Shown here: positions 1 through 64,000 of the stretch, one piece after another | Layout of the letters: each line of letters begins with the position of its first letter | Numbering within the stretch: the first letter of the stretch is position 1 | Assembly: GCA_030704615.1 (NCBI GenBank) | Contig: CM060733.1 | Location: 7,750,001-7,814,000, forward strand | DNA from: Takakia lepidozioides | Lineage: Eukaryota; Plantae; Bryophyta | DNA length: 64,000 nucleotides | Direction of reading: 5' to 3' | The notes under the pieces: model-generated | Seen by the model: the letters and a program-made list of their open reading frames with translations, nothing else | What the model was told of the DNA's origin: nothing | Database searches by the model: none | Position numbers and translations under genes: made by a program

Positions 1-288
1 ACTACCAAATAAATAGTTTTTCTTTTTTTTCTTTTTCTATTTCCGCCTACTGTTACTTACATTGGGAGCACTGGGATTCAAACTTGAAACTGGACGTGGG
101 AGCAAACAGCAAACCCTAATCCAGTCCCTTTCCCCTGTGGCGTGTTGGATCGCTCGCGCTTCGTTCCTTGCACGCATCATCAAACGACTCCAACTCGTGC
201 TCGTATTCATGTTGCAGATTTCTAGGTGTCGGCCTCGCCATACCCGCGTCTACTCGTGGCCCTCATTTGATTGCTGACACACTCAAGT

Positions 289-2595
289 ATGAGCTCAACG
301 GAGTCGGACTCGGAGTCGGCCAGAGATTTTCCCAGATCTGTAGAGGAAGAAGAGAAGACGGAGAATGGCAATTCACATGAAGAAAATGGGAACTTTATGG
401 AAGAAAATGGTCCTTCATCTCGCCGCTCTCCTGGCCGGGCCTCCAAATCTGCCTCACTTTTCTCTCTTGCGTTCCCTATATCTAGAGTTCGAAAGCTGGT
501 GAAGAGCGAGGGTGAAATTCAGTGGGTTGGCGTGGAGGCGGGTTTCCTTATTGCTAAAGCTGCTGTAAGTATTCTGGGTGTGTAATTTGGCACGAGAAAG
601 ATGATAAAGTGCTTAAGATGGGCTACAAAATACTTTTATCTCTAATTTCCAAGTCCTGCGGGTATATCAGGGCAACAATTGAACTTGGAAATGTAATGTT
701 TTGTTTCTGGACATCTCGTGGCTTTCTTGTAAGTGGCCATCACAAGCTCTGCCAGACTTCTGGACGTAGGAATTAAATGGATCAAGGCCTATAGGGGGCA
801 CACAGAGAGTTGGCTCTCTAGTATAGGTGTGTGAGGGAGATTATTGTCCTTCTGGATTTTTTCTGATTGGACCAGCTATACTCTTTCAAGCCAGAATAGG
901 AACTATGTCTCTGGGTCCAGTAGGGGACTCCGTTCTAGGAAATTTAAAATTCCTCATCATTTACGTATCTCTGAGCAACCACTTTGTGGTTAGCATTAGT
1001 TGGCCCTTGAGAAATCTCTTGGTCCACACAGGAGTTTTACAAAGTAAATGGTTTCATTCCATATCATCAGCTGAAGGGACTTAGGATGTTTTTGAGACTG
1101 GAGAACAAGTAACATTTCCTGCACACTTGCCTCTGATACATACTTCCATCTGGGTTTTATGAGTGTATTCTTACATGCAGCAGAATCAGTTGAACAAGGG
1201 CTACTTTGACTGTATGAGTATCAATGATCATATATTGATGCATGCGTGGAGGGGAAAGGGGGGACCATTTCAATTGAGGTGGCAAAGAAGTAAGCCAGAG
1301 GGGAAGTTTTGGCAGGATGGGCTCTCTATCAAGGATCTTTGCCAGGACAGTATTAAATTGAAGATTGAAGGGCTGGGGGAACAGGAACTGTTTTTGGAGA
1401 AGTTTGTGGAGGATGCGTTTGATAGGATGCAAGACAAAAAGCGTGCCTGTGTTGCCTACTCTGACTTATGTATAACTCCTCCATTTCCCTTTATTGGCTG
1501 CCACTGTTCTTGAAATATACTCAATGCTAGGATTTGCCAAAATATAGTTTGGATAGTAGAAATAACCTTATTATGGGAGTATACATTGAGAGAATGTACT
1601 CACAAGACATTGTTTGCTGGAGAGAGAGAGAGAGAGAGAAGTACCAAAAGGGTGTCACTATCAATGTAGGCTTGGGGCTATTGCTCTGCTGAGATATAAC
1701 CCCTCCCATTGTAGTCCTCAGTGTGCAGTACTCACAGTATTAAACTGCCATGGTTCTCTTGCCACTTAATGACATGTCTCAAACCCAATTTGGGCCAAGT
1801 GCATGGGAGGGTGAGAGTCAATACAAGAGAGAGTCAGAGAGCACTGGTAGATACAGATGGGCTTCTGTTCCAATTGTATGGTCTCTGAAAGTCCCTTTCC
1901 ACCAAAAAACTGGGCGTGAGGTCTACGGCCACAAGTCTACGGCAAACAATGTCTTCTGATTACATTTTATATAGTCTCTGAAAGGTTCATGGTTGAACTT
2001 CTCCAGTGATACTGATTGATTGTTTCAATTGTGCTGGACAGCATCCCATGTGGTGGGCACAGAGAGACTGGAGTTTCTGGCAGGTTAGCCATCTCTCTTC
2101 TTGTCCTTTCTCACTTTGTCACAGATGTAAGATCCATCTGATCCATCATATCAAACTCACATGTCTGTCTTTTGTTTTTCTCTGTATTTATCATACCTGT
2201 GTGAGAAGGAGGGCTAGGGTATTAGTGCAGATAGCACAGAGCTTTCCAATATGATATTGATGCCAGCCTTTAAATCAACCAATTGTTGTTGGCTGTGTGC
2301 AAGTGCAATGGCAATGTTGGGCTGGAGTTCATAGCCTGCAGGGTTGAAACCTCACAATCAGCACCTAGTGGACTAGTATCCAATAGGTATTGGTTTCAAG
2401 GGTATGTAGTAGCCAACATTTGCAGGGATGGGGCAATGAGTATCTCTCTCTTTTCTGCCATCTCATCTATCGGGCATCCTCATCTAACGTGGCTTCTCGA
2501 ATAAGGGTCTGGGATGTGGACTCTGTGCAGACTTTGTACCAGAGAAAATGTTGGTGTCAAGTATTCTACCTGGGAAAGCTATGGTGGAAAAGTAA
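289..2595 (+). CDS. Histone-fold protein, DNA polymerase epsilon subunit C / NF-YC (DPB3/CHRAC-like); exons 289-564, 1385-1469, 2042-2083, 2531-2595
   Basis: The spliced frame reads FPISRVRKLVKSEGEI..EAGFLIAKAA|ELFLEKFVEDAF..KKRACVAYSDL|SSHVVGTERLEFLA|DFVPEKM..EK*, a typical H2A-like histone fold. All introns are GT-AG and phase-compatible. Confidence 0.85.
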
Positions 2596-3479
2596 GACAT
2601 CTCTCCAAAAGAGCATGGTAAGCAACCAAACATGGCTTTTGTATATATAAATTGAGTCTATGTGTGAGACAGATTCCACTGGCTTCTTTTGTAAACTGGT
2701 TATCTCAGAGCCTAGAACCAGGAACTAGAAAATGAGTTTTTAAATGCGACACTTTCTGGTATTTGTGTTGCACTGGAGAATCTTTTGCTGAGAGATTTTT
2801 GATAAGAACTCTCCAATACTGGGACGGAAGTCAGTGGTGATCTTGCACAATAGATCGATCAGTTTTTCATTTAAGCAGGACGCCCCTCTGGTTGGGTGCT
2901 TGTGGCTTGCCTGTGCATAACTGGGGTGATCCTTCAAAATGGTCCAACTGTCCATAGACCCTTCATGATTAGTCTCTGTAAATTCACTAGATTTTTAAAA
3001 AACTTTATGATTTTGCCTATTTGAATCAGGAGTTGTGTAGTAGAATGAGAATCTAAACCAGCTTAAAGATTTATGCTAGTGAAACCATTGTGGTGGCATG
3101 TTTGCTGAATCAGTCTTGCTAATTGGTATTTTTATCTTGATTTGAAGAAGATTAGTTTATTTTCATTCAGTTTGTTTTCTTCCTTGCATGGGGGGATAGG
3201 TAGAAGGTTGTCAGGAAAGAACGCTGGAAAATGATAAATGAGGTATGCCTACAAGTTCCTTAAAAACTGTAAAATATTTCTGGCAGAAACTGTTTTAATG
3301 ATGTTTTTTTCGGCCTGATCAGCACTGCGGATTGCTTCAAGTCCAAATTCTCAGCATTGTTAGATTTTGTTTTCAGAAATTAATATTATAAAACAAGAGA
3401 GGAGTACAAGTTGAGAAGACAATTGATGACTGCATAAGTTACTGGTGACAATACCAACCCTGATTGCCTAGATGGTTCT

Positions 3480-4030
3480 TTTTAATTATTTTATTTTATT
3501 TATTTATAAAGAATGGAAGCCCTGAGAATATATTAAAAAAATGGGGGGTGGGGGGTACAAACGGTGGAAAAATAACCACCGAGGAGCCATGGCGGAAGGC
3601 AAGGACGCATGGGGAAACTCCCAGGACCTAGGGGAACTGAAGGAGAGAAAATAGAATGGGAAGGGGGGGGGCGCAAAGAGTAGCCTTCTCAGGACATAAG
3701 AAAGTTGAGAGCAAGAGAGACAGCACAGTCTACGTAATGAAGTGTGCTGGAAGGAGAAGAGAGAGACCTAGGCAGCACATCCAAAATCTAAGTGGGCCTT
3801 GGATTTGGATAAGCTGAGCTTTTGAGGACGGCAGTTTATCTCCGGGTCATCGCAATCCACAGGAGATTTGCCAGGGGAGGGGGAGTTCTGACTGCCACGA
3901 GATGGTCGAAGTAGATGTGCAAGTGCAGAGGACACCGTTTTTGCCCCAAGAGTTGTCGAAAGCCGAAAGTAGCTGCAGTTGATGGGTTTCAGTCAAAGAT
4001 TGGTAACGCTGTTCTGTTTGGATTAACATC
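3480..4030 (-). mobile_element. Possible highly decayed LINE 3' end remnant
   Basis: T-rich tail at 3480-3510 and weak zinc-finger-like residues (AHLDFGC) on the minus strand; no intact ORF. Confidence 0.25.
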
Positions 4031-4285
4031 ACCTTTTATTACCTCTCCTTTTGGGTTTCTCTCCTAATGACAATGACTACTATGGCTGCCTCCAATTGCT
4101 GGGTTCGAATTGGAGGGGCTTGGGTAGATAGAAAACTAGTTTTACTGGCTAAAATTCAATATCTGAAGACTTCAGAACTTTTTGACAGTGGACTAAGAAA
4201 AAGAGAACAGAGTTGTTTCAAGTGAACAAACTGTTGTGGAAAATCCTTCATTACATTGATGAAGTGGACAATATTCTAACCTCTA

Positions 4286-5371
4286 TCATATTACATGGCT
4301 ACATACATTGGGTTCAAAACTTATCCCCCGAAATTGAAAGTTATCTTCTTCTAGCAATTGAACATCATCTCTACAAATTTCCAGCCTTTGTGGACGGCAA
4401 AGCGGCCACCATTGCCAGGTCTTCTGGCTTATGTTGTACAGTACTGCAGGCAGGCTACCATCAGAGCCCCTAATAGTGAAAAATATAAAATCGCCACTTC
4501 CGAAAGAGAAGAGGGCCTTTGAAGGAGGCAGCACCATCAGTGAAAGAAAGGGTCTGCAATACTCCTCCTTGGGCATGCATGCTGTAACAGCCCATTCTTG
4601 CTTTGCATAATCCAGCTCCCATATCCTTATTTGTGTTTCCTGGGTCTTAGAATTGTCACACCGCATTTGAATACCACCCATTAGAAATAGTCTTCCTTGC
4701 CACTCATATAGAGATGGAGCAATGGGATTCTTAGGTGGCATTTTAATGTTGAGATCGACCCACATGTTGTGCTTCAAGTCATATGCTAGAAGAAGGTATG
4801 GTGGAGTAGCTGTTAAACAAAAGAAGTATCCTTTGTAAAACTGCATATGCCCTCGCCCAACGTAGTTGCCACCCTTTGGAGGGGTGTCTTGTACTGTCCA
4901 TCTGTTGCTCCTGGAGTCAAATTTTTCCACAGCTAATCTGTGAGAGAAGGGATTGATTATGTCACCATAGAGAAAAATCTGAAACGAATTGGATGTCGGG
5001 TCGTGGGTCATGCCAACTGCCTGGATGGAATTGAGCTGGCGCATCGGAGGTAGCTTTCTCCACTCTTGTGTGAGAGGGTTGAGAACCACAACGTAGTTGC
5101 ATGTGAACCATTCGTGAGCGAAGCACAAGAGACCGCCAGCCGAGGCCACCACACAGTACTGGGGTGCGTCAAATGGGATGGGCACAGTATGCCAATCCTT
5201 ACACGAAAGATCATAAGCTTCCAATTTTTCACTAGTTGATGACATAACAATCCACGGCTTCACTGACGAGTTCTTTCCAGAGAGTGCATGGCAGTCCTTA
5301 GAGAGTGCATGGCAGTCCTTGGAGAGTCCACGAGATTTGGAGCTCTCTTCCTTGCTCATTATCAAATCCAT
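4286..5371 (-). CDS. Kelch-like/F-box-associated beta-propeller protein (plant F-box/Kelch family C-terminal domain); start uncertain, frame is open to 5743
   Basis: Single-exon ORF with KPWIVM..AYD..W, VASAGGLLCF, VVLNPLTQEWRKLPPM, VEKFDS..W, LLAYDL..W, GRLFLMGG, IWELD..W and FEP near the C-terminus. Confidence 0.8.
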   Translation of the reverse strand: MDLIMSKEESSKSRGLSKDCHALSKDCHALSGKNSSVKPWIVMSSTSEKLEAYDLSCKDWHTVPIPFDAPQYCVVASAGGLLCFAHEWFTCNYVVVLNPLTQEWRKLPPMRQLNSIQAVGMTHDPTSNSFQIFLYGDIINPFSHRLAVEKFDSRSNRWTVQDTPPKGGNYVGRGHMQFYKGYFFCLTATPPYLLLAYDLKHNMWVDLNIKMPPKNPIAPSLYEWQGRLFLMGGIQMRCDNSKTQETQIRIWELDYAKQEWAVTACMPKEEYCRPFLSLMVLPPSKALFSFGSGDFIFFTIRGSDGSLPAVLYNISQKTWQWWPLCRPQRLEICRDDVQLLEEDNFQFRGISFEPNVCSHVI

Positions 5372-7658
5372 TCGATGTGGTCTATGAAACGTTGCAGGCG
5401 CTGTTTGTTTCACATCTTTCATCGGTCGAAACACCATGATTAGTACTAGAGTACCCTCTGCGTGCTTGATCGCTCCCAGCACCGATGGTATACACCGATT
5501 GATCCAGGATTGCGCCGATCCACACTCCCTACAACTCGTTGAACACTCTTGGCGATACGGTTTCGACCGTGATGACGACTGGACCTCGAGTGTGCGCACT
5601 TTTTTCTTCCGGGAAGAAGCTTCCAGCACCAAGATCCACGCCAATTGCAGCACCAAACTGTAATCCTGTAAAGACTGCTGGAGGGATGGAATTGCTACGA
5701 ACATGCTCCAAAACCCAAGAGAAGACACACACTGTATCTGCATTCGCGATCACGAAACAGTGCTTCCACACCGATGGAAGAGACCTGTAGACTTTATATC
5801 TGCTCAAGATCTCGAGAGGAATGCTCGGATACTCTGGAATAACTAGAGGAAAAGCTGACGAGTTCATACCAACTTATAGCCGATCACCGCTCATTGGGCC
5901 GAAAGAGATGGAGCCAGCCTTTTGTGCACGAAGCTTCGTCCAAATTAAGGGGGACTGTTGGGTCCCACCGACTCTGATTTTCCTAACGAGATACTATCCA
6001 TAGCAAATTCTTTACATATCTTCTTTGTTTGTCTCGTCTTTTTCGGTTTTGGATTGGACCTGCTCACAATAAAGAACTCAATTTGGTACTTTTGTCTGTC
6101 GATGTTTCAGATTACTAAGTTAGTGAGAACTTCAGGTCGGCTCTACACACGATCCCAATAAAAAACTCAAGATTAATCAAGTCTGATCGAAAAAATAGGA
6201 TCTTCCTCACTTCACTGGGGTGACAGCGGGCGCAATCAACAAACCCATGATATATAGAACTCGGTGAATAACTCGGTGTAAGATAATGTATGGGAAGTAG
6301 AGGAGTTGGGTGCTTCCAGGAAGGAAAAGCAAGTCGGTGTGGCTTCACATCAGAAGTCGAAAAATTGGCGTGGGCACCACGCAAGTTTTGCAGATCTGGA
6401 CAAGGAAGCTTCAGCGTGCGCCTCATTAACCTCACTTGCACCCCGACTCTAAACTCGTTTAAGTATTTCTAATGATGTACTAGAGCACCTGACATCGAAG
6501 GCCTCTGGAGAGATTTGGGAAGTCTCCATGTTTTGGAAGGGAGGATTACAAGGACGCAGGAACCTGTCCATGTGCAGGTGGAAATGAGCTTTTGCCTGCT
6601 CTCTTGTTAAGTAATTCAATTACTTGGACTACTATCCAAGTCCCCTACATTCCAGTGCTGTAGCTTTCCTTTCCAAGACCAGGGCGACATTCATTGGTAG
6701 TACGTCACTTTCCTTGTTACATACTGGTGAAATTTTAAAATACCTGCCGGACATGAGACTGAACGTTCCAGGAGTTGGTACTTGGTAGGTTCCAGTTTGG
6801 AAAGCAGCTTTCTAGCTGGCTGTGCGTGGTAGTCACCCTCCCTACACATCATAGCAGCATTTCATGTTCGACATGACATTTCTCTGACAGCTTGCTGCTG
6901 TGACCATATTTTGATCAAAACGACCATATATTGATATATCAAACACCAAGTTCTTAAGTTGATCTGGATCGACAATCCCAGCTGTCCACATTGCACGCGC
7001 ACCACTTCATTTTACGAATCTCTGGTTGAGCTAGCTGCCTCCTTCATAACCACTCCTGAAAAGAGAAACCGCGAAAATAGTGACCCTCAAATATCGAATC
7101 ATTCCCTATCCAATCCAAGTCCACGCAGTCGCTTGTTAACATGAAATCAAACATATCTCAACATCAACTAAACAATGATAGAATCCAGTAACCTTGCCCC
7201 ATCCGCTCGAATTTCTCAAAAAACAATCCCGCAAGTAGAAAGAAACCATGGACCACAGTGTACCTGCAACCGATCACACCGTCCGTCGATTCTTCCTCCA
7301 GCCAAGCAATTAAAACCTGATCCGCGGTTATCAACAAACGGGGACGAATTACGTTTTCTACATCGATAGCCATTTGGAAGCAGACTTCAATCATACTCTC
7401 AGAATATCAGATACACCTGAAAGAGGAAACTCAGAAATCTACCAAGACGTAAAGCACATCTGGGCATAACAGCTTCACATCTGGCCATCGGTGACCCAGC
7501 TTCACCGCATTCGATCTCCAGGTCTCCATTACAAAATCCCAAGTTTCAGAAGTAGAGTCAGCCACGCAGGCCAAGCTCATCACGACGCTGCGAAAAATCC
7601 TTTGTTCGCTACATTGAGATCGTGGTAGGAACATGTTCTCGTATTGTGAACGTTCTAA

Positions 7659-14122
<6,464 letters not shown>

Positions 14123-16192
14123 CATTTGTAGTCAGCATATCTAATTCATTGCATGTCAACCCGCATCGATCCTCACTGACGTTGATCAATGTTATTCTTT
14201 CAGGAAGGCTTGTTATGGAGAGAGAATGCACAGTTAGTGTGGCACCCTCCCATTACACAGTTATGTGGACTCAAACCTGTGGGCTGCTGCCCTCCACTAT
14301 CGATCAGTGAGCTGTCACAACTTGTAGGGCAGGCATCTTTCACAGTTAAAAACGTGCAAAACTTAAGATAGATGAACCTCTCAATACCGCTGCAGGGAAA
14401 GGAGAAAGCAGCACTAACAAACCGCATGGTTTGTGTTGTGTGAGATGCCTTCGAACAGGCTCTGCTGTGTTCATCCTAGTCTATGCCATGGAAAGTGAAC
14501 ACTTCGCCCAGTGGTGCTCCACTCCACCACCCTCCCTTCTACGCCCTACAAGTATTGAAGATCTTTGTCTTTGTAAAATCATCCTATCATGTGCATGCTA
14601 CGACTCTGTTTCATGAATTATGATGTCTCTATCCTGCTAAAGCCCTTGCCATACCTCTATCTGCTTGCCCACCTTGAAACCAGCTAACCTGCCAACTGTC
14701 TGCTAATGCTCTCATATCCCTCGTTATCTCAACCAGTCTTTTCTCAGCTAGTCTTTGACTTCAAAGCTTTGTGGTGTGACCGTTAACTGATCTCAACAAA
14801 CAACGCTCAGGTGTTGTGTTCTTCAGCCCCTCCCACCGACCATGTCCAGCTATCTCAGTGTTGCCCACTATGGCATGGTCACTTACTTGTACCTACCTCT
14901 TGTCTGAAAGCTGTTAAGTACTGTTGTGTAATCAATCCATGTTTGTCTGATGAGCTATTTCCATCACACAAGGCGCAATGGCAGAGTCTGCATCATTTGT
15001 CATCTAAAGGTCTCTCAATGGGTTCCGTTATGGTCACTTCACCATTTGAACTCTGATGACTACCTGCTGCCTAGAAGCTCACTCCAGCAGGTCCTTGGTC
15101 AATTGTGAGTTGCTATGGAAAGAAGAAAGAACTGGGACCGGGCATGAAAGGCATGCCCCACCTCCTTTCATGGCTCACACCACCTTTTCTAGTACATTTT
15201 GTCCCATTTTTAAGGACCACAAAAAGACGAGGCTGACTATGCCTAGATGGTGGTTCCGCAGGTGGGCCTGCTTCTTGGAGCTGCTGAATTCTTGGAGAGA
15301 GGTGCTTGCAAGGTGGTCACGTAGACATTGTTCTTGTGTGTGGACAGAAGCCTTTGACTACATGTCCTGATGTGTCTCTCTTCCTGCTGTCGCAGTGCAT
15401 GGCCCATGGCCCATCACGTTTGTATCTTCTATGCTCATATGTCCCACCAGCGTTGCGATGGAAGGACGGCTTCACCTGAATGAGAAAAGGATTCCAGTGA
15501 TGCTAGACAATGTCGCCCACATCTGCCTCTCGAGTCAGTTTGGTGCTGGGCATGGACTTCAACTTTGTAATAGTTTGATTCAGTCAACCTTCTTTCAATT
15601 GTGGGCCGCCACCATCAGGGACTGATCTCTTTCCCAGATGCTTCAAGGACAAAACTACACATGCAGATCCTATCTTCAATATTAGGTTTTCCGCTGTTGT
15701 TCTCAAGGACACTGTCGATGTCTTGTCTGATTGTGCAAAGACTGTTCAAATGCACACGTTCCTCTGTTAGTGGTGTCTATCTCCTCCTTAAATCGAAGCC
15801 TAGTAGGCAGTGCAGGACCCGAGAGACAAAACGACTCCCTTCCTTCCGAATCCGAGATTCGCACAGCGGGCTCTCTGGAACGTCCCGACTCGTCCAATGC
15901 GGGTTGAAACAACTCCATTTGCGTCTACATTGTACAGCGGCCATGATTACTATCTAGGAGTTTCACTTTCCACTTTTGAAACTGTGGACATGACCCTGCG
16001 CACATTAATGAGTGAAGCGTTAGAGCATTAACACCAGCCCACATATCGAAAGAGCTCTCTTCTATTCGCTAGCAGGGATTCTTAGTCTGCAGAGGAAAGT
16101 AGATATCAGTAGATCTATCAATAACGACACCGAAGACATCAAAGAATTTGATCACATCTATAAATTTTCGATTTGAATTCTTGTTCTAGAGA

Positions 16193-17059
16193 ATGGCTGC
16201 TAACACTGCAGAAGGGACTGCATGTATCAGGGGAAGGGAGGTTCGTCGAAGGGATGTTAACCTCCACCTGCATGTATGCAGCATAGGTCTGCTAGTTTCT
16301 TTCTTCTTCGCCCAGTGTACTGCATGGACATGTTATAAGGCATCTAGAGATGCACTGCTTGAATTCAGAAATGCTCTCATCGATCCTACAGACACACTTT
16401 TTTCAACTTGGGATGCTGGTGAAGACGACTGCTGCAAGTGGCAGCATGTTACGTGCGTGGCAGGTCATGTGACCATGCTCAGTATAGTGGCGTTCAACTC
16501 AACCTCGGGGGAAGGAGAAGTGTATCGGAATACGAGCTACACGGGAAGGCAGCTGGGATCATCACTAGTCGACCTGCAAGATCTCCAAACACTGAAACTT
16601 CAGTGGATTTCATTCAATTGCACAATTCCAGCGGACTGGGGTTCGTTCTGCAGCATAACCTCGATAACTCTGAACGACTGTGATTTGCAGGGCTCGATTC
16701 CTTCCAACCTAGCAAATGTAACTAATCTGCAACACGTGGACTTGGAATCCAACACTTTGACAGGCTCGATACCCGGGGAGCTCTGCAATCTCAAACATCT
16801 CAATTACTTGGATGTCGCCTACAACGATCTGAACGGAGCTGTCCCCAGTTGCCTTTATAGCGCGTCGGGTATAACGACTCTCCTTACTGGTCATCAAGCG
16901 GAAAGTACCCCAGCTGATAGCGGAGGCGGAGGCGGTAGCGTTAGTGGATCGGGCGGCAGTGCGTCTAGTGGGGCTTACTTATCCGGCCACCTCCCTTTTC
17001 TCTCGCAAACACTAGGACTACTAGTATTTGTGATTTTCCAGCTCGGTTACCAGCTATGA
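16193..17059 (+). CDS. Extracellular LRR protein (LRRNT + ~4 plant LRRs), probably GPI-anchored
   Basis: Hydrophobic signal-like segment, LRRNT (ALLEFRNAL..W..DCCKWQHVTC), LxxLxLxxNxLxGxIP repeats, G/S linker and a hydrophobic C-terminus. Confidence 0.85.
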   Translation: MAANTAEGTACIRGREVRRRDVNLHLHVCSIGLLVSFFFAQCTAWTCYKASRDALLEFRNALIDPTDTLFSTWDAGEDDCCKWQHVTCVAGHVTMLSIVAFNSTSGEGEVYRNTSYTGRQLGSSLVDLQDLQTLKLQWISFNCTIPADWGSFCSITSITLNDCDLQGSIPSNLANVTNLQHVDLESNTLTGSIPGELCNLKHLNYLDVAYNDLNGAVPSCLYSASGITTLLTGHQAESTPADSGGGGGSVSGSGGSASSGAYLSGHLPFLSQTLGLLVFVIFQLGYQL

Positions 17060-18229
17060 ACTCCTAAGCTTTTCACCTTTAAGTGTAAAATTTCCACACT
17101 GGTACTAAGATCAAGTTTATGTGTGTACAGACGCACACTAGATCGATGCTATGCTTTCCAAGGGCTCCATGGGGTTTATACCAGGCGAAGTAGAAGGACA
17201 GGAAACCCTACTTACTAGCAAAACATAATGTTTTTGCTAAACATGTGAGAGTATGTCCACAAGTACGTGCCTGTGCCACTTTCTCTCTGGATAGTCGTTT
17301 GATGGCCAAGGCGCTATATTTCTGATGTTGCTCCCTAGCCCTCAGGGCAATTGTTTCGGAGATGTTTGATCACCTGTGTCGTCGTGTGAATTACAGCTGT
17401 AGAAGTACTATTCTGTCCAAGTTTAACTTGAAGGGAAGAATCTCACACCCACTAGCTAGATCTGTTGAGGTCTGCATATTGGACATTCATGAGGTGACTT
17501 ATCTGAACCTCGAGCGGGATTTATTTGATTTGTGAGGAGGACACTCGTTTGATCCATACAAGGAGGACTGTAATGCACGAACGGATGGGTAAATTGCATT
17601 AGACCATGTTTCCTGACTCGGATGTGAGTTCTGAAGTCAGAATTCGTAGCCATGTGCAGATTACAGTCAGATTGTGCTGTACGGGCTCAAAGAAAACTCT
17701 CTATTAGATGATCATTCATATCTCTCCCCCATGTCCATCTTCTGATTCACAAGGTATATATTATCTGCTTGCATGGGAGATGATACCCCGGGGCCTCGTG
17801 TGCTGCTGCAAGAAACAAGTTTCAACATGTATCGCCTACTAAACTGTGATAACACTACTTGTCAGTGCAAGTTGAGTTACTCAAAGCTCTGATGTTTCTG
17901 AAATATTAATTTCTGCACTTGATGAGCTGAACTTTCGCTGTATTTCTAGGTTGTTTGTTGAATTTCCGTCCTGTACTGGTTTGCCAGCTCTGGAAGATTT
18001 TCGACCATCGGATTGAATAGATCTAGAAGGTTCATTATGCAGAGAAGGATTGTAAACACCTGAGAGAAAACTGCTGCTTGTGTGTATGTACGAATTGTTT
18101 TTCGAGCCAATGTAGATAGGTTCATATAGCTAGTGATGCACTGTAACCAGCCTTGCACTGGTAAATTATAACTGTTCCCCCCCTCTGATCAAGACGAAGA
18201 CGCCGAAGACTTCGAGCAGTGCTTCCAAA

Positions 18230-18470
18230 TGACCCATGTTAGTGTATCCTCGCGGTGATCTTGCTGTGTGGAAAATGCTAGCAAAGATACATCAGCCTGG
18301 TTTTTTGGAAAGAAGTGTGGTCCCAGTGGCATGTGCAGTGCACGGGAATGCGACTTCAGGAGTACAATTAAAACTGTGCAAACATGGAACCATTCAGCTA
18401 AACTTGAGCTTTGCAACGCCGTTGGAAGTTCCTCTTGATGCTTGCCAAATCTCTGTCAGATGATTAGGAA
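18230..18470 (+). pseudogene. Possible degenerate PLS-class PPR fragment
   Basis: ERSVV..ACAVHGNATSGVQL..GTIQLNLSF..LDAC resembles PPR motif spacing; flanks contain stops. Confidence 0.25.
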
Positions 18471-19496
18471 GGGAGGGATCTCATACTCTCGCTCCCACAA
18501 TTAAATTCTCTACGTGTTTTGTGGGTGGAGTTGATTGTGCATGATGTCTCGTACAAACCAACTCATCTACCACCATATATGACTGTATGATGCTGAAGCT
18601 GCAAGTGCCTAGACAGAAAGAGATCAGATGTATGCACGCACGAGGGCTGGACAAACCACTTGTGCTCGGAACAACGGTCTCCATCCGAGTCTGGACATAT
18701 GGTTTGTAAACAATTTACACCCATACTGTTTACTATATTTTACCCTGGCGGTTGGAGACAGCTACATTACGACTGCGCCATGCATCAACAGGAGGTGATC
18801 TGCATCTCATGCATGCTCATTTTCAGGCTCAGATTTATTTCAAGGAGAGAAAAATGAGTGCAGCCGTTAAGCCTACGGGACGAAAGGAGGGACCATGTAC
18901 TCGTTGATCGTTCCCTATGTTTCATATCGGCAAGCGATTGGCCAAACAGCTATGGGCAACCTACTTAATGGGATCATGAATGAGGAGGGAGTCTAGATGA
19001 GTCCGAGAGAAATTCCCATTTGAGGGGGTCTGGCGGGACTGGACAGGGGTGCCGGTCCTGTCCCGGGGTCCAAGACTGTCCCGGGGTCCAGAATATTGGA
19101 GTAGATAGGTACGTAGAGGGAAGGATTGAGATTTCCTTCCAACTGTATAAGCCCAATCCGCAATCTTGAGATTGAGGAGCCAATTTCATAGCTCACAGGG
19201 CTATATTGTTTGTAACTGCAACTGCTTTGAAACATCAACTTCATCCGGAAACAATACGCTTGGAGGTAAAAATAGACCACTATTAAAAGTACCTCCAGGG
19301 TGGTAAAAGTACGTTTAAAATAGAATTATCTTAAAATACCTCTTGCCATGCACACAGGTTTAGACAGCAAGCACTGCTTATGTAGAAAGGGGCTCAGAAC
19401 CGAGTATTCTTCTCTTCAGTTGCTGCCGAGCTTTGCTGTTTCACGTCTTTGCTTTTCACGGTGGGAGTGGAAGGGTTGCAGCTACGCACAGCCGCC

Positions 19497-20717
19497 ATGG
19501 ACGCCTCTGTGTGGGGAAGATTGTCGGGAGACCTGGTGGATGCTGTTATTACTTTCTTGCCAGTTTTCAGTTTACTTCGATTTCGCGTTGTTTGCAAATA
19601 CTGGTGTTCTTTGATCGATTCTCCTTCACTCCGCAAGACCTCTGCAGCGATCGAAGGAGCATCTCCTCTTATGCAATCATCTGTAGGTTTTCTTGTGCAT
19701 CATTCATATAATGACGGACGAGTTAATGTACAATTTTGCACGTACGATCTTGTTGTGGACCAGTGGCAGGCAAGTAGGAGCCACCTCAGGAGTTTAAACA
19801 CAAACGACGCAGAGTGCTGGAAAGTGGAGTTTGGAGCAGGAGGCCTTATATGTTGGGTGACTCACCCTTTTCGTAAGGATGGGATGGAAATTGAGGTATT
19901 GAACCCACTGACCGGTGGCTCCAGAATTTTGCCTCCTACGCTCAATCGTGGGTGGATCCCAGCGATAGTGAAGGTGTTCATGGATGAGAGAACAAAGACG
20001 TACAAGATTATTCTTGTAGGAAATTGTGCGCATAGGGATGAAGACGAGAGATACCAGATCACAGAGATCTACGATGGAGCGTTGGGTTCGTGGAAACACG
20101 GTGGACGCTTCCTGCCTTACAGACCATGTGATCACTATCACCGGTACTCTGGACGGGATACAATTAGTGTTGAGCACAAAGGGGTTTTGTACTTTGTACT
20201 TCGTATGAGGTGTAGAACTAGGGGAGTACTATTATATCTGATGCTTGCGTACAACATTGAACGAGATTTATGGAGTGAGACGCCACACATCCTTCCCAAA
20301 GTAGTCCACGAACGTGAGGAGTTTGCTCTTGTGAAGTGTGAGGGACGCTTATTACTCGCACGAATAGTTTCTCGGGATCAGTCCAACAACATCTCACATT
20401 TCAACATCTTCGAATTGAATATTTCAAGCAAAGAGTGGGTCCCTCTATTCAAAGTTCCAGTTCCAATCGATTGTTATCCGCGGGATCGAAATCTAAGATA
20501 CAGAGTGATAAGCTTACCAGGTAACCAACTGGCTATAACAAAATCCATGCCACAATGGCGTGCTGAAGGCGTATTGCACGTATGGTTGTATGACATGGTT
20601 CGTAAATCAACGCGGTTGTTGGCCTCTTGTCCCCTTTATGAGTCACTTGCAAATTCTTTTCATCCAGGTACAGACTTTTCATTTCGACCGGCTTTGTTGC
20701 GGACACTGGAGGTGTAG
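19497..20717 (+). CDS. F-box protein with Kelch-like/FBA C-terminal domain
   Basis: F-box VWGRLSGDLVDAVITFLPVFSLLRFRVVCKYW, then GAGGLICW, VLNPLTG..LPP, TEIYD..W, LAYNIE..W, LVKCEGRL; single exon with ATG in a gccgccATGg context. Confidence 0.9.
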   Translation: MDASVWGRLSGDLVDAVITFLPVFSLLRFRVVCKYWCSLIDSPSLRKTSAAIEGASPLMQSSVGFLVHHSYNDGRVNVQFCTYDLVVDQWQASRSHLRSLNTNDAECWKVEFGAGGLICWVTHPFRKDGMEIEVLNPLTGGSRILPPTLNRGWIPAIVKVFMDERTKTYKIILVGNCAHRDEDERYQITEIYDGALGSWKHGGRFLPYRPCDHYHRYSGRDTISVEHKGVLYFVLRMRCRTRGVLLYLMLAYNIERDLWSETPHILPKVVHEREEFALVKCEGRLLLARIVSRDQSNNISHFNIFELNISSKEWVPLFKVPVPIDCYPRDRNLRYRVISLPGNQLAITKSMPQWRAEGVLHVWLYDMVRKSTRLLASCPLYESLANSFHPGTDFSFRPALLRTLEV

Positions 20718-21155
20718 AAATTTTGCAAAGCATGGTGTATAGCTGCACCGTTTTGCATTCACTCTTTTAGTTTGGACAAATTGGTTCCTCAGTTATGGTT
20801 GCAGCTTTCGTAGATTTTGTTGGTTTGAATGAGTCACTTTTGTTGCTGCAATCTTAACTGAACGCCCAGGATGCAGCCAACACCTAGGGTTACCCTGTAT
20901 GGCTCATAAAGCCAACACCTGTATATAACGGTATGGAGCCGTCAAAATACTAGTGATGAAGTCCTCCTGTCAGGAGGAGGATGCATAAAGGCATAATGAG
21001 ACAAGGAGATCCACAACAGCGGTGTGTGTTGGTCTAGAGAGCTGCTTACATTTTGTTTTGCACATCCGTGATCACTACTGTGCACAATCTCAATCTCCAC
21101 TGCTTTCCCTACGCTGCCATTCTGGACCTCACTCGATCTTGTTGTAGTATGTCAA

Positions 21156-24100
21156 TCAATTACTCCACACACAGCATTCCGCGAATGGTCCTGGAGTTCC
21201 AGTCCACCCTTCAACGCATTGGAGCAATGGTGTCGCAAGCTTCCCCTCAGAGATGGCAATATACACTTTCTCGATTTCCTGTCCAGGAGACACGGTCCTC
21301 AGGCCTGACAGCATCTGGGTGCCCAACTCAGAACGAACGAACTTGTACAGAGGGTATGTCCTGCAGTCGTGAATACGGTTGGGCACTGGAGAATAACCCT
21401 CGGAATCGTAGGCATCGCGTACCAGAGAGACCGTGGCATTCAGGCGCGCTTTCAATTCCTCCTCAAAGATTGAAATCCTGCTGAAAACAAAGGTAGATTC
21501 CGACTTGTCGTTCTTGGGGTTTGGAAGTGAGTGGTCCACCAACACTTCCCTCAACTTTTGCATGAGAGGGTAGGTTGCACTCGTAACATCATCGATGTAG
21601 CTGAAAACAGGCTGGCAATCCACCACACTCAGCAGGTCCTTCTCGCATAAATGCGATGGCAATAGTGCGCCATTGTCGTCTGTAAAAATTGTGTTCTTGG
21701 CAACCTGCGTAACAACTTGCTTGACTGTAGACTGCATTGTCTCCTCAATGTGGCGGAGGTCAATCGCCTGGCAGAGGCCAACCAAGAAAGTGGAGCTCAT
21801 AAGCTTCAAAATCTCAATGGATTCCTCAGTTTTTCTAGCTGACACTAATGCCAGTGAGTTCACATCCTGGTTGTGCTGCTCAGCACTCTGTACATGGGTG
21901 GTTACCGGGTTGGCCAGGTAGTTGAGCTCTGAGAGGTATGATGCCATTGCTATCTCCCCTCCCTTCATGCCGTAGTCCAGACTAGGGTTAGGACCTCCAC
22001 TCAAATTCGATGGCAGTCCATTGTTGTAGTAGTCATTGACAAGCTCGGAGAATTGTGCAAACATCAGCTTCCCAATTGCTGCTATAGCCAAGCGCATGTT
22101 ATCCATAGACGCCCCAATGCTGATTCCTTGGAAGTTGCCACCATGGAGGGCCCTGTCCCCAGCAGCATCCATAATTGGGTTGTCACTCACAGAGTTGATT
22201 TCCCTCTCAATAGCATGAGTGGCATTGCGAATGGCCTCCACCTGGATGCAATATCCAACCTGTTAGTTGTACATCCAGCACAGCAAAATCCAAACCCGCG
22301 GAATGCATCAATATGTGAACTGCACAGCTGGAATTGTAACGAGGATAATCTACTGATCGTCCCTGGCGTTTCTTTTGAACCAAATCTGTTGGTGAAGCAT
22401 GGAGGAGGTGTACCTGCGGACCCAGCCATTGTGGGGAAGTACGTAGTGCGTAACGATCCTGTTTGGGTTTCTTCAATGGGTCAGTCCTGTGCAATGCAGC
22501 AGCTGCCTTCATGTAAGAGCTTCCATCAAGAATCCACTCCATGATAGCTGCTGCCTCCATTTGGCCTGGGTGATGCTTCAGTTTGTGTGTTAACGGATCA
22601 GCAAACTCTGGCTTTCCTTGCATCACCTCACAGAAGAGGGCTGAGAGAACCTCAGCAAGTAGGGCTAACACATTTCCATCATAACAGACCGTTGATGCCA
22701 AGCCTGACCCTACTGCTGTGCCATTAACGAGGGCGACTCCTTCTTTTGGCTGCAGCTCAAAGGGCTTCTCCACTCCAGCGATCTTGAGAGCTTCTACAGC
22801 TGAAATCTCCTCTCCGTCCTCTGTGACAGCTCTGGAGTTGGGCCTGGCAGTTAGGAGCCCTACATTTGACACAAATGGGTTGCAAAAGCTCTCAGTGCAC
22901 CATTATCACATCAGTCACAAGATTTGCGTTGTAAGCTTTACTCACCTATCTGAAAATTGTGGGCTTGCTGTCAATTGAGAATCTTGCTCATCACTCAATA
23001 CACAGTGATTCTAAGCACAACAATCACAGGAAGCACACAAAAAAATCAGTGCATAAGACAGCTGAAGACTAGCGTCTCACATACCAGCAATATAAGACAT
23101 AGCAACAAGGTCTCCCACAGTTCCTCGGAGCGGTAATTTTGGTGTGACATGAGAGTTTAGAAGCTTTTGCATGGCCTCGAGAATTTCCCAACGAATGGCT
23201 GAGTACCCTTGCATCAATGTGTTGATGTGCACCAGCATGGCCGCCCGCGTGGTGCATGCTGGCATGGTGTTACCATCGCCCTTGGCACCAATGACTCCGG
23301 CATTGAGAAACCTGAACTCATAAGTTGTCATGCGATGTACATAACATCAGCAGCTGAATACATTGGCATTCACTTAGGACCATTAGCAGCTTGTAAAGCA
23401 CAAATTGCTGTTTCTCCCTTACATGGTCTAACCTAAGAACAATGTGTAAGAAGGTGGCCGCGTCTCATTGTCACACTCAACCTCAAATTCTTTGTCCACC
23501 CAAAGGGCTAGTGGCAAGGGCCCTCACAACATCTATGAGGCTCAACGCTGCAGGTTTCAGGAACTCCTGGTATGCTCGAGTGGACAGTTTATTTCAACGT
23601 AACGGACTTTCTACTGCTTTCCTATTACCAATGAATCCAGATTGAGGTGGACATCACATCCAGACATGACCGCAACAGACTCATTAGGAGAGAGCTTATG
23701 GAATTACATGTCAAGAGAACTTGGAAGCTACCCAATCTCACGACAAAGCTCCACTTCTATCGAGAGACATTCTTGGTGCTCCGCGATGATAGAATCTTGA
23801 GACCAAATTACCTTTCAGCACCCTTATCTCCTTCCCTCCTGAGGGCATTGGGGCAGTTCAGGTGGGTTCCCACAACCTCCGGATAGAGACTGGCAGATGG
23901 GAAAACCTGCAACGGGAGGACCGCCTATGTCCAGCTTGCATAGGGCGCAGCAAGGAAATTGAAACTGAAGAACACTTCTTCTTCTACTGCCCTCTATACT
24001 ACGAGATCCGTGGGAGATTCCACTGTTTATTCAGTGGAACCCAAACTCTCACTGATGTCTTCCACTATGAGGATCAAAAATGTACCTGCACGAGGCCTTC

Positions 24101-24702
24101 ACCCTTAGACAATCGCTAGAACATTAATTGTGGTCTCTGGATTTGTTCCTCTCTCATGTTTTCTTCCATTTTGTCCCATAAGCTCTATGAGCTTTCCGCG
24201 GACGTTATAAAGCACCATTTCATTTCATTTGTTCATAGAACTGTTTGGCGCTAAGTAGTGTCCTTGAATTTGTTTCTGTGAGGACAAACTAAATTTGGTA
24301 GCAGAGAGTCTGTGCACAGCACCTGATTAGCTCTTTCTGGAGCTCCTTTGCCTGCTGGGTCCGGCGGTGAGATGTCGCTCCAAAACCTGTCGTGACCCCA
24401 TTGATATCTCCACCATTCATGATCTTCTGAAGGACCCAATTGGAGCTTTCATCTACTCGGTTCTTGGCTCTGGCAGCATCCAGCTCTACTCTCACTTCAG
24501 GTCGGCGGGCTATGGCTGCCACTTGAGCTATTGTCAAATTCACACCCTTGATGGTTACTTCCTTTGACGCATAGAAAGTAGTGACCATCTGCTTCACCTC
24601 CTCGAGGTGGCTACATTGCAGAGCTGTTGCGGCCTTTGCCCACTTTAGGGGGTCCGAGAGCTTGGTCCTGCATCCATTGGCCCCCTCTCCCATGGACTCC
24701 AT
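21156..24702 (-). CDS. PAL: Phenylalanine ammonia-lyase homolog, 712 aa, with catalytic motifs altered; exons 24702-24323, 23311-23085, 22859-22414, 22241-21156
   Basis: [65 protein letters not shown]. Exon lengths 380+227+446+1086=2139 nt give an uninterrupted frame. Confidence 0.95.
23437..24230 (+). mobile_element. 5'-truncated LINE (RTE-X/Crack/L2-like 3' end) in PAL intron 1, antisense to PAL
   Basis: [31 protein letters not shown]-terminal zinc finger; ends in ATAAA plus a (CATTT)3 tail. Confidence 0.8.
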
Positions 24703-25634
24703 GTTGCTGGATGCGAGTAAGAGAGAAAGACAACTTTGAAAGGAGGAAGAGAGGGAGAGCTCACGTGTACTTGCTGCTTCCCACAAAACAGAGGAAATTT
24801 TTGGAACCTCTCTGGATCATCCACTGCTTTCAGCAACTGCACAAGATAATTTCACGAGGGAGGCTGGACTTGATTGTGTGCAAAGTTGTTTCAAGTTTTC
24901 CTGGGTGTATGCTTCAGAGGATGGGGTACTAAGAAGAATGTTAACACACGTTTTTTTAAGTGTTGTAGCTATAAGGGGGGTCCCACTCAGCAACGAGGAA
25001 GGGGCACACAGAACGCATAGAGAGGACTGTTTGGTCAGAGGCTGCACACTTCACAGTCAAGCTTGGCGGTCTGTTCTATCAGTGCATATAGTACAACACT
25101 TTTTGTCAAAATGGTATGCGGGCCCTGCATGGTGATGTGATCGTCTTACCACTTCAATGTGTTGACTTTCGAAAGTCGTTGCACTTACGCTCTATCTTCG
25201 CTAGAAAAGCATGTTTTTCTTCATCGACTGATGAAAACACTGTCACTGTAGCTTGGTTCATGCGACATAAAATTCACCGAGTATATTTGATGCAGTACAC
25301 TGCTCATCGCTGAGACGTGGATAAAATATGCCAGTGAACCTTTCCCATTGTCCGTAGTTTTAATGTGTACACTTGCGGTTCCAAATAAGCGATTTGCGCA
25401 AAAGCCACTCGCAGAAACTACTTATCTCCTCCGAACTACTTTCTCGCTCCGCGTGCTGACCTGTTCGCATGCGAGAGCCTGGGATGCATCTGTACCACCC
25501 ACACTCAGGTTCTCTAATCCAGTGCTGAATGGAATGATATGCAGTCTGCGGGAGTGAACTGACACATGAATTACGCTTGCTTCGGCAGCAGGCACTCTTT
25601 TAATGAAGAATTCCTCTCTTTCTTTCTATACCTC

Positions 25635-25866
25635 TCTCAAAGTCTTGAAGTCTACTGCATTGATACACTCACAATCTTGAAGTACCTTACCACCTAGTAT
25701 CATTGATTCTCTCAATGTCTTGAAGCCTACTGCCTAGTATCGTTGATTCTCTCACTCATGCTTGAAGGTATTAGTATCATTGATTCTCAGAATGTCTTGA
25801 AGTGATCTATTGCCTAGTATCATTGATTCTCTCAATGTCTTGAAGTCTACTGCCTAGTATCATTGC
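25635..25866. repeat. 40-bp minisatellite, about 5-6 degenerate copies
   Basis: Unit CCTAGTATCATTGATTCTCTCAATGTCTTGAAGTCTACTG at 25693, 25733, ~25772, 25813 and 25853 (partial). Confidence 0.9.
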
Positions 25867-26829
25867 TTCTGGCAAAAAGCACGACTATTCAGGCTTAGTA
25901 TTTTTGATGGAATCTGGTGAAAGCACTAACTTAACTCTCCTCACACCTGGTGTCGTTCTGTCTCACACACAGGGCACACACAGTACAAGGTACACCCTTC
26001 GTGGGTGAAAAAATGAGACAAAAGCCGAGCTTGTCTTCAAGCTCAAGCGTGTATGCAAGTCGCAATCTTCAGATGAATTCAGATCATTGATAAGTACTCC
26101 TGTCCTCACACAGAAACCTCTCAACGGATTTTAGATCGTGGAGTTTAAAGTTTTGGGGATAAATCGGCCTGAGTTCGCTGGTATTGCCCCGGTATTGCTA
26201 TTCATCATGTTCTGGATACTCATATAAGCTGTGAGCTCGTCGCCCGAGCCACCATAGATGGGTGAATCTCAGAAAAATTTCCATGAAATTGGCCAAGCCT
26301 TGCCGTTCACAGTGCTTCAGATGGCATCAACTGCAGGGAGCCAGGATGAGCTGGTCCTGTGACATGTAGAAAATCACTTTTGTGCAGCGATTAGTCCAGG
26401 AATCTTGAGACTGGATTATGACTTTGTCGAGTCCACGTAACTTATTGCGATTGAAAATTTCGTCTTAGCATGTGTGCCTGCGTAGGGTCCCACGAGGCCG
26501 GGTCCAGCTGAAATGCAAGTGCCTGTGCAAAAGTGGGTGATCCTGGGGTCAATACTCAATACTGCGATCTGTGGACGGCTTGTTTCTTGAACTTACCGTA
26601 CGTTAACTTTTTGGCCCAATCTACAATGTGTTTTTTTTTTAAAACCCAATCCAAGTAAACTTAACGTGTAAATTGAAGGCACTTGGGGAAATGTTTTGGG
26701 CAAAAACACAACTACCCAGAAATACCAATGTGGCCTCTGTCGGTGAGCACATATTCTAGACATTATGAAATGCACCCCTGCTCGTTCAGGGCTTTCCAGC
26801 GAGATTAACCCCTAAGCGCGGGGAGCCAA

Positions 26830-29501
26830 ATTGGAAAACACACCCAAAATGGGAAGAATAACCCCCTATCTGCGAGCATGAGTTCATCCAAGGAATTGAA
26901 TCATACTCACTGGTTCTTACCTACTACACGCAGGTACTGACCAAATTTCAGAAGAAATGACCGTTAATGTAGGGAGATCACACAATCTTGCCCTACTCAC
27001 TACCTTCCATAAACAAACCAACACCAACCATCTAACACACATGCACCAACAAACACACCACTCCCGCCCACCTACAGATAACAGATATTACACCAGCCAC
27101 TCTATGCCCCCAACATGCACATTTGCATAACTGAATGTAATCCTAACAAAGATGTCAAGCATGATCAACCTCTAATCCACATGGGCCCCCGTCTTTCCAA
27201 CATTTACGCTCAACATGGCCGTTTCATGGCTCATCCCCAATACAAGACTAACGTGGCTCTGGGAGAAATACTCTACTACTAACTCATTCCCACAGTCGCT
27301 ACAACCCCGAAACAAGACTGTGCTATCGAATTATATTGGCTGGTTGATCGCTACCTAAAAGACACTCCCCCCAAGAAACCACGGTCCCTCACTAAATTGG
27401 AAACAGCATATGCACACCATACTATACCCAAGATATTCTCTCCTTACTTATCAAACACATTCAGCTTATTCACTCATATTACTCCAACCCATGAACATAC
27501 CTTATGGTATTGCCACATTTGCTAGCCCCGCACCACAGAGACGTATCTTTGGAGCCACTGGTACTGCCACCTAGCACACCTGGGAAGGCGGGGGCATCTC
27601 AAACGGAAGGAACCCACCCTAACCCTGATTCTACACATCCAAAACCCCCGGCATACAGCCATACCGCCATCTTTCTTTTCTCAGCTCGAACTATTGTTCA
27701 CCATCACTCATAAAATAAAGGCCACCATCCATTATCCAACCATCCTCTCCCACACCCATACACCCACCACATTGTCCCGGATCAAAATTAACAAAGCTTG
27801 GAACATTGCGACACCGCGCCCTTCCAGGTCACGCCAACAACAACCTCTACCCCCAATCCCTACAATATATCAACCAAAACACTGTCCTCAATACCCACTG
27901 GTCAATTCACACTACACTGACGGATCCCTCACCAAACCTAACGCAGGGTATGGAATCTATCACGCCGGCACCAGTAAAGGCGTTGCCCTCACGCTCCCTG
28001 GCCCTGCCACCATCCTCCGGGCTGAACTCATGGCCATTTATGACGCCCTCTCTTACTGGACACCTTCCCCTCCCACACCCACACATTCTCAACGACAGCC
28101 TTACCTCACTATTCCTCATTCGTAACCACATCTACCAACCCTATGCCCATTATCAGCACCCCGACCGCAACCTCATTGCCGCTATTGTCCAGAGGGCCAT
28201 CTCCATAGGCCACCCAGTCCATATACTCAAAGTCCGTTCGCATTAGGCATCCTTGGTGATGAAGAAAACAGACCTACTCGCCCAACTCGACGCCTCCCAA
28301 CCCATAGTTGAACCCTCGAACGACCCTATTCACATTGCCCACACCAATCCTTTCTGATTCATACACCCCGTTCCAGACCCACCTGCACCCAGACCAGTCC
28401 GAAACCTCCTAACCACTCTGACCAGATAAGCAAATAAACAAGCGGCAACCTCCATCAGCCATACCAAAGTACACATCCAAAATGGACTCAATCCAATGTA
28501 CTACACCATAAACTCTCTAAACATTTCTGGCTAACCAAAGCCACCACCGACGCACAGATCCGGACAAACACTCCAATTCCGATATCCCCATACATGGGCC
28601 CCAGCGCAACAAATCTTCTGGCCACATCTGTTCCCATCCCCATACTGCCATCCCATTATGTGCAACCACCCACCACAGTGTGACACTTGGCCACATCTCC
28701 TCAGCCAATGTACACAACCAGTTATACATGGCTTATATATCACGCGTCATAACCAGGCAGTATGGCACCTCCACAAGCTCTTTCTAAAACGTGATGAAAT
28801 CCGTTGGTTCTCGCTCATGAATGCAGGCCACTACCAAGGACGCCACCCGACCACACAGTACCACCGTGGCTACTACCATGCTATGTACCCAAACACCATG
28901 CTCATGCCCCGCTCGACTTGGCCCGAACATACTCCTCGTCCAAGGTCTACTATCAACACTTTAACCCCCACCTCACCATCCCCCAACTCACCATCCATTT
29001 CATTGAATTCACATTTTGCCATGATCGTTATCCAAATGATTCAATCTTAGAAAAACGGCAAAAAATGCCTTGCTTATCATGCATCCGAAGGCGCGTGGCT
29101 GGAAAACCGGCCCATTAACTGTCATCACAGCCGGCACTCGAGGTGGCATTCATAACGCCAGTATCATGGACATACACGATAACTTCCAAATTCCCATTCT
29201 TCCCATCCACAAATGTTTCAAAGAAATCCATCTCACAGCACTCCGTTCACTCACACCTATTATCACCAACAAACGCCAATTGGAATCCGGCACTTCAAAC
29301 GCAGCTTAGGTCCCCCGGGATACCCCTGGGTACCTAGGGGTACCCTCGCCCCTTCTATTCTTAGCGGTCACCTGGTCACCTGGTGTCCCCCTGGACACTT
29401 TTTGTTACAGGGCCCACCCCGAAAGAGCAGTAGCCGCAAGGCGAAGTGGCTCTTAGTTACGCCGGCCTCGGCAAGAGACTTCTCTCTCTCTCTCTCTCTC
29501 T
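26830..29501 (+). mobile_element. Decayed 5'-truncated non-LTR retrotransposon with RNase H + CCHC + restriction-like endonuclease (Dualen/RandI-like)
   Basis: RNase H (YTDGS, RAELMAI, NDSL, KVRSH-GI-GDE), zinc finger (C..CDTWPHLLSQC, RHNQAV), RLE (PNILL..IEFTFCHD..GW..VITAGTRG); many frameshifts; (TC)n tail at 29481-29501. Confidence 0.8.
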
Positions 29502-31365
29502 AGGGAGATCATAACGAATTACCATGGTGGACTTATCAAGTCCAAGCACATGTGGACAGAAAAAAACAATTGACCAGAAAAATTACCATCACAATCTTTT
29601 TTGCTCGGTCCCGGACCACCTCAGACAGATTCCTTGCTTGGCCTCTTTCTCCCGGGGTGAAGTACGTGAAAGTTGAATTTAAAAAACATGATGTGCTCCT
29701 TCCACCAAGTCTCGACACAGATGTGGGCATGCAAACTCACGCGGCCCAGCCTTCAACCTTCAGCCTTCAATCTTTCCAACCCTGTATCGCAGCTATGGTT
29801 CCTCTTACAAGAGTGTCAAGGATCGCCGGGCAGTGAGACCGCGCTTGCGGGCAGCGAGTTCGATAACATTCCCTAACTAGGGCTTATTTTAGCGATTCTG
29901 TGCGGCCGTCCTGTAGCCTGGGCTAACTAGCCACAGTTTAGCCAGCTATGGCTAGTGGTGGTTAGTTAGCCCACTTAGGGCGGCCAGGGCCCTGAAGCAC
30001 TAACCGAGGGACTAGGTAACCGCGCTAACCCGTGGCCTCGAGCCGGTTATCGGACATAGCCAGTTTTTCTAAACATCGAGAGTGACAGTCATCCATGCGC
30101 AGCCAGGTTATCAAATCTTCTGAGGTTCGCAGGTTACCGCCTGTAACCAGCGTTCAGTGAGCCAGTCATTAGTAGACACGTACTCAAGATGCTTCGAAAA
30201 ACAGGTTATGTTAGCATAACTAAGAGCCCCTTCCATGGGCCTCACAGATCCAAGGCTGATGTTGCCCAACGTATCAATGTCATGAGAGAAACGATAACAA
30301 AAGATATAGAGTATTCCCTGCTTCAGTAGTTGGAGGATAAGCAGTCGGTGTTGGTGCTGATTACGTATATGCAAAATGTATCAACTCAACAACAGACACC
30401 GCTCTCTTGTCTTGTGGGTTCTTAGACCCATGAGAAGTGCTTGTGTGATGATATTGTCTAAGACTTTGCCTGCCAGTACCACCCATTCAGAGTTCCAACT
30501 CCAATGCTAGTCTAGATAGAAACCATGATGGCTTGTCTCACAATCCAATGGTAGTCCTGATCGGCCACAACAACTACAGCAGTATAATTTCGTACTAAGT
30601 CATCCTTTCCTCCCAACTCAGAACTAAAGCAGGTTAGAGAGTGAATACTTGAGATGGTGTTTCAGATTTCGGCAAATAAATCACATGCAATTCTATATCT
30701 GCAAACAGCTTAATAGAAACGACAACAAACGCGTCAGTAGGTGTAGAAATGAAATCCACATAAGGTTAAAAAGAGAGCAGCTGCAACTTGCATTTCATCT
30801 GTCAGGGATTCATTCTGTAGAGCTTCTCAAGGCACTTTTAATGAACCGCAGATCAGCTCCTAATTCCTCATGTCCAGGTCTTTCATCTTTCCTCAAGAGA
30901 TTCTATTCTCAACTTCAAACTAGAGACAAGCAACAGCAGCTAGTCCAATTTCCTCACCTGCCTGCCAGGGTCTCTTTACACTAAAGAAATCCTGTGGTCT
31001 AATCATTTCACATCACCCCATTCTTCGCTGGCACATGCACAATCTTGAGTTAGGACACTTTTTTCCACTTTCTTGCAATCCTCATGACAACCACTTCATA
31101 TCAGTTTTGTATGTCCCAGGCATCTGCTTTGTGTCTATTCTACCCTCATACTGGTTCCATCAACTGTCCCACTGTCACTAACCCATAGCTGGGCAGTGTC
31201 AAACCAACTGTATTTCCCAGTATTTTGATTCATGGGACAGGCATATCCCACTCTCTGAGGTGGCAGCTTGCGCATTCCCCTCTCTCCGGACCGGACCATT
31301 ACTCCATTTCCCCGAGCATTGCAGCAGATTCCTCCCTCTCATTTTTAAGGCCTTCATTCCCCAAA

Positions 31366-34300
31366 TTATTTCCTTCTGGCTTTCTTCATCTTGGCAGACC
31401 CCTTCTTTCCTTTCTCTCCTTTCTTTCGCTTGACCCCTGGATTTCCGGCAGTATTCCTTTTAGGACCCGCCACCCCCCCTGACTTGACAATCAAGGCAGC
31501 TGCCTTTCGAGCTGCAACTGCAGGCCTTTTCATCAACTTCCCCTTCTCTGGAGCAGGACCTCCTGCAGACCGCGGGACCACCGTTCCTGACTTCCTTCCT
31601 TTGGCGTGAGATACCTTGCCTCCAGCAAGAGTCCATTTCCCTGGACGTCCATCGGGTTTGCTTGATCGCGCTCCTTCCCAAGGAAAAGGTCCTTTGGCTG
31701 CTGCATTCAAGTCCCCACCAGAAATTCTGTACGTGGCTGAAGACTTGTTGTCTGGTGCACGGCCATCTTTGAACTTACTGAGCTGAACTTCGTTGTGCCG
31801 GTGCTGTGGGGTACCCATGCGTAAAACCCGCAGCCTCCTGTCTCGCAGTTTGACCACTCCTCTTCCAAGGGCCGCAGTTGCGCCAGCCTGCCATTCCAAG
31901 AGTATGAAATGAATTTCCTGTCAGGATAAACAAATGAATAGGAAATGTGGCAGCAGGGACTGAAACAAAGATAGGACACAGAAATACACTATCAGTCTGT
32001 CTTTATTTGTCTAATCTCCGTCAGTCCAGTCCCTTCATTTCGGGCTCCGCTCTTTTCAAGATGGACCCGTCTGAAAACTACAACAGCAGTCTGATAACAG
32101 TTCCTCAAAAGACGTGATTCTGTGATAGGCTCAGTAATCATAGCTGACCTTGGACTTGAAAAGAACAAAGGCAAAGCCTTTCCCGATACTTGTCTGGGGG
32201 TCCCTAACAACACGGATGGCTTCTATACCCTTCTCAGGATTCTCCATTGTTCCAAACAAAGCATACAGCTCTTCATCCTGCATAACCAGACACACCACCA
32301 TGCAGAGGTTACAAGTTGCCCATTTCCAATAGCTTCTAAACGAGAAAAGAGCAACCCAAAAAGGTAGGACCACTTCACCACCAAAAAATCTATTGGAAGG
32401 AAGTTAGCATTCAACAATGGTCTTTCCTGAAGTCTTACCATGTTTGAGGGTAAACCCAGAAGAGCCACCCATTTCCTTAAATAATGCCGCTAAGACCAAC
32501 TCTTATCACTGGACTCTCTTACGTCTTAGATATGTCAGTATCTATGGACCCTCTCAAAGCCCAAACACCACATCAGAAAAAAGAAGCACAAAGGATGTAA
32601 CATTGGTCCCCTGATGAATGGCGGCTCTGCTACCATATTTTCACGCCTGGAAAGCTAGCCAACATGGTAGGGCCCCAAGAGAGTAACAATTGCAGGAGTA
32701 CTGCAAAGATCTTTACCCATCATTGAGGCCTTCCTCTTCTTGCCAGAGATGGTAGCATTGATGGCCAACATTGAGGAGAGATGTACCTCCACATCAAATG
32801 GGAGATTCCCAATGAAGATTGAGCGAGTTCGATCGTATTCAACCAGGCTATTACTGCCTGGTCTGTTGTGCTGGCGGGGAGCGGTTGCCATATCCACTCG
32901 AATGTGCTTTCCTCTGAACTGCACATCAACATTTAGTCACTAGTGCAAAAATCTACAAAAAGTTCCAGCTTGATCTATCTCCTCTTTCTCACACATAAAC
33001 AAAACCAAAACCAAAACAAAACAACATCACAGAAAGAACTCGAGGATAAAGAATTATCCAACAGCATTCAGGCTGACATACCAATTTGAAGCAAATAGTA
33101 GGGGGTAAAACATCAACAGAACACGAAATTGCAACCACATACATTGAGAAATTGAGAACTTGTCGCCAACTTTATCTGGTTGCAATTTCATGTCCAAAAT
33201 CTACTCATGTACCAACCAATGGTAGGAAATAACCAACCTCTTTCATGTTGTGAAAGAGGGCAGCCTTTGCAGACCCCTCCTCCTCAAACACAACGTATGC
33301 ATTCAGACTGCCACAATTGCATCCAACAAATAAATGTCAACTACGGGATTAACAATAATCAAATGGCTTTCTTTGCAAACATTTATGTATACCTCTCCCT
33401 ATCCATCTCTTTGCTACTTTGTTGTACCTACAGTATGTAGAGCGGCAGAGTTCTTCACCTGCTGCGAGACTCATTCAACTGTCCAGTGATAACTGCAGCC
33501 TTCCGAGACATCTTTGTCTGCATAAACAGGCAAGCCACATTGAACGTGGTTGCATTCTTGCATAGTCCTTGACATGGCTTCCAACACATCCCTCTATACA
33601 TGTCACTTTCTATTACCTAACCGGGATCCTCACCCTAGGAGCACTCGCTAGGTCTCCTTACTGTCTTAGGTCTACTGCCTCCATTGAAAGGTAGGCAATT
33701 CTTACCAGCTGGTTACAATGCCGCCCAGCAACGTCTGTCAAAATTCTGCCTGGCAACTCAGAAAAACCTATATGCAAAGTTGGGCATGGTGCAACCCTTA
33801 CACATGTGGCTGATTGACCCCACTCTTCAACCTCCAATGTACAGGTCAAAGTGATACAACCTTGGTGATATCAGGCTTTCATTCTATGTAGCCAAGTCAA
33901 TCTTCTTTAGGTAGAGCTGGTGTGAGTATGTTTTAAGACCTACCAACTAGTGCCTTCAAAGAAACATTATGCTTTACATATGGGAATTACGATTCCTTAC
34001 ATCAACAAGGGGTATGCTGCGAAGGCGAGCAGTTTCAACTTTGCCATATTGAGAAAACTCGCGCATCAGGTGCTTCTTCTTCACGGCGGTTGCCAAATTG
34101 CCAACAAAAATTGTTCGGTGAAGCTTTCGCTCATCATCTTCACGTTCCTCCTTACTCCTTCTTTTGACATGTTCGCTGCCTTCTTCTTCCTCCTCCATAA
34201 ACTTTCTCTTTCCTTTCTGCCAAAGTTGCTTAATATAGTAAACACACACATTGAGAATCCTAGGAATGTCTTAAATATATCATTCACCAAGAGAACAAGC

Positions 34301-35380
34301 AACTGTTGAATGCAGAAGATCATGCTTCTCTAATCCACCTAAGCAAAGAACACTAACCTTTCGATCATGACTGCATTCCATAGCATCCTGGCTCTCTCGA
34401 TCCACGTCTTGAATACGAGGTGAGCCGCTGTTTGCAGCACCCACGACTCCCGACCCTCTCATTCTCTTCTCAAAATGCATTTCAATATCATCATCCTTCT
34501 TCCTCTTCCCACTACGACTTGTGTTTCCCTCGTTCTGTTCGACAGTTTCACCGGCAACGCCACGCATTTTCCCCTTCCCTTTCTTCACATGATTATCCAT
34601 TTTTGCGGCTGTACTTGGGACATGCCCAATAACCCCACATTCTCCCTGCTTGCGAGTTCCACTCTCCACTCCCACACGTCGAACCTCTATGTCGTACAGA
34701 GTGTCCGGAGGGCTACTTCTGCTGACCTGGCTTTCCTCGTGGAGAGATCCCTGCCCCCTCTTGTGTTTCACCTTCATTTGCGAGTCTCCACCCTTATTCT
34801 CCTTCTTTCGATCGTCATAATCGAACACCACCTTCACATCCGGGGGGGAACTTCCATCATGGCTACAACTTGGCTCCAACAATCTAGGTACCTTCCGCCC
34901 GGCCTTGCCGACGCTCTCATCCTTCTTGTCCTTTCTCTTCTCTTTTCTAGAGAGTATGTCTGATCCATAATCATTCCGACAACCAGTGTCTTTTTCAATC
35001 ACCTCCCCTTTCCGCTTCCTACCGAGCTTACCATTATTTGCATTGATCCCTGCGTCTTTCCGAACCTCTTCGACGTTTCTCCCCTCCCTGCCCCTTTTCC
35101 TCTTCCTTTGTTCGCCAAGGTCAAACCCCTCAGTCTCACCGACCTGTCCCTTCAACTTTAACTCCTTCCCTGACACTCTGTTCCCACCCGTATCCTTTCC
35201 CTCCGTCTGGGGGCTTCTTTCCACCGCCTGCTCCACGGGCCCAGGCCGAGCAGAACTGCTCCCGGCCTTCTCCCCATTCTTCCGTTGATATGGATTGTTG
35301 GTGAATACGGACAGGCTTCCAGAGAAGCCGCCAAACAAATGCTTGAAAACCTCGGCGCTTTCACTGCTCTTATCTCCCAT
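31366..35380 (-). CDS. RBM34: RBM34/NOP12-like nucleolar two-RRM protein; exons 35380-34358, 34216-34001, 33517-33459, 33307-33238, 32918-32787, 32277-32149, 31887-31366
   Basis: RRM1 (RTIFVGNL..FSQYGKVETARLRSIP..NAYVVF), RRM2 (SIFIGNLPFD..IEAIRVVRDP..GKGFAFVLF), K/R-rich tails; GT-AG introns in frame. Confidence 0.92.
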
Positions 35381-35771
35381 TGTGAAGCTCAAAAAGTCGC
35401 CCCCCCATTGAATGTCTAAAATCCACCGGACGATTCAGGACCATGACATGAAAGGCCCTTCATATCACAGGGCCTTCAAATACATTCCATCAGGACGAGA
35501 ACTATGCAAAAATGCTCTCAAGACTGAGAAAAACTCACTCCAGCCTCATGAAAGGCATAAGAGTCACAGGAATCAAGCAAGCCCTGCAATGGCAGCTTGC
35601 ATCCAAACCCTAAACAGGCATACATTCCCAAGAGGCTCTGGAGAAACGGCTCTCTCTTTCTGTCTTGCTCCGTCTTTTGCGCAGGCCTTCCATCTTTTTA
35701 ATCGGACGTCCAGGATCCACCCAAAAAACATCGCATACAAGATGTAAGGGGTTCATTTTGATACTTTCACA

Positions 35772-36042
35772 CGGCAGCCGGCAGATCTGAGTTGGCACAT
35801 TTGACCCGCGGCTTTAACCCGACACCTCGATCATTGGCCGACGTGGTATACGTGGCTGCTACACACTGGATGGACTTTCACTGTAGCGCTTCAATGTGAA
35901 CGCTCCGGCAGCCCGCAGATCTGAGCTGGCACATTTGACCCGCGGCTTTAACCCGACACCTCGATCATTGGCCGACGTGGTATACGTGGCTGCTACACAC
36001 TGGATGGACTTTCATTGTAGCGTTTCAATGTGAACGCTCCGG
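35772..36042. repeat. Near-perfect 134-bp tandem duplication upstream of the RBM34-like gene
   Basis: 35772-35905 is repeated at 35906-36039 with only a few substitutions. Confidence 0.95.
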
Positions 36043-36060
36043 AGACAAGCGTTGGGCTGC

Positions 36061-36198
36061 GAGTGAAGTGGGCTTCTTTCGACCGTCAGTCAGGGATGCT
36101 TGATCTCAACTGCACAGAATTGAATATATTTTCTTGCCGCATCTGACGGTTGAGATCAAGCATCCCTGACTGACAGTCGAAAGAAGCCCACGTCACTC
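36061..36198. repeat. Foldback: 50-bp inverted repeat with a 38-nt spacer (MITE-like or hairpin RNA)
   Basis: 36061-36110 is the reverse complement of 36149-36198 with 2 mismatches. Confidence 0.9.
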
Positions 36199-36264
36199 AT
36201 TCATAGGATGAAATATGTGAATATAAGATATAGGTACTGCATCAGGTCAAGTTGGCGCATCTAA

Positions 36265-37600
36265 GGGCCACTTTACACTAAGAGTCGAGGCCAACAAATC
36301 TTGGGGCCGAGGGAGCCCATTTTTAAGTTAGTACTAATTGACCTTGGGTGGCCTCAAGTAAGCATTAAAATATGTATTTCCTAGGGGCCAAGGCACTAGT
36401 GTAAAGGCCTTGGGGCCGAGTGGTAGAGGCCGAGGCTTCATAATCACATATAAACCGTGTGAACCCCCCCCATGCAGCTCCTTCTTTCTGTCCTCCACGG
36501 TGTGAGCTCCTCTCACCCCTTGCCCTAGTGCACTCGCCATGGATGCTCATAGGCACAAGACTTTGGTGGCACTTGTGTTCTTCATGGCAGTCCGTCATGT
36601 GATGACTGTCGTTGTAGCTACACAACAATTTGCCATTGGTCATCAGGCTGCAATGATGATGATGGTTGCCATGATTATTGAAGGGAATGGGCCAAGAAAT
36701 CGATATTTCAACGAAGTGACATTAGCAAAAGAGTGATGAGGGGTGCATTTCTACCTTACAAATTGATCGGTGATGCTGCATATCCTGGTTTTACTCACCA
36801 TTCAAAGGTGAGAAAGAGGGGTTGTCAAGAGCAAAAGCTCACTGGAATTTCATACAATCAAGCACAAGAATGGCAGTGGAAAGGGCATTTGGGGTGCTTA
36901 AAGGACGTTGGAGAATTCTACTGAAAAGAGTCGATATGCCACTAAGGAATTTGCCGGATTTGGTCACTGTCACATTGTGTCTACACAATCTATGCATTAT
37001 ACACGGAGATACGTTTGATATGGAATGGGCAAAAGAGGCCGAGGAAATGATGCAAAGGGAAGCTAACCATGTACTTGGAGATTTGCGCCACACGGATATG
37101 TTTCATGTTGTTGACCAAGCAATAAAAGAAATAAGAGCATTACACCACCTTAATATTGCATCTGAAATTGAGACAGGAACTGATGAAGGAGAAGAGGACG
37201 CAAGTGATGAAGACAATGAAGAGAGGCCAGAAACCAGAAACCAAGAGAGACAAAGAGACTAGGATCAGAAAATTATTGCACGAAGCAACTCAAGCTCATG
37301 AAATACTTGCAGAAATATTTTATGAAGTAAAATTGTGGAAAGAAGGCAAGGTCGTGTTTCCTGCCACAGGCCATTCTGATGATAGTGACTGATCAAGCCT
37401 ATCTCTACAGTTTGTCTATGAATCTGTCCATTTGACGATCAACTCTTTCTAATGAAGCATTTGTTTTCTCAAAATCCTTCACCAAACTACTACTGTGTTC
37501 TACCATCTTTGAAAACATATCAATAGCTTGTTCATGGAATGTTTTTTTCAGTACTCCATACGACATATTGTGAGCTATCCATTCTATCCGCAACAAACGA
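36265..37600 (+). mobile_element. Internally deleted PIF/Harbinger transposon (DDE_Tnp_4 fragment on +, probable ORF2 C-terminus on -)
   Basis: TAA|GGGCCACTTTACAC terminus; LIGDAAYP..WNFIQSSTRMAVERAFGVLKGRWRIL..LCLHNLC; convergent coiled-coil ORF end at 37405-37596. Confidence 0.85.
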
Positions 37601-37679
37601 GAGGCGAAGGAAGGGAGGAAGACGAGAGACAGGAAGAGAGGGAAGAGAGCTTGAATTCATTTAGGTTTTCCGGTGGGAT

Positions 37680-38285
37680 CGCCACACTGGCGCGCCGCAG
37701 CTCACTCCCCCTCTCAATCTCTCTATCTGATCTCTCTCTCCCTCACTCTCCTCCTCTCACTCTTCCTCCCTCCCCTCCCTCCCCTCCCTCCATCCCTACT
37801 TTGTTTTATTTTGCTCTCGAGCTCTGCAACTACCCCCGCGCGCCGGAGCGTTTTCCGGCGGCGGTGACGCAGCACTGACGCGCCACGGCGTTCAAACCCA
37901 CGCGCGCCCTCTCTCTCACTCTCCCTCTTGCCCTAATCCCTCTCCCTCACTCTCTCTCTCGCTCTCTCTCTCCCTCTTCAATCTCTTTTTGTTTTTTTTT
38001 TTTGTTTGAGCGAGCTGGGAGCGCGCCTCCATGACCTATTGGTGGAGCGCCAGCGCCGCGGGAGGGACCGCCAGCGTGAAGGAGCTGCCGCGTGAGGGAG
38101 CTGCCCTCCCTCTCCTTCTCTCTCTCTCATTCTCCCTCTTAGCTCTCACTCTCCCTCATTCTCTCCCTCGCTCTCTCTCTCTCCCTCTTCTCCTTTTTTT
38201 TTTTTTTCATTGTTTGAGCGTGGGAGTGCGCCCACGCGACCTGGTGGCAGAGCGTCAGCGGAACGCCAGCGTGAAGTGAGGCGCC
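37680..38285. repeat. CT-microsatellite blocks alternating with GC-rich motifs (GGCGCGCC, CGCCAGCGTGAAG); probable TE subterminal region
   Basis: Three similar CTCTCTCTCCCTCA(C/T)TCTC blocks, each followed by a T-run and a GC-rich motif. Confidence 0.5.
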
Positions 38286-38289
38286 CAAC

Positions 38290-38435
38290 TGCAGGTAAGC
38301 AGCCATGCATTTCTGATCTTCATAGTGAGAGATTTCAGTGAGAGTTTGGGTTCCACGGAGTAGACAGTGGAATCCCCACGGATCTCATAGTATATAGGAC
38401 AATAGAAGAAGTGTTCTTCAGTTTCAATTTCATGG
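38290..38435 (-). mobile_element. Second fragment of the LINE family found in PAL intron 1
   Basis: The reverse complement reads GAAATTGAAACTGAAGAACACTTCTTC..TACTATGAGATCCGTGGG..GGAACCCAAACTCTCACTGA, matching 23955-24080. Confidence 0.85.
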
Positions 38436-38436
38436 A

Positions 38437-39688
38437 GAGAGAGGGAAGATATTCATGTCATGTCAAGACATGGACAAGACCAACTAGGGTCATTGTCAAT
38501 TAAAGACATAAACAGCCCATGATAGGGCACCATCTAACATTTCCAGTCTTGTCATAGCACACCAAGTGACGCCACCCATTCAGTCATGATAAAACAGGGT
38601 GGGAGGGCGGGGTATGTTCATAATCAGATTCTTGTCATGTACCCAAGTGACCCTCTTGCACAATATAAATCAGATTGTAACCTCAGATTATATCATCCAT
38701 AGTTATTCATAAGATATGCACCATGCAAGATATCATGGGCATATAAGAACTTCTTGCCACATTACAGATCCAAGATATGTATACACAAGTATCTTGAAGT
38801 GATCCAAGACAGCATTATGCAAGGTAGGTAAGAACAGCCAGCCCTACAACACATTCAGGGAATGTTCATACACGCAACTGGAAGGACCAGCCTGCAATTA
38901 ATTACACTTTGTGCATGCCACCAAGTAAACTTCTTGGGCATGGCAAGCCATATTGCAGCTTCACATTTGGCCAAATGTAAGTACCCCAAGGCGTGCATCG
39001 TGCAAGGCCTTCTGGGTGAGTAAGAACAGCCTGTCATTGTACATATTCAAGACCTGTGTACACATGATTCTTGTTGGCCCAGCCTACAATAAATCAGACT
39101 CCAAACATGCAACCAAGTGATCACTTTGGGCATGACAAGACTGACTGCGACTTCATTCTACATCATGTACAGTTGCCCCAAGATATGCATCATGTAAGGC
39201 ATTTTGGCATGGAAGAAAGGCCTGCCCTGTCACAGCATCCAGATATGGACACACATACAATTTGAGTGCCCAAGATCAAGCCCACTTGGCCAAGATAAAT
39301 CATACAATGCAAGTGGCTGTTCATATGGCAAAATAAAGTAACTAATCACTGGCCAGAGTCCTTTAGAGCTTACCATCACTGTTTCCGAGGAGGCTAATGC
39401 CATGTTTTGCAAATAGATCCTCATTATGCTCCATTCCACATCAAATCCAGGTCTGAAAACGGTCTGTCATTGCCTTATTAGGCTATCTTCTTTTAGAAAA
39501 ACCAGGCCTCCTCTTTCTTAGAGCCTAACAGCCACTGATGCCTTTACCCTCACATCATCAATCTTCTTTTAAGGCCAAAAAAAGTACCTAGTCTAAAAAT
39601 CCACAGGCAAAGCTGTCAAAGATTCAAGACAGGGTAAGATTCACATGTTGAGCTGCACGAGACAGGGCTGCCAGGCCGAAATGCTCCA
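38437..39688 (-). mobile_element. Unclassified element, terminal segment copy R1
   Basis: Collinear with 39953-41258; shares the GAG(A)(G/C)GGA(A/G)GATA..TGTCATGTCAAGACA boundary with the copies at 53361 and 59032. Confidence 0.8.
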
Positions 39689-39952
39689 TCAGCTGTTCAG
39701 TCACTCCCCCTCCCCACCTTCATTTTTAATTATTTTTCCCTCAACACTCCCTCTCTCTCCACATCCTGATGGAGAGGGAGAGATGAGGGAAAATAAATAA
39801 ATAAGAATGTGGGGGGGGGAGGGGGGGCGGGGAGTGACTGAGCAGCTGGTGCGCTCAGTCACTCCCCCCCCCACCTTCTTTTTTAGTTTTTTTTCCCCTC
39901 CTCACTCCTTCTTTCTCCCTCTCTCCCTCTTTCTCCACATCTTCATGGGACA

Positions 39953-42900
39953 GAGGGAGGATATTCATGTCATGTCAAGACATGGACAAGACCCACTAGG
40001 GTCATTGTCAATTAAAGACATAAACAGCCTATGACAGGGCACCATCTAACACTTCCAGTCTTGTCATAGCATACCAAGTGACAACAGCCATTCAATCATG
40101 ATAAAACAGGGTGGGAGGGCGGGGTTTATTCATGTTCAGATTCCTGACATGTACCCAAGTGACCCTCTTGCACAATACAAGTTAAATTGCAGCCACAGAT
40201 TATATCATCCATAATTATCCACAAGATATGCATCATGCAAGATATCATGGGCATGTAAGAACAACTTGCCACATTACAGATCCAAGATATGTATACACAA
40301 GCATCTTGATGGACCTTTATCATATTCCAAGCATGCAACGAATTAATCTTCTTGGGCATGACGAAATATACTGCAGCCTCACTCTTTACCATTGGTAAGT
40401 AACCCAAGACATGCATCATGCAAGGCTCCTTGAATAGGTAAGAACAGCCTGTCCTACTACAGATTCAGGATATGTTCATACAAGTACCTTGAAGGACCAG
40501 CCTGCAATTAATCAGATTTCAAGCATGCAACCAAGTAAACTTCTTGGGCATGACAAAACATATTGCAGCTTCACTCTTTGCCATTTGTAAGTACCCCAAG
40601 ACATGCATCATGCAAGGCCCCTTGGGTAGGTAAGAACAGCCTGCCATATTACAGATTCAAGACATGTATACACAAGCATCTTGATGGACCAGCCTGCAGT
40701 TTATTAGATTCCAAACTTGCAACCAAGTAACCCTCTTGGGCATGACAAGATAGACTGCAACTTCATTCTTCACCATGATTTGGCATGGAAGAAAGGCTTG
40801 TCATATTACAGATTCAAGATATGGACACACAAACATTTTGGGTGTCCGAGACCAAGCTCACTTGGCCAAAAAATAAATCATACATTGCAGGTGCCTGGTG
40901 GCAAAATAAGGCAAATAATCTCTGGCAAAGGTCTAGTAGAGCTTACCAACACTGTTTTCGAGGAGGTTTATGCCAGGTTTTGCAAATAAAATCTCACTAT
41001 GTTCCATTACACACCAAATCCAGGCCTGAAAGAGGCCTGTCATTGCCTTATCAGGCTGCCATCTTTAAAATCAGGGCCTCCTCTTCCTTAGAATCAGCTA
41101 ACAACCATTGATGCCATACCCATAAACCATAAGTCATCTTTAAGGCCAAAACAGTACCTAGCTTAATAATCCACAGGCAATGTTGTCAAAGATTCAAGAC
41201 AAGGTAAGGGCCAGATGTTGGGCTTCAAGAGACAAGCCTATCAAGCTGAAGTGCTCCATTAAAGGCAGCAAAACATAAGTCAAAAGTAAGCATCAGCATG
41301 CCAAACCAGGAGCAAGCGGGCCGAAATCGGGGCTGCGGACAACAGCCAAGTAAAGACGTCATACACAATAGGTTCTCGTTGCCCACATTCTAATCTGCAA
41401 GCTCAAGAGAATTCAAAGCAAGTAGGGATCATCACCTGGTCCCATCACAAGCCCCCACAAAAACGAACAGGTTAGTGAGGATTGTGGAACCCCAGGTGAA
41501 TCACAGACCCCTACACTTGTCATCGATGTCAACTAAGAACCTCAAAAGCAAGAGAGAAAGACATAAAACAAAAGGAACCCTAATCACCAAAAGCACCTTG
41601 AGCGATTGGGGAAGATAATTGTGCGCCATCGCCACTAGCAAAGCAAAGGAGAAGTGAAGCATACAAGCACTCTTGCTATGTTTAAGAAGGGAGAGAGAGA
41701 TACTTCCCACCACAAGCGCCGCTGCGAAAATTAAAAGCCAGAGGAGGGAAAGAGACGATGCATTCACAACATTGTCTCGGGCCGCCTGTGAGAAAAGACA
41801 AAGCGCCGCCATTGCGCATCCCCAAGAGATCGTCCAGCACGGGTATGATGCAGCAAACAGGGTAGCAGCAAAATGCAGACGCCATAACGCTCATCCCGCG
41901 AGCTCAGAAGCACGAGCGGTGCTTTTGACGGCGGGAGAGACACCCTAGGGCTCTTGCCCGATTTTCATCCGTGCAGGATGAGTAATCAACACCACATTTT
42001 TCGAAACCCGACAGATGTCATCTGTAGATAGGTTAAACAGTAGGTTATAGGGTAGGGGTTAGGGTTTCACTCCTTAATTAACCATAATTAAGGGTAATTA
42101 ATCATCAGTCCAAGGTCATCATAAGTTGTACATTTCATCCGGTTCAGATGAAAAAGCCATTGAGTTCATCCGTTGGAGAAAGTTCGTCAGTAGGATGAAA
42201 AAACAGTAAATAACATCCAAAGCATCGATTTTACATTCTAACAGGTAATTCAACATCCCAAAAAAAACTTTTGTGCCTCATCCAGTACGGAAAAAAAACA
42301 ATAAAAGAGGAATGAACGAATTAGTATCCTGGTATTTTTCATCCGGTATGGATGAAAAAAATAGGATGCCAGTGGCAACCCCTACAGAGGTAATTCCTCA
42401 TTCTCAGGTGACTCATCCGGTATGGGTGAAAGTCAATAAAAGAAGAATGAAATCATAGACTCAGCTTAGAGGTAATTTAGTGTCCACCCTGGTAGTTCAT
42501 CCGGTATGGATGAAAAATTGTTATAGGGCGGGTGAAAAAACTGTCACAATCCATCCGATATAGATGGAAAAACAGGAAATTAACACTGATAAAACCGGCC
42601 AATTCCAAGGAGGGAGGGAGACAGAGGGAGAGGGGGGCACCCACCAACCAGCCCCTGGTATGGCAGTCCCTAATGGAGTGAGTGTGGTATGCACTCACCC
42701 GTAAGGGAGTGCATACCAGACCCCTTCATAAGGTTTCTCCCACTGCAAAAATAGTTCCCAATCAAGGGGTTGGAAAAGCCTACTCCTCATCTTTCCTTTT
42801 TCAAAGAATAGCAGTTGCGTGTCATTTGAACTGAAACATGGATAATCATACAAGGGACAGATTCTCTTTAAACCTTGGTACGATATATAGATAATTGCAC

Positions 42901-44640
42901 CACACTGCCATGAGTAGATAATTAACTACCATGGATGTGGGTATCAATCTACATATATCCAGAAGAGTACTCATGAATGTGCATACAAGTAAATGAAAAG
43001 AGCATACCCAATCAGACATCCTTCCAAGATCCGAAATCCCGTTTGCGGATCGGGGAGAAACCCTCCGAGCCCCTCCAGGTCTTGTATGATTCTTTACTAG
43101 CAATGTTGATGGTGGTAGTAGAATTAGACTCCGATCCGCCAGGTGTAGAACGGCAAGGTGGTCTGGTATGTTTAGATGTGTTGGCAAAAGATTGCATCCG
43201 GCCAGAGTGTCCACCCCTTTGGTAGAGGCCTCTTCCACGTACCGGGGTACCTCTTCCTCGGGAAGCATATGTTTTGCCTTGTTGGTGAGGCGTCTGCCCC
43301 TCCATCGTTGCCGCTTGTAGTTACTGAACTGAGGCTTGGGCTGGCTGTCCGAGAAAGTACCAGGTTTCAGCATCTTTTCAATGTATCTGGCCGTCTTGGA
43401 ATCACCCAATCTGACGAGCGGCCTAGCATTGGCGTCAGCTGCAAATTCACAGACTACCTCCATGATGAATTCCCGTATCATCTGGAAGGTGATTTGTGCC
43501 AAAACAGCAGATCTGGCGACCTTCATGATCCATACCAGAAAATTATAATACTTGGTTTGAATAGAAGGGTATGTGTCATCAGGGAAGAAAACCGTCAGAT
43601 TATTCAACATGTACCATACCATATGGTCAAACCAAGACACACTTCCAACACAACCAGATGATGCATTTCCAGACCCACAATTACATCGAATGTAAGGCCT
43701 ATGCCAGTTAAACAACTGACTTTTGTAATTCTTAGATCTGGCTGAACCAGTAGGTAAGTCATTCTTGGTCCGTAAGGTCAAATTCTCACCTTGGTAACAA
43801 AGTTTATAGTAAAAGGTCCGCAGAGGCCATGCAAGGGCAATTGGCTCTTTTTTTAATCTCTGGAAGCTGTCTTTGGCATCCTGTGCACATCTGTTTCGTT
43901 CGGTTGGGTTATGTTGCCCCATTTGACCCACATATCAACCGAAATAGGGGCTAGCAGATTGATGTTGGCCAATGGATGCCACATCATATGGTCATTATTG
44001 GCAACTTCAAGCTCAACTGCCCTAGGAGATAACCAAGGAACGAATTGCTGGTTACCTGGTGTAGCCCCAGCAGCCCGATCTTGTTCCACTTGAGAAAGCA
44101 CAACCTGATCAAAAAATTCTTTTACAGCTTCATTTTCTTCATCCGGTACGTCCATACAACCCAAAATTGGGTGATTACTCATTGTGGGTATAAATTCATT
44201 TTCAACAGTGGTCGAGGACTTCTGGGTGGACACAGGTAAGGCATCTTCATTGTTAGCCAGCCGAAGGGCATCGTCAATTGAGGAGCCCTTTTTTTCCCAA
44301 GCAGCAATCTCAGTAGCATCATCCTCCAATATTTCCAACAACCTAGAGTGGTATTTCTGGAGTTTTTCCAGCCTCTTCCCATTCTTGTTTACCGTAATGC
44401 CAAGAGCAACCTAGTCCTCCAAAGCTAATGTTTCAAGCAATAAAACAGGTCGGTTATCACCGGCATCTTCAATAGCTTCAGATTCCAGCCTTTGTATGGT
44501 AGCATGAAAGTCACCTGATTTGATTTGTGCAAATGTAGCTTGCACTGCTGGAATAGAAGGGGGCAGGGGCAGCTGATATCCAAGGGCCTTAAGCTCATCC
44601 TTCCACTCAGACATGGCCTTGTTGGCTTTCTGTCGGGCTG
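39953..44640 (-). mobile_element. Unclassified element, copy A (terminal segment R2, spacer, palindrome array, hairpin, disrupted unknown ORF 44640-43012)
   Basis: Same module order as 53361-59030; ORF pieces 44411-44614, 43853-44341, 42846-43931 and 43012-43305 are homologous to 57355-58909. Confidence 0.8.
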
Positions 44641-45736
44641 CTGAGCTGCTGCTGCTTAGTCACTCCTCCCCTCCACCTGTTTTTTTTGGTTTTTTCCCTC
44701 ATCACTCCCTCTCTCTCCACATCCTGATGGAACAGAGGAAGAGATGCGGGAAAAGAGGGAGAGAGAGGACAGAAGGAGAGAGCGAAGGAGAGAGAGGGAC
44801 TGTTGAGGGGAAAACAAGAAAAACAAAAGGTGGGGCGGTGGGGGAGTGACTGAGCAGCAGCGGCAGCTGCTCAGTCACCCCCCCCCCCCCCCCACACACA
44901 TTTTTTTTTTTTTCCCCTCAACAGTCCCTCTCTCTCCCTCTCTCTCCACATCTTCATGGGACAGGGGGAGAGAGAGGGACAGAGCTGCTGCTGCTCAGTC
45001 CCCCCCCCTCCCCCCCATTTTTATTTTTATTTATTTTTTCCCCTCATTATTCCCTCTCTCTCCCTCTCCGCCTCTCTCTCCACATCGTGATGGGACAGAG
45101 GGAGAGAGAGAGGGAGATAGGGACAAAGGGACAAAGGGAGAGAAGGAGAGAGAGGGACTGTTGAGGGGGGGAAATAAAATAAAATAAAATAAAATGTGGG
45201 GGGGGCAGCTGCTCCAGTCACTTCCCCACCCCCCCCCACCATTTTTTGTTTTTTTCCCCCTCAGCAGTCCCTCTCTCTCCACATCCTGATGGGACAGAGG
45301 GAGACAGAGGGAGAGATGAGGGAAAAGAGGAGAGAGGGAGAGAGTGGGAGAGATGAGGGAAGAAAATTTTTAAAAAAAGGTTGGGAGGGGGAGTGACTGA
45401 GCAGCTGCTGCTGCTCAGTCACTTCCCCCCACCTTTTCGTTTTGTGTTTTTGGAATGGTGGGGGGTGCTGAGAGCAGCTTGCTGCTGCTGGTCTTAGCCC
45501 CCCCCCCCCCCGGTCTTTCATTTTTTGGTTTTGGCAATGGTGGGGGGCTGACAGCAACAGCAAGTGCTGGTGCTCTCAGCACCCCCCCACCCCCCTCTTT
45601 TCTTTTTTTGCTTATCAGCAGAGAGAGAAAGGGGGAGATGGAGAAGGACATAAAGATAGAGGGAGAGGGAGGGAGGGGAAGGGGGAGGATCAGGCCTTGC
45701 CATGTTTTTGGCATGTGAAATCACACGGTAGTAGTG
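44640..45736 (-). mobile_element. CACTA (CMC-EnSpm) element end: TIR plus subterminal repeat array
   Basis: The reverse complement of 45711-45736 is CACTACTACCGTGTGATTTCACATGC; upstream lie repeated GTGACTGAGCAGC..GCTGCTCAGTCAC palindromes with G/C runs and GA tracts. Confidence 0.75.
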
Positions 45737-46479
45737 TTGTGGGCGCAGGGATAAGCTAGTAGTATGGCGAAGGACAAGGAGAAGGCGCCGCCGAAGGAGC
45801 AAAAATCGCCTGACAACGCTCTCGTCATTGACGGCCGTGTGACACGGTCTACTTGGTCCAAACTCACCAGCCCTATAGGCGGCTATGTGAGAGGACCAAG
45901 CCGTAAGGCCGTCGAGGCCTCCACACCCTCGAAAGAGGTTGGGGATGAGCCTAAACTTGAGGGTGGTGCACCCAATGTTCAGGCTGACGAACTCTAAAGT
46001 AAAGCCATGCTATTCGAAGTATCTATGTGTAGAGTGAACGTGAGATGGAGAGAATGTGCATTTTGAGAGAACGTGAGATGGTGAGAATGTGTATCATCTC
46101 AGGATAGTTCTTGTTTGCCTTAACTACCATTTGCTTTACGACTGCAGTTTTTTCGACTAAGATCTTTCATGCCAAAGAGACTGTAAGTTGAGCTTAATCT
46201 ATAGGATTGAGCAGCTTGCAGGGAGATCAATTCATACGATGTTCATGGTTTAGCTATCCTTAAAATGATTACTTCGTAATCATTTCTGAAAGCATACCGT
46301 CGGACAACCTCTGTTGTATGTCTTAGGAAATGGGCAGTAGTGCTGATAGCTTGTTTTGTCTAGGTCATAAACCAGCGGTTAACATCCCCACCCACAAATA
46401 CTTACACAAATTTTTTGACGTGAAAGTGACAATGCAACGCATACCAAATGTGCAATTTCACATGCATGCATAGGGATAT

Positions 46480-48560
46480 TGACGGTGCTTTTGTGGAATA
46501 TGTACCACCCAATATGGCAACTCGTAGAAGATTGAAAGTTGCTTCATGCTGGGCACGTCCACTTCACCGTCCGTGCCCGCATGGGCCTTCTTCCATCGAT
46601 CCTCCCAAAATTGCCTGGATGGTGTCATGGGGGGGGGGGACATACTTCCTCTTTGTCATCAAACAAGTGTTTCTCTCTTCTTCTCCATCGATGACACATA
46701 GGAAGAAACTTGCGGTAGTTGGGATACACCATCTTGTGAAGATGGCGGGAGCTATGTGCATCAAGATAATCGCCACAATGCAAGCATGTATGGTACCCTT
46801 TGGTACTTAACCCCGAGCAAACAATTAGTCTTGTACTATACATCCTACCACATTAGCAAAGACAAAAAGTTGTCATGTGCATGGCTAATAATGCCATCTA
46901 CCCCACTACGGTGCACAAGACTGTCGCCGCTACTTCAATCAATCCCAATCCTCATCCATATTATCCGGCATTGACAAGTGAATGTACGCGGGTTGTTCAT
47001 GGGGAACATAATATACCTGGATAATCATGCATTGTCCAAAGCAAGATGTCTCTCATCTGAAAAGATTGTCCGGCCATAGGGTCAAGTGAAACATCCAATG
47101 CCGGGACCCCCCTCCATAGCTCCTTAAGTTCATCAACAAGAGGTCGCAAGGACGTGTCAATGTTTGCCACTTGTTTTTTTCCCTATGAGACATTCACATC
47201 ATTGTTTCAATGCTCCACCAATATGCAAATCATACTACAAAATGAATTACACGTCTTACTCCATGATTATGTCAATGATCAATCTTGCATCCGAATTGCG
47301 TCAGAGATCATAAGTTTAATGTAAAATCCAAGGCAATAATAAACATGAAATGAGAAAACTTACCTGGCACAATGACTGCCAATATGATATGGCCTTTTTT
47401 AATTGAAAGATACGGAGGGATGTTGTAATTCACCATGGTCACCGGCCAAGTGGAATGACTACATGATTAGACAGAGAATGGGTTGACCCCATCCGAGGAG
47501 AAGCCGAGGTGGATATGTCGTGGGTCCTCCAAGAGAAAAGGCCACATCTCTTCAATATACCTCCATACTTGTGAATCTTGTGGCCCGCACACCTTTCCCG
47601 GGGGGCTCCGATGCGAGGCGTGCCATCTCATGAGTCTGGCCAAATCGGAGCTACTACGGAGAGGATTCGCGTCTCACCAAGTGCCCAAAGTGCAAGAAAG
47701 ACCGATATCGGAATGATGTCCAAGGGAAAAAAGTACCACGCAAGGTATAATCGCCATTCCCCTCGCATAGAAATTACTTTCTTTAATCTTCTCAATGCAT
47801 GTAAAGTGTATTCCACAAAGTTTAGGTTTTAGAGAGTAATACTCATGTAAGATCTGATTGTGTTTTGGAAGGAGTGAGTGAGGAGTGGAAGGAGCGACGT
47901 TCAGTTTTGACCATTCACGCCCAAATGAGGGAGAGGCTGCTGCATAAATGGAAAGACATAAGGGTGTTGTATTATGTGTGCTAATGGGATGATTACATCT
48001 GGGGGACGTGGGGTATTTCATCCTAGAAAATACATTACTTTCCGATCATCCCGCGATTGAGGGCACAGTACCGGGTTTTATCACATGGACATGCATGAAA
48101 AATCTTATAGCCCATCCCCACAGAGTCCAAGACTTCGCGCGCCTCTTTCCGCGACCGTGGCATCTTGGGTTTCAAGTGTGGAGCAAGGATATAGTCTGCA
48201 ATAGTTCGCATTATGGCAGACATCCCAACATTACTTATGCCAAATCAAATTTGAAGATTGAGCAAAAGCAAGATTGTTGAAAGTCGACTCACTTTCACCT
48301 CTTCGTACAAGGGAGTTCTCGCCTCCCTCTCCATGTCATTTGAGGGGGCCATTTCAGGATCATCGATTGGCCGGGTTCCCTCTCCATGGGGTGCATCAGT
48401 GCCCACATGATGCATTAAGATATCTTCATGGCTTGCACATCCTCCTGGTTAATTCCATGCTCATTGTTGTTGTCACTGTCACTGTCACTGTCATCATCGT
48501 CCGGTACCGTGGGGGCGGAGTTTTGCCCACGGCTCCCGCCTGATGTACTTGGGTTGTTTT
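46480..48560 (-). pseudogene. CACTA/EnSpm transposase (Transposase_21/TnpD) pseudogene with introns
   Basis: RTPLYE..LLLLNL, GMGYKIFHACPCD, LMRWHA, PRHIHLGFSSDG, STWPVTMVNYNIPP, LRPLVDELKELW, WTMHDYPG, KGYHTCLHC, YRKFLP..HRWR; frameshifts and stops. Confidence 0.9.
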
Positions 48561-49609
48561 CGGATGGGGTGCCAAGAGAAAGGACCGGGAAGGGATGGAC
48601 AAAGTCCTAATACGAACAAATGAACATAGAGACATATATTATAATGTGTCCTTGCAACCATACAACTTATTATAAGCGAAATGCAAACAACAACCTTCAA
48701 TGTGTGCGTGCATCAAATATGTCATTCAATAATTACATGTATGTGCGCAACGTCACGCTTGCAAAGTTTCAAACCCAAACAAAATCATTTGCCCTCCCAA
48801 AGACACGTTCACCCTATCAACCAATTTTTGTTTATTAATGTGAAATCCTCTCATGCCATTGCACCCATCAAACGGATGTGGCTCAAGCTTCATTTTTTCC
48901 TATATGTGCTTGAAGGTATGTGCAACACCTGTACAAAGATCCATAAATAAATAAATAAATAAAGTGCCTCCCCAACGACGCACTCACCCTTGAACCAATT
49001 TTGAATTAAATCGAATTTAAATGATTTAAAAAGAAATATTTGCATTTAGAAAATATATTATTGCGGTTTTGAGGAGCGTAATGATTTTATTTTTGGCTCT
49101 ATTTTGTTCTGTGGCATCGGGCTTTGCACCACTGCATCCATGCAAAACATTGAACAAAAAAAAGATGGAAAAAAAAATAGTGTGTTTCTAGGGTTACTTT
49201 TGCAGAACTCTCTATGAAGAGTGCTTGAAGTTGAAGATAACTCAACTTTGGAGTGCAAATGAGAGAACAAAATATGGTTCTGGGTCCAAATGACTTTTGT
49301 TTACTCCCAAATTTTGCACGCACATTGCATATGCTATCATTAATATATGGCTTGAAAATAGAAAATAAAAATAAAAAATCATGTACATACGAAACGCGTC
49401 TCTACGACACGTAGCTGCATTCAACACTAGAATGACCCATTGAATCAACTTGGTTCAAGCTCATATTTGGTCCACATACGCATAAGTATGTTAGATCACA
49501 TATATAAAGTTGCAACCCACATGAGCAACAAGAAAAATATTTACATCAATCGATTAATTGGATGTATACAAAGTACATCATGAGAATATCTACAATGCCC
49601 CTCTACGCG

Positions 49610-50178
49610 ATCCCTGTCTCAAAAGGAACCCTATTTCTATCATACACATCCCACTCACGTTGTAATCGGAGGTCCCAATCATCCCGGGAGAACTCGTATG
49701 ATCCAAATAGCTAGCTGCAAGCCCTAATAGTCCTACTAGCACATGTCATCACAAACATGTGCATCCCCTCACAATATACCGACGTATGACCACAAAAGCT
49801 CTCATGCCCATCGCTTCGCTCGTCCCATGCTACATTGGTTCTCCTAGGATGACCAAAAGAACTGTTGACCAGCCCAGCAACATTGCCGAAGATATCGGGG
49901 TCACCAACACAAAATCTGATCTCAATGGGAGACAACCCCCGTCTACGTACATCCTGTCCGTTGACACAAAAAATGTAGGGTAGGATGTATGGGGCTTCGA
50001 GGCGTAATGTACGGAACTCCGCGGAGGTGTAGTATGGACCGTAGTAGGAAAACAAGTCCACCATGTTGTTTCTCCGAGGAGGAACCACAATATCATTGAC
50101 CGTGAATAAACCCCGACCCATAAGGGGGTCTGTAGCGGATTTCACAACATACCGTCTCCCCCAATACTCAAACTCCAC
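49610..50178 (-). pseudogene. SET-domain protein (divergent), with one premature stop at 49711-49713
   Basis: MGRGLFTVNDI, LFSYYGPY, YIF, GNVAGLVNSS..NV, ASRTIRACS*LFGSY follow SET motif order (GxG, YxG, NxxxxxNHS, ELxxxY). Confidence 0.7.
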
Positions 50179-51390
50179 ATTCTCTCGGATAAGGGTGGGA
50201 GGGTCGAGATGATTCCCCCAACAACGAGGCTGGACGGAAATCCGTCGCGGGAGGCGACGTGTTTTTTTTTATTTATGGGGCCGGGGGTCACAAGCAGCGA
50301 CGGCCCGCCGTCGCGAATACCATTTGTACATTTCAAAAAAAAAGCGGGGCGCAAGCGTGTGATGGTCGGGCGTCGCACGTAGGTGCCGCGTTTTTTTTTT
50401 TTTTTCCTAAGTACTTGAAGCACCTCCTCCCCCTCCCGTTTTTGTTTGTTTTTTGGGAGAGAGGTAGTTCAGAGAGTGGGGTTTAGGGTGGAGGAGAAAC
50501 GCACCTGCTGCTGAGCCCGAGGTGGTCGCAAGGCCCCAAGGTGTTAGCCCCAATGCTGCTCCAACACCCAAGGTAAGCACCGCCTTGTCCCTCACTTTCT
50601 CTCTTGCTTTCTTGCCCTAAGCACGGGCTGATCTCTCTCTCCCCTGTGTGGTAGAAACGCCGCGCAGAGGCGGGATGTAAACGAGCTGAAGAGAGAGAGA
50701 GCCATGGTGAGCGGGGGAGAGATGCCTTGCAGCGGCGGGGACCCGCGCCGTTGGCAGCCGCGACAACACTGCAGCAGCTCGCTTGAAGCACCAGCAGCCG
50801 CAGCAGCAGAGGTAGGTGAGGGTGGGGAGATCGAAAGTCTGTCTTGTCATGTGGGATCAAGGGAAAGATGTCGAGAGTTGTCCATAACTTGTATGTCACA
50901 TCAAAAGTGAGAGAGAGAGAGGGAGAGAGAGGAAGAGATGACGAAACAAAACAAGAAAAAAAGAGGTTGGGGGGGGGAGTTACTTAGCAGAAGGGGTTGG
51001 GCTTTTGGCTCACCCTCGAGACTTTCAAAGTTGGTAAACAGAGGTACGTGCACAATTCCCTTGATAGATTTGAAGAGAGCGTCTCTTTGGTGAGAGAACC
51101 CCAGACATCAGAAAATGAATATTGTCTTCAAGTTGCCCACAGAACGGGCAATTGCACTCTCTCTTTCCTCTCTACTTCTGTTTACTATTCAAATGGTAGG
51201 ATTCCTGCCTTGAGTTTAAATTTCAGTCTGGTGCCAAGAGTGGGAGAGACCCTTGAGCGCATCCATGATGTCATCCCCCATGTCACAAACTAGAAACAGG
51301 TTCAGGGAAGTTTTTTTCCTAACTTCATTTTCATCGGACAATTTTCTGGTAACAGACATGGCTTTGGACACTACACTCTCTAAGTCAGAT

Positions 51391-53170
51391 TTATCCAAAC
51401 ACTTCAAACTCAAACTCGTGCAAGATTATTAACCACCTTGCTATCCTTCCACTTATCAAAGGTTTGTTCACCAAATATATCAGAGCCTGGTGATCCACAT
51501 AAAACATAAACTTTCTTCCCAATAGGTAATGCCTGAATTTCTTGACTGCATAAATCATTGTCAGTGCTTCTCTTTCAGTTGTGCTATAGTTCCTTTCAGC
51601 ACTGTTCATCAACCTGCTAGCATAGTACACAGGTGAATCTATATTTCTTGTAACATTTTGGGCTAATACTGCTCCCAACGCTTCTCCTGAGGCATCACAG
51701 TGAACATGAAATACTACATGCTAGTGAGGGTTAATCAGTACAGGTGTAGTTGTTACTGACAATGTAAGTTCCTCAAAAGCCGGTTGACATTCAGCTGTCC
51801 ATGCAAACACTGCATATTTCTTTAGAAGCTTGCTCAATGGTGCTGCTATCTGTGCATACCGTCTGACAAATCTTCTGTAATAACTGGTTTGTCCAAGGAA
51901 TCTCCTTAGACTCTTAACATTTACTGGTGGTGGAGAGGCTTTAATGGCCTCTATCTTTCTGGGATCCACAAGAAGTCCCCTCTTACACACAATGTGTCCC
52001 AAAAGCACCCCTGAGTTCACACAGAAAGTATACTTCTCTGGATTCAGGCCCAGACCTCTCATCCTGCATCTGGCCAAACATAACTCCAATTTATGTAAGT
52101 GCTCATTCTTAGAGCTGTACACACTGAAATCATCCAAGAACACCTGCATGAAATCATCCAGATACTCATGAAAAGATTCACTTATCACTCTCTGAAAGGT
52201 TGCTGGTGCATTACAAAGTCCAAAAGGCATGACTTTGTATGCATAAGCACCCCAGTCTGTGATGAAAGCTATCTTTCCCTGGTCTTCTTCTGCCACTTGC
52301 ACTTGATTATAACCACTGAAGCCATCCATGAATGAATACATCTCATGGCCTGCCACAGTGTCCAATACCGCTTCTGTGAATGGCAAAGAGAAAGGATCTT
52401 TCTTCGTGCAAGCATTCAACTTCTTATAGTTCACACAAACTCTCAATTTACCATTCTTCTTGGGGACTATCACAATGGGTGACAACCAAGTTGTATATTC
52501 TATCGGGTATATAAACTTAGCCTCAGCCAACTTCTTGATCTCTTCTCCAACCTTCTGTGCATAGTTGGGATTCATTTTGTACCTTGCCTGTTTGATTGGT
52601 ACTGACCCTGGTTCCAGTTCAATCTTATGCTGACGATCTTAGGTGGTATCTCTTTTAGATCCTCGTAGCTCCAAGCAAATACATCTCTGTATTTGATGAA
52701 CAAACTCTTAGCTTCCTCAAAGAATTCTGGCTCCAAATCAGCCCCTACCTTCACCATCCTCAGTTCCTCTTCAGTTCCCACATTCACTTCTCTCACCTGC
52801 TCATCAGCTGTGATTGTCCAACCAGTCACCACTTCATCCTGTAAACTCACAATGGCTGGTTTCTCTAGGATTTCCATTTCTCCCTCTCTTTCTTCATAGA
52901 AATGTGGTGGGTAACTGCTTGTTTCACCCTCACTGGGTGTGCAACGAACAGGGTAGCTTCATGCTCCTCATCAAGTCCTCCCCTCCAGTCATACTCCTTG
53001 ACCCCTCGAGGTCTTCTCATAGCAGGTAATCTACTAGATTTCTTAGTGGTGATTTGTATCTTGTGCATCCTATCATGCACAGTTAGTCACTGGGAATTCC
53101 AGTCATGAAATACCTAGCCTGTTTCAGCCACGGTCGACCCAACAATAAGGAGGTGAAGACTTGCGGGTCC
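51391..53170 (-). mobile_element. Ty3/gypsy (non-chromovirus-like) pol fragment: protease end, RT and RNase H
   Basis: LLLGRPWL, DVFAWSY, WLSPIVIVPKKNGKLRVCV, FMDGFSGYNQ, MPFGLCNAPATFQR, FLDDF, CDASG..GAVL, NYSTTEREAL, DHQAL; frameshifts; no integrase seen. Confidence 0.93.
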
Positions 53171-53360
53171 AGATTCAGATCCTTGAGAATCTCTTCTATT
53201 GTCTTCTACCAGGGCTTAGCCTGTTTGACAGGGCGGTCCTGTTTCCAAGATATAGAGTCGATTGACTTAGGATATCTGGTGTTGGACATATGTTGCAGCT
53301 GAACCCACCAGCTGACCTTGAATTTATCTCGTCGGGAGCTTAAAAGAGAGCAACACAGAA

Positions 53361-56300
53361 GAGAGGGAAGATACTTTTTGTCATGTCAAGACAAAGACAA
53401 GACCCCTATGGTCGTTGTCATGAAAGAACAAATAGACATATCAGCCACTTAACAGTGGCACCATCCATCAATCATCAAGCTTAGAAAATGCAGAATTACA
53501 TCCATGCACAGTAATGTGTTCATGTCAGTATTATTCATAATCCAGAGAGTATGCCACTGATGCTGATTGACCACCAGTCAAGATCATGATACACTTACAG
53601 AGGTCTGGGTGGGATGGCGGGTACTTGGCCATATTTTGGCCTTGATGTGGTGCAGGTCAGATAATCATACAGATTTACTGTCTGCAAGCTGTAATCCAAG
53701 CATACTTACTAAAACCCCATGGGTGTCATGGAGGGTTTTCTTAAAAGAAATGAACACTTGGATATCACAGATTTAAATACCTTGCCTTGCTCGTATTTGT
53801 TTAGACTGGTGTGCAGTACAGCTTGCCCCCACAGGGGATGTGGATATGTCTCGTAAGTTTTCCAGAACACCCCTATACCTTTATTTCTTGCTATAGCTGA
53901 AAATCAAAGCTCATGACACAACAAGGTAAATATAAAGGACAACATACACAGCTTGTGACAGTATATGATATTGTCAGTACACCCTTCACATCATTCCACA
54001 TTTGACCATGTCATGACACCATGTCCAGGGGGTATTTCCACTTGACCACCCTGGTTGCCTCAAAAACCAGTTACCATCTATATTACTGCCATATTTCAGT
54101 GTCAGCCGAATAGCCACAGGCAGAAACTTCACCATACCCTGGCCTAAGCATCTAGCTAACAAAGCCATTTGGGTTGGAACATAACATGGCCTTTTACCAA
54201 CAGAGGTAGCCGAGTAGTTGCAGCAACCATTTCCTTGCATCCTCTCATTTTGTTTCCAACTACCATAAGGTAAGCAAAGCAAACTAGGGCCTGGAAATCA
54301 GATGTGTGTCTCTCACACACGCCATCATAAATCAGGCTGTCACCACATAACAGAGGTTTTCCACTGGCTGGGCCGAACTGACCCATCGTAGAAAGCATTA
54401 CACATGTTCTTCAAAAATCAAGTAAGGAAAGAGGTAGGATCAAGAAAAACCATAGAGTAGTTTAGTTTTTCAACATTTTAAGATGAGTCTTTGGCCAGCG
54501 ATTCCTTCCCCTGCTCTGCAATCTCATTTGGCATCCTGCAGCACCTAGACATCAGAATATTGAGTGGAAGCCCTCACCTGTGCCCGTCCCAAAAACAACC
54601 ACAACGCATTGTGAGTTAGTGAGGATGCAGGAGGTGAGTAACAGGCTTCCACACTTGCTATCGAGGTCAAATATACTTCAATCTAAGCGCTGAGGAAGCC
54701 AAAGAAAGCAGGGAAGCAAAACAAACAGAAAAAGAACCTTTTTTACTGTCTTGGGGGAGAGTCGTCATCTCTCCACAAGCCTAACTGTGTAGGGAGGACT
54801 CCGCCAACACCACAACACTGCTACCTTAACCAAAGCACAGTCTTGCCAAGCACAAGAAAAAAGAGCTTGGTCTCAAAAGGTAGGGAGAGAGACTTCATTG
54901 TTCTACCAAGACGCCGCCATTCATCAAAGATCCAAAGGAGGGCTCCTAGGGAAACGTCATAAGCATGCAGGTGGTACCTCCGCCATCACTGCCGCGGTCC
55001 CCTTGTGCAGCAAAAAAATAGAAAGCTGAGACAGTGAATCTTCCCTCATCTCTAAGCCACCGCCATCGCCTTAAAGAGCCCGCCCAGGCGGCGCTCACAG
55101 GAGCCATAAACACTCAAGGATTGATAGCTCAAGGTATCTATAGCACGAGCACCATTGCTCATCACAAGTCGCCATCGCGTGCGATCTCGCAGCGCAAAAA
55201 GAAAGACATTAGGGTTGCGCAAGGTTTTCCCCTGTCTGGCCCGTCATTCATCCTTCTCAGGATGAAAAACATCTGCCAGTCTGTCCGCCCGACGGATGTT
55301 GTCCGTTTCTCATTCGTGGATTATGAAAAACATCGTGCTTTCATCATGTCTTGCACTCAACGGATGTAGTCCGTATTTTATCTAGGTTAGATGAAAAATA
55401 TGGGGGGTTTTTATACCTGTCTTGCCCTGTATTTAGGTCGTGTCAAATGAAGTCATTTTTTCATCCAAGTTGGATTGAAAAAGTAGAAACACCGTGTCGG
55501 TGTTTGATACAGTCAATGGGCGGGTTTAGGGCCGGGTTAAAGATGGCTTTGTGCGCTTTTTGGGGATTGTCATGCAGTAATTGATTGAAGGAGGAAACAA
55601 TTCTTTTGTGATTGTTAGCAGCTTTTTGTTTGGTGATATTGTAAGCTTATTTTTTAGCATCTCTTCCAATTTTGGAGAGAGTAGCGATCCAGTCCGAAAT
55701 ACTATGAGGGTTATCAAGTGGGGGCATGAGTGGTTGGCATGTTGTTAAGGTATTTAGGCTTAGGATGCCAGGGTCCGTTTTCCAGTTATTTCTTGGGTGT
55801 ATGTGGGAAGTAGTGGGTATGATAGTAAGGGCGCGTCTAATTGTGTGATATGTGTTAAGATGTTGCTTCCAGGCACGTTTTTGTATACGAGTAAGGTAGC
55901 CCCTATTTTGTTTTGAAAGTGTAGTTTACATGGAATCTCAGTGGGGGCGGAGCAGGTGACGATGACGTTTTTGGTCATTTCTTCCATTAAAGTCCCGAGT
56001 GTTTTTTTGGAGGCCAGCCAGGTTTCATCAGGGGAATGCCTCAAGTTATCCTCTGTGAGTATGTCTGATAATTGAAGTGTTAGATGTGTGGATATAGGAT
56101 GGAAGTGTGTTAGAAAGGCGGATATGTTGCGTTGGGGGAGTGGAGATAAGATTCTAGATTGAGCGGGGGGGGCTTGTACTTGTGGAATGGGTCTGAAGGG
56201 AATGAGGGACGGTGGAAAGGCTATAGTGACAAGATAATGGTCCGAGTTGCATAAGCTGTTAATTTGAACATGGCTGGTAATGTATGCAGGAATCTCATTA

Positions 56301-59030
56301 TGTGTTTTGAGGTAAAAACCGTCCAGGAGGCTTAAGGATGAGTAGTTGAGCCATGCATTGGACCCCTAACTCCACCATCTTATCTTCAAGTTCTTTCAAC
56401 TATGCTACAAACTACAACAAATTCCACACTTCTGGAAACATAGCCGCACCATCTTGCTCTTAAAAAAAGGTGACCCTACGGACCTATGCAACTATAGACC
56501 TATTGCACTAGCCAACACTATAGGGATGAGATCAGGACCTGGGGCTTTAGACTTAGATAGTTTTTTAAGGCATGATTCGTAAAGGTCGAGTGTGAATAGG
56601 TCGAGAATACGGTCTGTTGGGGATCCTCTATTGTCTAAGGAGAAGCCGTCTATATCGTGCCATGGGTAGTGTCTAGCTTTGCACATGCAATTGTCATTGT
56701 GGAGATTGGGATGTAGGCAGTTCGTAATGGTGGGTGTGTATGTGGAGGATGCTTGTGACCATATTTCATGGTTAATGTCCGTAGGGAGTTTTGCAACTCA
56801 CAGGTTTTTTAGTGAAGAAATATTTCACTAATTTATTTATTTATTTTATTTTGGATAAAAAACATCCAAAATTCCCTGCAACCCAATTTTGCAATTTTTT
56901 TCAATTTCCTCAAAGATGGAAGTCGGGACAACAATTCCATAAGCCCAGTGTCCAGAGGGAGAGAGATGGAATCCCACCATCCAACCCCTGGTATGGCAGG
57001 CCCTTACGGAGTGAGTGTGGTATGCACTCACCCCGTAAGGGAGTGCATACCAGACTCCTCTCCAAAAGGGCAAACTCTCCCTGCTCATATGCCAATCCTT
57101 CGGAAGATGTCCTAAAAAGGATTATCAGGCTACCCTTAGACAAATTGGGTATCCGAAACAAGTATATCAACCTTAATGGTGTGATTGGGGTATGTATTGA
57201 GCATAGACCCCGAAATAAAACTAGTTTATTCAAGGTATTACATGTGTAAGAAACCAGCTGCTTTATGCATGGTTTTCTTTCTTTTTGTTCCATCAAAAGT
57301 CAACAAATCTGCATACATAAGGGAAAGGACATACCAATTTTAGGTTGTCAATGATCATTCCCAGGCATCAAAGTTCCTCTTGTGGATTGGGGAGAACTCT
57401 CCTGCCATCTGCCTGGATCGGTTCGACCCATGGCTCCCAATGTCGATTGTGGAGCAGGAATTGGATCCAGAGCCTCCATTGGATGTTCTGGTTACGGACT
57501 TAGCATTCTCGGAGTTGGAGAAAGATTGCCGTTTCTGCCCAAACCTGCCACCTCTTTGGTAGCCCCCACGTCCTCTGAAATTAGCACCCCTGCCCCTGTT
57601 GGGTCTCCCTGTTTGCTGGAAAGTGTTCCCTTCAATGCGTTGCCGTTTATAGCTATTAAACGCAGGTTTTGGGAGGCTGTCGGAGAAGGATCCAGGTTTG
57701 ATCAATCTCTCAATGAATCTAGCCCCTTTGGAGTCCGGTAGCTTATCAAGCAATTTTGCCTTGGGTTATCGGCAAAAGTTTCTGCTGCTTCCAAAAAGAG
57801 CTCCCGGATCATTTGGAATGTTATCTGAGCCAGTATTGCAGATCTGGCAGCCCTCATCAGCCATACAATGAAGCTATAGTACTTGCTTTGTGCTGAGGGG
57901 TATGTTGCATCAGGAAAGAAAGCCCCAAGATGGTTAATCATGTACCAGACCAAATGATCGAACCAAGCCACACTTCCAACACATCCAGACAGAGCAGCAC
58001 CAGGTCCACAATTACATCTTAGGTATGGCCTGTGCCAGTTCCAGAGTTGGTTTTTGTGATTCCGGGAACGGACAGATCCAGTAAGGGGATCATTTTTGGT
58101 CCTAAGAGTGATATTGTCCCCTTTGTCATATAGCTTATAATAAAATGTTTTTAAGGGCCATGCAACAGCGATGGGCTCCTTTTTGAATCTCTGGAAACCA
58201 TCTATAGCATCCTGATAACAACGTAGGTGAGCATCAGTGATGTTACCCCACTTCATCCACATCTCAATGGAGATGGGTGCTAAGAGGTTGATGTTGGCTT
58301 GCGGGTGCCACATCATGTGCTTGTTGTTGGCCACGTCGAGCTCAACGGAGTGAGGGGGTGTCCAAGGGACAAATTGTTGATTCCCCGGGGTAGCGCCTGC
58401 TGCCCTGTCTTGTTCCACCTGTGACATTTCCACATGCTCACAGAAATCCTTCACCGCATCAATTTCATGTTCGGGAAGACACATATGACTTAGAAGCGGG
58501 TGATTGGTGACGGAGGGGGTAAAATCCTGCTCAGCATTGGAGGACGATTTCTGGGTAGAAGGGGCTGTTCGTCTTCAGGGTTAGCCAGACGTAGTGCAAC
58601 CTCAATCTTTTCTCCTTTAAGACCACATTCCAAGAGTTCTTTGGTATCCTCTTCAAGGATAGTAGGCATACGTTCATGATAGTCAATCAGCCTGATCATG
58701 CACTTGCCATTTTTATTTGCAGATAGGGACAACTTAACCCAGTCCTCTAGGGCCAAAGTCTCAAGCAACAGGATTGGATTGTCATCACCTGAATCAATAG
58801 CTGCTGAGTCCAATGCTTGCACTTTAGCATGGAAGTCCGTTGGCTTTGTTTGTGCCAACACAACCTGAATAGCAGGGATTGGAGGGGGCAGCGGTGGCTG
58901 ATATCCCATGGCCTGCAGCTCAGCAATCCATTCCGGAGTCTATTTGGTGGAACTCTGCACATAAACTGGAAATTTAGCCTGGTAACCAAAGGATAGTGTA
59001 TGCAGAAACCACTAAGCATACTCGACAGTA
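53361..59030 (-). mobile_element. Unclassified element, copy B (divergent subfamily) with disrupted ORF 58955-57355 and a LINE insertion
   Basis: Same module order as copy A; protein homology and a conserved hairpin at 56988-57053. Confidence 0.8.
55560..56790 (-). mobile_element. Rearranged LINE fragments (APE C-terminus, pre-RT region, inverted RT N-terminus)
   Basis: Minus strand: SLLDGF..NSDHYLV (56350-56230) and LSKSKAPGPDLIP (56780-56522). Plus strand: IPHFWKHSRTILL..KKGDP..NYRPIALANT (56365-56522). Confidence 0.85.
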
Positions 59031-59031
59031 A

Positions 59032-59766
59032 GAGACGGAAGATACTTTTTGTCATGTCAAGACAAAGACAGGACCCCTAGGGACGTTGTCATGAAAGAAC
59101 AAATAGACATATCAGCCACTTAACAGTGGCACCATCCATCAATCATCAAGCTTAGAAAATGCAGAATTACATCCATGCACAGTAATGTGTTCATGTCAGT
59201 ATTATTCATAATCCAGAGAGTATGCCACTGATGCTGATTGACCACCAGTCAAGATCTTGATACACTTACAGAGGTCTGGGTGGGATGGCGGGTACTTGGC
59301 CATATTTTGGCCTTGATGTGGTGCAGGTCAGATAATCATACAGATTTACTGTCTGCAAGCTGTAATCCAAGCATACTTACTAAAACCCCATGGGTGTCAT
59401 GGAGGGTTTTCTTAAAAGAAATGAACACTTGGATATCACAGATTTAAATACCTTGCCTTGCTCGTATTTGTTTAGACTGGTGTGCAGTACAGCTTGCCCC
59501 CACAGGGGATGTGGATATGTCTCGTAAGTTTTCCAGAACACCCCTATACCTTTATTTCTTGCTACAGCTGAAAATCAAAGCTCATGACACAACAAGGTAA
59601 ATATAAAGGACAGCATACACATCTTGTGACAGTATATGATATTGTCAGTACACCCTTCACATCATTCCACATTTGACCATGTCATTACACCATGTCCAGG
59701 GGGTATTTCCACTTGACCCCCCTGGTTGCCTCAAAAACCAGTTACCATCTATATTACTGCCATATT
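59032..59766 (-). repeat. Near-identical direct repeat of 53361-54096 (terminal segment R'), cut by an LTR insertion
   Basis: Base-for-base match apart from a few substitutions; the two sequences diverge after CATATTT. Confidence 0.95.
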
Positions 59767-60785
59767 TGTCGCGGCCCTTTGCCTTGAGGGCAGGGGGTCG
59801 GGACACATGAGGGGCTGCCCCTGTGGTGGGGGCAGCGGCAGCGATAGGTATATGTCGCGCGGCTTTTACTCACCCATCCCTTCGCTATCCGAGGTGGAAA
59901 CTCCAAGATAGAAGAGTTGGAAATCTCTAAGTACTCAGCCCGCTCAGAACAATCAGTCATGACCTACAGCTAGTGTATCATGGGTGTGTTTCCTATTTGT
60001 TTTTCTTTCCGCATTCATGTTAGCTAGCTACCTTACTATTGATAATTAAGTATCCGTTTGCTTCATCAATCTATCGGATTCCATCAACTCATCCATTCAT
60101 TCCACAGCTTCACTCAGATCTCTCTACACAGTGTGAGTATGAAGTGTGTATCAGATTAATATCTATCAAGTATCAGGCTGAAGCCATGGTGTCTCTAATC
60201 TACTCTACATTACAATTCTATAGCTTGCATTCATCAAGTAACAACAGATCGTCACTTCTCCTACTCCGTGCTCTTCATCTTTCCCCTTAGAGATGTGTTC
60301 TCCTCCCTATTTCCAAGCCCTGATGCCAGAAGTCCCCCCCTTTCAGTCCTTGCTCCTAGTTTTATCTTCCTACCCGTTGTTCTAACCGCTTCCCTCACTA
60401 ACCGTCGTCCGTGAACTAACATGTTCCATTCGCAGGTGTCGTTCCCCACAGTCGTTCCCTGTCCTGCTATCCGTTCCCTATGGTCGTAATAGCTTGTGTG
60501 AAACTATGACGGACTGTGACCGGCTGTGTCGGGCTGTGACTGGCTGTGCGACTGTGTTTGGCTATGTCAGGCTGTGACTGGCTATGTGGCTGTGTCGGCT
60601 GTAACGGGCTGTGTTGGCTGTGATGGGCTGTGTTGGGCTGTGTGAAGCTGTGACGGGCTGTGTAACCCCCTTCTAGAGTGCGCTGCTGTCACCCCTAAGG
60701 CTCCTGTTGGTCTCAGTCTGTGCAAAAATTAAGGGTACCCTACAGATCCCGTATAAGTGTCTAAGTCCCAGACAGTCCTCTAACA
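59767..60785 (-). mobile_element. 3' LTR (~1019 bp) of a minus-strand LTR retrotransposon
   Basis: TG..CA ends (TGTCGCG..CTAACA); on the minus strand a polypurine tract GAGAGGGGAAGGGG lies immediately before it (60789-60802). Confidence 0.85.
60505..60665. repeat. ~10-bp GGCTGTG(A/T) tandem array inside the LTR
   Basis: More than 15 degenerate GGCTGTG units. Confidence 0.9.
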
Positions 60786-60824
60786 TTACCCCTTCCCCTC
60801 TCAAAAAAGCCGTGTCCTCACGGT

Positions 60825-63800
60825 TTACTGATTGCGATTAGCAAACCTTTGTGAGTGAGCACCTTTATGACGTTGAGAGTTTCGTGGCGGACTGTGTGTA
60901 CGAGCCCGAGGTCTGTCACTGTTTGACGGAGATGATTGAACACTACCCGGATAAGTGATTCCCTCTGGAGGCTGATATCGAGGTAACCTTTCAGGCATAG
61001 GAGACCCCAGTCGCTTCTTCTCTGCCATCTGAATTGCAGAGTTTTCTCCCATGTCAAAAGAATCCGCTGAAGAAACAGTTGTATCAGAATCCTCATCGCC
61101 TCTCAGATGTTTTAATTGTCGAACTTTTTGTGGAATCCTCTGGGGCATACAATGTTGTCCTACCATGTCTGGAAGTTTATATTTTAAAACTTGTTGTAAA
61201 CGCTGAACGGCAAAATTGGTGAAGACACTGAGCTCCTTGTCTGTCCAGGTGAGTGGGGTACCAATGACTTGTGAATTGTGCAAGTATTTCCATGCCACAT
61301 GTCCCTTATAGAAAATATCATCAATGCCGAATTTCTGTGTTGACAAATTGTTCCAGGCCGCATGAAACCATGAACGAATTTGAGAATCCTTTTGTATCAT
61401 AACTTTTGCCTCATATAGGTACATATGAGGTGGCACTGAAGGTAAGACCCAATGATCCCCACTGGAATAACTCAGAAAGCGCGATTGCATCTTTTGCTGC
61501 TCAATGTGATAACGTACTAGAAAACAAGCAGCGTAGTATAACCCGCATCTCATGACAATACTCGCTACCTCCTTGGTCTTGGTATAAATGAATCCATGTA
61601 CAACTTGGAAGGCAATTAATTCCTTCAACATTGTACCTGCCTCATGCCAGTATTGTGCAAAGTGATGATCCTCAATTGGTCGATTGTTGGGAAGAACTTT
61701 AGTCATTGTTGCCACTGGCAGCCAAATGCGCATGATTTGGTAGTAATGTGCCAATGATTGCGGAGGACTAAATTCTTTCCAAGCCAAATCCAACATGATA
61801 GGAATTTGGTTGAAGGGCATAATCATAGCCCTACTGTATTCCCTCGCAACTGGAGTTTTAGGTGGGTTAAAAGCAACATTGCCCCATACCTCAGACTGTG
61901 GTTGGTGTGGTTGTAGTAACAACAGGGTTAGCTATTGGCAGAGTGACTTGTTGTGGTGCTGGTGGAACTGGCTCTTGTATCATTGGCATCTCCTGCACCT
62001 CCTGTGAAGAAGACTGAAAAGCCAAAGTTCTGGCTTGTAAATAAGAAGCCATTAGCTGTTCCTCAGGTATATAGACTCTTTTGTCGATATTTGAAGTGAG
62101 GTCCTCCACTTGAGTCTGCAGTCCGTCCACATCCTCCTGTAACTTTGCTATCATACTATAGACATTGTCTATAGTAGTTGTGGCAATGTTCTGCACTTGC
62201 AGTCTGAGCTCATTCATCTCGCTTTGGGTGAGCTTTCGTGGTGCTTTGCCCTCCACTGGCCCTTGTGCTAACCAGACCTGCATAAGGTGGTTATCCACCA
62301 AGTTGCTTGTGGTTCCTCTGAGAGTGTGCTCCTCTCTTAGTTTGTACACATCCAATTGCTATTGTAAAGCCTCCATGCGCTTCGCATGAGGTTCAACCAA
62401 ATTCGCATAGGCAGCAAGTAGATTATTGGCTTCCTTCCAAGCCTTGTTAGTGACCGAGATTTCATTTCTATTGGCCATGATCGTTTGTTGCAACTCCAGG
62501 ATGTGCCTCTCTTGATCAGCTTCAATTTGCCTGTATTGCTTGAAAGTATCCTCATTGCGACAGATTGTATTCTTCATATCGACAATGAGTTTCATTTGCT
62601 CAACATTCTCTGCTTCTGCCTTCATACATTTTTCTGCTTGACTGTTTATTTCTTTTGTAGATTGGTCAAGCATAGTTGTGAGTGTAGCACATTGTATGGC
62701 CATCCTGTTATGCACTGTCTGCAACTCCATATGTAGTGCATTCACTTCTTGCAACTTGCTTTCATGCTTCACCTGCATTTGGTATAGCTGTTGCTTATGT
62801 GCTTCGTGCAATTGGTCTTGCGCGAGGCCTGCCTCAATCAATTGTTCCTTGGCCAATTGCAAAGCCGCTTCTGTTTTCTCCAAGTCTTGCTGCATCTTGA
62901 GAGTGACCTCTTCATCGACCTTGTTTGCACACTCAGTGGCTAGTCGAGCCTCAAATTTCTTCTTGAGTTCCTCTCTCAAGGCTGTCAATTGGGTAGTTGG
63001 AACATGGGATTTGACATAAGTCCCCAACAAATTAAGTGTCCTGCCTATGGAACTCATAAGCATTGTCTGTTGAGGGTCATCATGGTGAGCTTGCTGCTGT
63101 TCTCCCTGATCCTCAACAGTGTGATGTCTCACGAACCACTCAGGCCATTGTCCCACCAGATTTTCTTCCTGAACCACTTCATCCATCACCGGTGCTGCAG
63201 TGTCTTGACATTCTACCTGTGGTACCTCCGACACAGGTGTATGTATTATATGCACCTCAGGATTTCCCTTGGGCAACTGTTGCACCTCTGGAATCTCTGT
63301 CTCCTTGACCAGACCAGAATATTCATATTCATATTCATGTCCCCCTTCTCAATTTTTGCCACTATCTGTTCTGTAGTTGGAATATCTAACCCTTCTTTTT
63401 CCAAATCAATTATTTCTGGTTGAGCTGCATGGACAACTTGTAACCTTGTGACAAGCCGATCATCTGGCTGTGATGGCTGTGATACTGAAGTAACTTCCTC
63501 TTCCCTCTCTGAAGGTCCTGCTTCTAGTAATAGCAGTTCTCTGTGCTGCTGTGCCCCTTCCTCCACAAAAACTTGGGAAACATTATCATGCGGATTCCGT
63601 GAAGCCAGTGGATCCGCCACTACAGTCTTTCCCCGCCTCTGTCTCTTATTCTCGTGTTGCCCTGCCATTCCACCCTCACTGTGTGAAGAGCCTTGCTCTT
63701 CCATTGCAGTGGTTTCTGGCTCAAACACTCCCATCTCCTTTCTTTCTCGAGCATCAAGGATGCCAGAATCAAGAATTATTTGAGCAATGATTGGGCCAGA

Positions 63801-64000
63801 CACTATGATAGGAGACTTTGCGGCAGTACCCTGTAATCTTTTCATCTCCTCTACCAGTGCGTTGTACATTATGTCCGCCCATTCTACCTTTTCTCCTCTC
63901 AGGGCTTTGAGTATTTCCTCTGTGAAGGATCTGCTCAAATACTGTTGGTTCTGTTTCATGGCAAACAGAACGTTCAATACCTGGCCTACCTTCTTAAGCC
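60825..64000 (-). pseudogene. Long 3' extra ORF of the LTR retrotransposon (unknown function; coiled-coil plus aromatic-rich domain), disrupted
   Basis: ORF pieces 63977-63246, 63285-62359, 62355-61891 and 61922-60825 join through two frameshifts and one in-frame TAG; the ORF ends ~20 bp before the PPT and is open to the window edge. Confidence 0.7.

Follow-up and report, generated by a model that had tools for sequence, protein, structure and literature searches.

The gene studied here belongs to the PAL family, through which metabolism is committed to flavonoids, lignin precursors and UV screens. It has an open frame and lacks active-site residues that PAL genes otherwise keep. Catalysis in PAL, TAL and HAL needs both MIO and the Tyr110-equivalent base, and the locus therefore raises the question of whether such a copy is dying or is maintained in a non-catalytic role. 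It is the one PAL gene in the window, by which we mean the whole 64,000-nt stretch of Takakia lepidozioides DNA that was analysed. The initial annotation of this stretch had proposed a candidate pseudoenzyme. T. lepidozioides has 20 PAL genes with high UV-B-induced expression (PMC13120521).

Gene structure and active-site residues

Four exons on the minus strand make up the gene; they join to 2139 nt (712 amino acids and a stop) and are open throughout. The three introns (1011, 225 and 172 nt) all run GT..AG. A check of frame and splicing found no stop, frameshift or broken splice site, which bears out the complete 712-aa frame first annotated. All three intron positions are found again in other moss PAL genes (L002, L038–L045). 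Database searches were carried out exon by exon, and the joined model was used in local scripts. Exons 1, 3 and 4 match PF00221 above the Pfam cut-off, placing the gene in this superfamily, and exon 2 aligns with PAL structures (E 5e-25). Residue numbers of the window protein are anchored on alignments with parsley PAL 1W27 and extended by motif (with PMC4102242 and PMC11427684). The features are as follows.

24703–24900, minus strand: 5' leader region, seen in RNA-type contigs from two further samples
24323–24702, minus strand: exon 1, 380 nt, ATG at 24702; holds the inner lid loop
24400–24402, minus strand: codon 101, AAT (Asn) at the position of catalytic Tyr110; TAT in paralogue contigs
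23312–24322, minus strand: intron 1, 1011 nt, phase 2 within a conserved Arg codon
23085–23311, minus strand: exon 2, 227 nt, the MIO-loop exon; L143M, R155H, G165A, P197A, L198M
23115–23116, minus strand: deletion breakpoint, 9 nt lost in frame, Thr201-Ala202-Ser203 gone (parsley numbering)
22860–23084, minus strand: intron 2, 225 nt; absent from the spanning RNA-type contigs of X5 and X6
22414–22859, minus strand: exon 3, 446 nt; L256V equivalent; N260, Q348, Y351 and R354 equivalents retained
22242–22413, minus strand: intron 3, 172 nt
21156–22241, minus strand: exon 4, 1086 nt including the stop; N370S, I375M, T391I, P392S, V395A, G482A; equivalents of N384, F400, K456, I460, E484, N487 and Q488 and the shielding domain retained
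21000–21155, minus strand: 3' untranslated region, present in one RNA-type contig

Part of intron 1 (23490–24270) is a very high-copy repeat with a contig depth of 1e5–8e5, a piece of which occurs again at 38308–38431. An 85-aa open reading frame within it (23862–24119, plus strand) is Cys/His-rich and resembles a LINE C-terminus, with no Pfam match. In exon 4, codons 391–392 read ATC AGC (T391I and P392S), at least three adjacent base changes, which suggests a single complex mutation or repeated hits. Elsewhere the window holds the first exon of a methionyl-tRNA synthetase, its N-terminus resembling a transit peptide (7728–8327, plus strand), a small secreted-type LRR protein (LRRNT_2 and LRRs) with a Gly/Ser-rich hydrophobic C-terminus (16193–17059, plus strand) and a retroelement reverse transcriptase, RVT_1 (51721–52575, minus strand).

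When exon 2 is aligned with 1W27, the gap comprises exactly three residues, T201-A202-S203, between 23116 and 23115. Of the three MIO residues only Gly204 is thus left, so that the window protein has no Ala(or Ser/Thr/Cys)-Ser-Gly triad to form MIO. The 9-nt in-frame loss annotated near 23115 is therefore real in the alignment, as is the replacement of Tyr110 of the inner lid loop by Asn (AAT, 24402–24400). The other motif changes reported at the same time (LVRIN>LVHIN, GYSG>GYSA, EGLAL>EGVAL, NSVNDNP>NSVSDNP and FQGTP>FQGIS) are each present in the comparison alignment, as R155H, G165A, L244V, N370S and T391I/P392S. A concentration of changes at active-site motifs was not borne out statistically, as clustering along the sequence among invariant columns falls short of significance (P 0.07 and 0.27). 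All 64 full-length PALs used for comparison keep both the Ser and the Tyr, and in metagenome PAL loci all MIO-loop motifs (58) and Tyr-loop motifs (53) that were read are intact.

An assembly error was considered and rejected. A read-derived Logan DNA contig (X1, record 7) spans 22884–23173, which takes in the deletion together with the greater part of intron 2, with 0 differences and 0 gaps. This supplies the read check proposed with the annotation and is evidence against such an error, X1 being possibly the assembly's own sample.

In the pocket, Tyr110 and Thr201-Ala202-Ser203 are lost and Leu256 is replaced by Val, a known pocket-widening change (PMC11427684). The retained residues are Phe116, Leu134, Phe137, Leu138, Gly204, Leu206, Asn260, Gln348, Tyr351, Arg354, Asn384, Phe400, Lys456, Ile460, Glu484, Asn487 and Gln488, a retention that a change rate of 6% would give by chance and that is not significant alone. 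They include the selectivity pair Phe137/Leu138 and the carboxylate clamp Arg354/Tyr351/Asn384. The parsley Y110F mutant has no activity and still binds L-Phe with a Kd of 23 uM (PMC5573973). Since MIO and Tyr110 are both lost, PAL activity is excluded on established chemistry, and the window protein should not deaminate Phe. Essential catalytic residues are missing from an otherwise complete frame, as in a pseudoenzyme. Judged by its sequence, the window gene belongs to the plant PAL family as a derived member and is not an active PAL.

Transcripts, paralogues and the search for orthologues

Contigs from two other samples, X5 and X6, match the gene; the RNA type of these runs is the tool's guess. 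They cover its 5' part with one difference in 448–472 nt and include pieces of exon 4 and, in X5, the 3' untranslated region. Introns 1 and 2 are skipped, and the interior of intron 2 is covered in DNA alone. The X6 contig over the exon 2/exon 3 joint has a depth of 25.6, close to the 27–28 of the gene's own pieces, and so probably represents the spliced transcript of the window gene. At 24364–24402, no RNA contig of the gene's own was found in X5 or X6, all being of the paralogue type with Tyr. The two lesions are confirmed in DNA alone, the RNA tables showing joints and ends and not the deletion. The window PAL is apparently transcribed and spliced. The RNA check suggested at the outset was thus answered in part, by the leader, the 3' end and the splice joints, but not by the Asn codon.

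The nearest proteins are Sphagnum PALs (82% identity over about 695 aa), and trees place the gene inside the moss PAL radiation with no close named relative. Paralogue contigs from the same organism have about 91–95% DNA identity. At 24402 they encode Tyr, and at three further changed sites they have the conserved residue, which places the lesions after that duplication. Among the coding differences listed against these contigs, a biased subset, 23 of 33 are synonymous.

The annotation had also called for orthologues with the same lesions. None was found for the window gene when the 90% protein set was searched with exons 4 and 2 and with a Sphagnum proxy, the 50% set with exon 2, or metagenome contigs with exon 3; the closest matches of these searches reach at most 82%, or 91% for exon 3 alone. 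The ESM Atlas returned generic PF00221 clusters alone. A scan of prokaryotic genomes with exon 3 of locus L065, described below, returned bacterial and archaeal HAL-like matches alone (31–38%). A single-sequence fold of Sphagnum PAL was uninformative (pLDDT 35).

Several other variants were seen among the comparison proteins. A Sphagnum clade (P0158, P0161, P0162, P0163 and P0165) retains ASG and Tyr and has in common R113L, K285T, a 2-aa outer-lid deletion and D337V, and P0161–P0165 additionally carry Q348L and I460V (parsley numbering for these two). On these changes the clade is a candidate changed-substrate lyase. In P0157, a Sphagnum-type PAL, the selectivity pair Phe-Leu is replaced by Val-Met. 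Moss and gymnosperm PALs commonly have Ser-Ser-Gly at the Ala-Ser-Gly position (P0159, P0160, P0195, P0204, P0215, P0221).

A second moss lineage with both losses

New here is a second moss PAL lineage with the same double loss and a dN/dS of 0.14. The exon 2 search led to a fragment with a MIO-loop deletion (P0249) and from it to three loci, L065, L066 and L067 (Logan SRR2148099, SRR24605837 and SRR12282709). The P0249 search selected for the deletion and not for the loss of Tyr, which lies in a different exon. All three loci carry a 3-aa deletion in the same register and have Gln at Tyr110. The L065 gene spans 1693–3316. The outer-lid loop, including Gln348, is absent, and there is no stop in the 351–409 codons visible, the 3' part being outside the view. 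L065 and L067 have 94% DNA identity, with a dS of 0.134, a dN of 0.019 and a dN/dS of 0.143 (Fisher P 1.5e-10, from two taxa). As both carry both lesions, purifying selection has acted on a protein without MIO and without Tyr.

The lineage resembles the window gene in having introns 1 and 2, in keeping Tyr351, Arg354, Asn260, Asn384 and Phe400, and in its open frame as far as seen. However, it belongs to another moss PAL clade, sits on a much longer branch, and lacks both the outer-lid loop and intron 3. The near-invariant columns changed in both are Tyr110 and Ser203 only, a count of two that is not significant. With the trait columns removed, the tree groups L065–L067 with PALs of Ceratodon, Pohlia and Physcomitrium (support 99/97), and a tree forced to unite them with the window gene is rejected only marginally (AU p 0.049). 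A single origin is disfavoured by these results and by the close Tyr-bearing paralogues in the Takakia genome. Parallel origin is the better reading, and the lineage probably made the same two losses independently of the window gene.

Exon 1 of a gene related to this type was also seen in SRR18067246. At another locus (L064:2437–4203, P0255) there is a frameshifted PAL with Tyr110 replaced by His and a 2-aa MIO-loop deletion, resembling the Vitis sequence P0248. Such lesions therefore occur in broken genes too.

Maintenance, decay and possible function

The window gene is best regarded, with moderate confidence, as a maintained PAL pseudoenzyme rather than a dying copy. The non-catalytic role first suggested is supported by the intact frame, the conservative spectrum of substitutions, the probable transcripts, and the double loss under purifying selection in L065–L067. 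The main alternative is a young pseudogene: a somewhat divergent active paralogue of an expanded PAL family that was recently knocked out, is transcribed by inertia and has as yet no stop. The paralogues are consistent with this, as their closeness and their conserved residues would make the copy young and redundant, and the broken L064 shows a Tyr loss together with a MIO-loop deletion.

The substitutions bear on the choice. At 325 near-invariant columns the window PAL has 18 changes, against 0–16 (median about 3) in the 64 comparison PALs. Only 1 of the 17 point changes at such columns is radical (BLOSUM62 <= -2), where 33% is expected under neutrality (P about 0.01). Two moss PAL pseudogenes used as controls (L055 and L063) have stops and 12 radical changes of 30 (Fisher P 0.017 versus the window gene). 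The gene does not show the neutral spectrum of a pseudogene, subject to possible changes before the knock-out. Under neutral decay at about 0.022 substitutions per site, the probability of no stop is 0.16–0.2; at the same depth, that of no stop or frameshift is 0.0004–0.03, depending on the assumed indel rate, for a gene that was picked for its open frame, a selection effect which favours the young pseudogene. After one knock-out, the probability that a second hit falls in any one of about ten key codons ahead of a stop or frameshift is 0.06–0.13, or about 0.01 for Tyr110 alone. However, moss PALs with an intact ASG reach 21–26 changes at conserved columns, compared with 30 in the window gene. 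Since such fast-evolving PALs exist, some of the conservative changes could be older than the knock-out. This takes force from both neutral tests and again suits a young pseudogene.

On indirect evidence, selection appears to keep the frame and fold of the window gene. The young pseudogene, raised as a possibility from the start, is weakened by the conservative spectrum, by the low probability of a second key hit and by the demonstrable conservation of the same state in L065/L067. We consider it the less likely reading, though no lesion-bearing orthologue of the window gene was found. New MIO-independent chemistry, also entertained in the annotation, with the opened pocket running another elimination or rearrangement, is very improbable: fold members without MIO are active (ergothionase, histidine betaine lyase; bioRxiv 10.64898/2026.04.22.720169), the carboxylate clamp is retained, L256V widens the pocket (PMC11427684) and the L065 lineage shows a long branch followed by constraint, but both the trimethylammonia-lyases and the MIO-independent route of AvPAL use the Tyr that is lost here and in L065–L067, and no new catalytic residue is common to the two lineages (Asn versus Gln).

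For a maintained pseudoenzyme the following course may be proposed. A moss PAL gene would have been duplicated recently and one copy deprived of the Ala-Ser that forms MIO and of the catalytic Tyr; the product of that copy would still fold and form tetramers with active paralogues. Three subunits contribute to each PAL active site, and neighbours supply Gln348/Tyr351/Arg354 and Lys456/Ile460. The protein's own site is dead, and the retained Gln348, Tyr351, Arg354, Lys456 and Ile460 would reach into the sites of neighbouring subunits. The lost residues are those of its own site and the donated ones are kept, a pattern that fits the hypothesis of an inert subunit completing partner sites. Such a subunit could re-tune PAL activity, dilute it or stabilise it, and its pocket may have kept the ability to bind Phe or cinnamate and buffer the ligand. 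Within mixed tetramers, the likely part of the window protein is that of an inert or ligand-binding subunit. Active heterotetramers of plant PAL isoforms are known (Reichert 2009, as cited in PMC5543151).

A ubiquitination decoy was also suggested initially. An F-box/beta-propeller gene (19449–20717, plus strand) adjoins the PAL gene and is convergent with it, and a kelch-type propeller gene lies farther away (4286–5743, minus strand). In seed plants, kelch F-box proteins target PAL for degradation. As a pointer to a decoy, the adjoining F-box gene is circumstantial, and the linkage may be chance.

More speculatively, mosses may have evolved dead PAL subunits at least twice, by the same 3-residue MIO-loop deletion and loss of Tyr110, and these would control the flow into phenylpropanoid and UV-screen metabolism through tetramers or through binding of Phe or cinnamate. 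We offer this wider proposal tentatively; a regulatory layer of dead subunits for MIO enzymes is not described in the searchable papers. A conserved dead PAL subunit, if true, would be a new mode of pathway regulation, and the window PAL would then be a natural test of how far a subunit without MIO supports the active sites of its neighbours. The ASG triad is a routine filter in defining PAL genes (e.g. PMC11526608), and copies without it have likely been dropped from surveys.

No description of a PAL pseudoenzyme was found in the searchable literature, most subscription journals lying outside it. Compared with plant PAL (EC 4.3.1.24; parsley PcPAL 1W27 and Sphagnum), the window protein has the same PF00221 domain, exon 2 fit, shielding domain and most pocket residues. 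However, it lacks the MIO Ala-Ser and Tyr110 and carries L256V. PDX1.2 and CHIL (chalcone isomerase-like) are dead plant paralogues kept for an active partner in a complex. They belong to other families, and their roles have been shown by experiment, whereas that of the window gene is one we infer. The MIO-less trimethylammonia-lyases belong to the same superfamily and are active with the same fold (bioRxiv 10.64898/2026.04.22.720169). They too have no Ala-Ser-Gly triad, and ergothionase 6S7J gives a weak match to exon 2; however, they are bacterial and retain their conserved catalytic Tyr, whereas the window gene has lost it and is nested in moss PALs. Arabidopsis PAL3 and PAL3-like are likewise PAL paralogues without Phe activity, but in PAL3 the ASG is retained and the substrate has changed (bioRxiv 10.64898/2026.09.15.751672).

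Follow-up and report, generated by a model that had tools for sequence, protein, structure and literature searches.

The question raised by 64,000 nucleotides of Takakia lepidozioides DNA (the window, as we call this whole stretch) is what kind of mobile element leaves four copies that share one fixed end, run to different lengths and lie partly head to tail. The earlier note on this DNA left the copies unclassified and outside any known superfamily. We suggest a placement, as follows. The copies, whose sense strand is the minus strand, are likely the dead members of two families, A/B and C/D, that derive by loss of the RT from nuclease-less Penelope-like elements (PLEs) of the PLE-X type, which falls within the Chlamys clade. 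Since the RT has been lost while the companion protein and the RNA 3′ end have been kept, the copies would represent a variant of a known group, and no unknown superfamily is called for. The new part is the ORF1-only form.

Four Copies with a Fixed 3′ End

The layout of the copies and of their neighborhood is as follows, with the strand in brackets.

38429..39689 (-): copy A, the 3′ part (1.26 kb) of an A/B-family element, 5′-truncated or internally deleted (self-BLAST, terminus alignment)
38429-38506 (-): 3′ terminus of A
39690..39941 (unstranded): GA/TC-rich array separating A from B, its ~100-nt units inverted in alternation
39942..42620 (-): non-coding 3′ module of copy B
39942-40018 (-): 3′ terminus of B, with hairpin
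40136-40776: ~185-bp tandem repeats of B
42040-42062: telomere-like motif of B, CCCTAA on the sense strand
42100-42560: short-hairpin array of B
42621..44650 (-): ORF1 module of B
42621-42630: internal tail-like motif of B
42622-42733: long conserved hairpin of B
43012-44614 (-): ORF1 of B, with one stop and two frameshifts
44651..45613 (unstranded): another such array, its GA/TC-rich units again inverted in alternation, upstream of B in the sense direction
45614-45690: GA-rich tract past the second array
51391-52575: Ty3/gypsy RT-RNase H fragment just outside C
53355..54096 (-): 3′-terminal 743 bp of copy C, the stretch duplicated as D (98.5% identity to 59025-59767 by self-BLAST)
53360-53427 (-): conserved terminus of C
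54097..56949 (-): remaining non-coding part of C
~55200-55212: telomere-like motif of C
55240-55480, resuming at ~56870: short-hairpin array of C, interrupted by a foreign insert
~55480-56800: foreign LINE-like insert within C, called by motif only, Pfam being blank
56950..59024 (-): ORF1 module of C
56950-57070: long conserved hairpin of C
57355-58909 (-): ORF1 of C, with one stop (58487-58489) and one frameshift near 57740
58910-59024: 115-nt 5′ UTR of C
59025..59767 (-): copy D, a 5′-truncated partial copy directly upstream of C in the sense direction, in the pseudo-LTR position

A 15-nt terminal motif, TGTCATGTCAAGACA, has exactly four exact matches in the 64-kb window (38456, 39968, 53379 and 59050), all on the plus strand. 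By chance 0.28 would be expected, and none of 100 shuffles gave four or more. In the boundary alignment, similarity sets in at (A)GAG(A/G)(G/C)GGA(A/G)GATA in all four copies, and the left flanks are unrelated and unalignable. The subterminal hairpin, GACAAGACC..GGTC(A/G)TTGTC, is intact in three copies (A, B and C), whose centroid folds contain the stem-loop, and is degraded only in D. On the minus strand, the fixed end reads as an RNA 3′ end that carries a pyrimidine tail. In each long copy, a conserved 3′ segment of ~70-120 nt, made up of the stem-loop and a CUCCCUCUGU-like tail, closes a non-coding region of 2-3 kb.

B and C have a common order of terminus, telomere-like motif, short-hairpin array, long hairpin and minus-strand ORF. 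The long hairpin sits ~280 nt past the ORF1 stop in both, and that of C has an RNA z-score of -6.2. The tail motif ACAGAGGGAG follows it directly at 42621 in B, with a near-match at 56952 in C. The motif is also found at the B terminus and repeated in the loops of the array at 39690-39941, where Rfam gives generic hairpin matches only; it has 23 matches against 5 expected. Both junctions in B and C consist of a structured hairpin followed by a pyrimidine tail. A is 91% identical to B over the first 369 bp and 77% across the remainder (self-BLAST), and both A and D match the non-coding part only. Neither an empty site nor a target-site duplication can be defined for the copies, and a metagenome scan with the terminal motif and the hairpin arm gave no match to further copies.

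These results bear out much of what the earlier note had described, namely four copies with one GA-rich boundary and differing left flanks, a subterminal hairpin that is degenerate in the copy at 59032, and one module order in both long copies. Its extents hold as well, self-BLAST giving A at 38429-39689, B at 39942-~44650, C at 53355-59024 and D at 59025-59767. Its single family needs correction: A/B and C/D are two diverged families, which have in common only the ~70-nt terminus (84%), the ~105-nt hairpin (88%) and the ORF (69% at the nucleotide level).

The modular layout allows another reading, which we consider possible but doubtful, in which neither B nor C is one transposing unit: each would be a chain formed when two independent RT-less elements inserted at one another's pyrimidine tails. 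The first, ~2 kb long, would carry ORF1 and close with the long hairpin and tail; the second, non-coding and ~2.7 kb long, would close with the subterminal hairpin and tail, and A and D would be 5′-truncated copies of the second only. The tail motif right past the long hairpin and at the B terminus, the like construction of both junctions, the restriction of A and D to the non-coding part, and the joining of modules at GAGAGAGGG elsewhere in this genome all speak for such chains. However, the order of ORF1, then non-coding part, recurs in both families, whose divergence has reached saturation, and independent landings should not repeat an order. Further, the similarity (TGGAATTG) runs on across the internal tail, and the autonomous relatives described below have true partial tandems, with a repeat that overlaps the end of ORF2. 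We prefer to regard B and C each as a single RT-less derivative of PLE-X.

ORF1 Is a Selected Protein with a Cys Motif

The minus-strand ORF of the window, ORF1, encodes ~515 amino acid residues and is broken in both B and C. The core holds a C..CxCX8C..WFDH motif, which takes the form CNCX8C (C-N-C-X8-C) in both copies, and the C-terminus is RG-rich. Residues C157, C159, C168, W174, D176 and W180 are nearly invariant among 65 ORF1 homologues. ORF1 evolved under purifying selection, with a dN/dS of about 0.08 at saturated dS. An exhaustive HMMER search gave 164 matches, the best of which are 38-40% identical and 450-560 residues long. Many of these relatives are proteins of Chara braunii, in which the family is multicopy. 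Despite the 164 relatives the family has no Pfam model, and ORF1 drew a blank in Pfam, the PDB sequence search, the ESM Atlas and a word-index protein search.

Single-sequence AlphaFold gave a pLDDT of 35, and the alignment-based model has a pLDDT of 83 and a pTM of 0.79. The ORF1 core is thus predicted with confidence to adopt a fold, one unmatched in the PDB (all Foldseek PDB hits have E above 1, and the best VIA-align wide Z is 3.3). Given that the model has no fold match, the putative function of this gag-like ORF1 is read from two sequence features, its Cys/His motif and its RG-rich tail.

Relatives in Other Plants Pair ORF1 with an RT

In six moss-type relative copies from other plants (L001-L003, L006 and two copies of L005, from Ceratodon), ORF2 lies directly downstream of ORF1; the ORF1 of L006 is 35% identical to that of the window. 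The ORF2 proteins have an invariant CxC and LDKA. Their RT motifs are telomerase-like, with RT-A as VADITRCYExIP, RT-B as GIPMGFSCSP and RT-C as YIDD, and the A-to-B spacer is ~95 residues. No GIY-YIG was found in the relatives' ORF2 by Pfam at E up to 0.1. A profile of these ORF2s found no RT among the PDB sequences; therefore, the RT class of the relatives is assigned from motifs and the literature and not from a tree or structure. The RTs of the PLE-X/Chlamys elements are characterized by CxC, DK(G/A) and extra sequence inserted between motifs A and B of the RT, and GIY-YIG is lacking (PMC8557442). This set of RT features is found in ORF2 of L001-L003, L005 and L006, and is missing from the window.

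Repeats flank the genes in these relatives. In L006, 1205-bp repeats that are 99.9% identical flank ORF1 and ORF2, and the repeat overlaps the end of ORF2. The L005 repeats are 1320 bp, the tails and junctions of the Ceratodon copies are (TC)n, and the copies are bounded by (CT)n. This pseudo-LTR layout of L006 and L005 is the layout of D and C. Nucleotide comparison of the plant relatives' loci against the window copies gave no match, and no canonical hammerhead was found in L001-L003, L005 or L006 at the Rfam gathering score.

In the window, tblastn with 286 proteins found no trace of ORF2 or its RT anywhere, 38-60 kb included, and the best match of an ORF2 profile HMM to six-frame fragments has an E of 2.7. 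It follows that the copies can only be RT-less derivatives and not autonomous members. The earlier note had seen no RT, DDE, HUH or tyrosine recombinase, and our searches for enzyme domains inside the copies likewise came back empty. There is no GIY-YIG match among the window ORFs. No hammerhead ribozyme was found over the window at the Rfam gathering score, nor with the cutoff relaxed to an E of 10 or of 1 across 38300-42900, 53300-54200 and 54100-59100. For any Rfam family, there are only sub-threshold generic hairpin matches, in the palindromic array, and no tRNA genes were found. For the PAL exon, the closest matches are metagenome proteins at 82% identity, and the top-scoring match with a species label comes from a liverwort.

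A Probable Placement within PLE-X

As judged by sequence comparison, ORF1 is homologous to the ORF1, or N-terminal extension, of elements with a PLE-type RT. The PLE-X N-terminal extension carries CxCX1-8C (Craig et al. 2021, PMC8557442), and the window ORF1 has this feature in both B and C. It is this homology with PLE-X (PMC8557442) that takes the copies out of the unclassified state in which they had been left. Because no RT of any PLE type occurs in the window, the assignment is based on ORF1 homology and architecture. The architecture consists of the shared 3′ end, the absence of an RT, 5′-truncated copies (A at 1.26 kb and D) and a pseudo-LTR-like partial tandem, in which the 743-bp D lies upstream of C. 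D could instead have been cut off by a later insertion. With regard to a possible preference for inserting at simple repeats, the tails are GA/TC-rich and chain 1 ends in the GA-rich tract at 45614-45690, but A abuts a LINE fragment, and there is no GA tract there.

Among the options listed in the earlier note, the Penelope-like one survives, given the fixed 3′ end, the 5′-truncated copies and the head-to-tail copies joined at GA/TC tracts. Its giant LINE option is not supported, and a LINE was rejected as a candidate: no unit has a LINE-type RT with an APE or RLE endonuclease, and the only LINE-like pieces are the foreign insert in C, recognized at the motif level, and the fragment flanking A, and neither is common to the copies.

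The likeness to the PLE-X families of the Chlamys clade (e.g., PLE-X1_sTam; PMC8557442) extends beyond the homology of ORF1 to their CxCX1-8C part. Both lack the GIY-YIG endonuclease, form pseudo-LTRs or partial tandems, leave 5′-truncated copies and are lengthened by tandem repeats, the association of PLE-X with simple repeats may be shared as well, and the hosts are streptophytes (Chara, Selaginella and, by BLASTP matches, mosses; PMC8557442). In contrast to those families, the window copies are without any RT and without a detected canonical hammerhead, a ribozyme that PLE-X families have been reported to have in the terminal repeat (PMC8557442). Their tail is of the GA/TC type, and not a 28S rDNA target. 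Finally, the ORF1 part described in the paper is an N-terminal extension joined by an intron, whereas here it is a separate ORF kept alone (PMC8557442).

Other Element Types

The C-D pair might be taken for a non-autonomous LTR retrotransposon of the LARD type, with 743-bp LTRs, the ORF as gag, and mobilization by Ty3/gypsy. Two direct repeats, 98.5% identical, do surround an ORF-bearing internal region, and the gypsy RT-RNase H fragment adjoins at 51391-52575. We nevertheless think this reading quite unlikely. Inspection by eye, and not by an LTR-finding program, shows that the repeats begin ACAG.. and end ..ATATTT, with no TG..CA; that no tRNA-type (TGG-type) primer-binding site lies past either repeat and no purine run lies ahead; and that the flanks, GCAAC and GTCGC, show no matching duplication. 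There is no LTR pair in A/B, in all six of the moss-type relative copies the partner of ORF1 is a PLE-type RT and not an LTR-type pol, and the L006 repeat overlaps the end of ORF2. The window copies resemble LARDs and TRIMs in having direct terminal repeats around a region without pol, and differ in that LTR end motifs, a primer-binding site, a polypurine tract and a target duplication were not found in them.

Helitrons have a Rep/helicase gene, begin with 5′ TC and end with 3′ CTRR, which a hairpin precedes at a distance of ~10-12 nt from the terminus. The subterminal hairpin and head-to-tail copies would suit the rolling-circle mobility that the earlier note had raised, with a hairpin-bearing fixed 3′ end and tandems formed by terminator read-through in a Helitron-like or other rolling-circle DNA transposon. 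But ORFs of at least 90 residues, whether inside the copies or in the stretches that separate them, encode no Rep/HUH or helicase; the hairpin sits ~40 nt from a terminus that lacks CTRR; and the sole conserved ORF is one of a family accompanied by an RT, all of which makes this origin highly improbable. Equally improbable is a non-mobile origin by segmental or tandem duplication of a locus with a domesticated or host gene, for although the copies lie next to each other in pairs, the sequences outside them are unrelated, the two families are so diverged that dS is saturated, both have a disrupted ORF1, and ORF1 relatives are multicopy in Chara and lie inside RT-bearing repeat units in other plants.

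A TIR transposon is rejected because the two ends form an inverted repeat neither in B nor in C. DIRS/Ngaro elements, which combine a tyrosine recombinase with an RT and have inverted or split direct repeats, were also rejected: the copies contain no recombinase or RT, and the sequence past D has no match before D.

A Proposal for Mobilization in Trans

How PLE-X elements integrate without an endonuclease was left open in the 2021 description (PMC8557442). For the RT-less PLE-X derivatives of the window, we propose that mobilization was probably in trans, as follows. RNA would be transcribed from the upstream partial copy, and the ORF1 protein would bind the element RNA. The 3′ stem-loop would be recognized by an RT supplied in trans from autonomous PLE-X copies in the same genome. 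The pyrimidine tail may then pair with an exposed GA-rich DNA 3′ end, either of a microsatellite or of the tail of a resident copy, and this pairing would prime the synthesis of cDNA with no need of an endonuclease. Head-to-tail chains would arise where resident tails served as landing sites, and incomplete or internally initiated copying would create the truncated copies A and D.

It is tempting to go further and propose, tentatively, that an ORF1-only "half-PLE" lineage existed and diversified without its own RT, keeping under strong purifying selection a CxCX8C/RG-rich ORF1 and retaining a pair of conserved RNA hairpins with a pyrimidine tail after each. If so, the ORF1 protein would act in cis and be indispensable for endonuclease-free, tail-primed PLE-X integration, and ORF1 might be the missing targeting or priming factor.

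PLE-X is the least understood Penelope-like group, and copies that have shed the RT would show which parts are indispensable to the system: a selected ORF1, a 3′ stem-loop, and a pyrimidine tail at every junction. These retained parts are candidates for the protein partner, the RNA signal and the priming sequence. The copies also suggest that Penelope-like elements can, as LINEs do, give rise to non-autonomous lineages that encode a protein. In annotation, what had been a repeat and a 500-residue ORF of unknown nature becomes a classifiable family.

Parallels in Other Systems

The HAL1, or half-L1, elements of mammals are ORF1-only derivatives of LINE-1. As proposed for the window copies, they have an RNA-binding ORF1 under selection, have lost the RT ORF, and presumably borrow the RT of autonomous relatives. 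They differ in class (LINE versus PLE), in having an unrelated ORF1 protein, and in having poly(A) where the window copies have a pyrimidine-rich tail.

Non-LTR retrozymes, which bear a hammerhead (bioRxiv 10.64898/2026.07.22.740005), are likewise non-autonomous, PLE-derived and tandem. As presented there, they are short, non-coding and ribozyme-based, whereas the window copies are 4-6 kb long, with a protein gene and no detectable ribozyme.

The telomere-attaching PLEs Athena and Coprina (PMC8557442) are also without an endonuclease, and their proposed priming, in which a short RNA 3′ repeat pairs with an exposed complementary DNA 3′ end, resembles the one put forward here. The sense strand of B and C even has a reverse-complement telomere-like motif. 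However, Athena and Coprina end in telomere-complement repeats beside a hammerhead and reside at chromosome ends (PMC8557442), whereas the window copies have a CU-rich tail, a telomere-like motif ~2 kb internal, and an interstitial site.

Copies and their shared terminus

The window DNA is eukaryotic and rich in repeats, and a PAL exon in it points to a land plant. Copy extents were defined by self-BLAST and a sensitive cross-comparison. These comparisons found just three parts in common between the two diverged families, A/B and C/D: the terminus, a palindrome and a minus-strand ORF region.

Copies and shared parts (window coordinates)
38429-39689: copy A, matching B 39942-41259 (self-BLAST; 91% in the initial 369 bp, 77% beyond)
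53355-54096: 3′ portion of copy C, matching D 59025-59767 (self-BLAST; 98.5% over 743 bp)
A/B versus C/D: shared terminus, ~70 nt, 84%
42622-42725 / 56953-57059: shared palindrome, ~105 nt, 88%
43297-44278 / 57628-58606, minus: shared ORF region, first part, 69%
44408-44608 / 58736-58933, minus: shared ORF region, second part

The earlier note described four copies with a common GA-rich boundary, different outer flanks and a subterminal hairpin that is degenerate in the 59032 copy (D). That description is accurate. Four instances of the 15-nt terminal motif are present where chance would give 0.28, the four boundaries can be aligned inward from the GA-rich tract and not outward, and the terminal stem-loop is kept in A, B and C and decayed in D.

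The ORF1 protein

Copies B and C each carry ORF1, a minus-strand ORF of ~515 aa interrupted in each by stops and frameshifts.

Lesions in ORF1
near 44412, minus: stop in B
near 43900 and near 43300, minus: frameshifts in B
58487-58489, minus: stop in C
near 57740, minus: frameshift in C

No ORF1 match was found in Pfam, PDB sequences, the ESM Atlas or a word-index protein search, and an exhaustive HMMER search was therefore made. It gave 164 relatives, mostly of 450-560 aa and at best 38-40% identical; their sources are short contigs in Logan, ENA and JGI, and there are many Chara braunii proteins among them. Some of the Chara gene models fuse the ORF1 homologue with RT, CCHC or other pieces.

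The substitution pattern indicates that ORF1 still encoded a working protein during almost the whole of the B/C divergence, since dN/dS is ~0.08 with dS saturated (160 codons; dN 0.16-0.24). The RG-rich C-terminus, GRG..RGRGGYQRGG, suggests RNA binding. In the core, the positions C..CxC..C..W.D..W are nearly invariant, and the window ORF1 motif is C-N-C-X8-C. An AlphaFold model built from a 65-sequence alignment is confident (pLDDT 83, pTM 0.79); neither Foldseek nor a wide VIA-align search (best Z 3.3) found a PDB fold match to it.

Relatives with ORF1 and ORF2

Scanning of six-frame translations with HMMs identified six moss-type copies at five loci.

Loci with moss-type copies
L001: JGI metagenome contig, with near-duplicates L002 and L003
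L005: Ceratodon purpureus CM026427.1, 323181-344413, two copies
L006: ENA 1.18-Mb contig

In all six copies, ORF2 (~700-770 aa) begins 0-315 bp downstream of the ORF1 homologue; its matches to RVT_1 are weak. The ORF2 alignment shows invariant CxC and L-D-K-A. Motif A, 'VADITRCYExIP', is telomerase-like by our reading; a ~95-aa spacer, motif B 'GIPMGFSCSP' and motif C 'YIDD' follow, and these ORF2s contain no GIY-YIG domain. A Chara protein with an ORF1-like N-terminus shares 35% identity with ORF2 in its RT part. Craig et al. (2021) described an endonuclease-less type, PLE-X, inside the Chlamys clade of Penelope-like elements (PLEs), hosted by Chara and Selaginella and with BLASTP matches in mosses (PMC8557442); the relatives agree with that description. 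The PLE-X N-terminal extension carries CxCX1-8C, to which the window's C-N-C-X8-C conforms. From the ORF2 motifs and the paper, we assign the relatives to PLE-X. The earlier note could not place the element in a known superfamily; this part of its interpretation is not supported.

At Chara braunii BFEA01000820.1, an ORF1 homologue lies at 9893-11371, with no moss-type ORF2 detectable within 34 kb. This may be another RT-less copy, or the profile may miss an RT that has diverged too far.

L006 and L005 show the partial tandem, or pseudo-LTR, layout that is typical of PLEs. In L006, direct repeats of 1205 bp (99.9%) at 6887-8091 and 12282-13486 enclose ORF1 and ORF2, the downstream one overlapping the ORF2 end. 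In L005, repeats of 1320 bp surround one copy, itself nested inside the 3′ part of the second. The D-C arrangement is alike: D corresponds to the final 743 bp of the unit and lies directly upstream of C, and ORF1 of C begins 115 nt past the end of D. The Ceratodon tails and repeat starts sit in (TC)n/(CT)n, a parallel to the CU-rich tail of the window copies. Both PLE-X copies in L005 have ~1.3-kb pseudo-LTRs (99.9% identity) with junctions in (CT)n runs, and the locus is a clean example of PLE-X elements landing on each other's tails.

Absence of ORF2 from the window copies

Unlike the six moss-type copies, the window copies have no ORF2. When an ORF2 trace was sought by tblastn with 286 collected proteins, just the two ORF1 regions matched in the window. 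An ORF2 profile HMM searched against every six-frame fragment from 38-60 kb gave noise (best E 2.7), and the ORF1 profile on the same fragments gave 1.7e-101 and 8e-77. A long hairpin ~280 nt past the ORF1 stop is conserved in B and C at ~90% identity, with an RNA z-score of -6.2 in C; the spacer between ORF1 and this hairpin can no longer be aligned. The simplest reading is that ORF2 was lost once, in an ancestor, before the families diversified, and purifying selection on ORF1 would therefore have acted in RT-less elements. No hammerhead ribozyme was detected in the window with Rfam, a difference from published PLE-X families.

Classification and alternatives

From these sequence comparisons, we regard the window copies as a new RT-less, ORF1-keeping form of the known but barely described PLE-X group. 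Their mobilisation in trans by autonomous PLE-X copies is plausible. Of the mobility proposed earlier, the Penelope-like, target-primed part is supported, a GA-tract preference may apply, and the rolling-circle part is not supported.

Against an LTR element, inspection by eye showed no TG..CA ends, primer-binding site, purine tract or target duplication around C-D, and ORF1 proteins of this family accompany a PLE-type RT. The earlier note named Helitron or DIRS membership as a result that would refute its reading. A Helitron is contradicted by the lack of Rep and by a hairpin ~40 nt from the end, and DIRS by the lack of a recombinase. A LINE is countered by the absence of a LINE RT inside the unit, and a TIR transposon by ends that are not inverted repeats. 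Non-mobile duplication fails against unrelated outer flanks, two families diverged to saturation and multicopy relatives.

Tail motif, arrays and inserts

On the plus strand, 23 sites match the motif ACAGAGGGAG (sense strand CUCCCUCUGU) with ≤1 mismatch, against ~5 expected.

Motifs, arrays and insert
39950: exact ACAGAGGGAG, B terminus
42621: exact ACAGAGGGAG, directly after the long hairpin of B (near-match at 56952 in C)
array loops: exact ACAGAGGGAG
39690-39941 and 44651-45613: palindromic arrays, ~100-nt GA/TC-rich units, alternately inverted
B 42040-42062 and C ~55200, sense strand: telomere-complement-like motif adjoining the short-hairpin array
~55480-56800: foreign insert in C's hairpin array, LINE-like peptide motifs

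The same pyrimidine tail thus follows both the terminal and the long hairpin. In a rival sub-model, an ORF1 module and a non-coding module may have been fused or chained to form B and C; module pile-ups joined at GAGAGAGGG have been reported in this genome. Copies A and B both meet the arrays at the same CAGCTG..AGTCAC end. The arrays could be either the A/B-family 5′ leader copied both ways or a foldback satellite used as a landing site. Chain 1 (A and B) terminates in a GA-rich tract at 45614-45690. In the insert in C, the minus strand encodes '..NSDHYLV..' and the plus strand '..KKGDPTDLCNYRPIALAN..', hence motifs in opposite orientations, as a LINE with an inverted 5′ part could have; Pfam had no significant match to confirm the LINE-like insert.

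Neighbouring features

Features around the copies
51391-52575, minus: Ty3/gypsy-type RT (RVT_1, E 1e-25) and RNase H (RT_RNaseH, E 1e-27) ORFs, directly left of C
36721-37484, plus: PIF/Harbinger transposase fragment (DDE_Tnp_4, E 7e-9; ORF 36822-37262)
38308-38431 and 23955-24082: 128-bp repeat, inverted, 87%, abutting the tail of A
60825-63977, minus: four consecutive long ORFs (365, 154, 308 and 243 aa), partly coiled-coil-like
60480-60660: GGCTGTGA-like units in a short tandem array, immediately to the right of D's flank
35772-36042: tandem duplication, 137 bp, 97% identity

The Ty3/gypsy ORFs are unrelated to the copies. L006 is probably from a related plant, because the PIF/Harbinger fragment has 74% DNA identity to L006:5363-5712. 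Pfam gave nothing meaningful on the ORFs at 60825-63977 (one sub-threshold DUF948 match, E 0.008), which are probably the protein of another unclassified repeat running past the window end. The 128-bp repeat resembles a LINE ORF2 at its Cys-rich C-terminus, so that the tail of A would adjoin a 5′-truncated LINE fragment without a GA tract; a paralogue near a PAL gene extends further.
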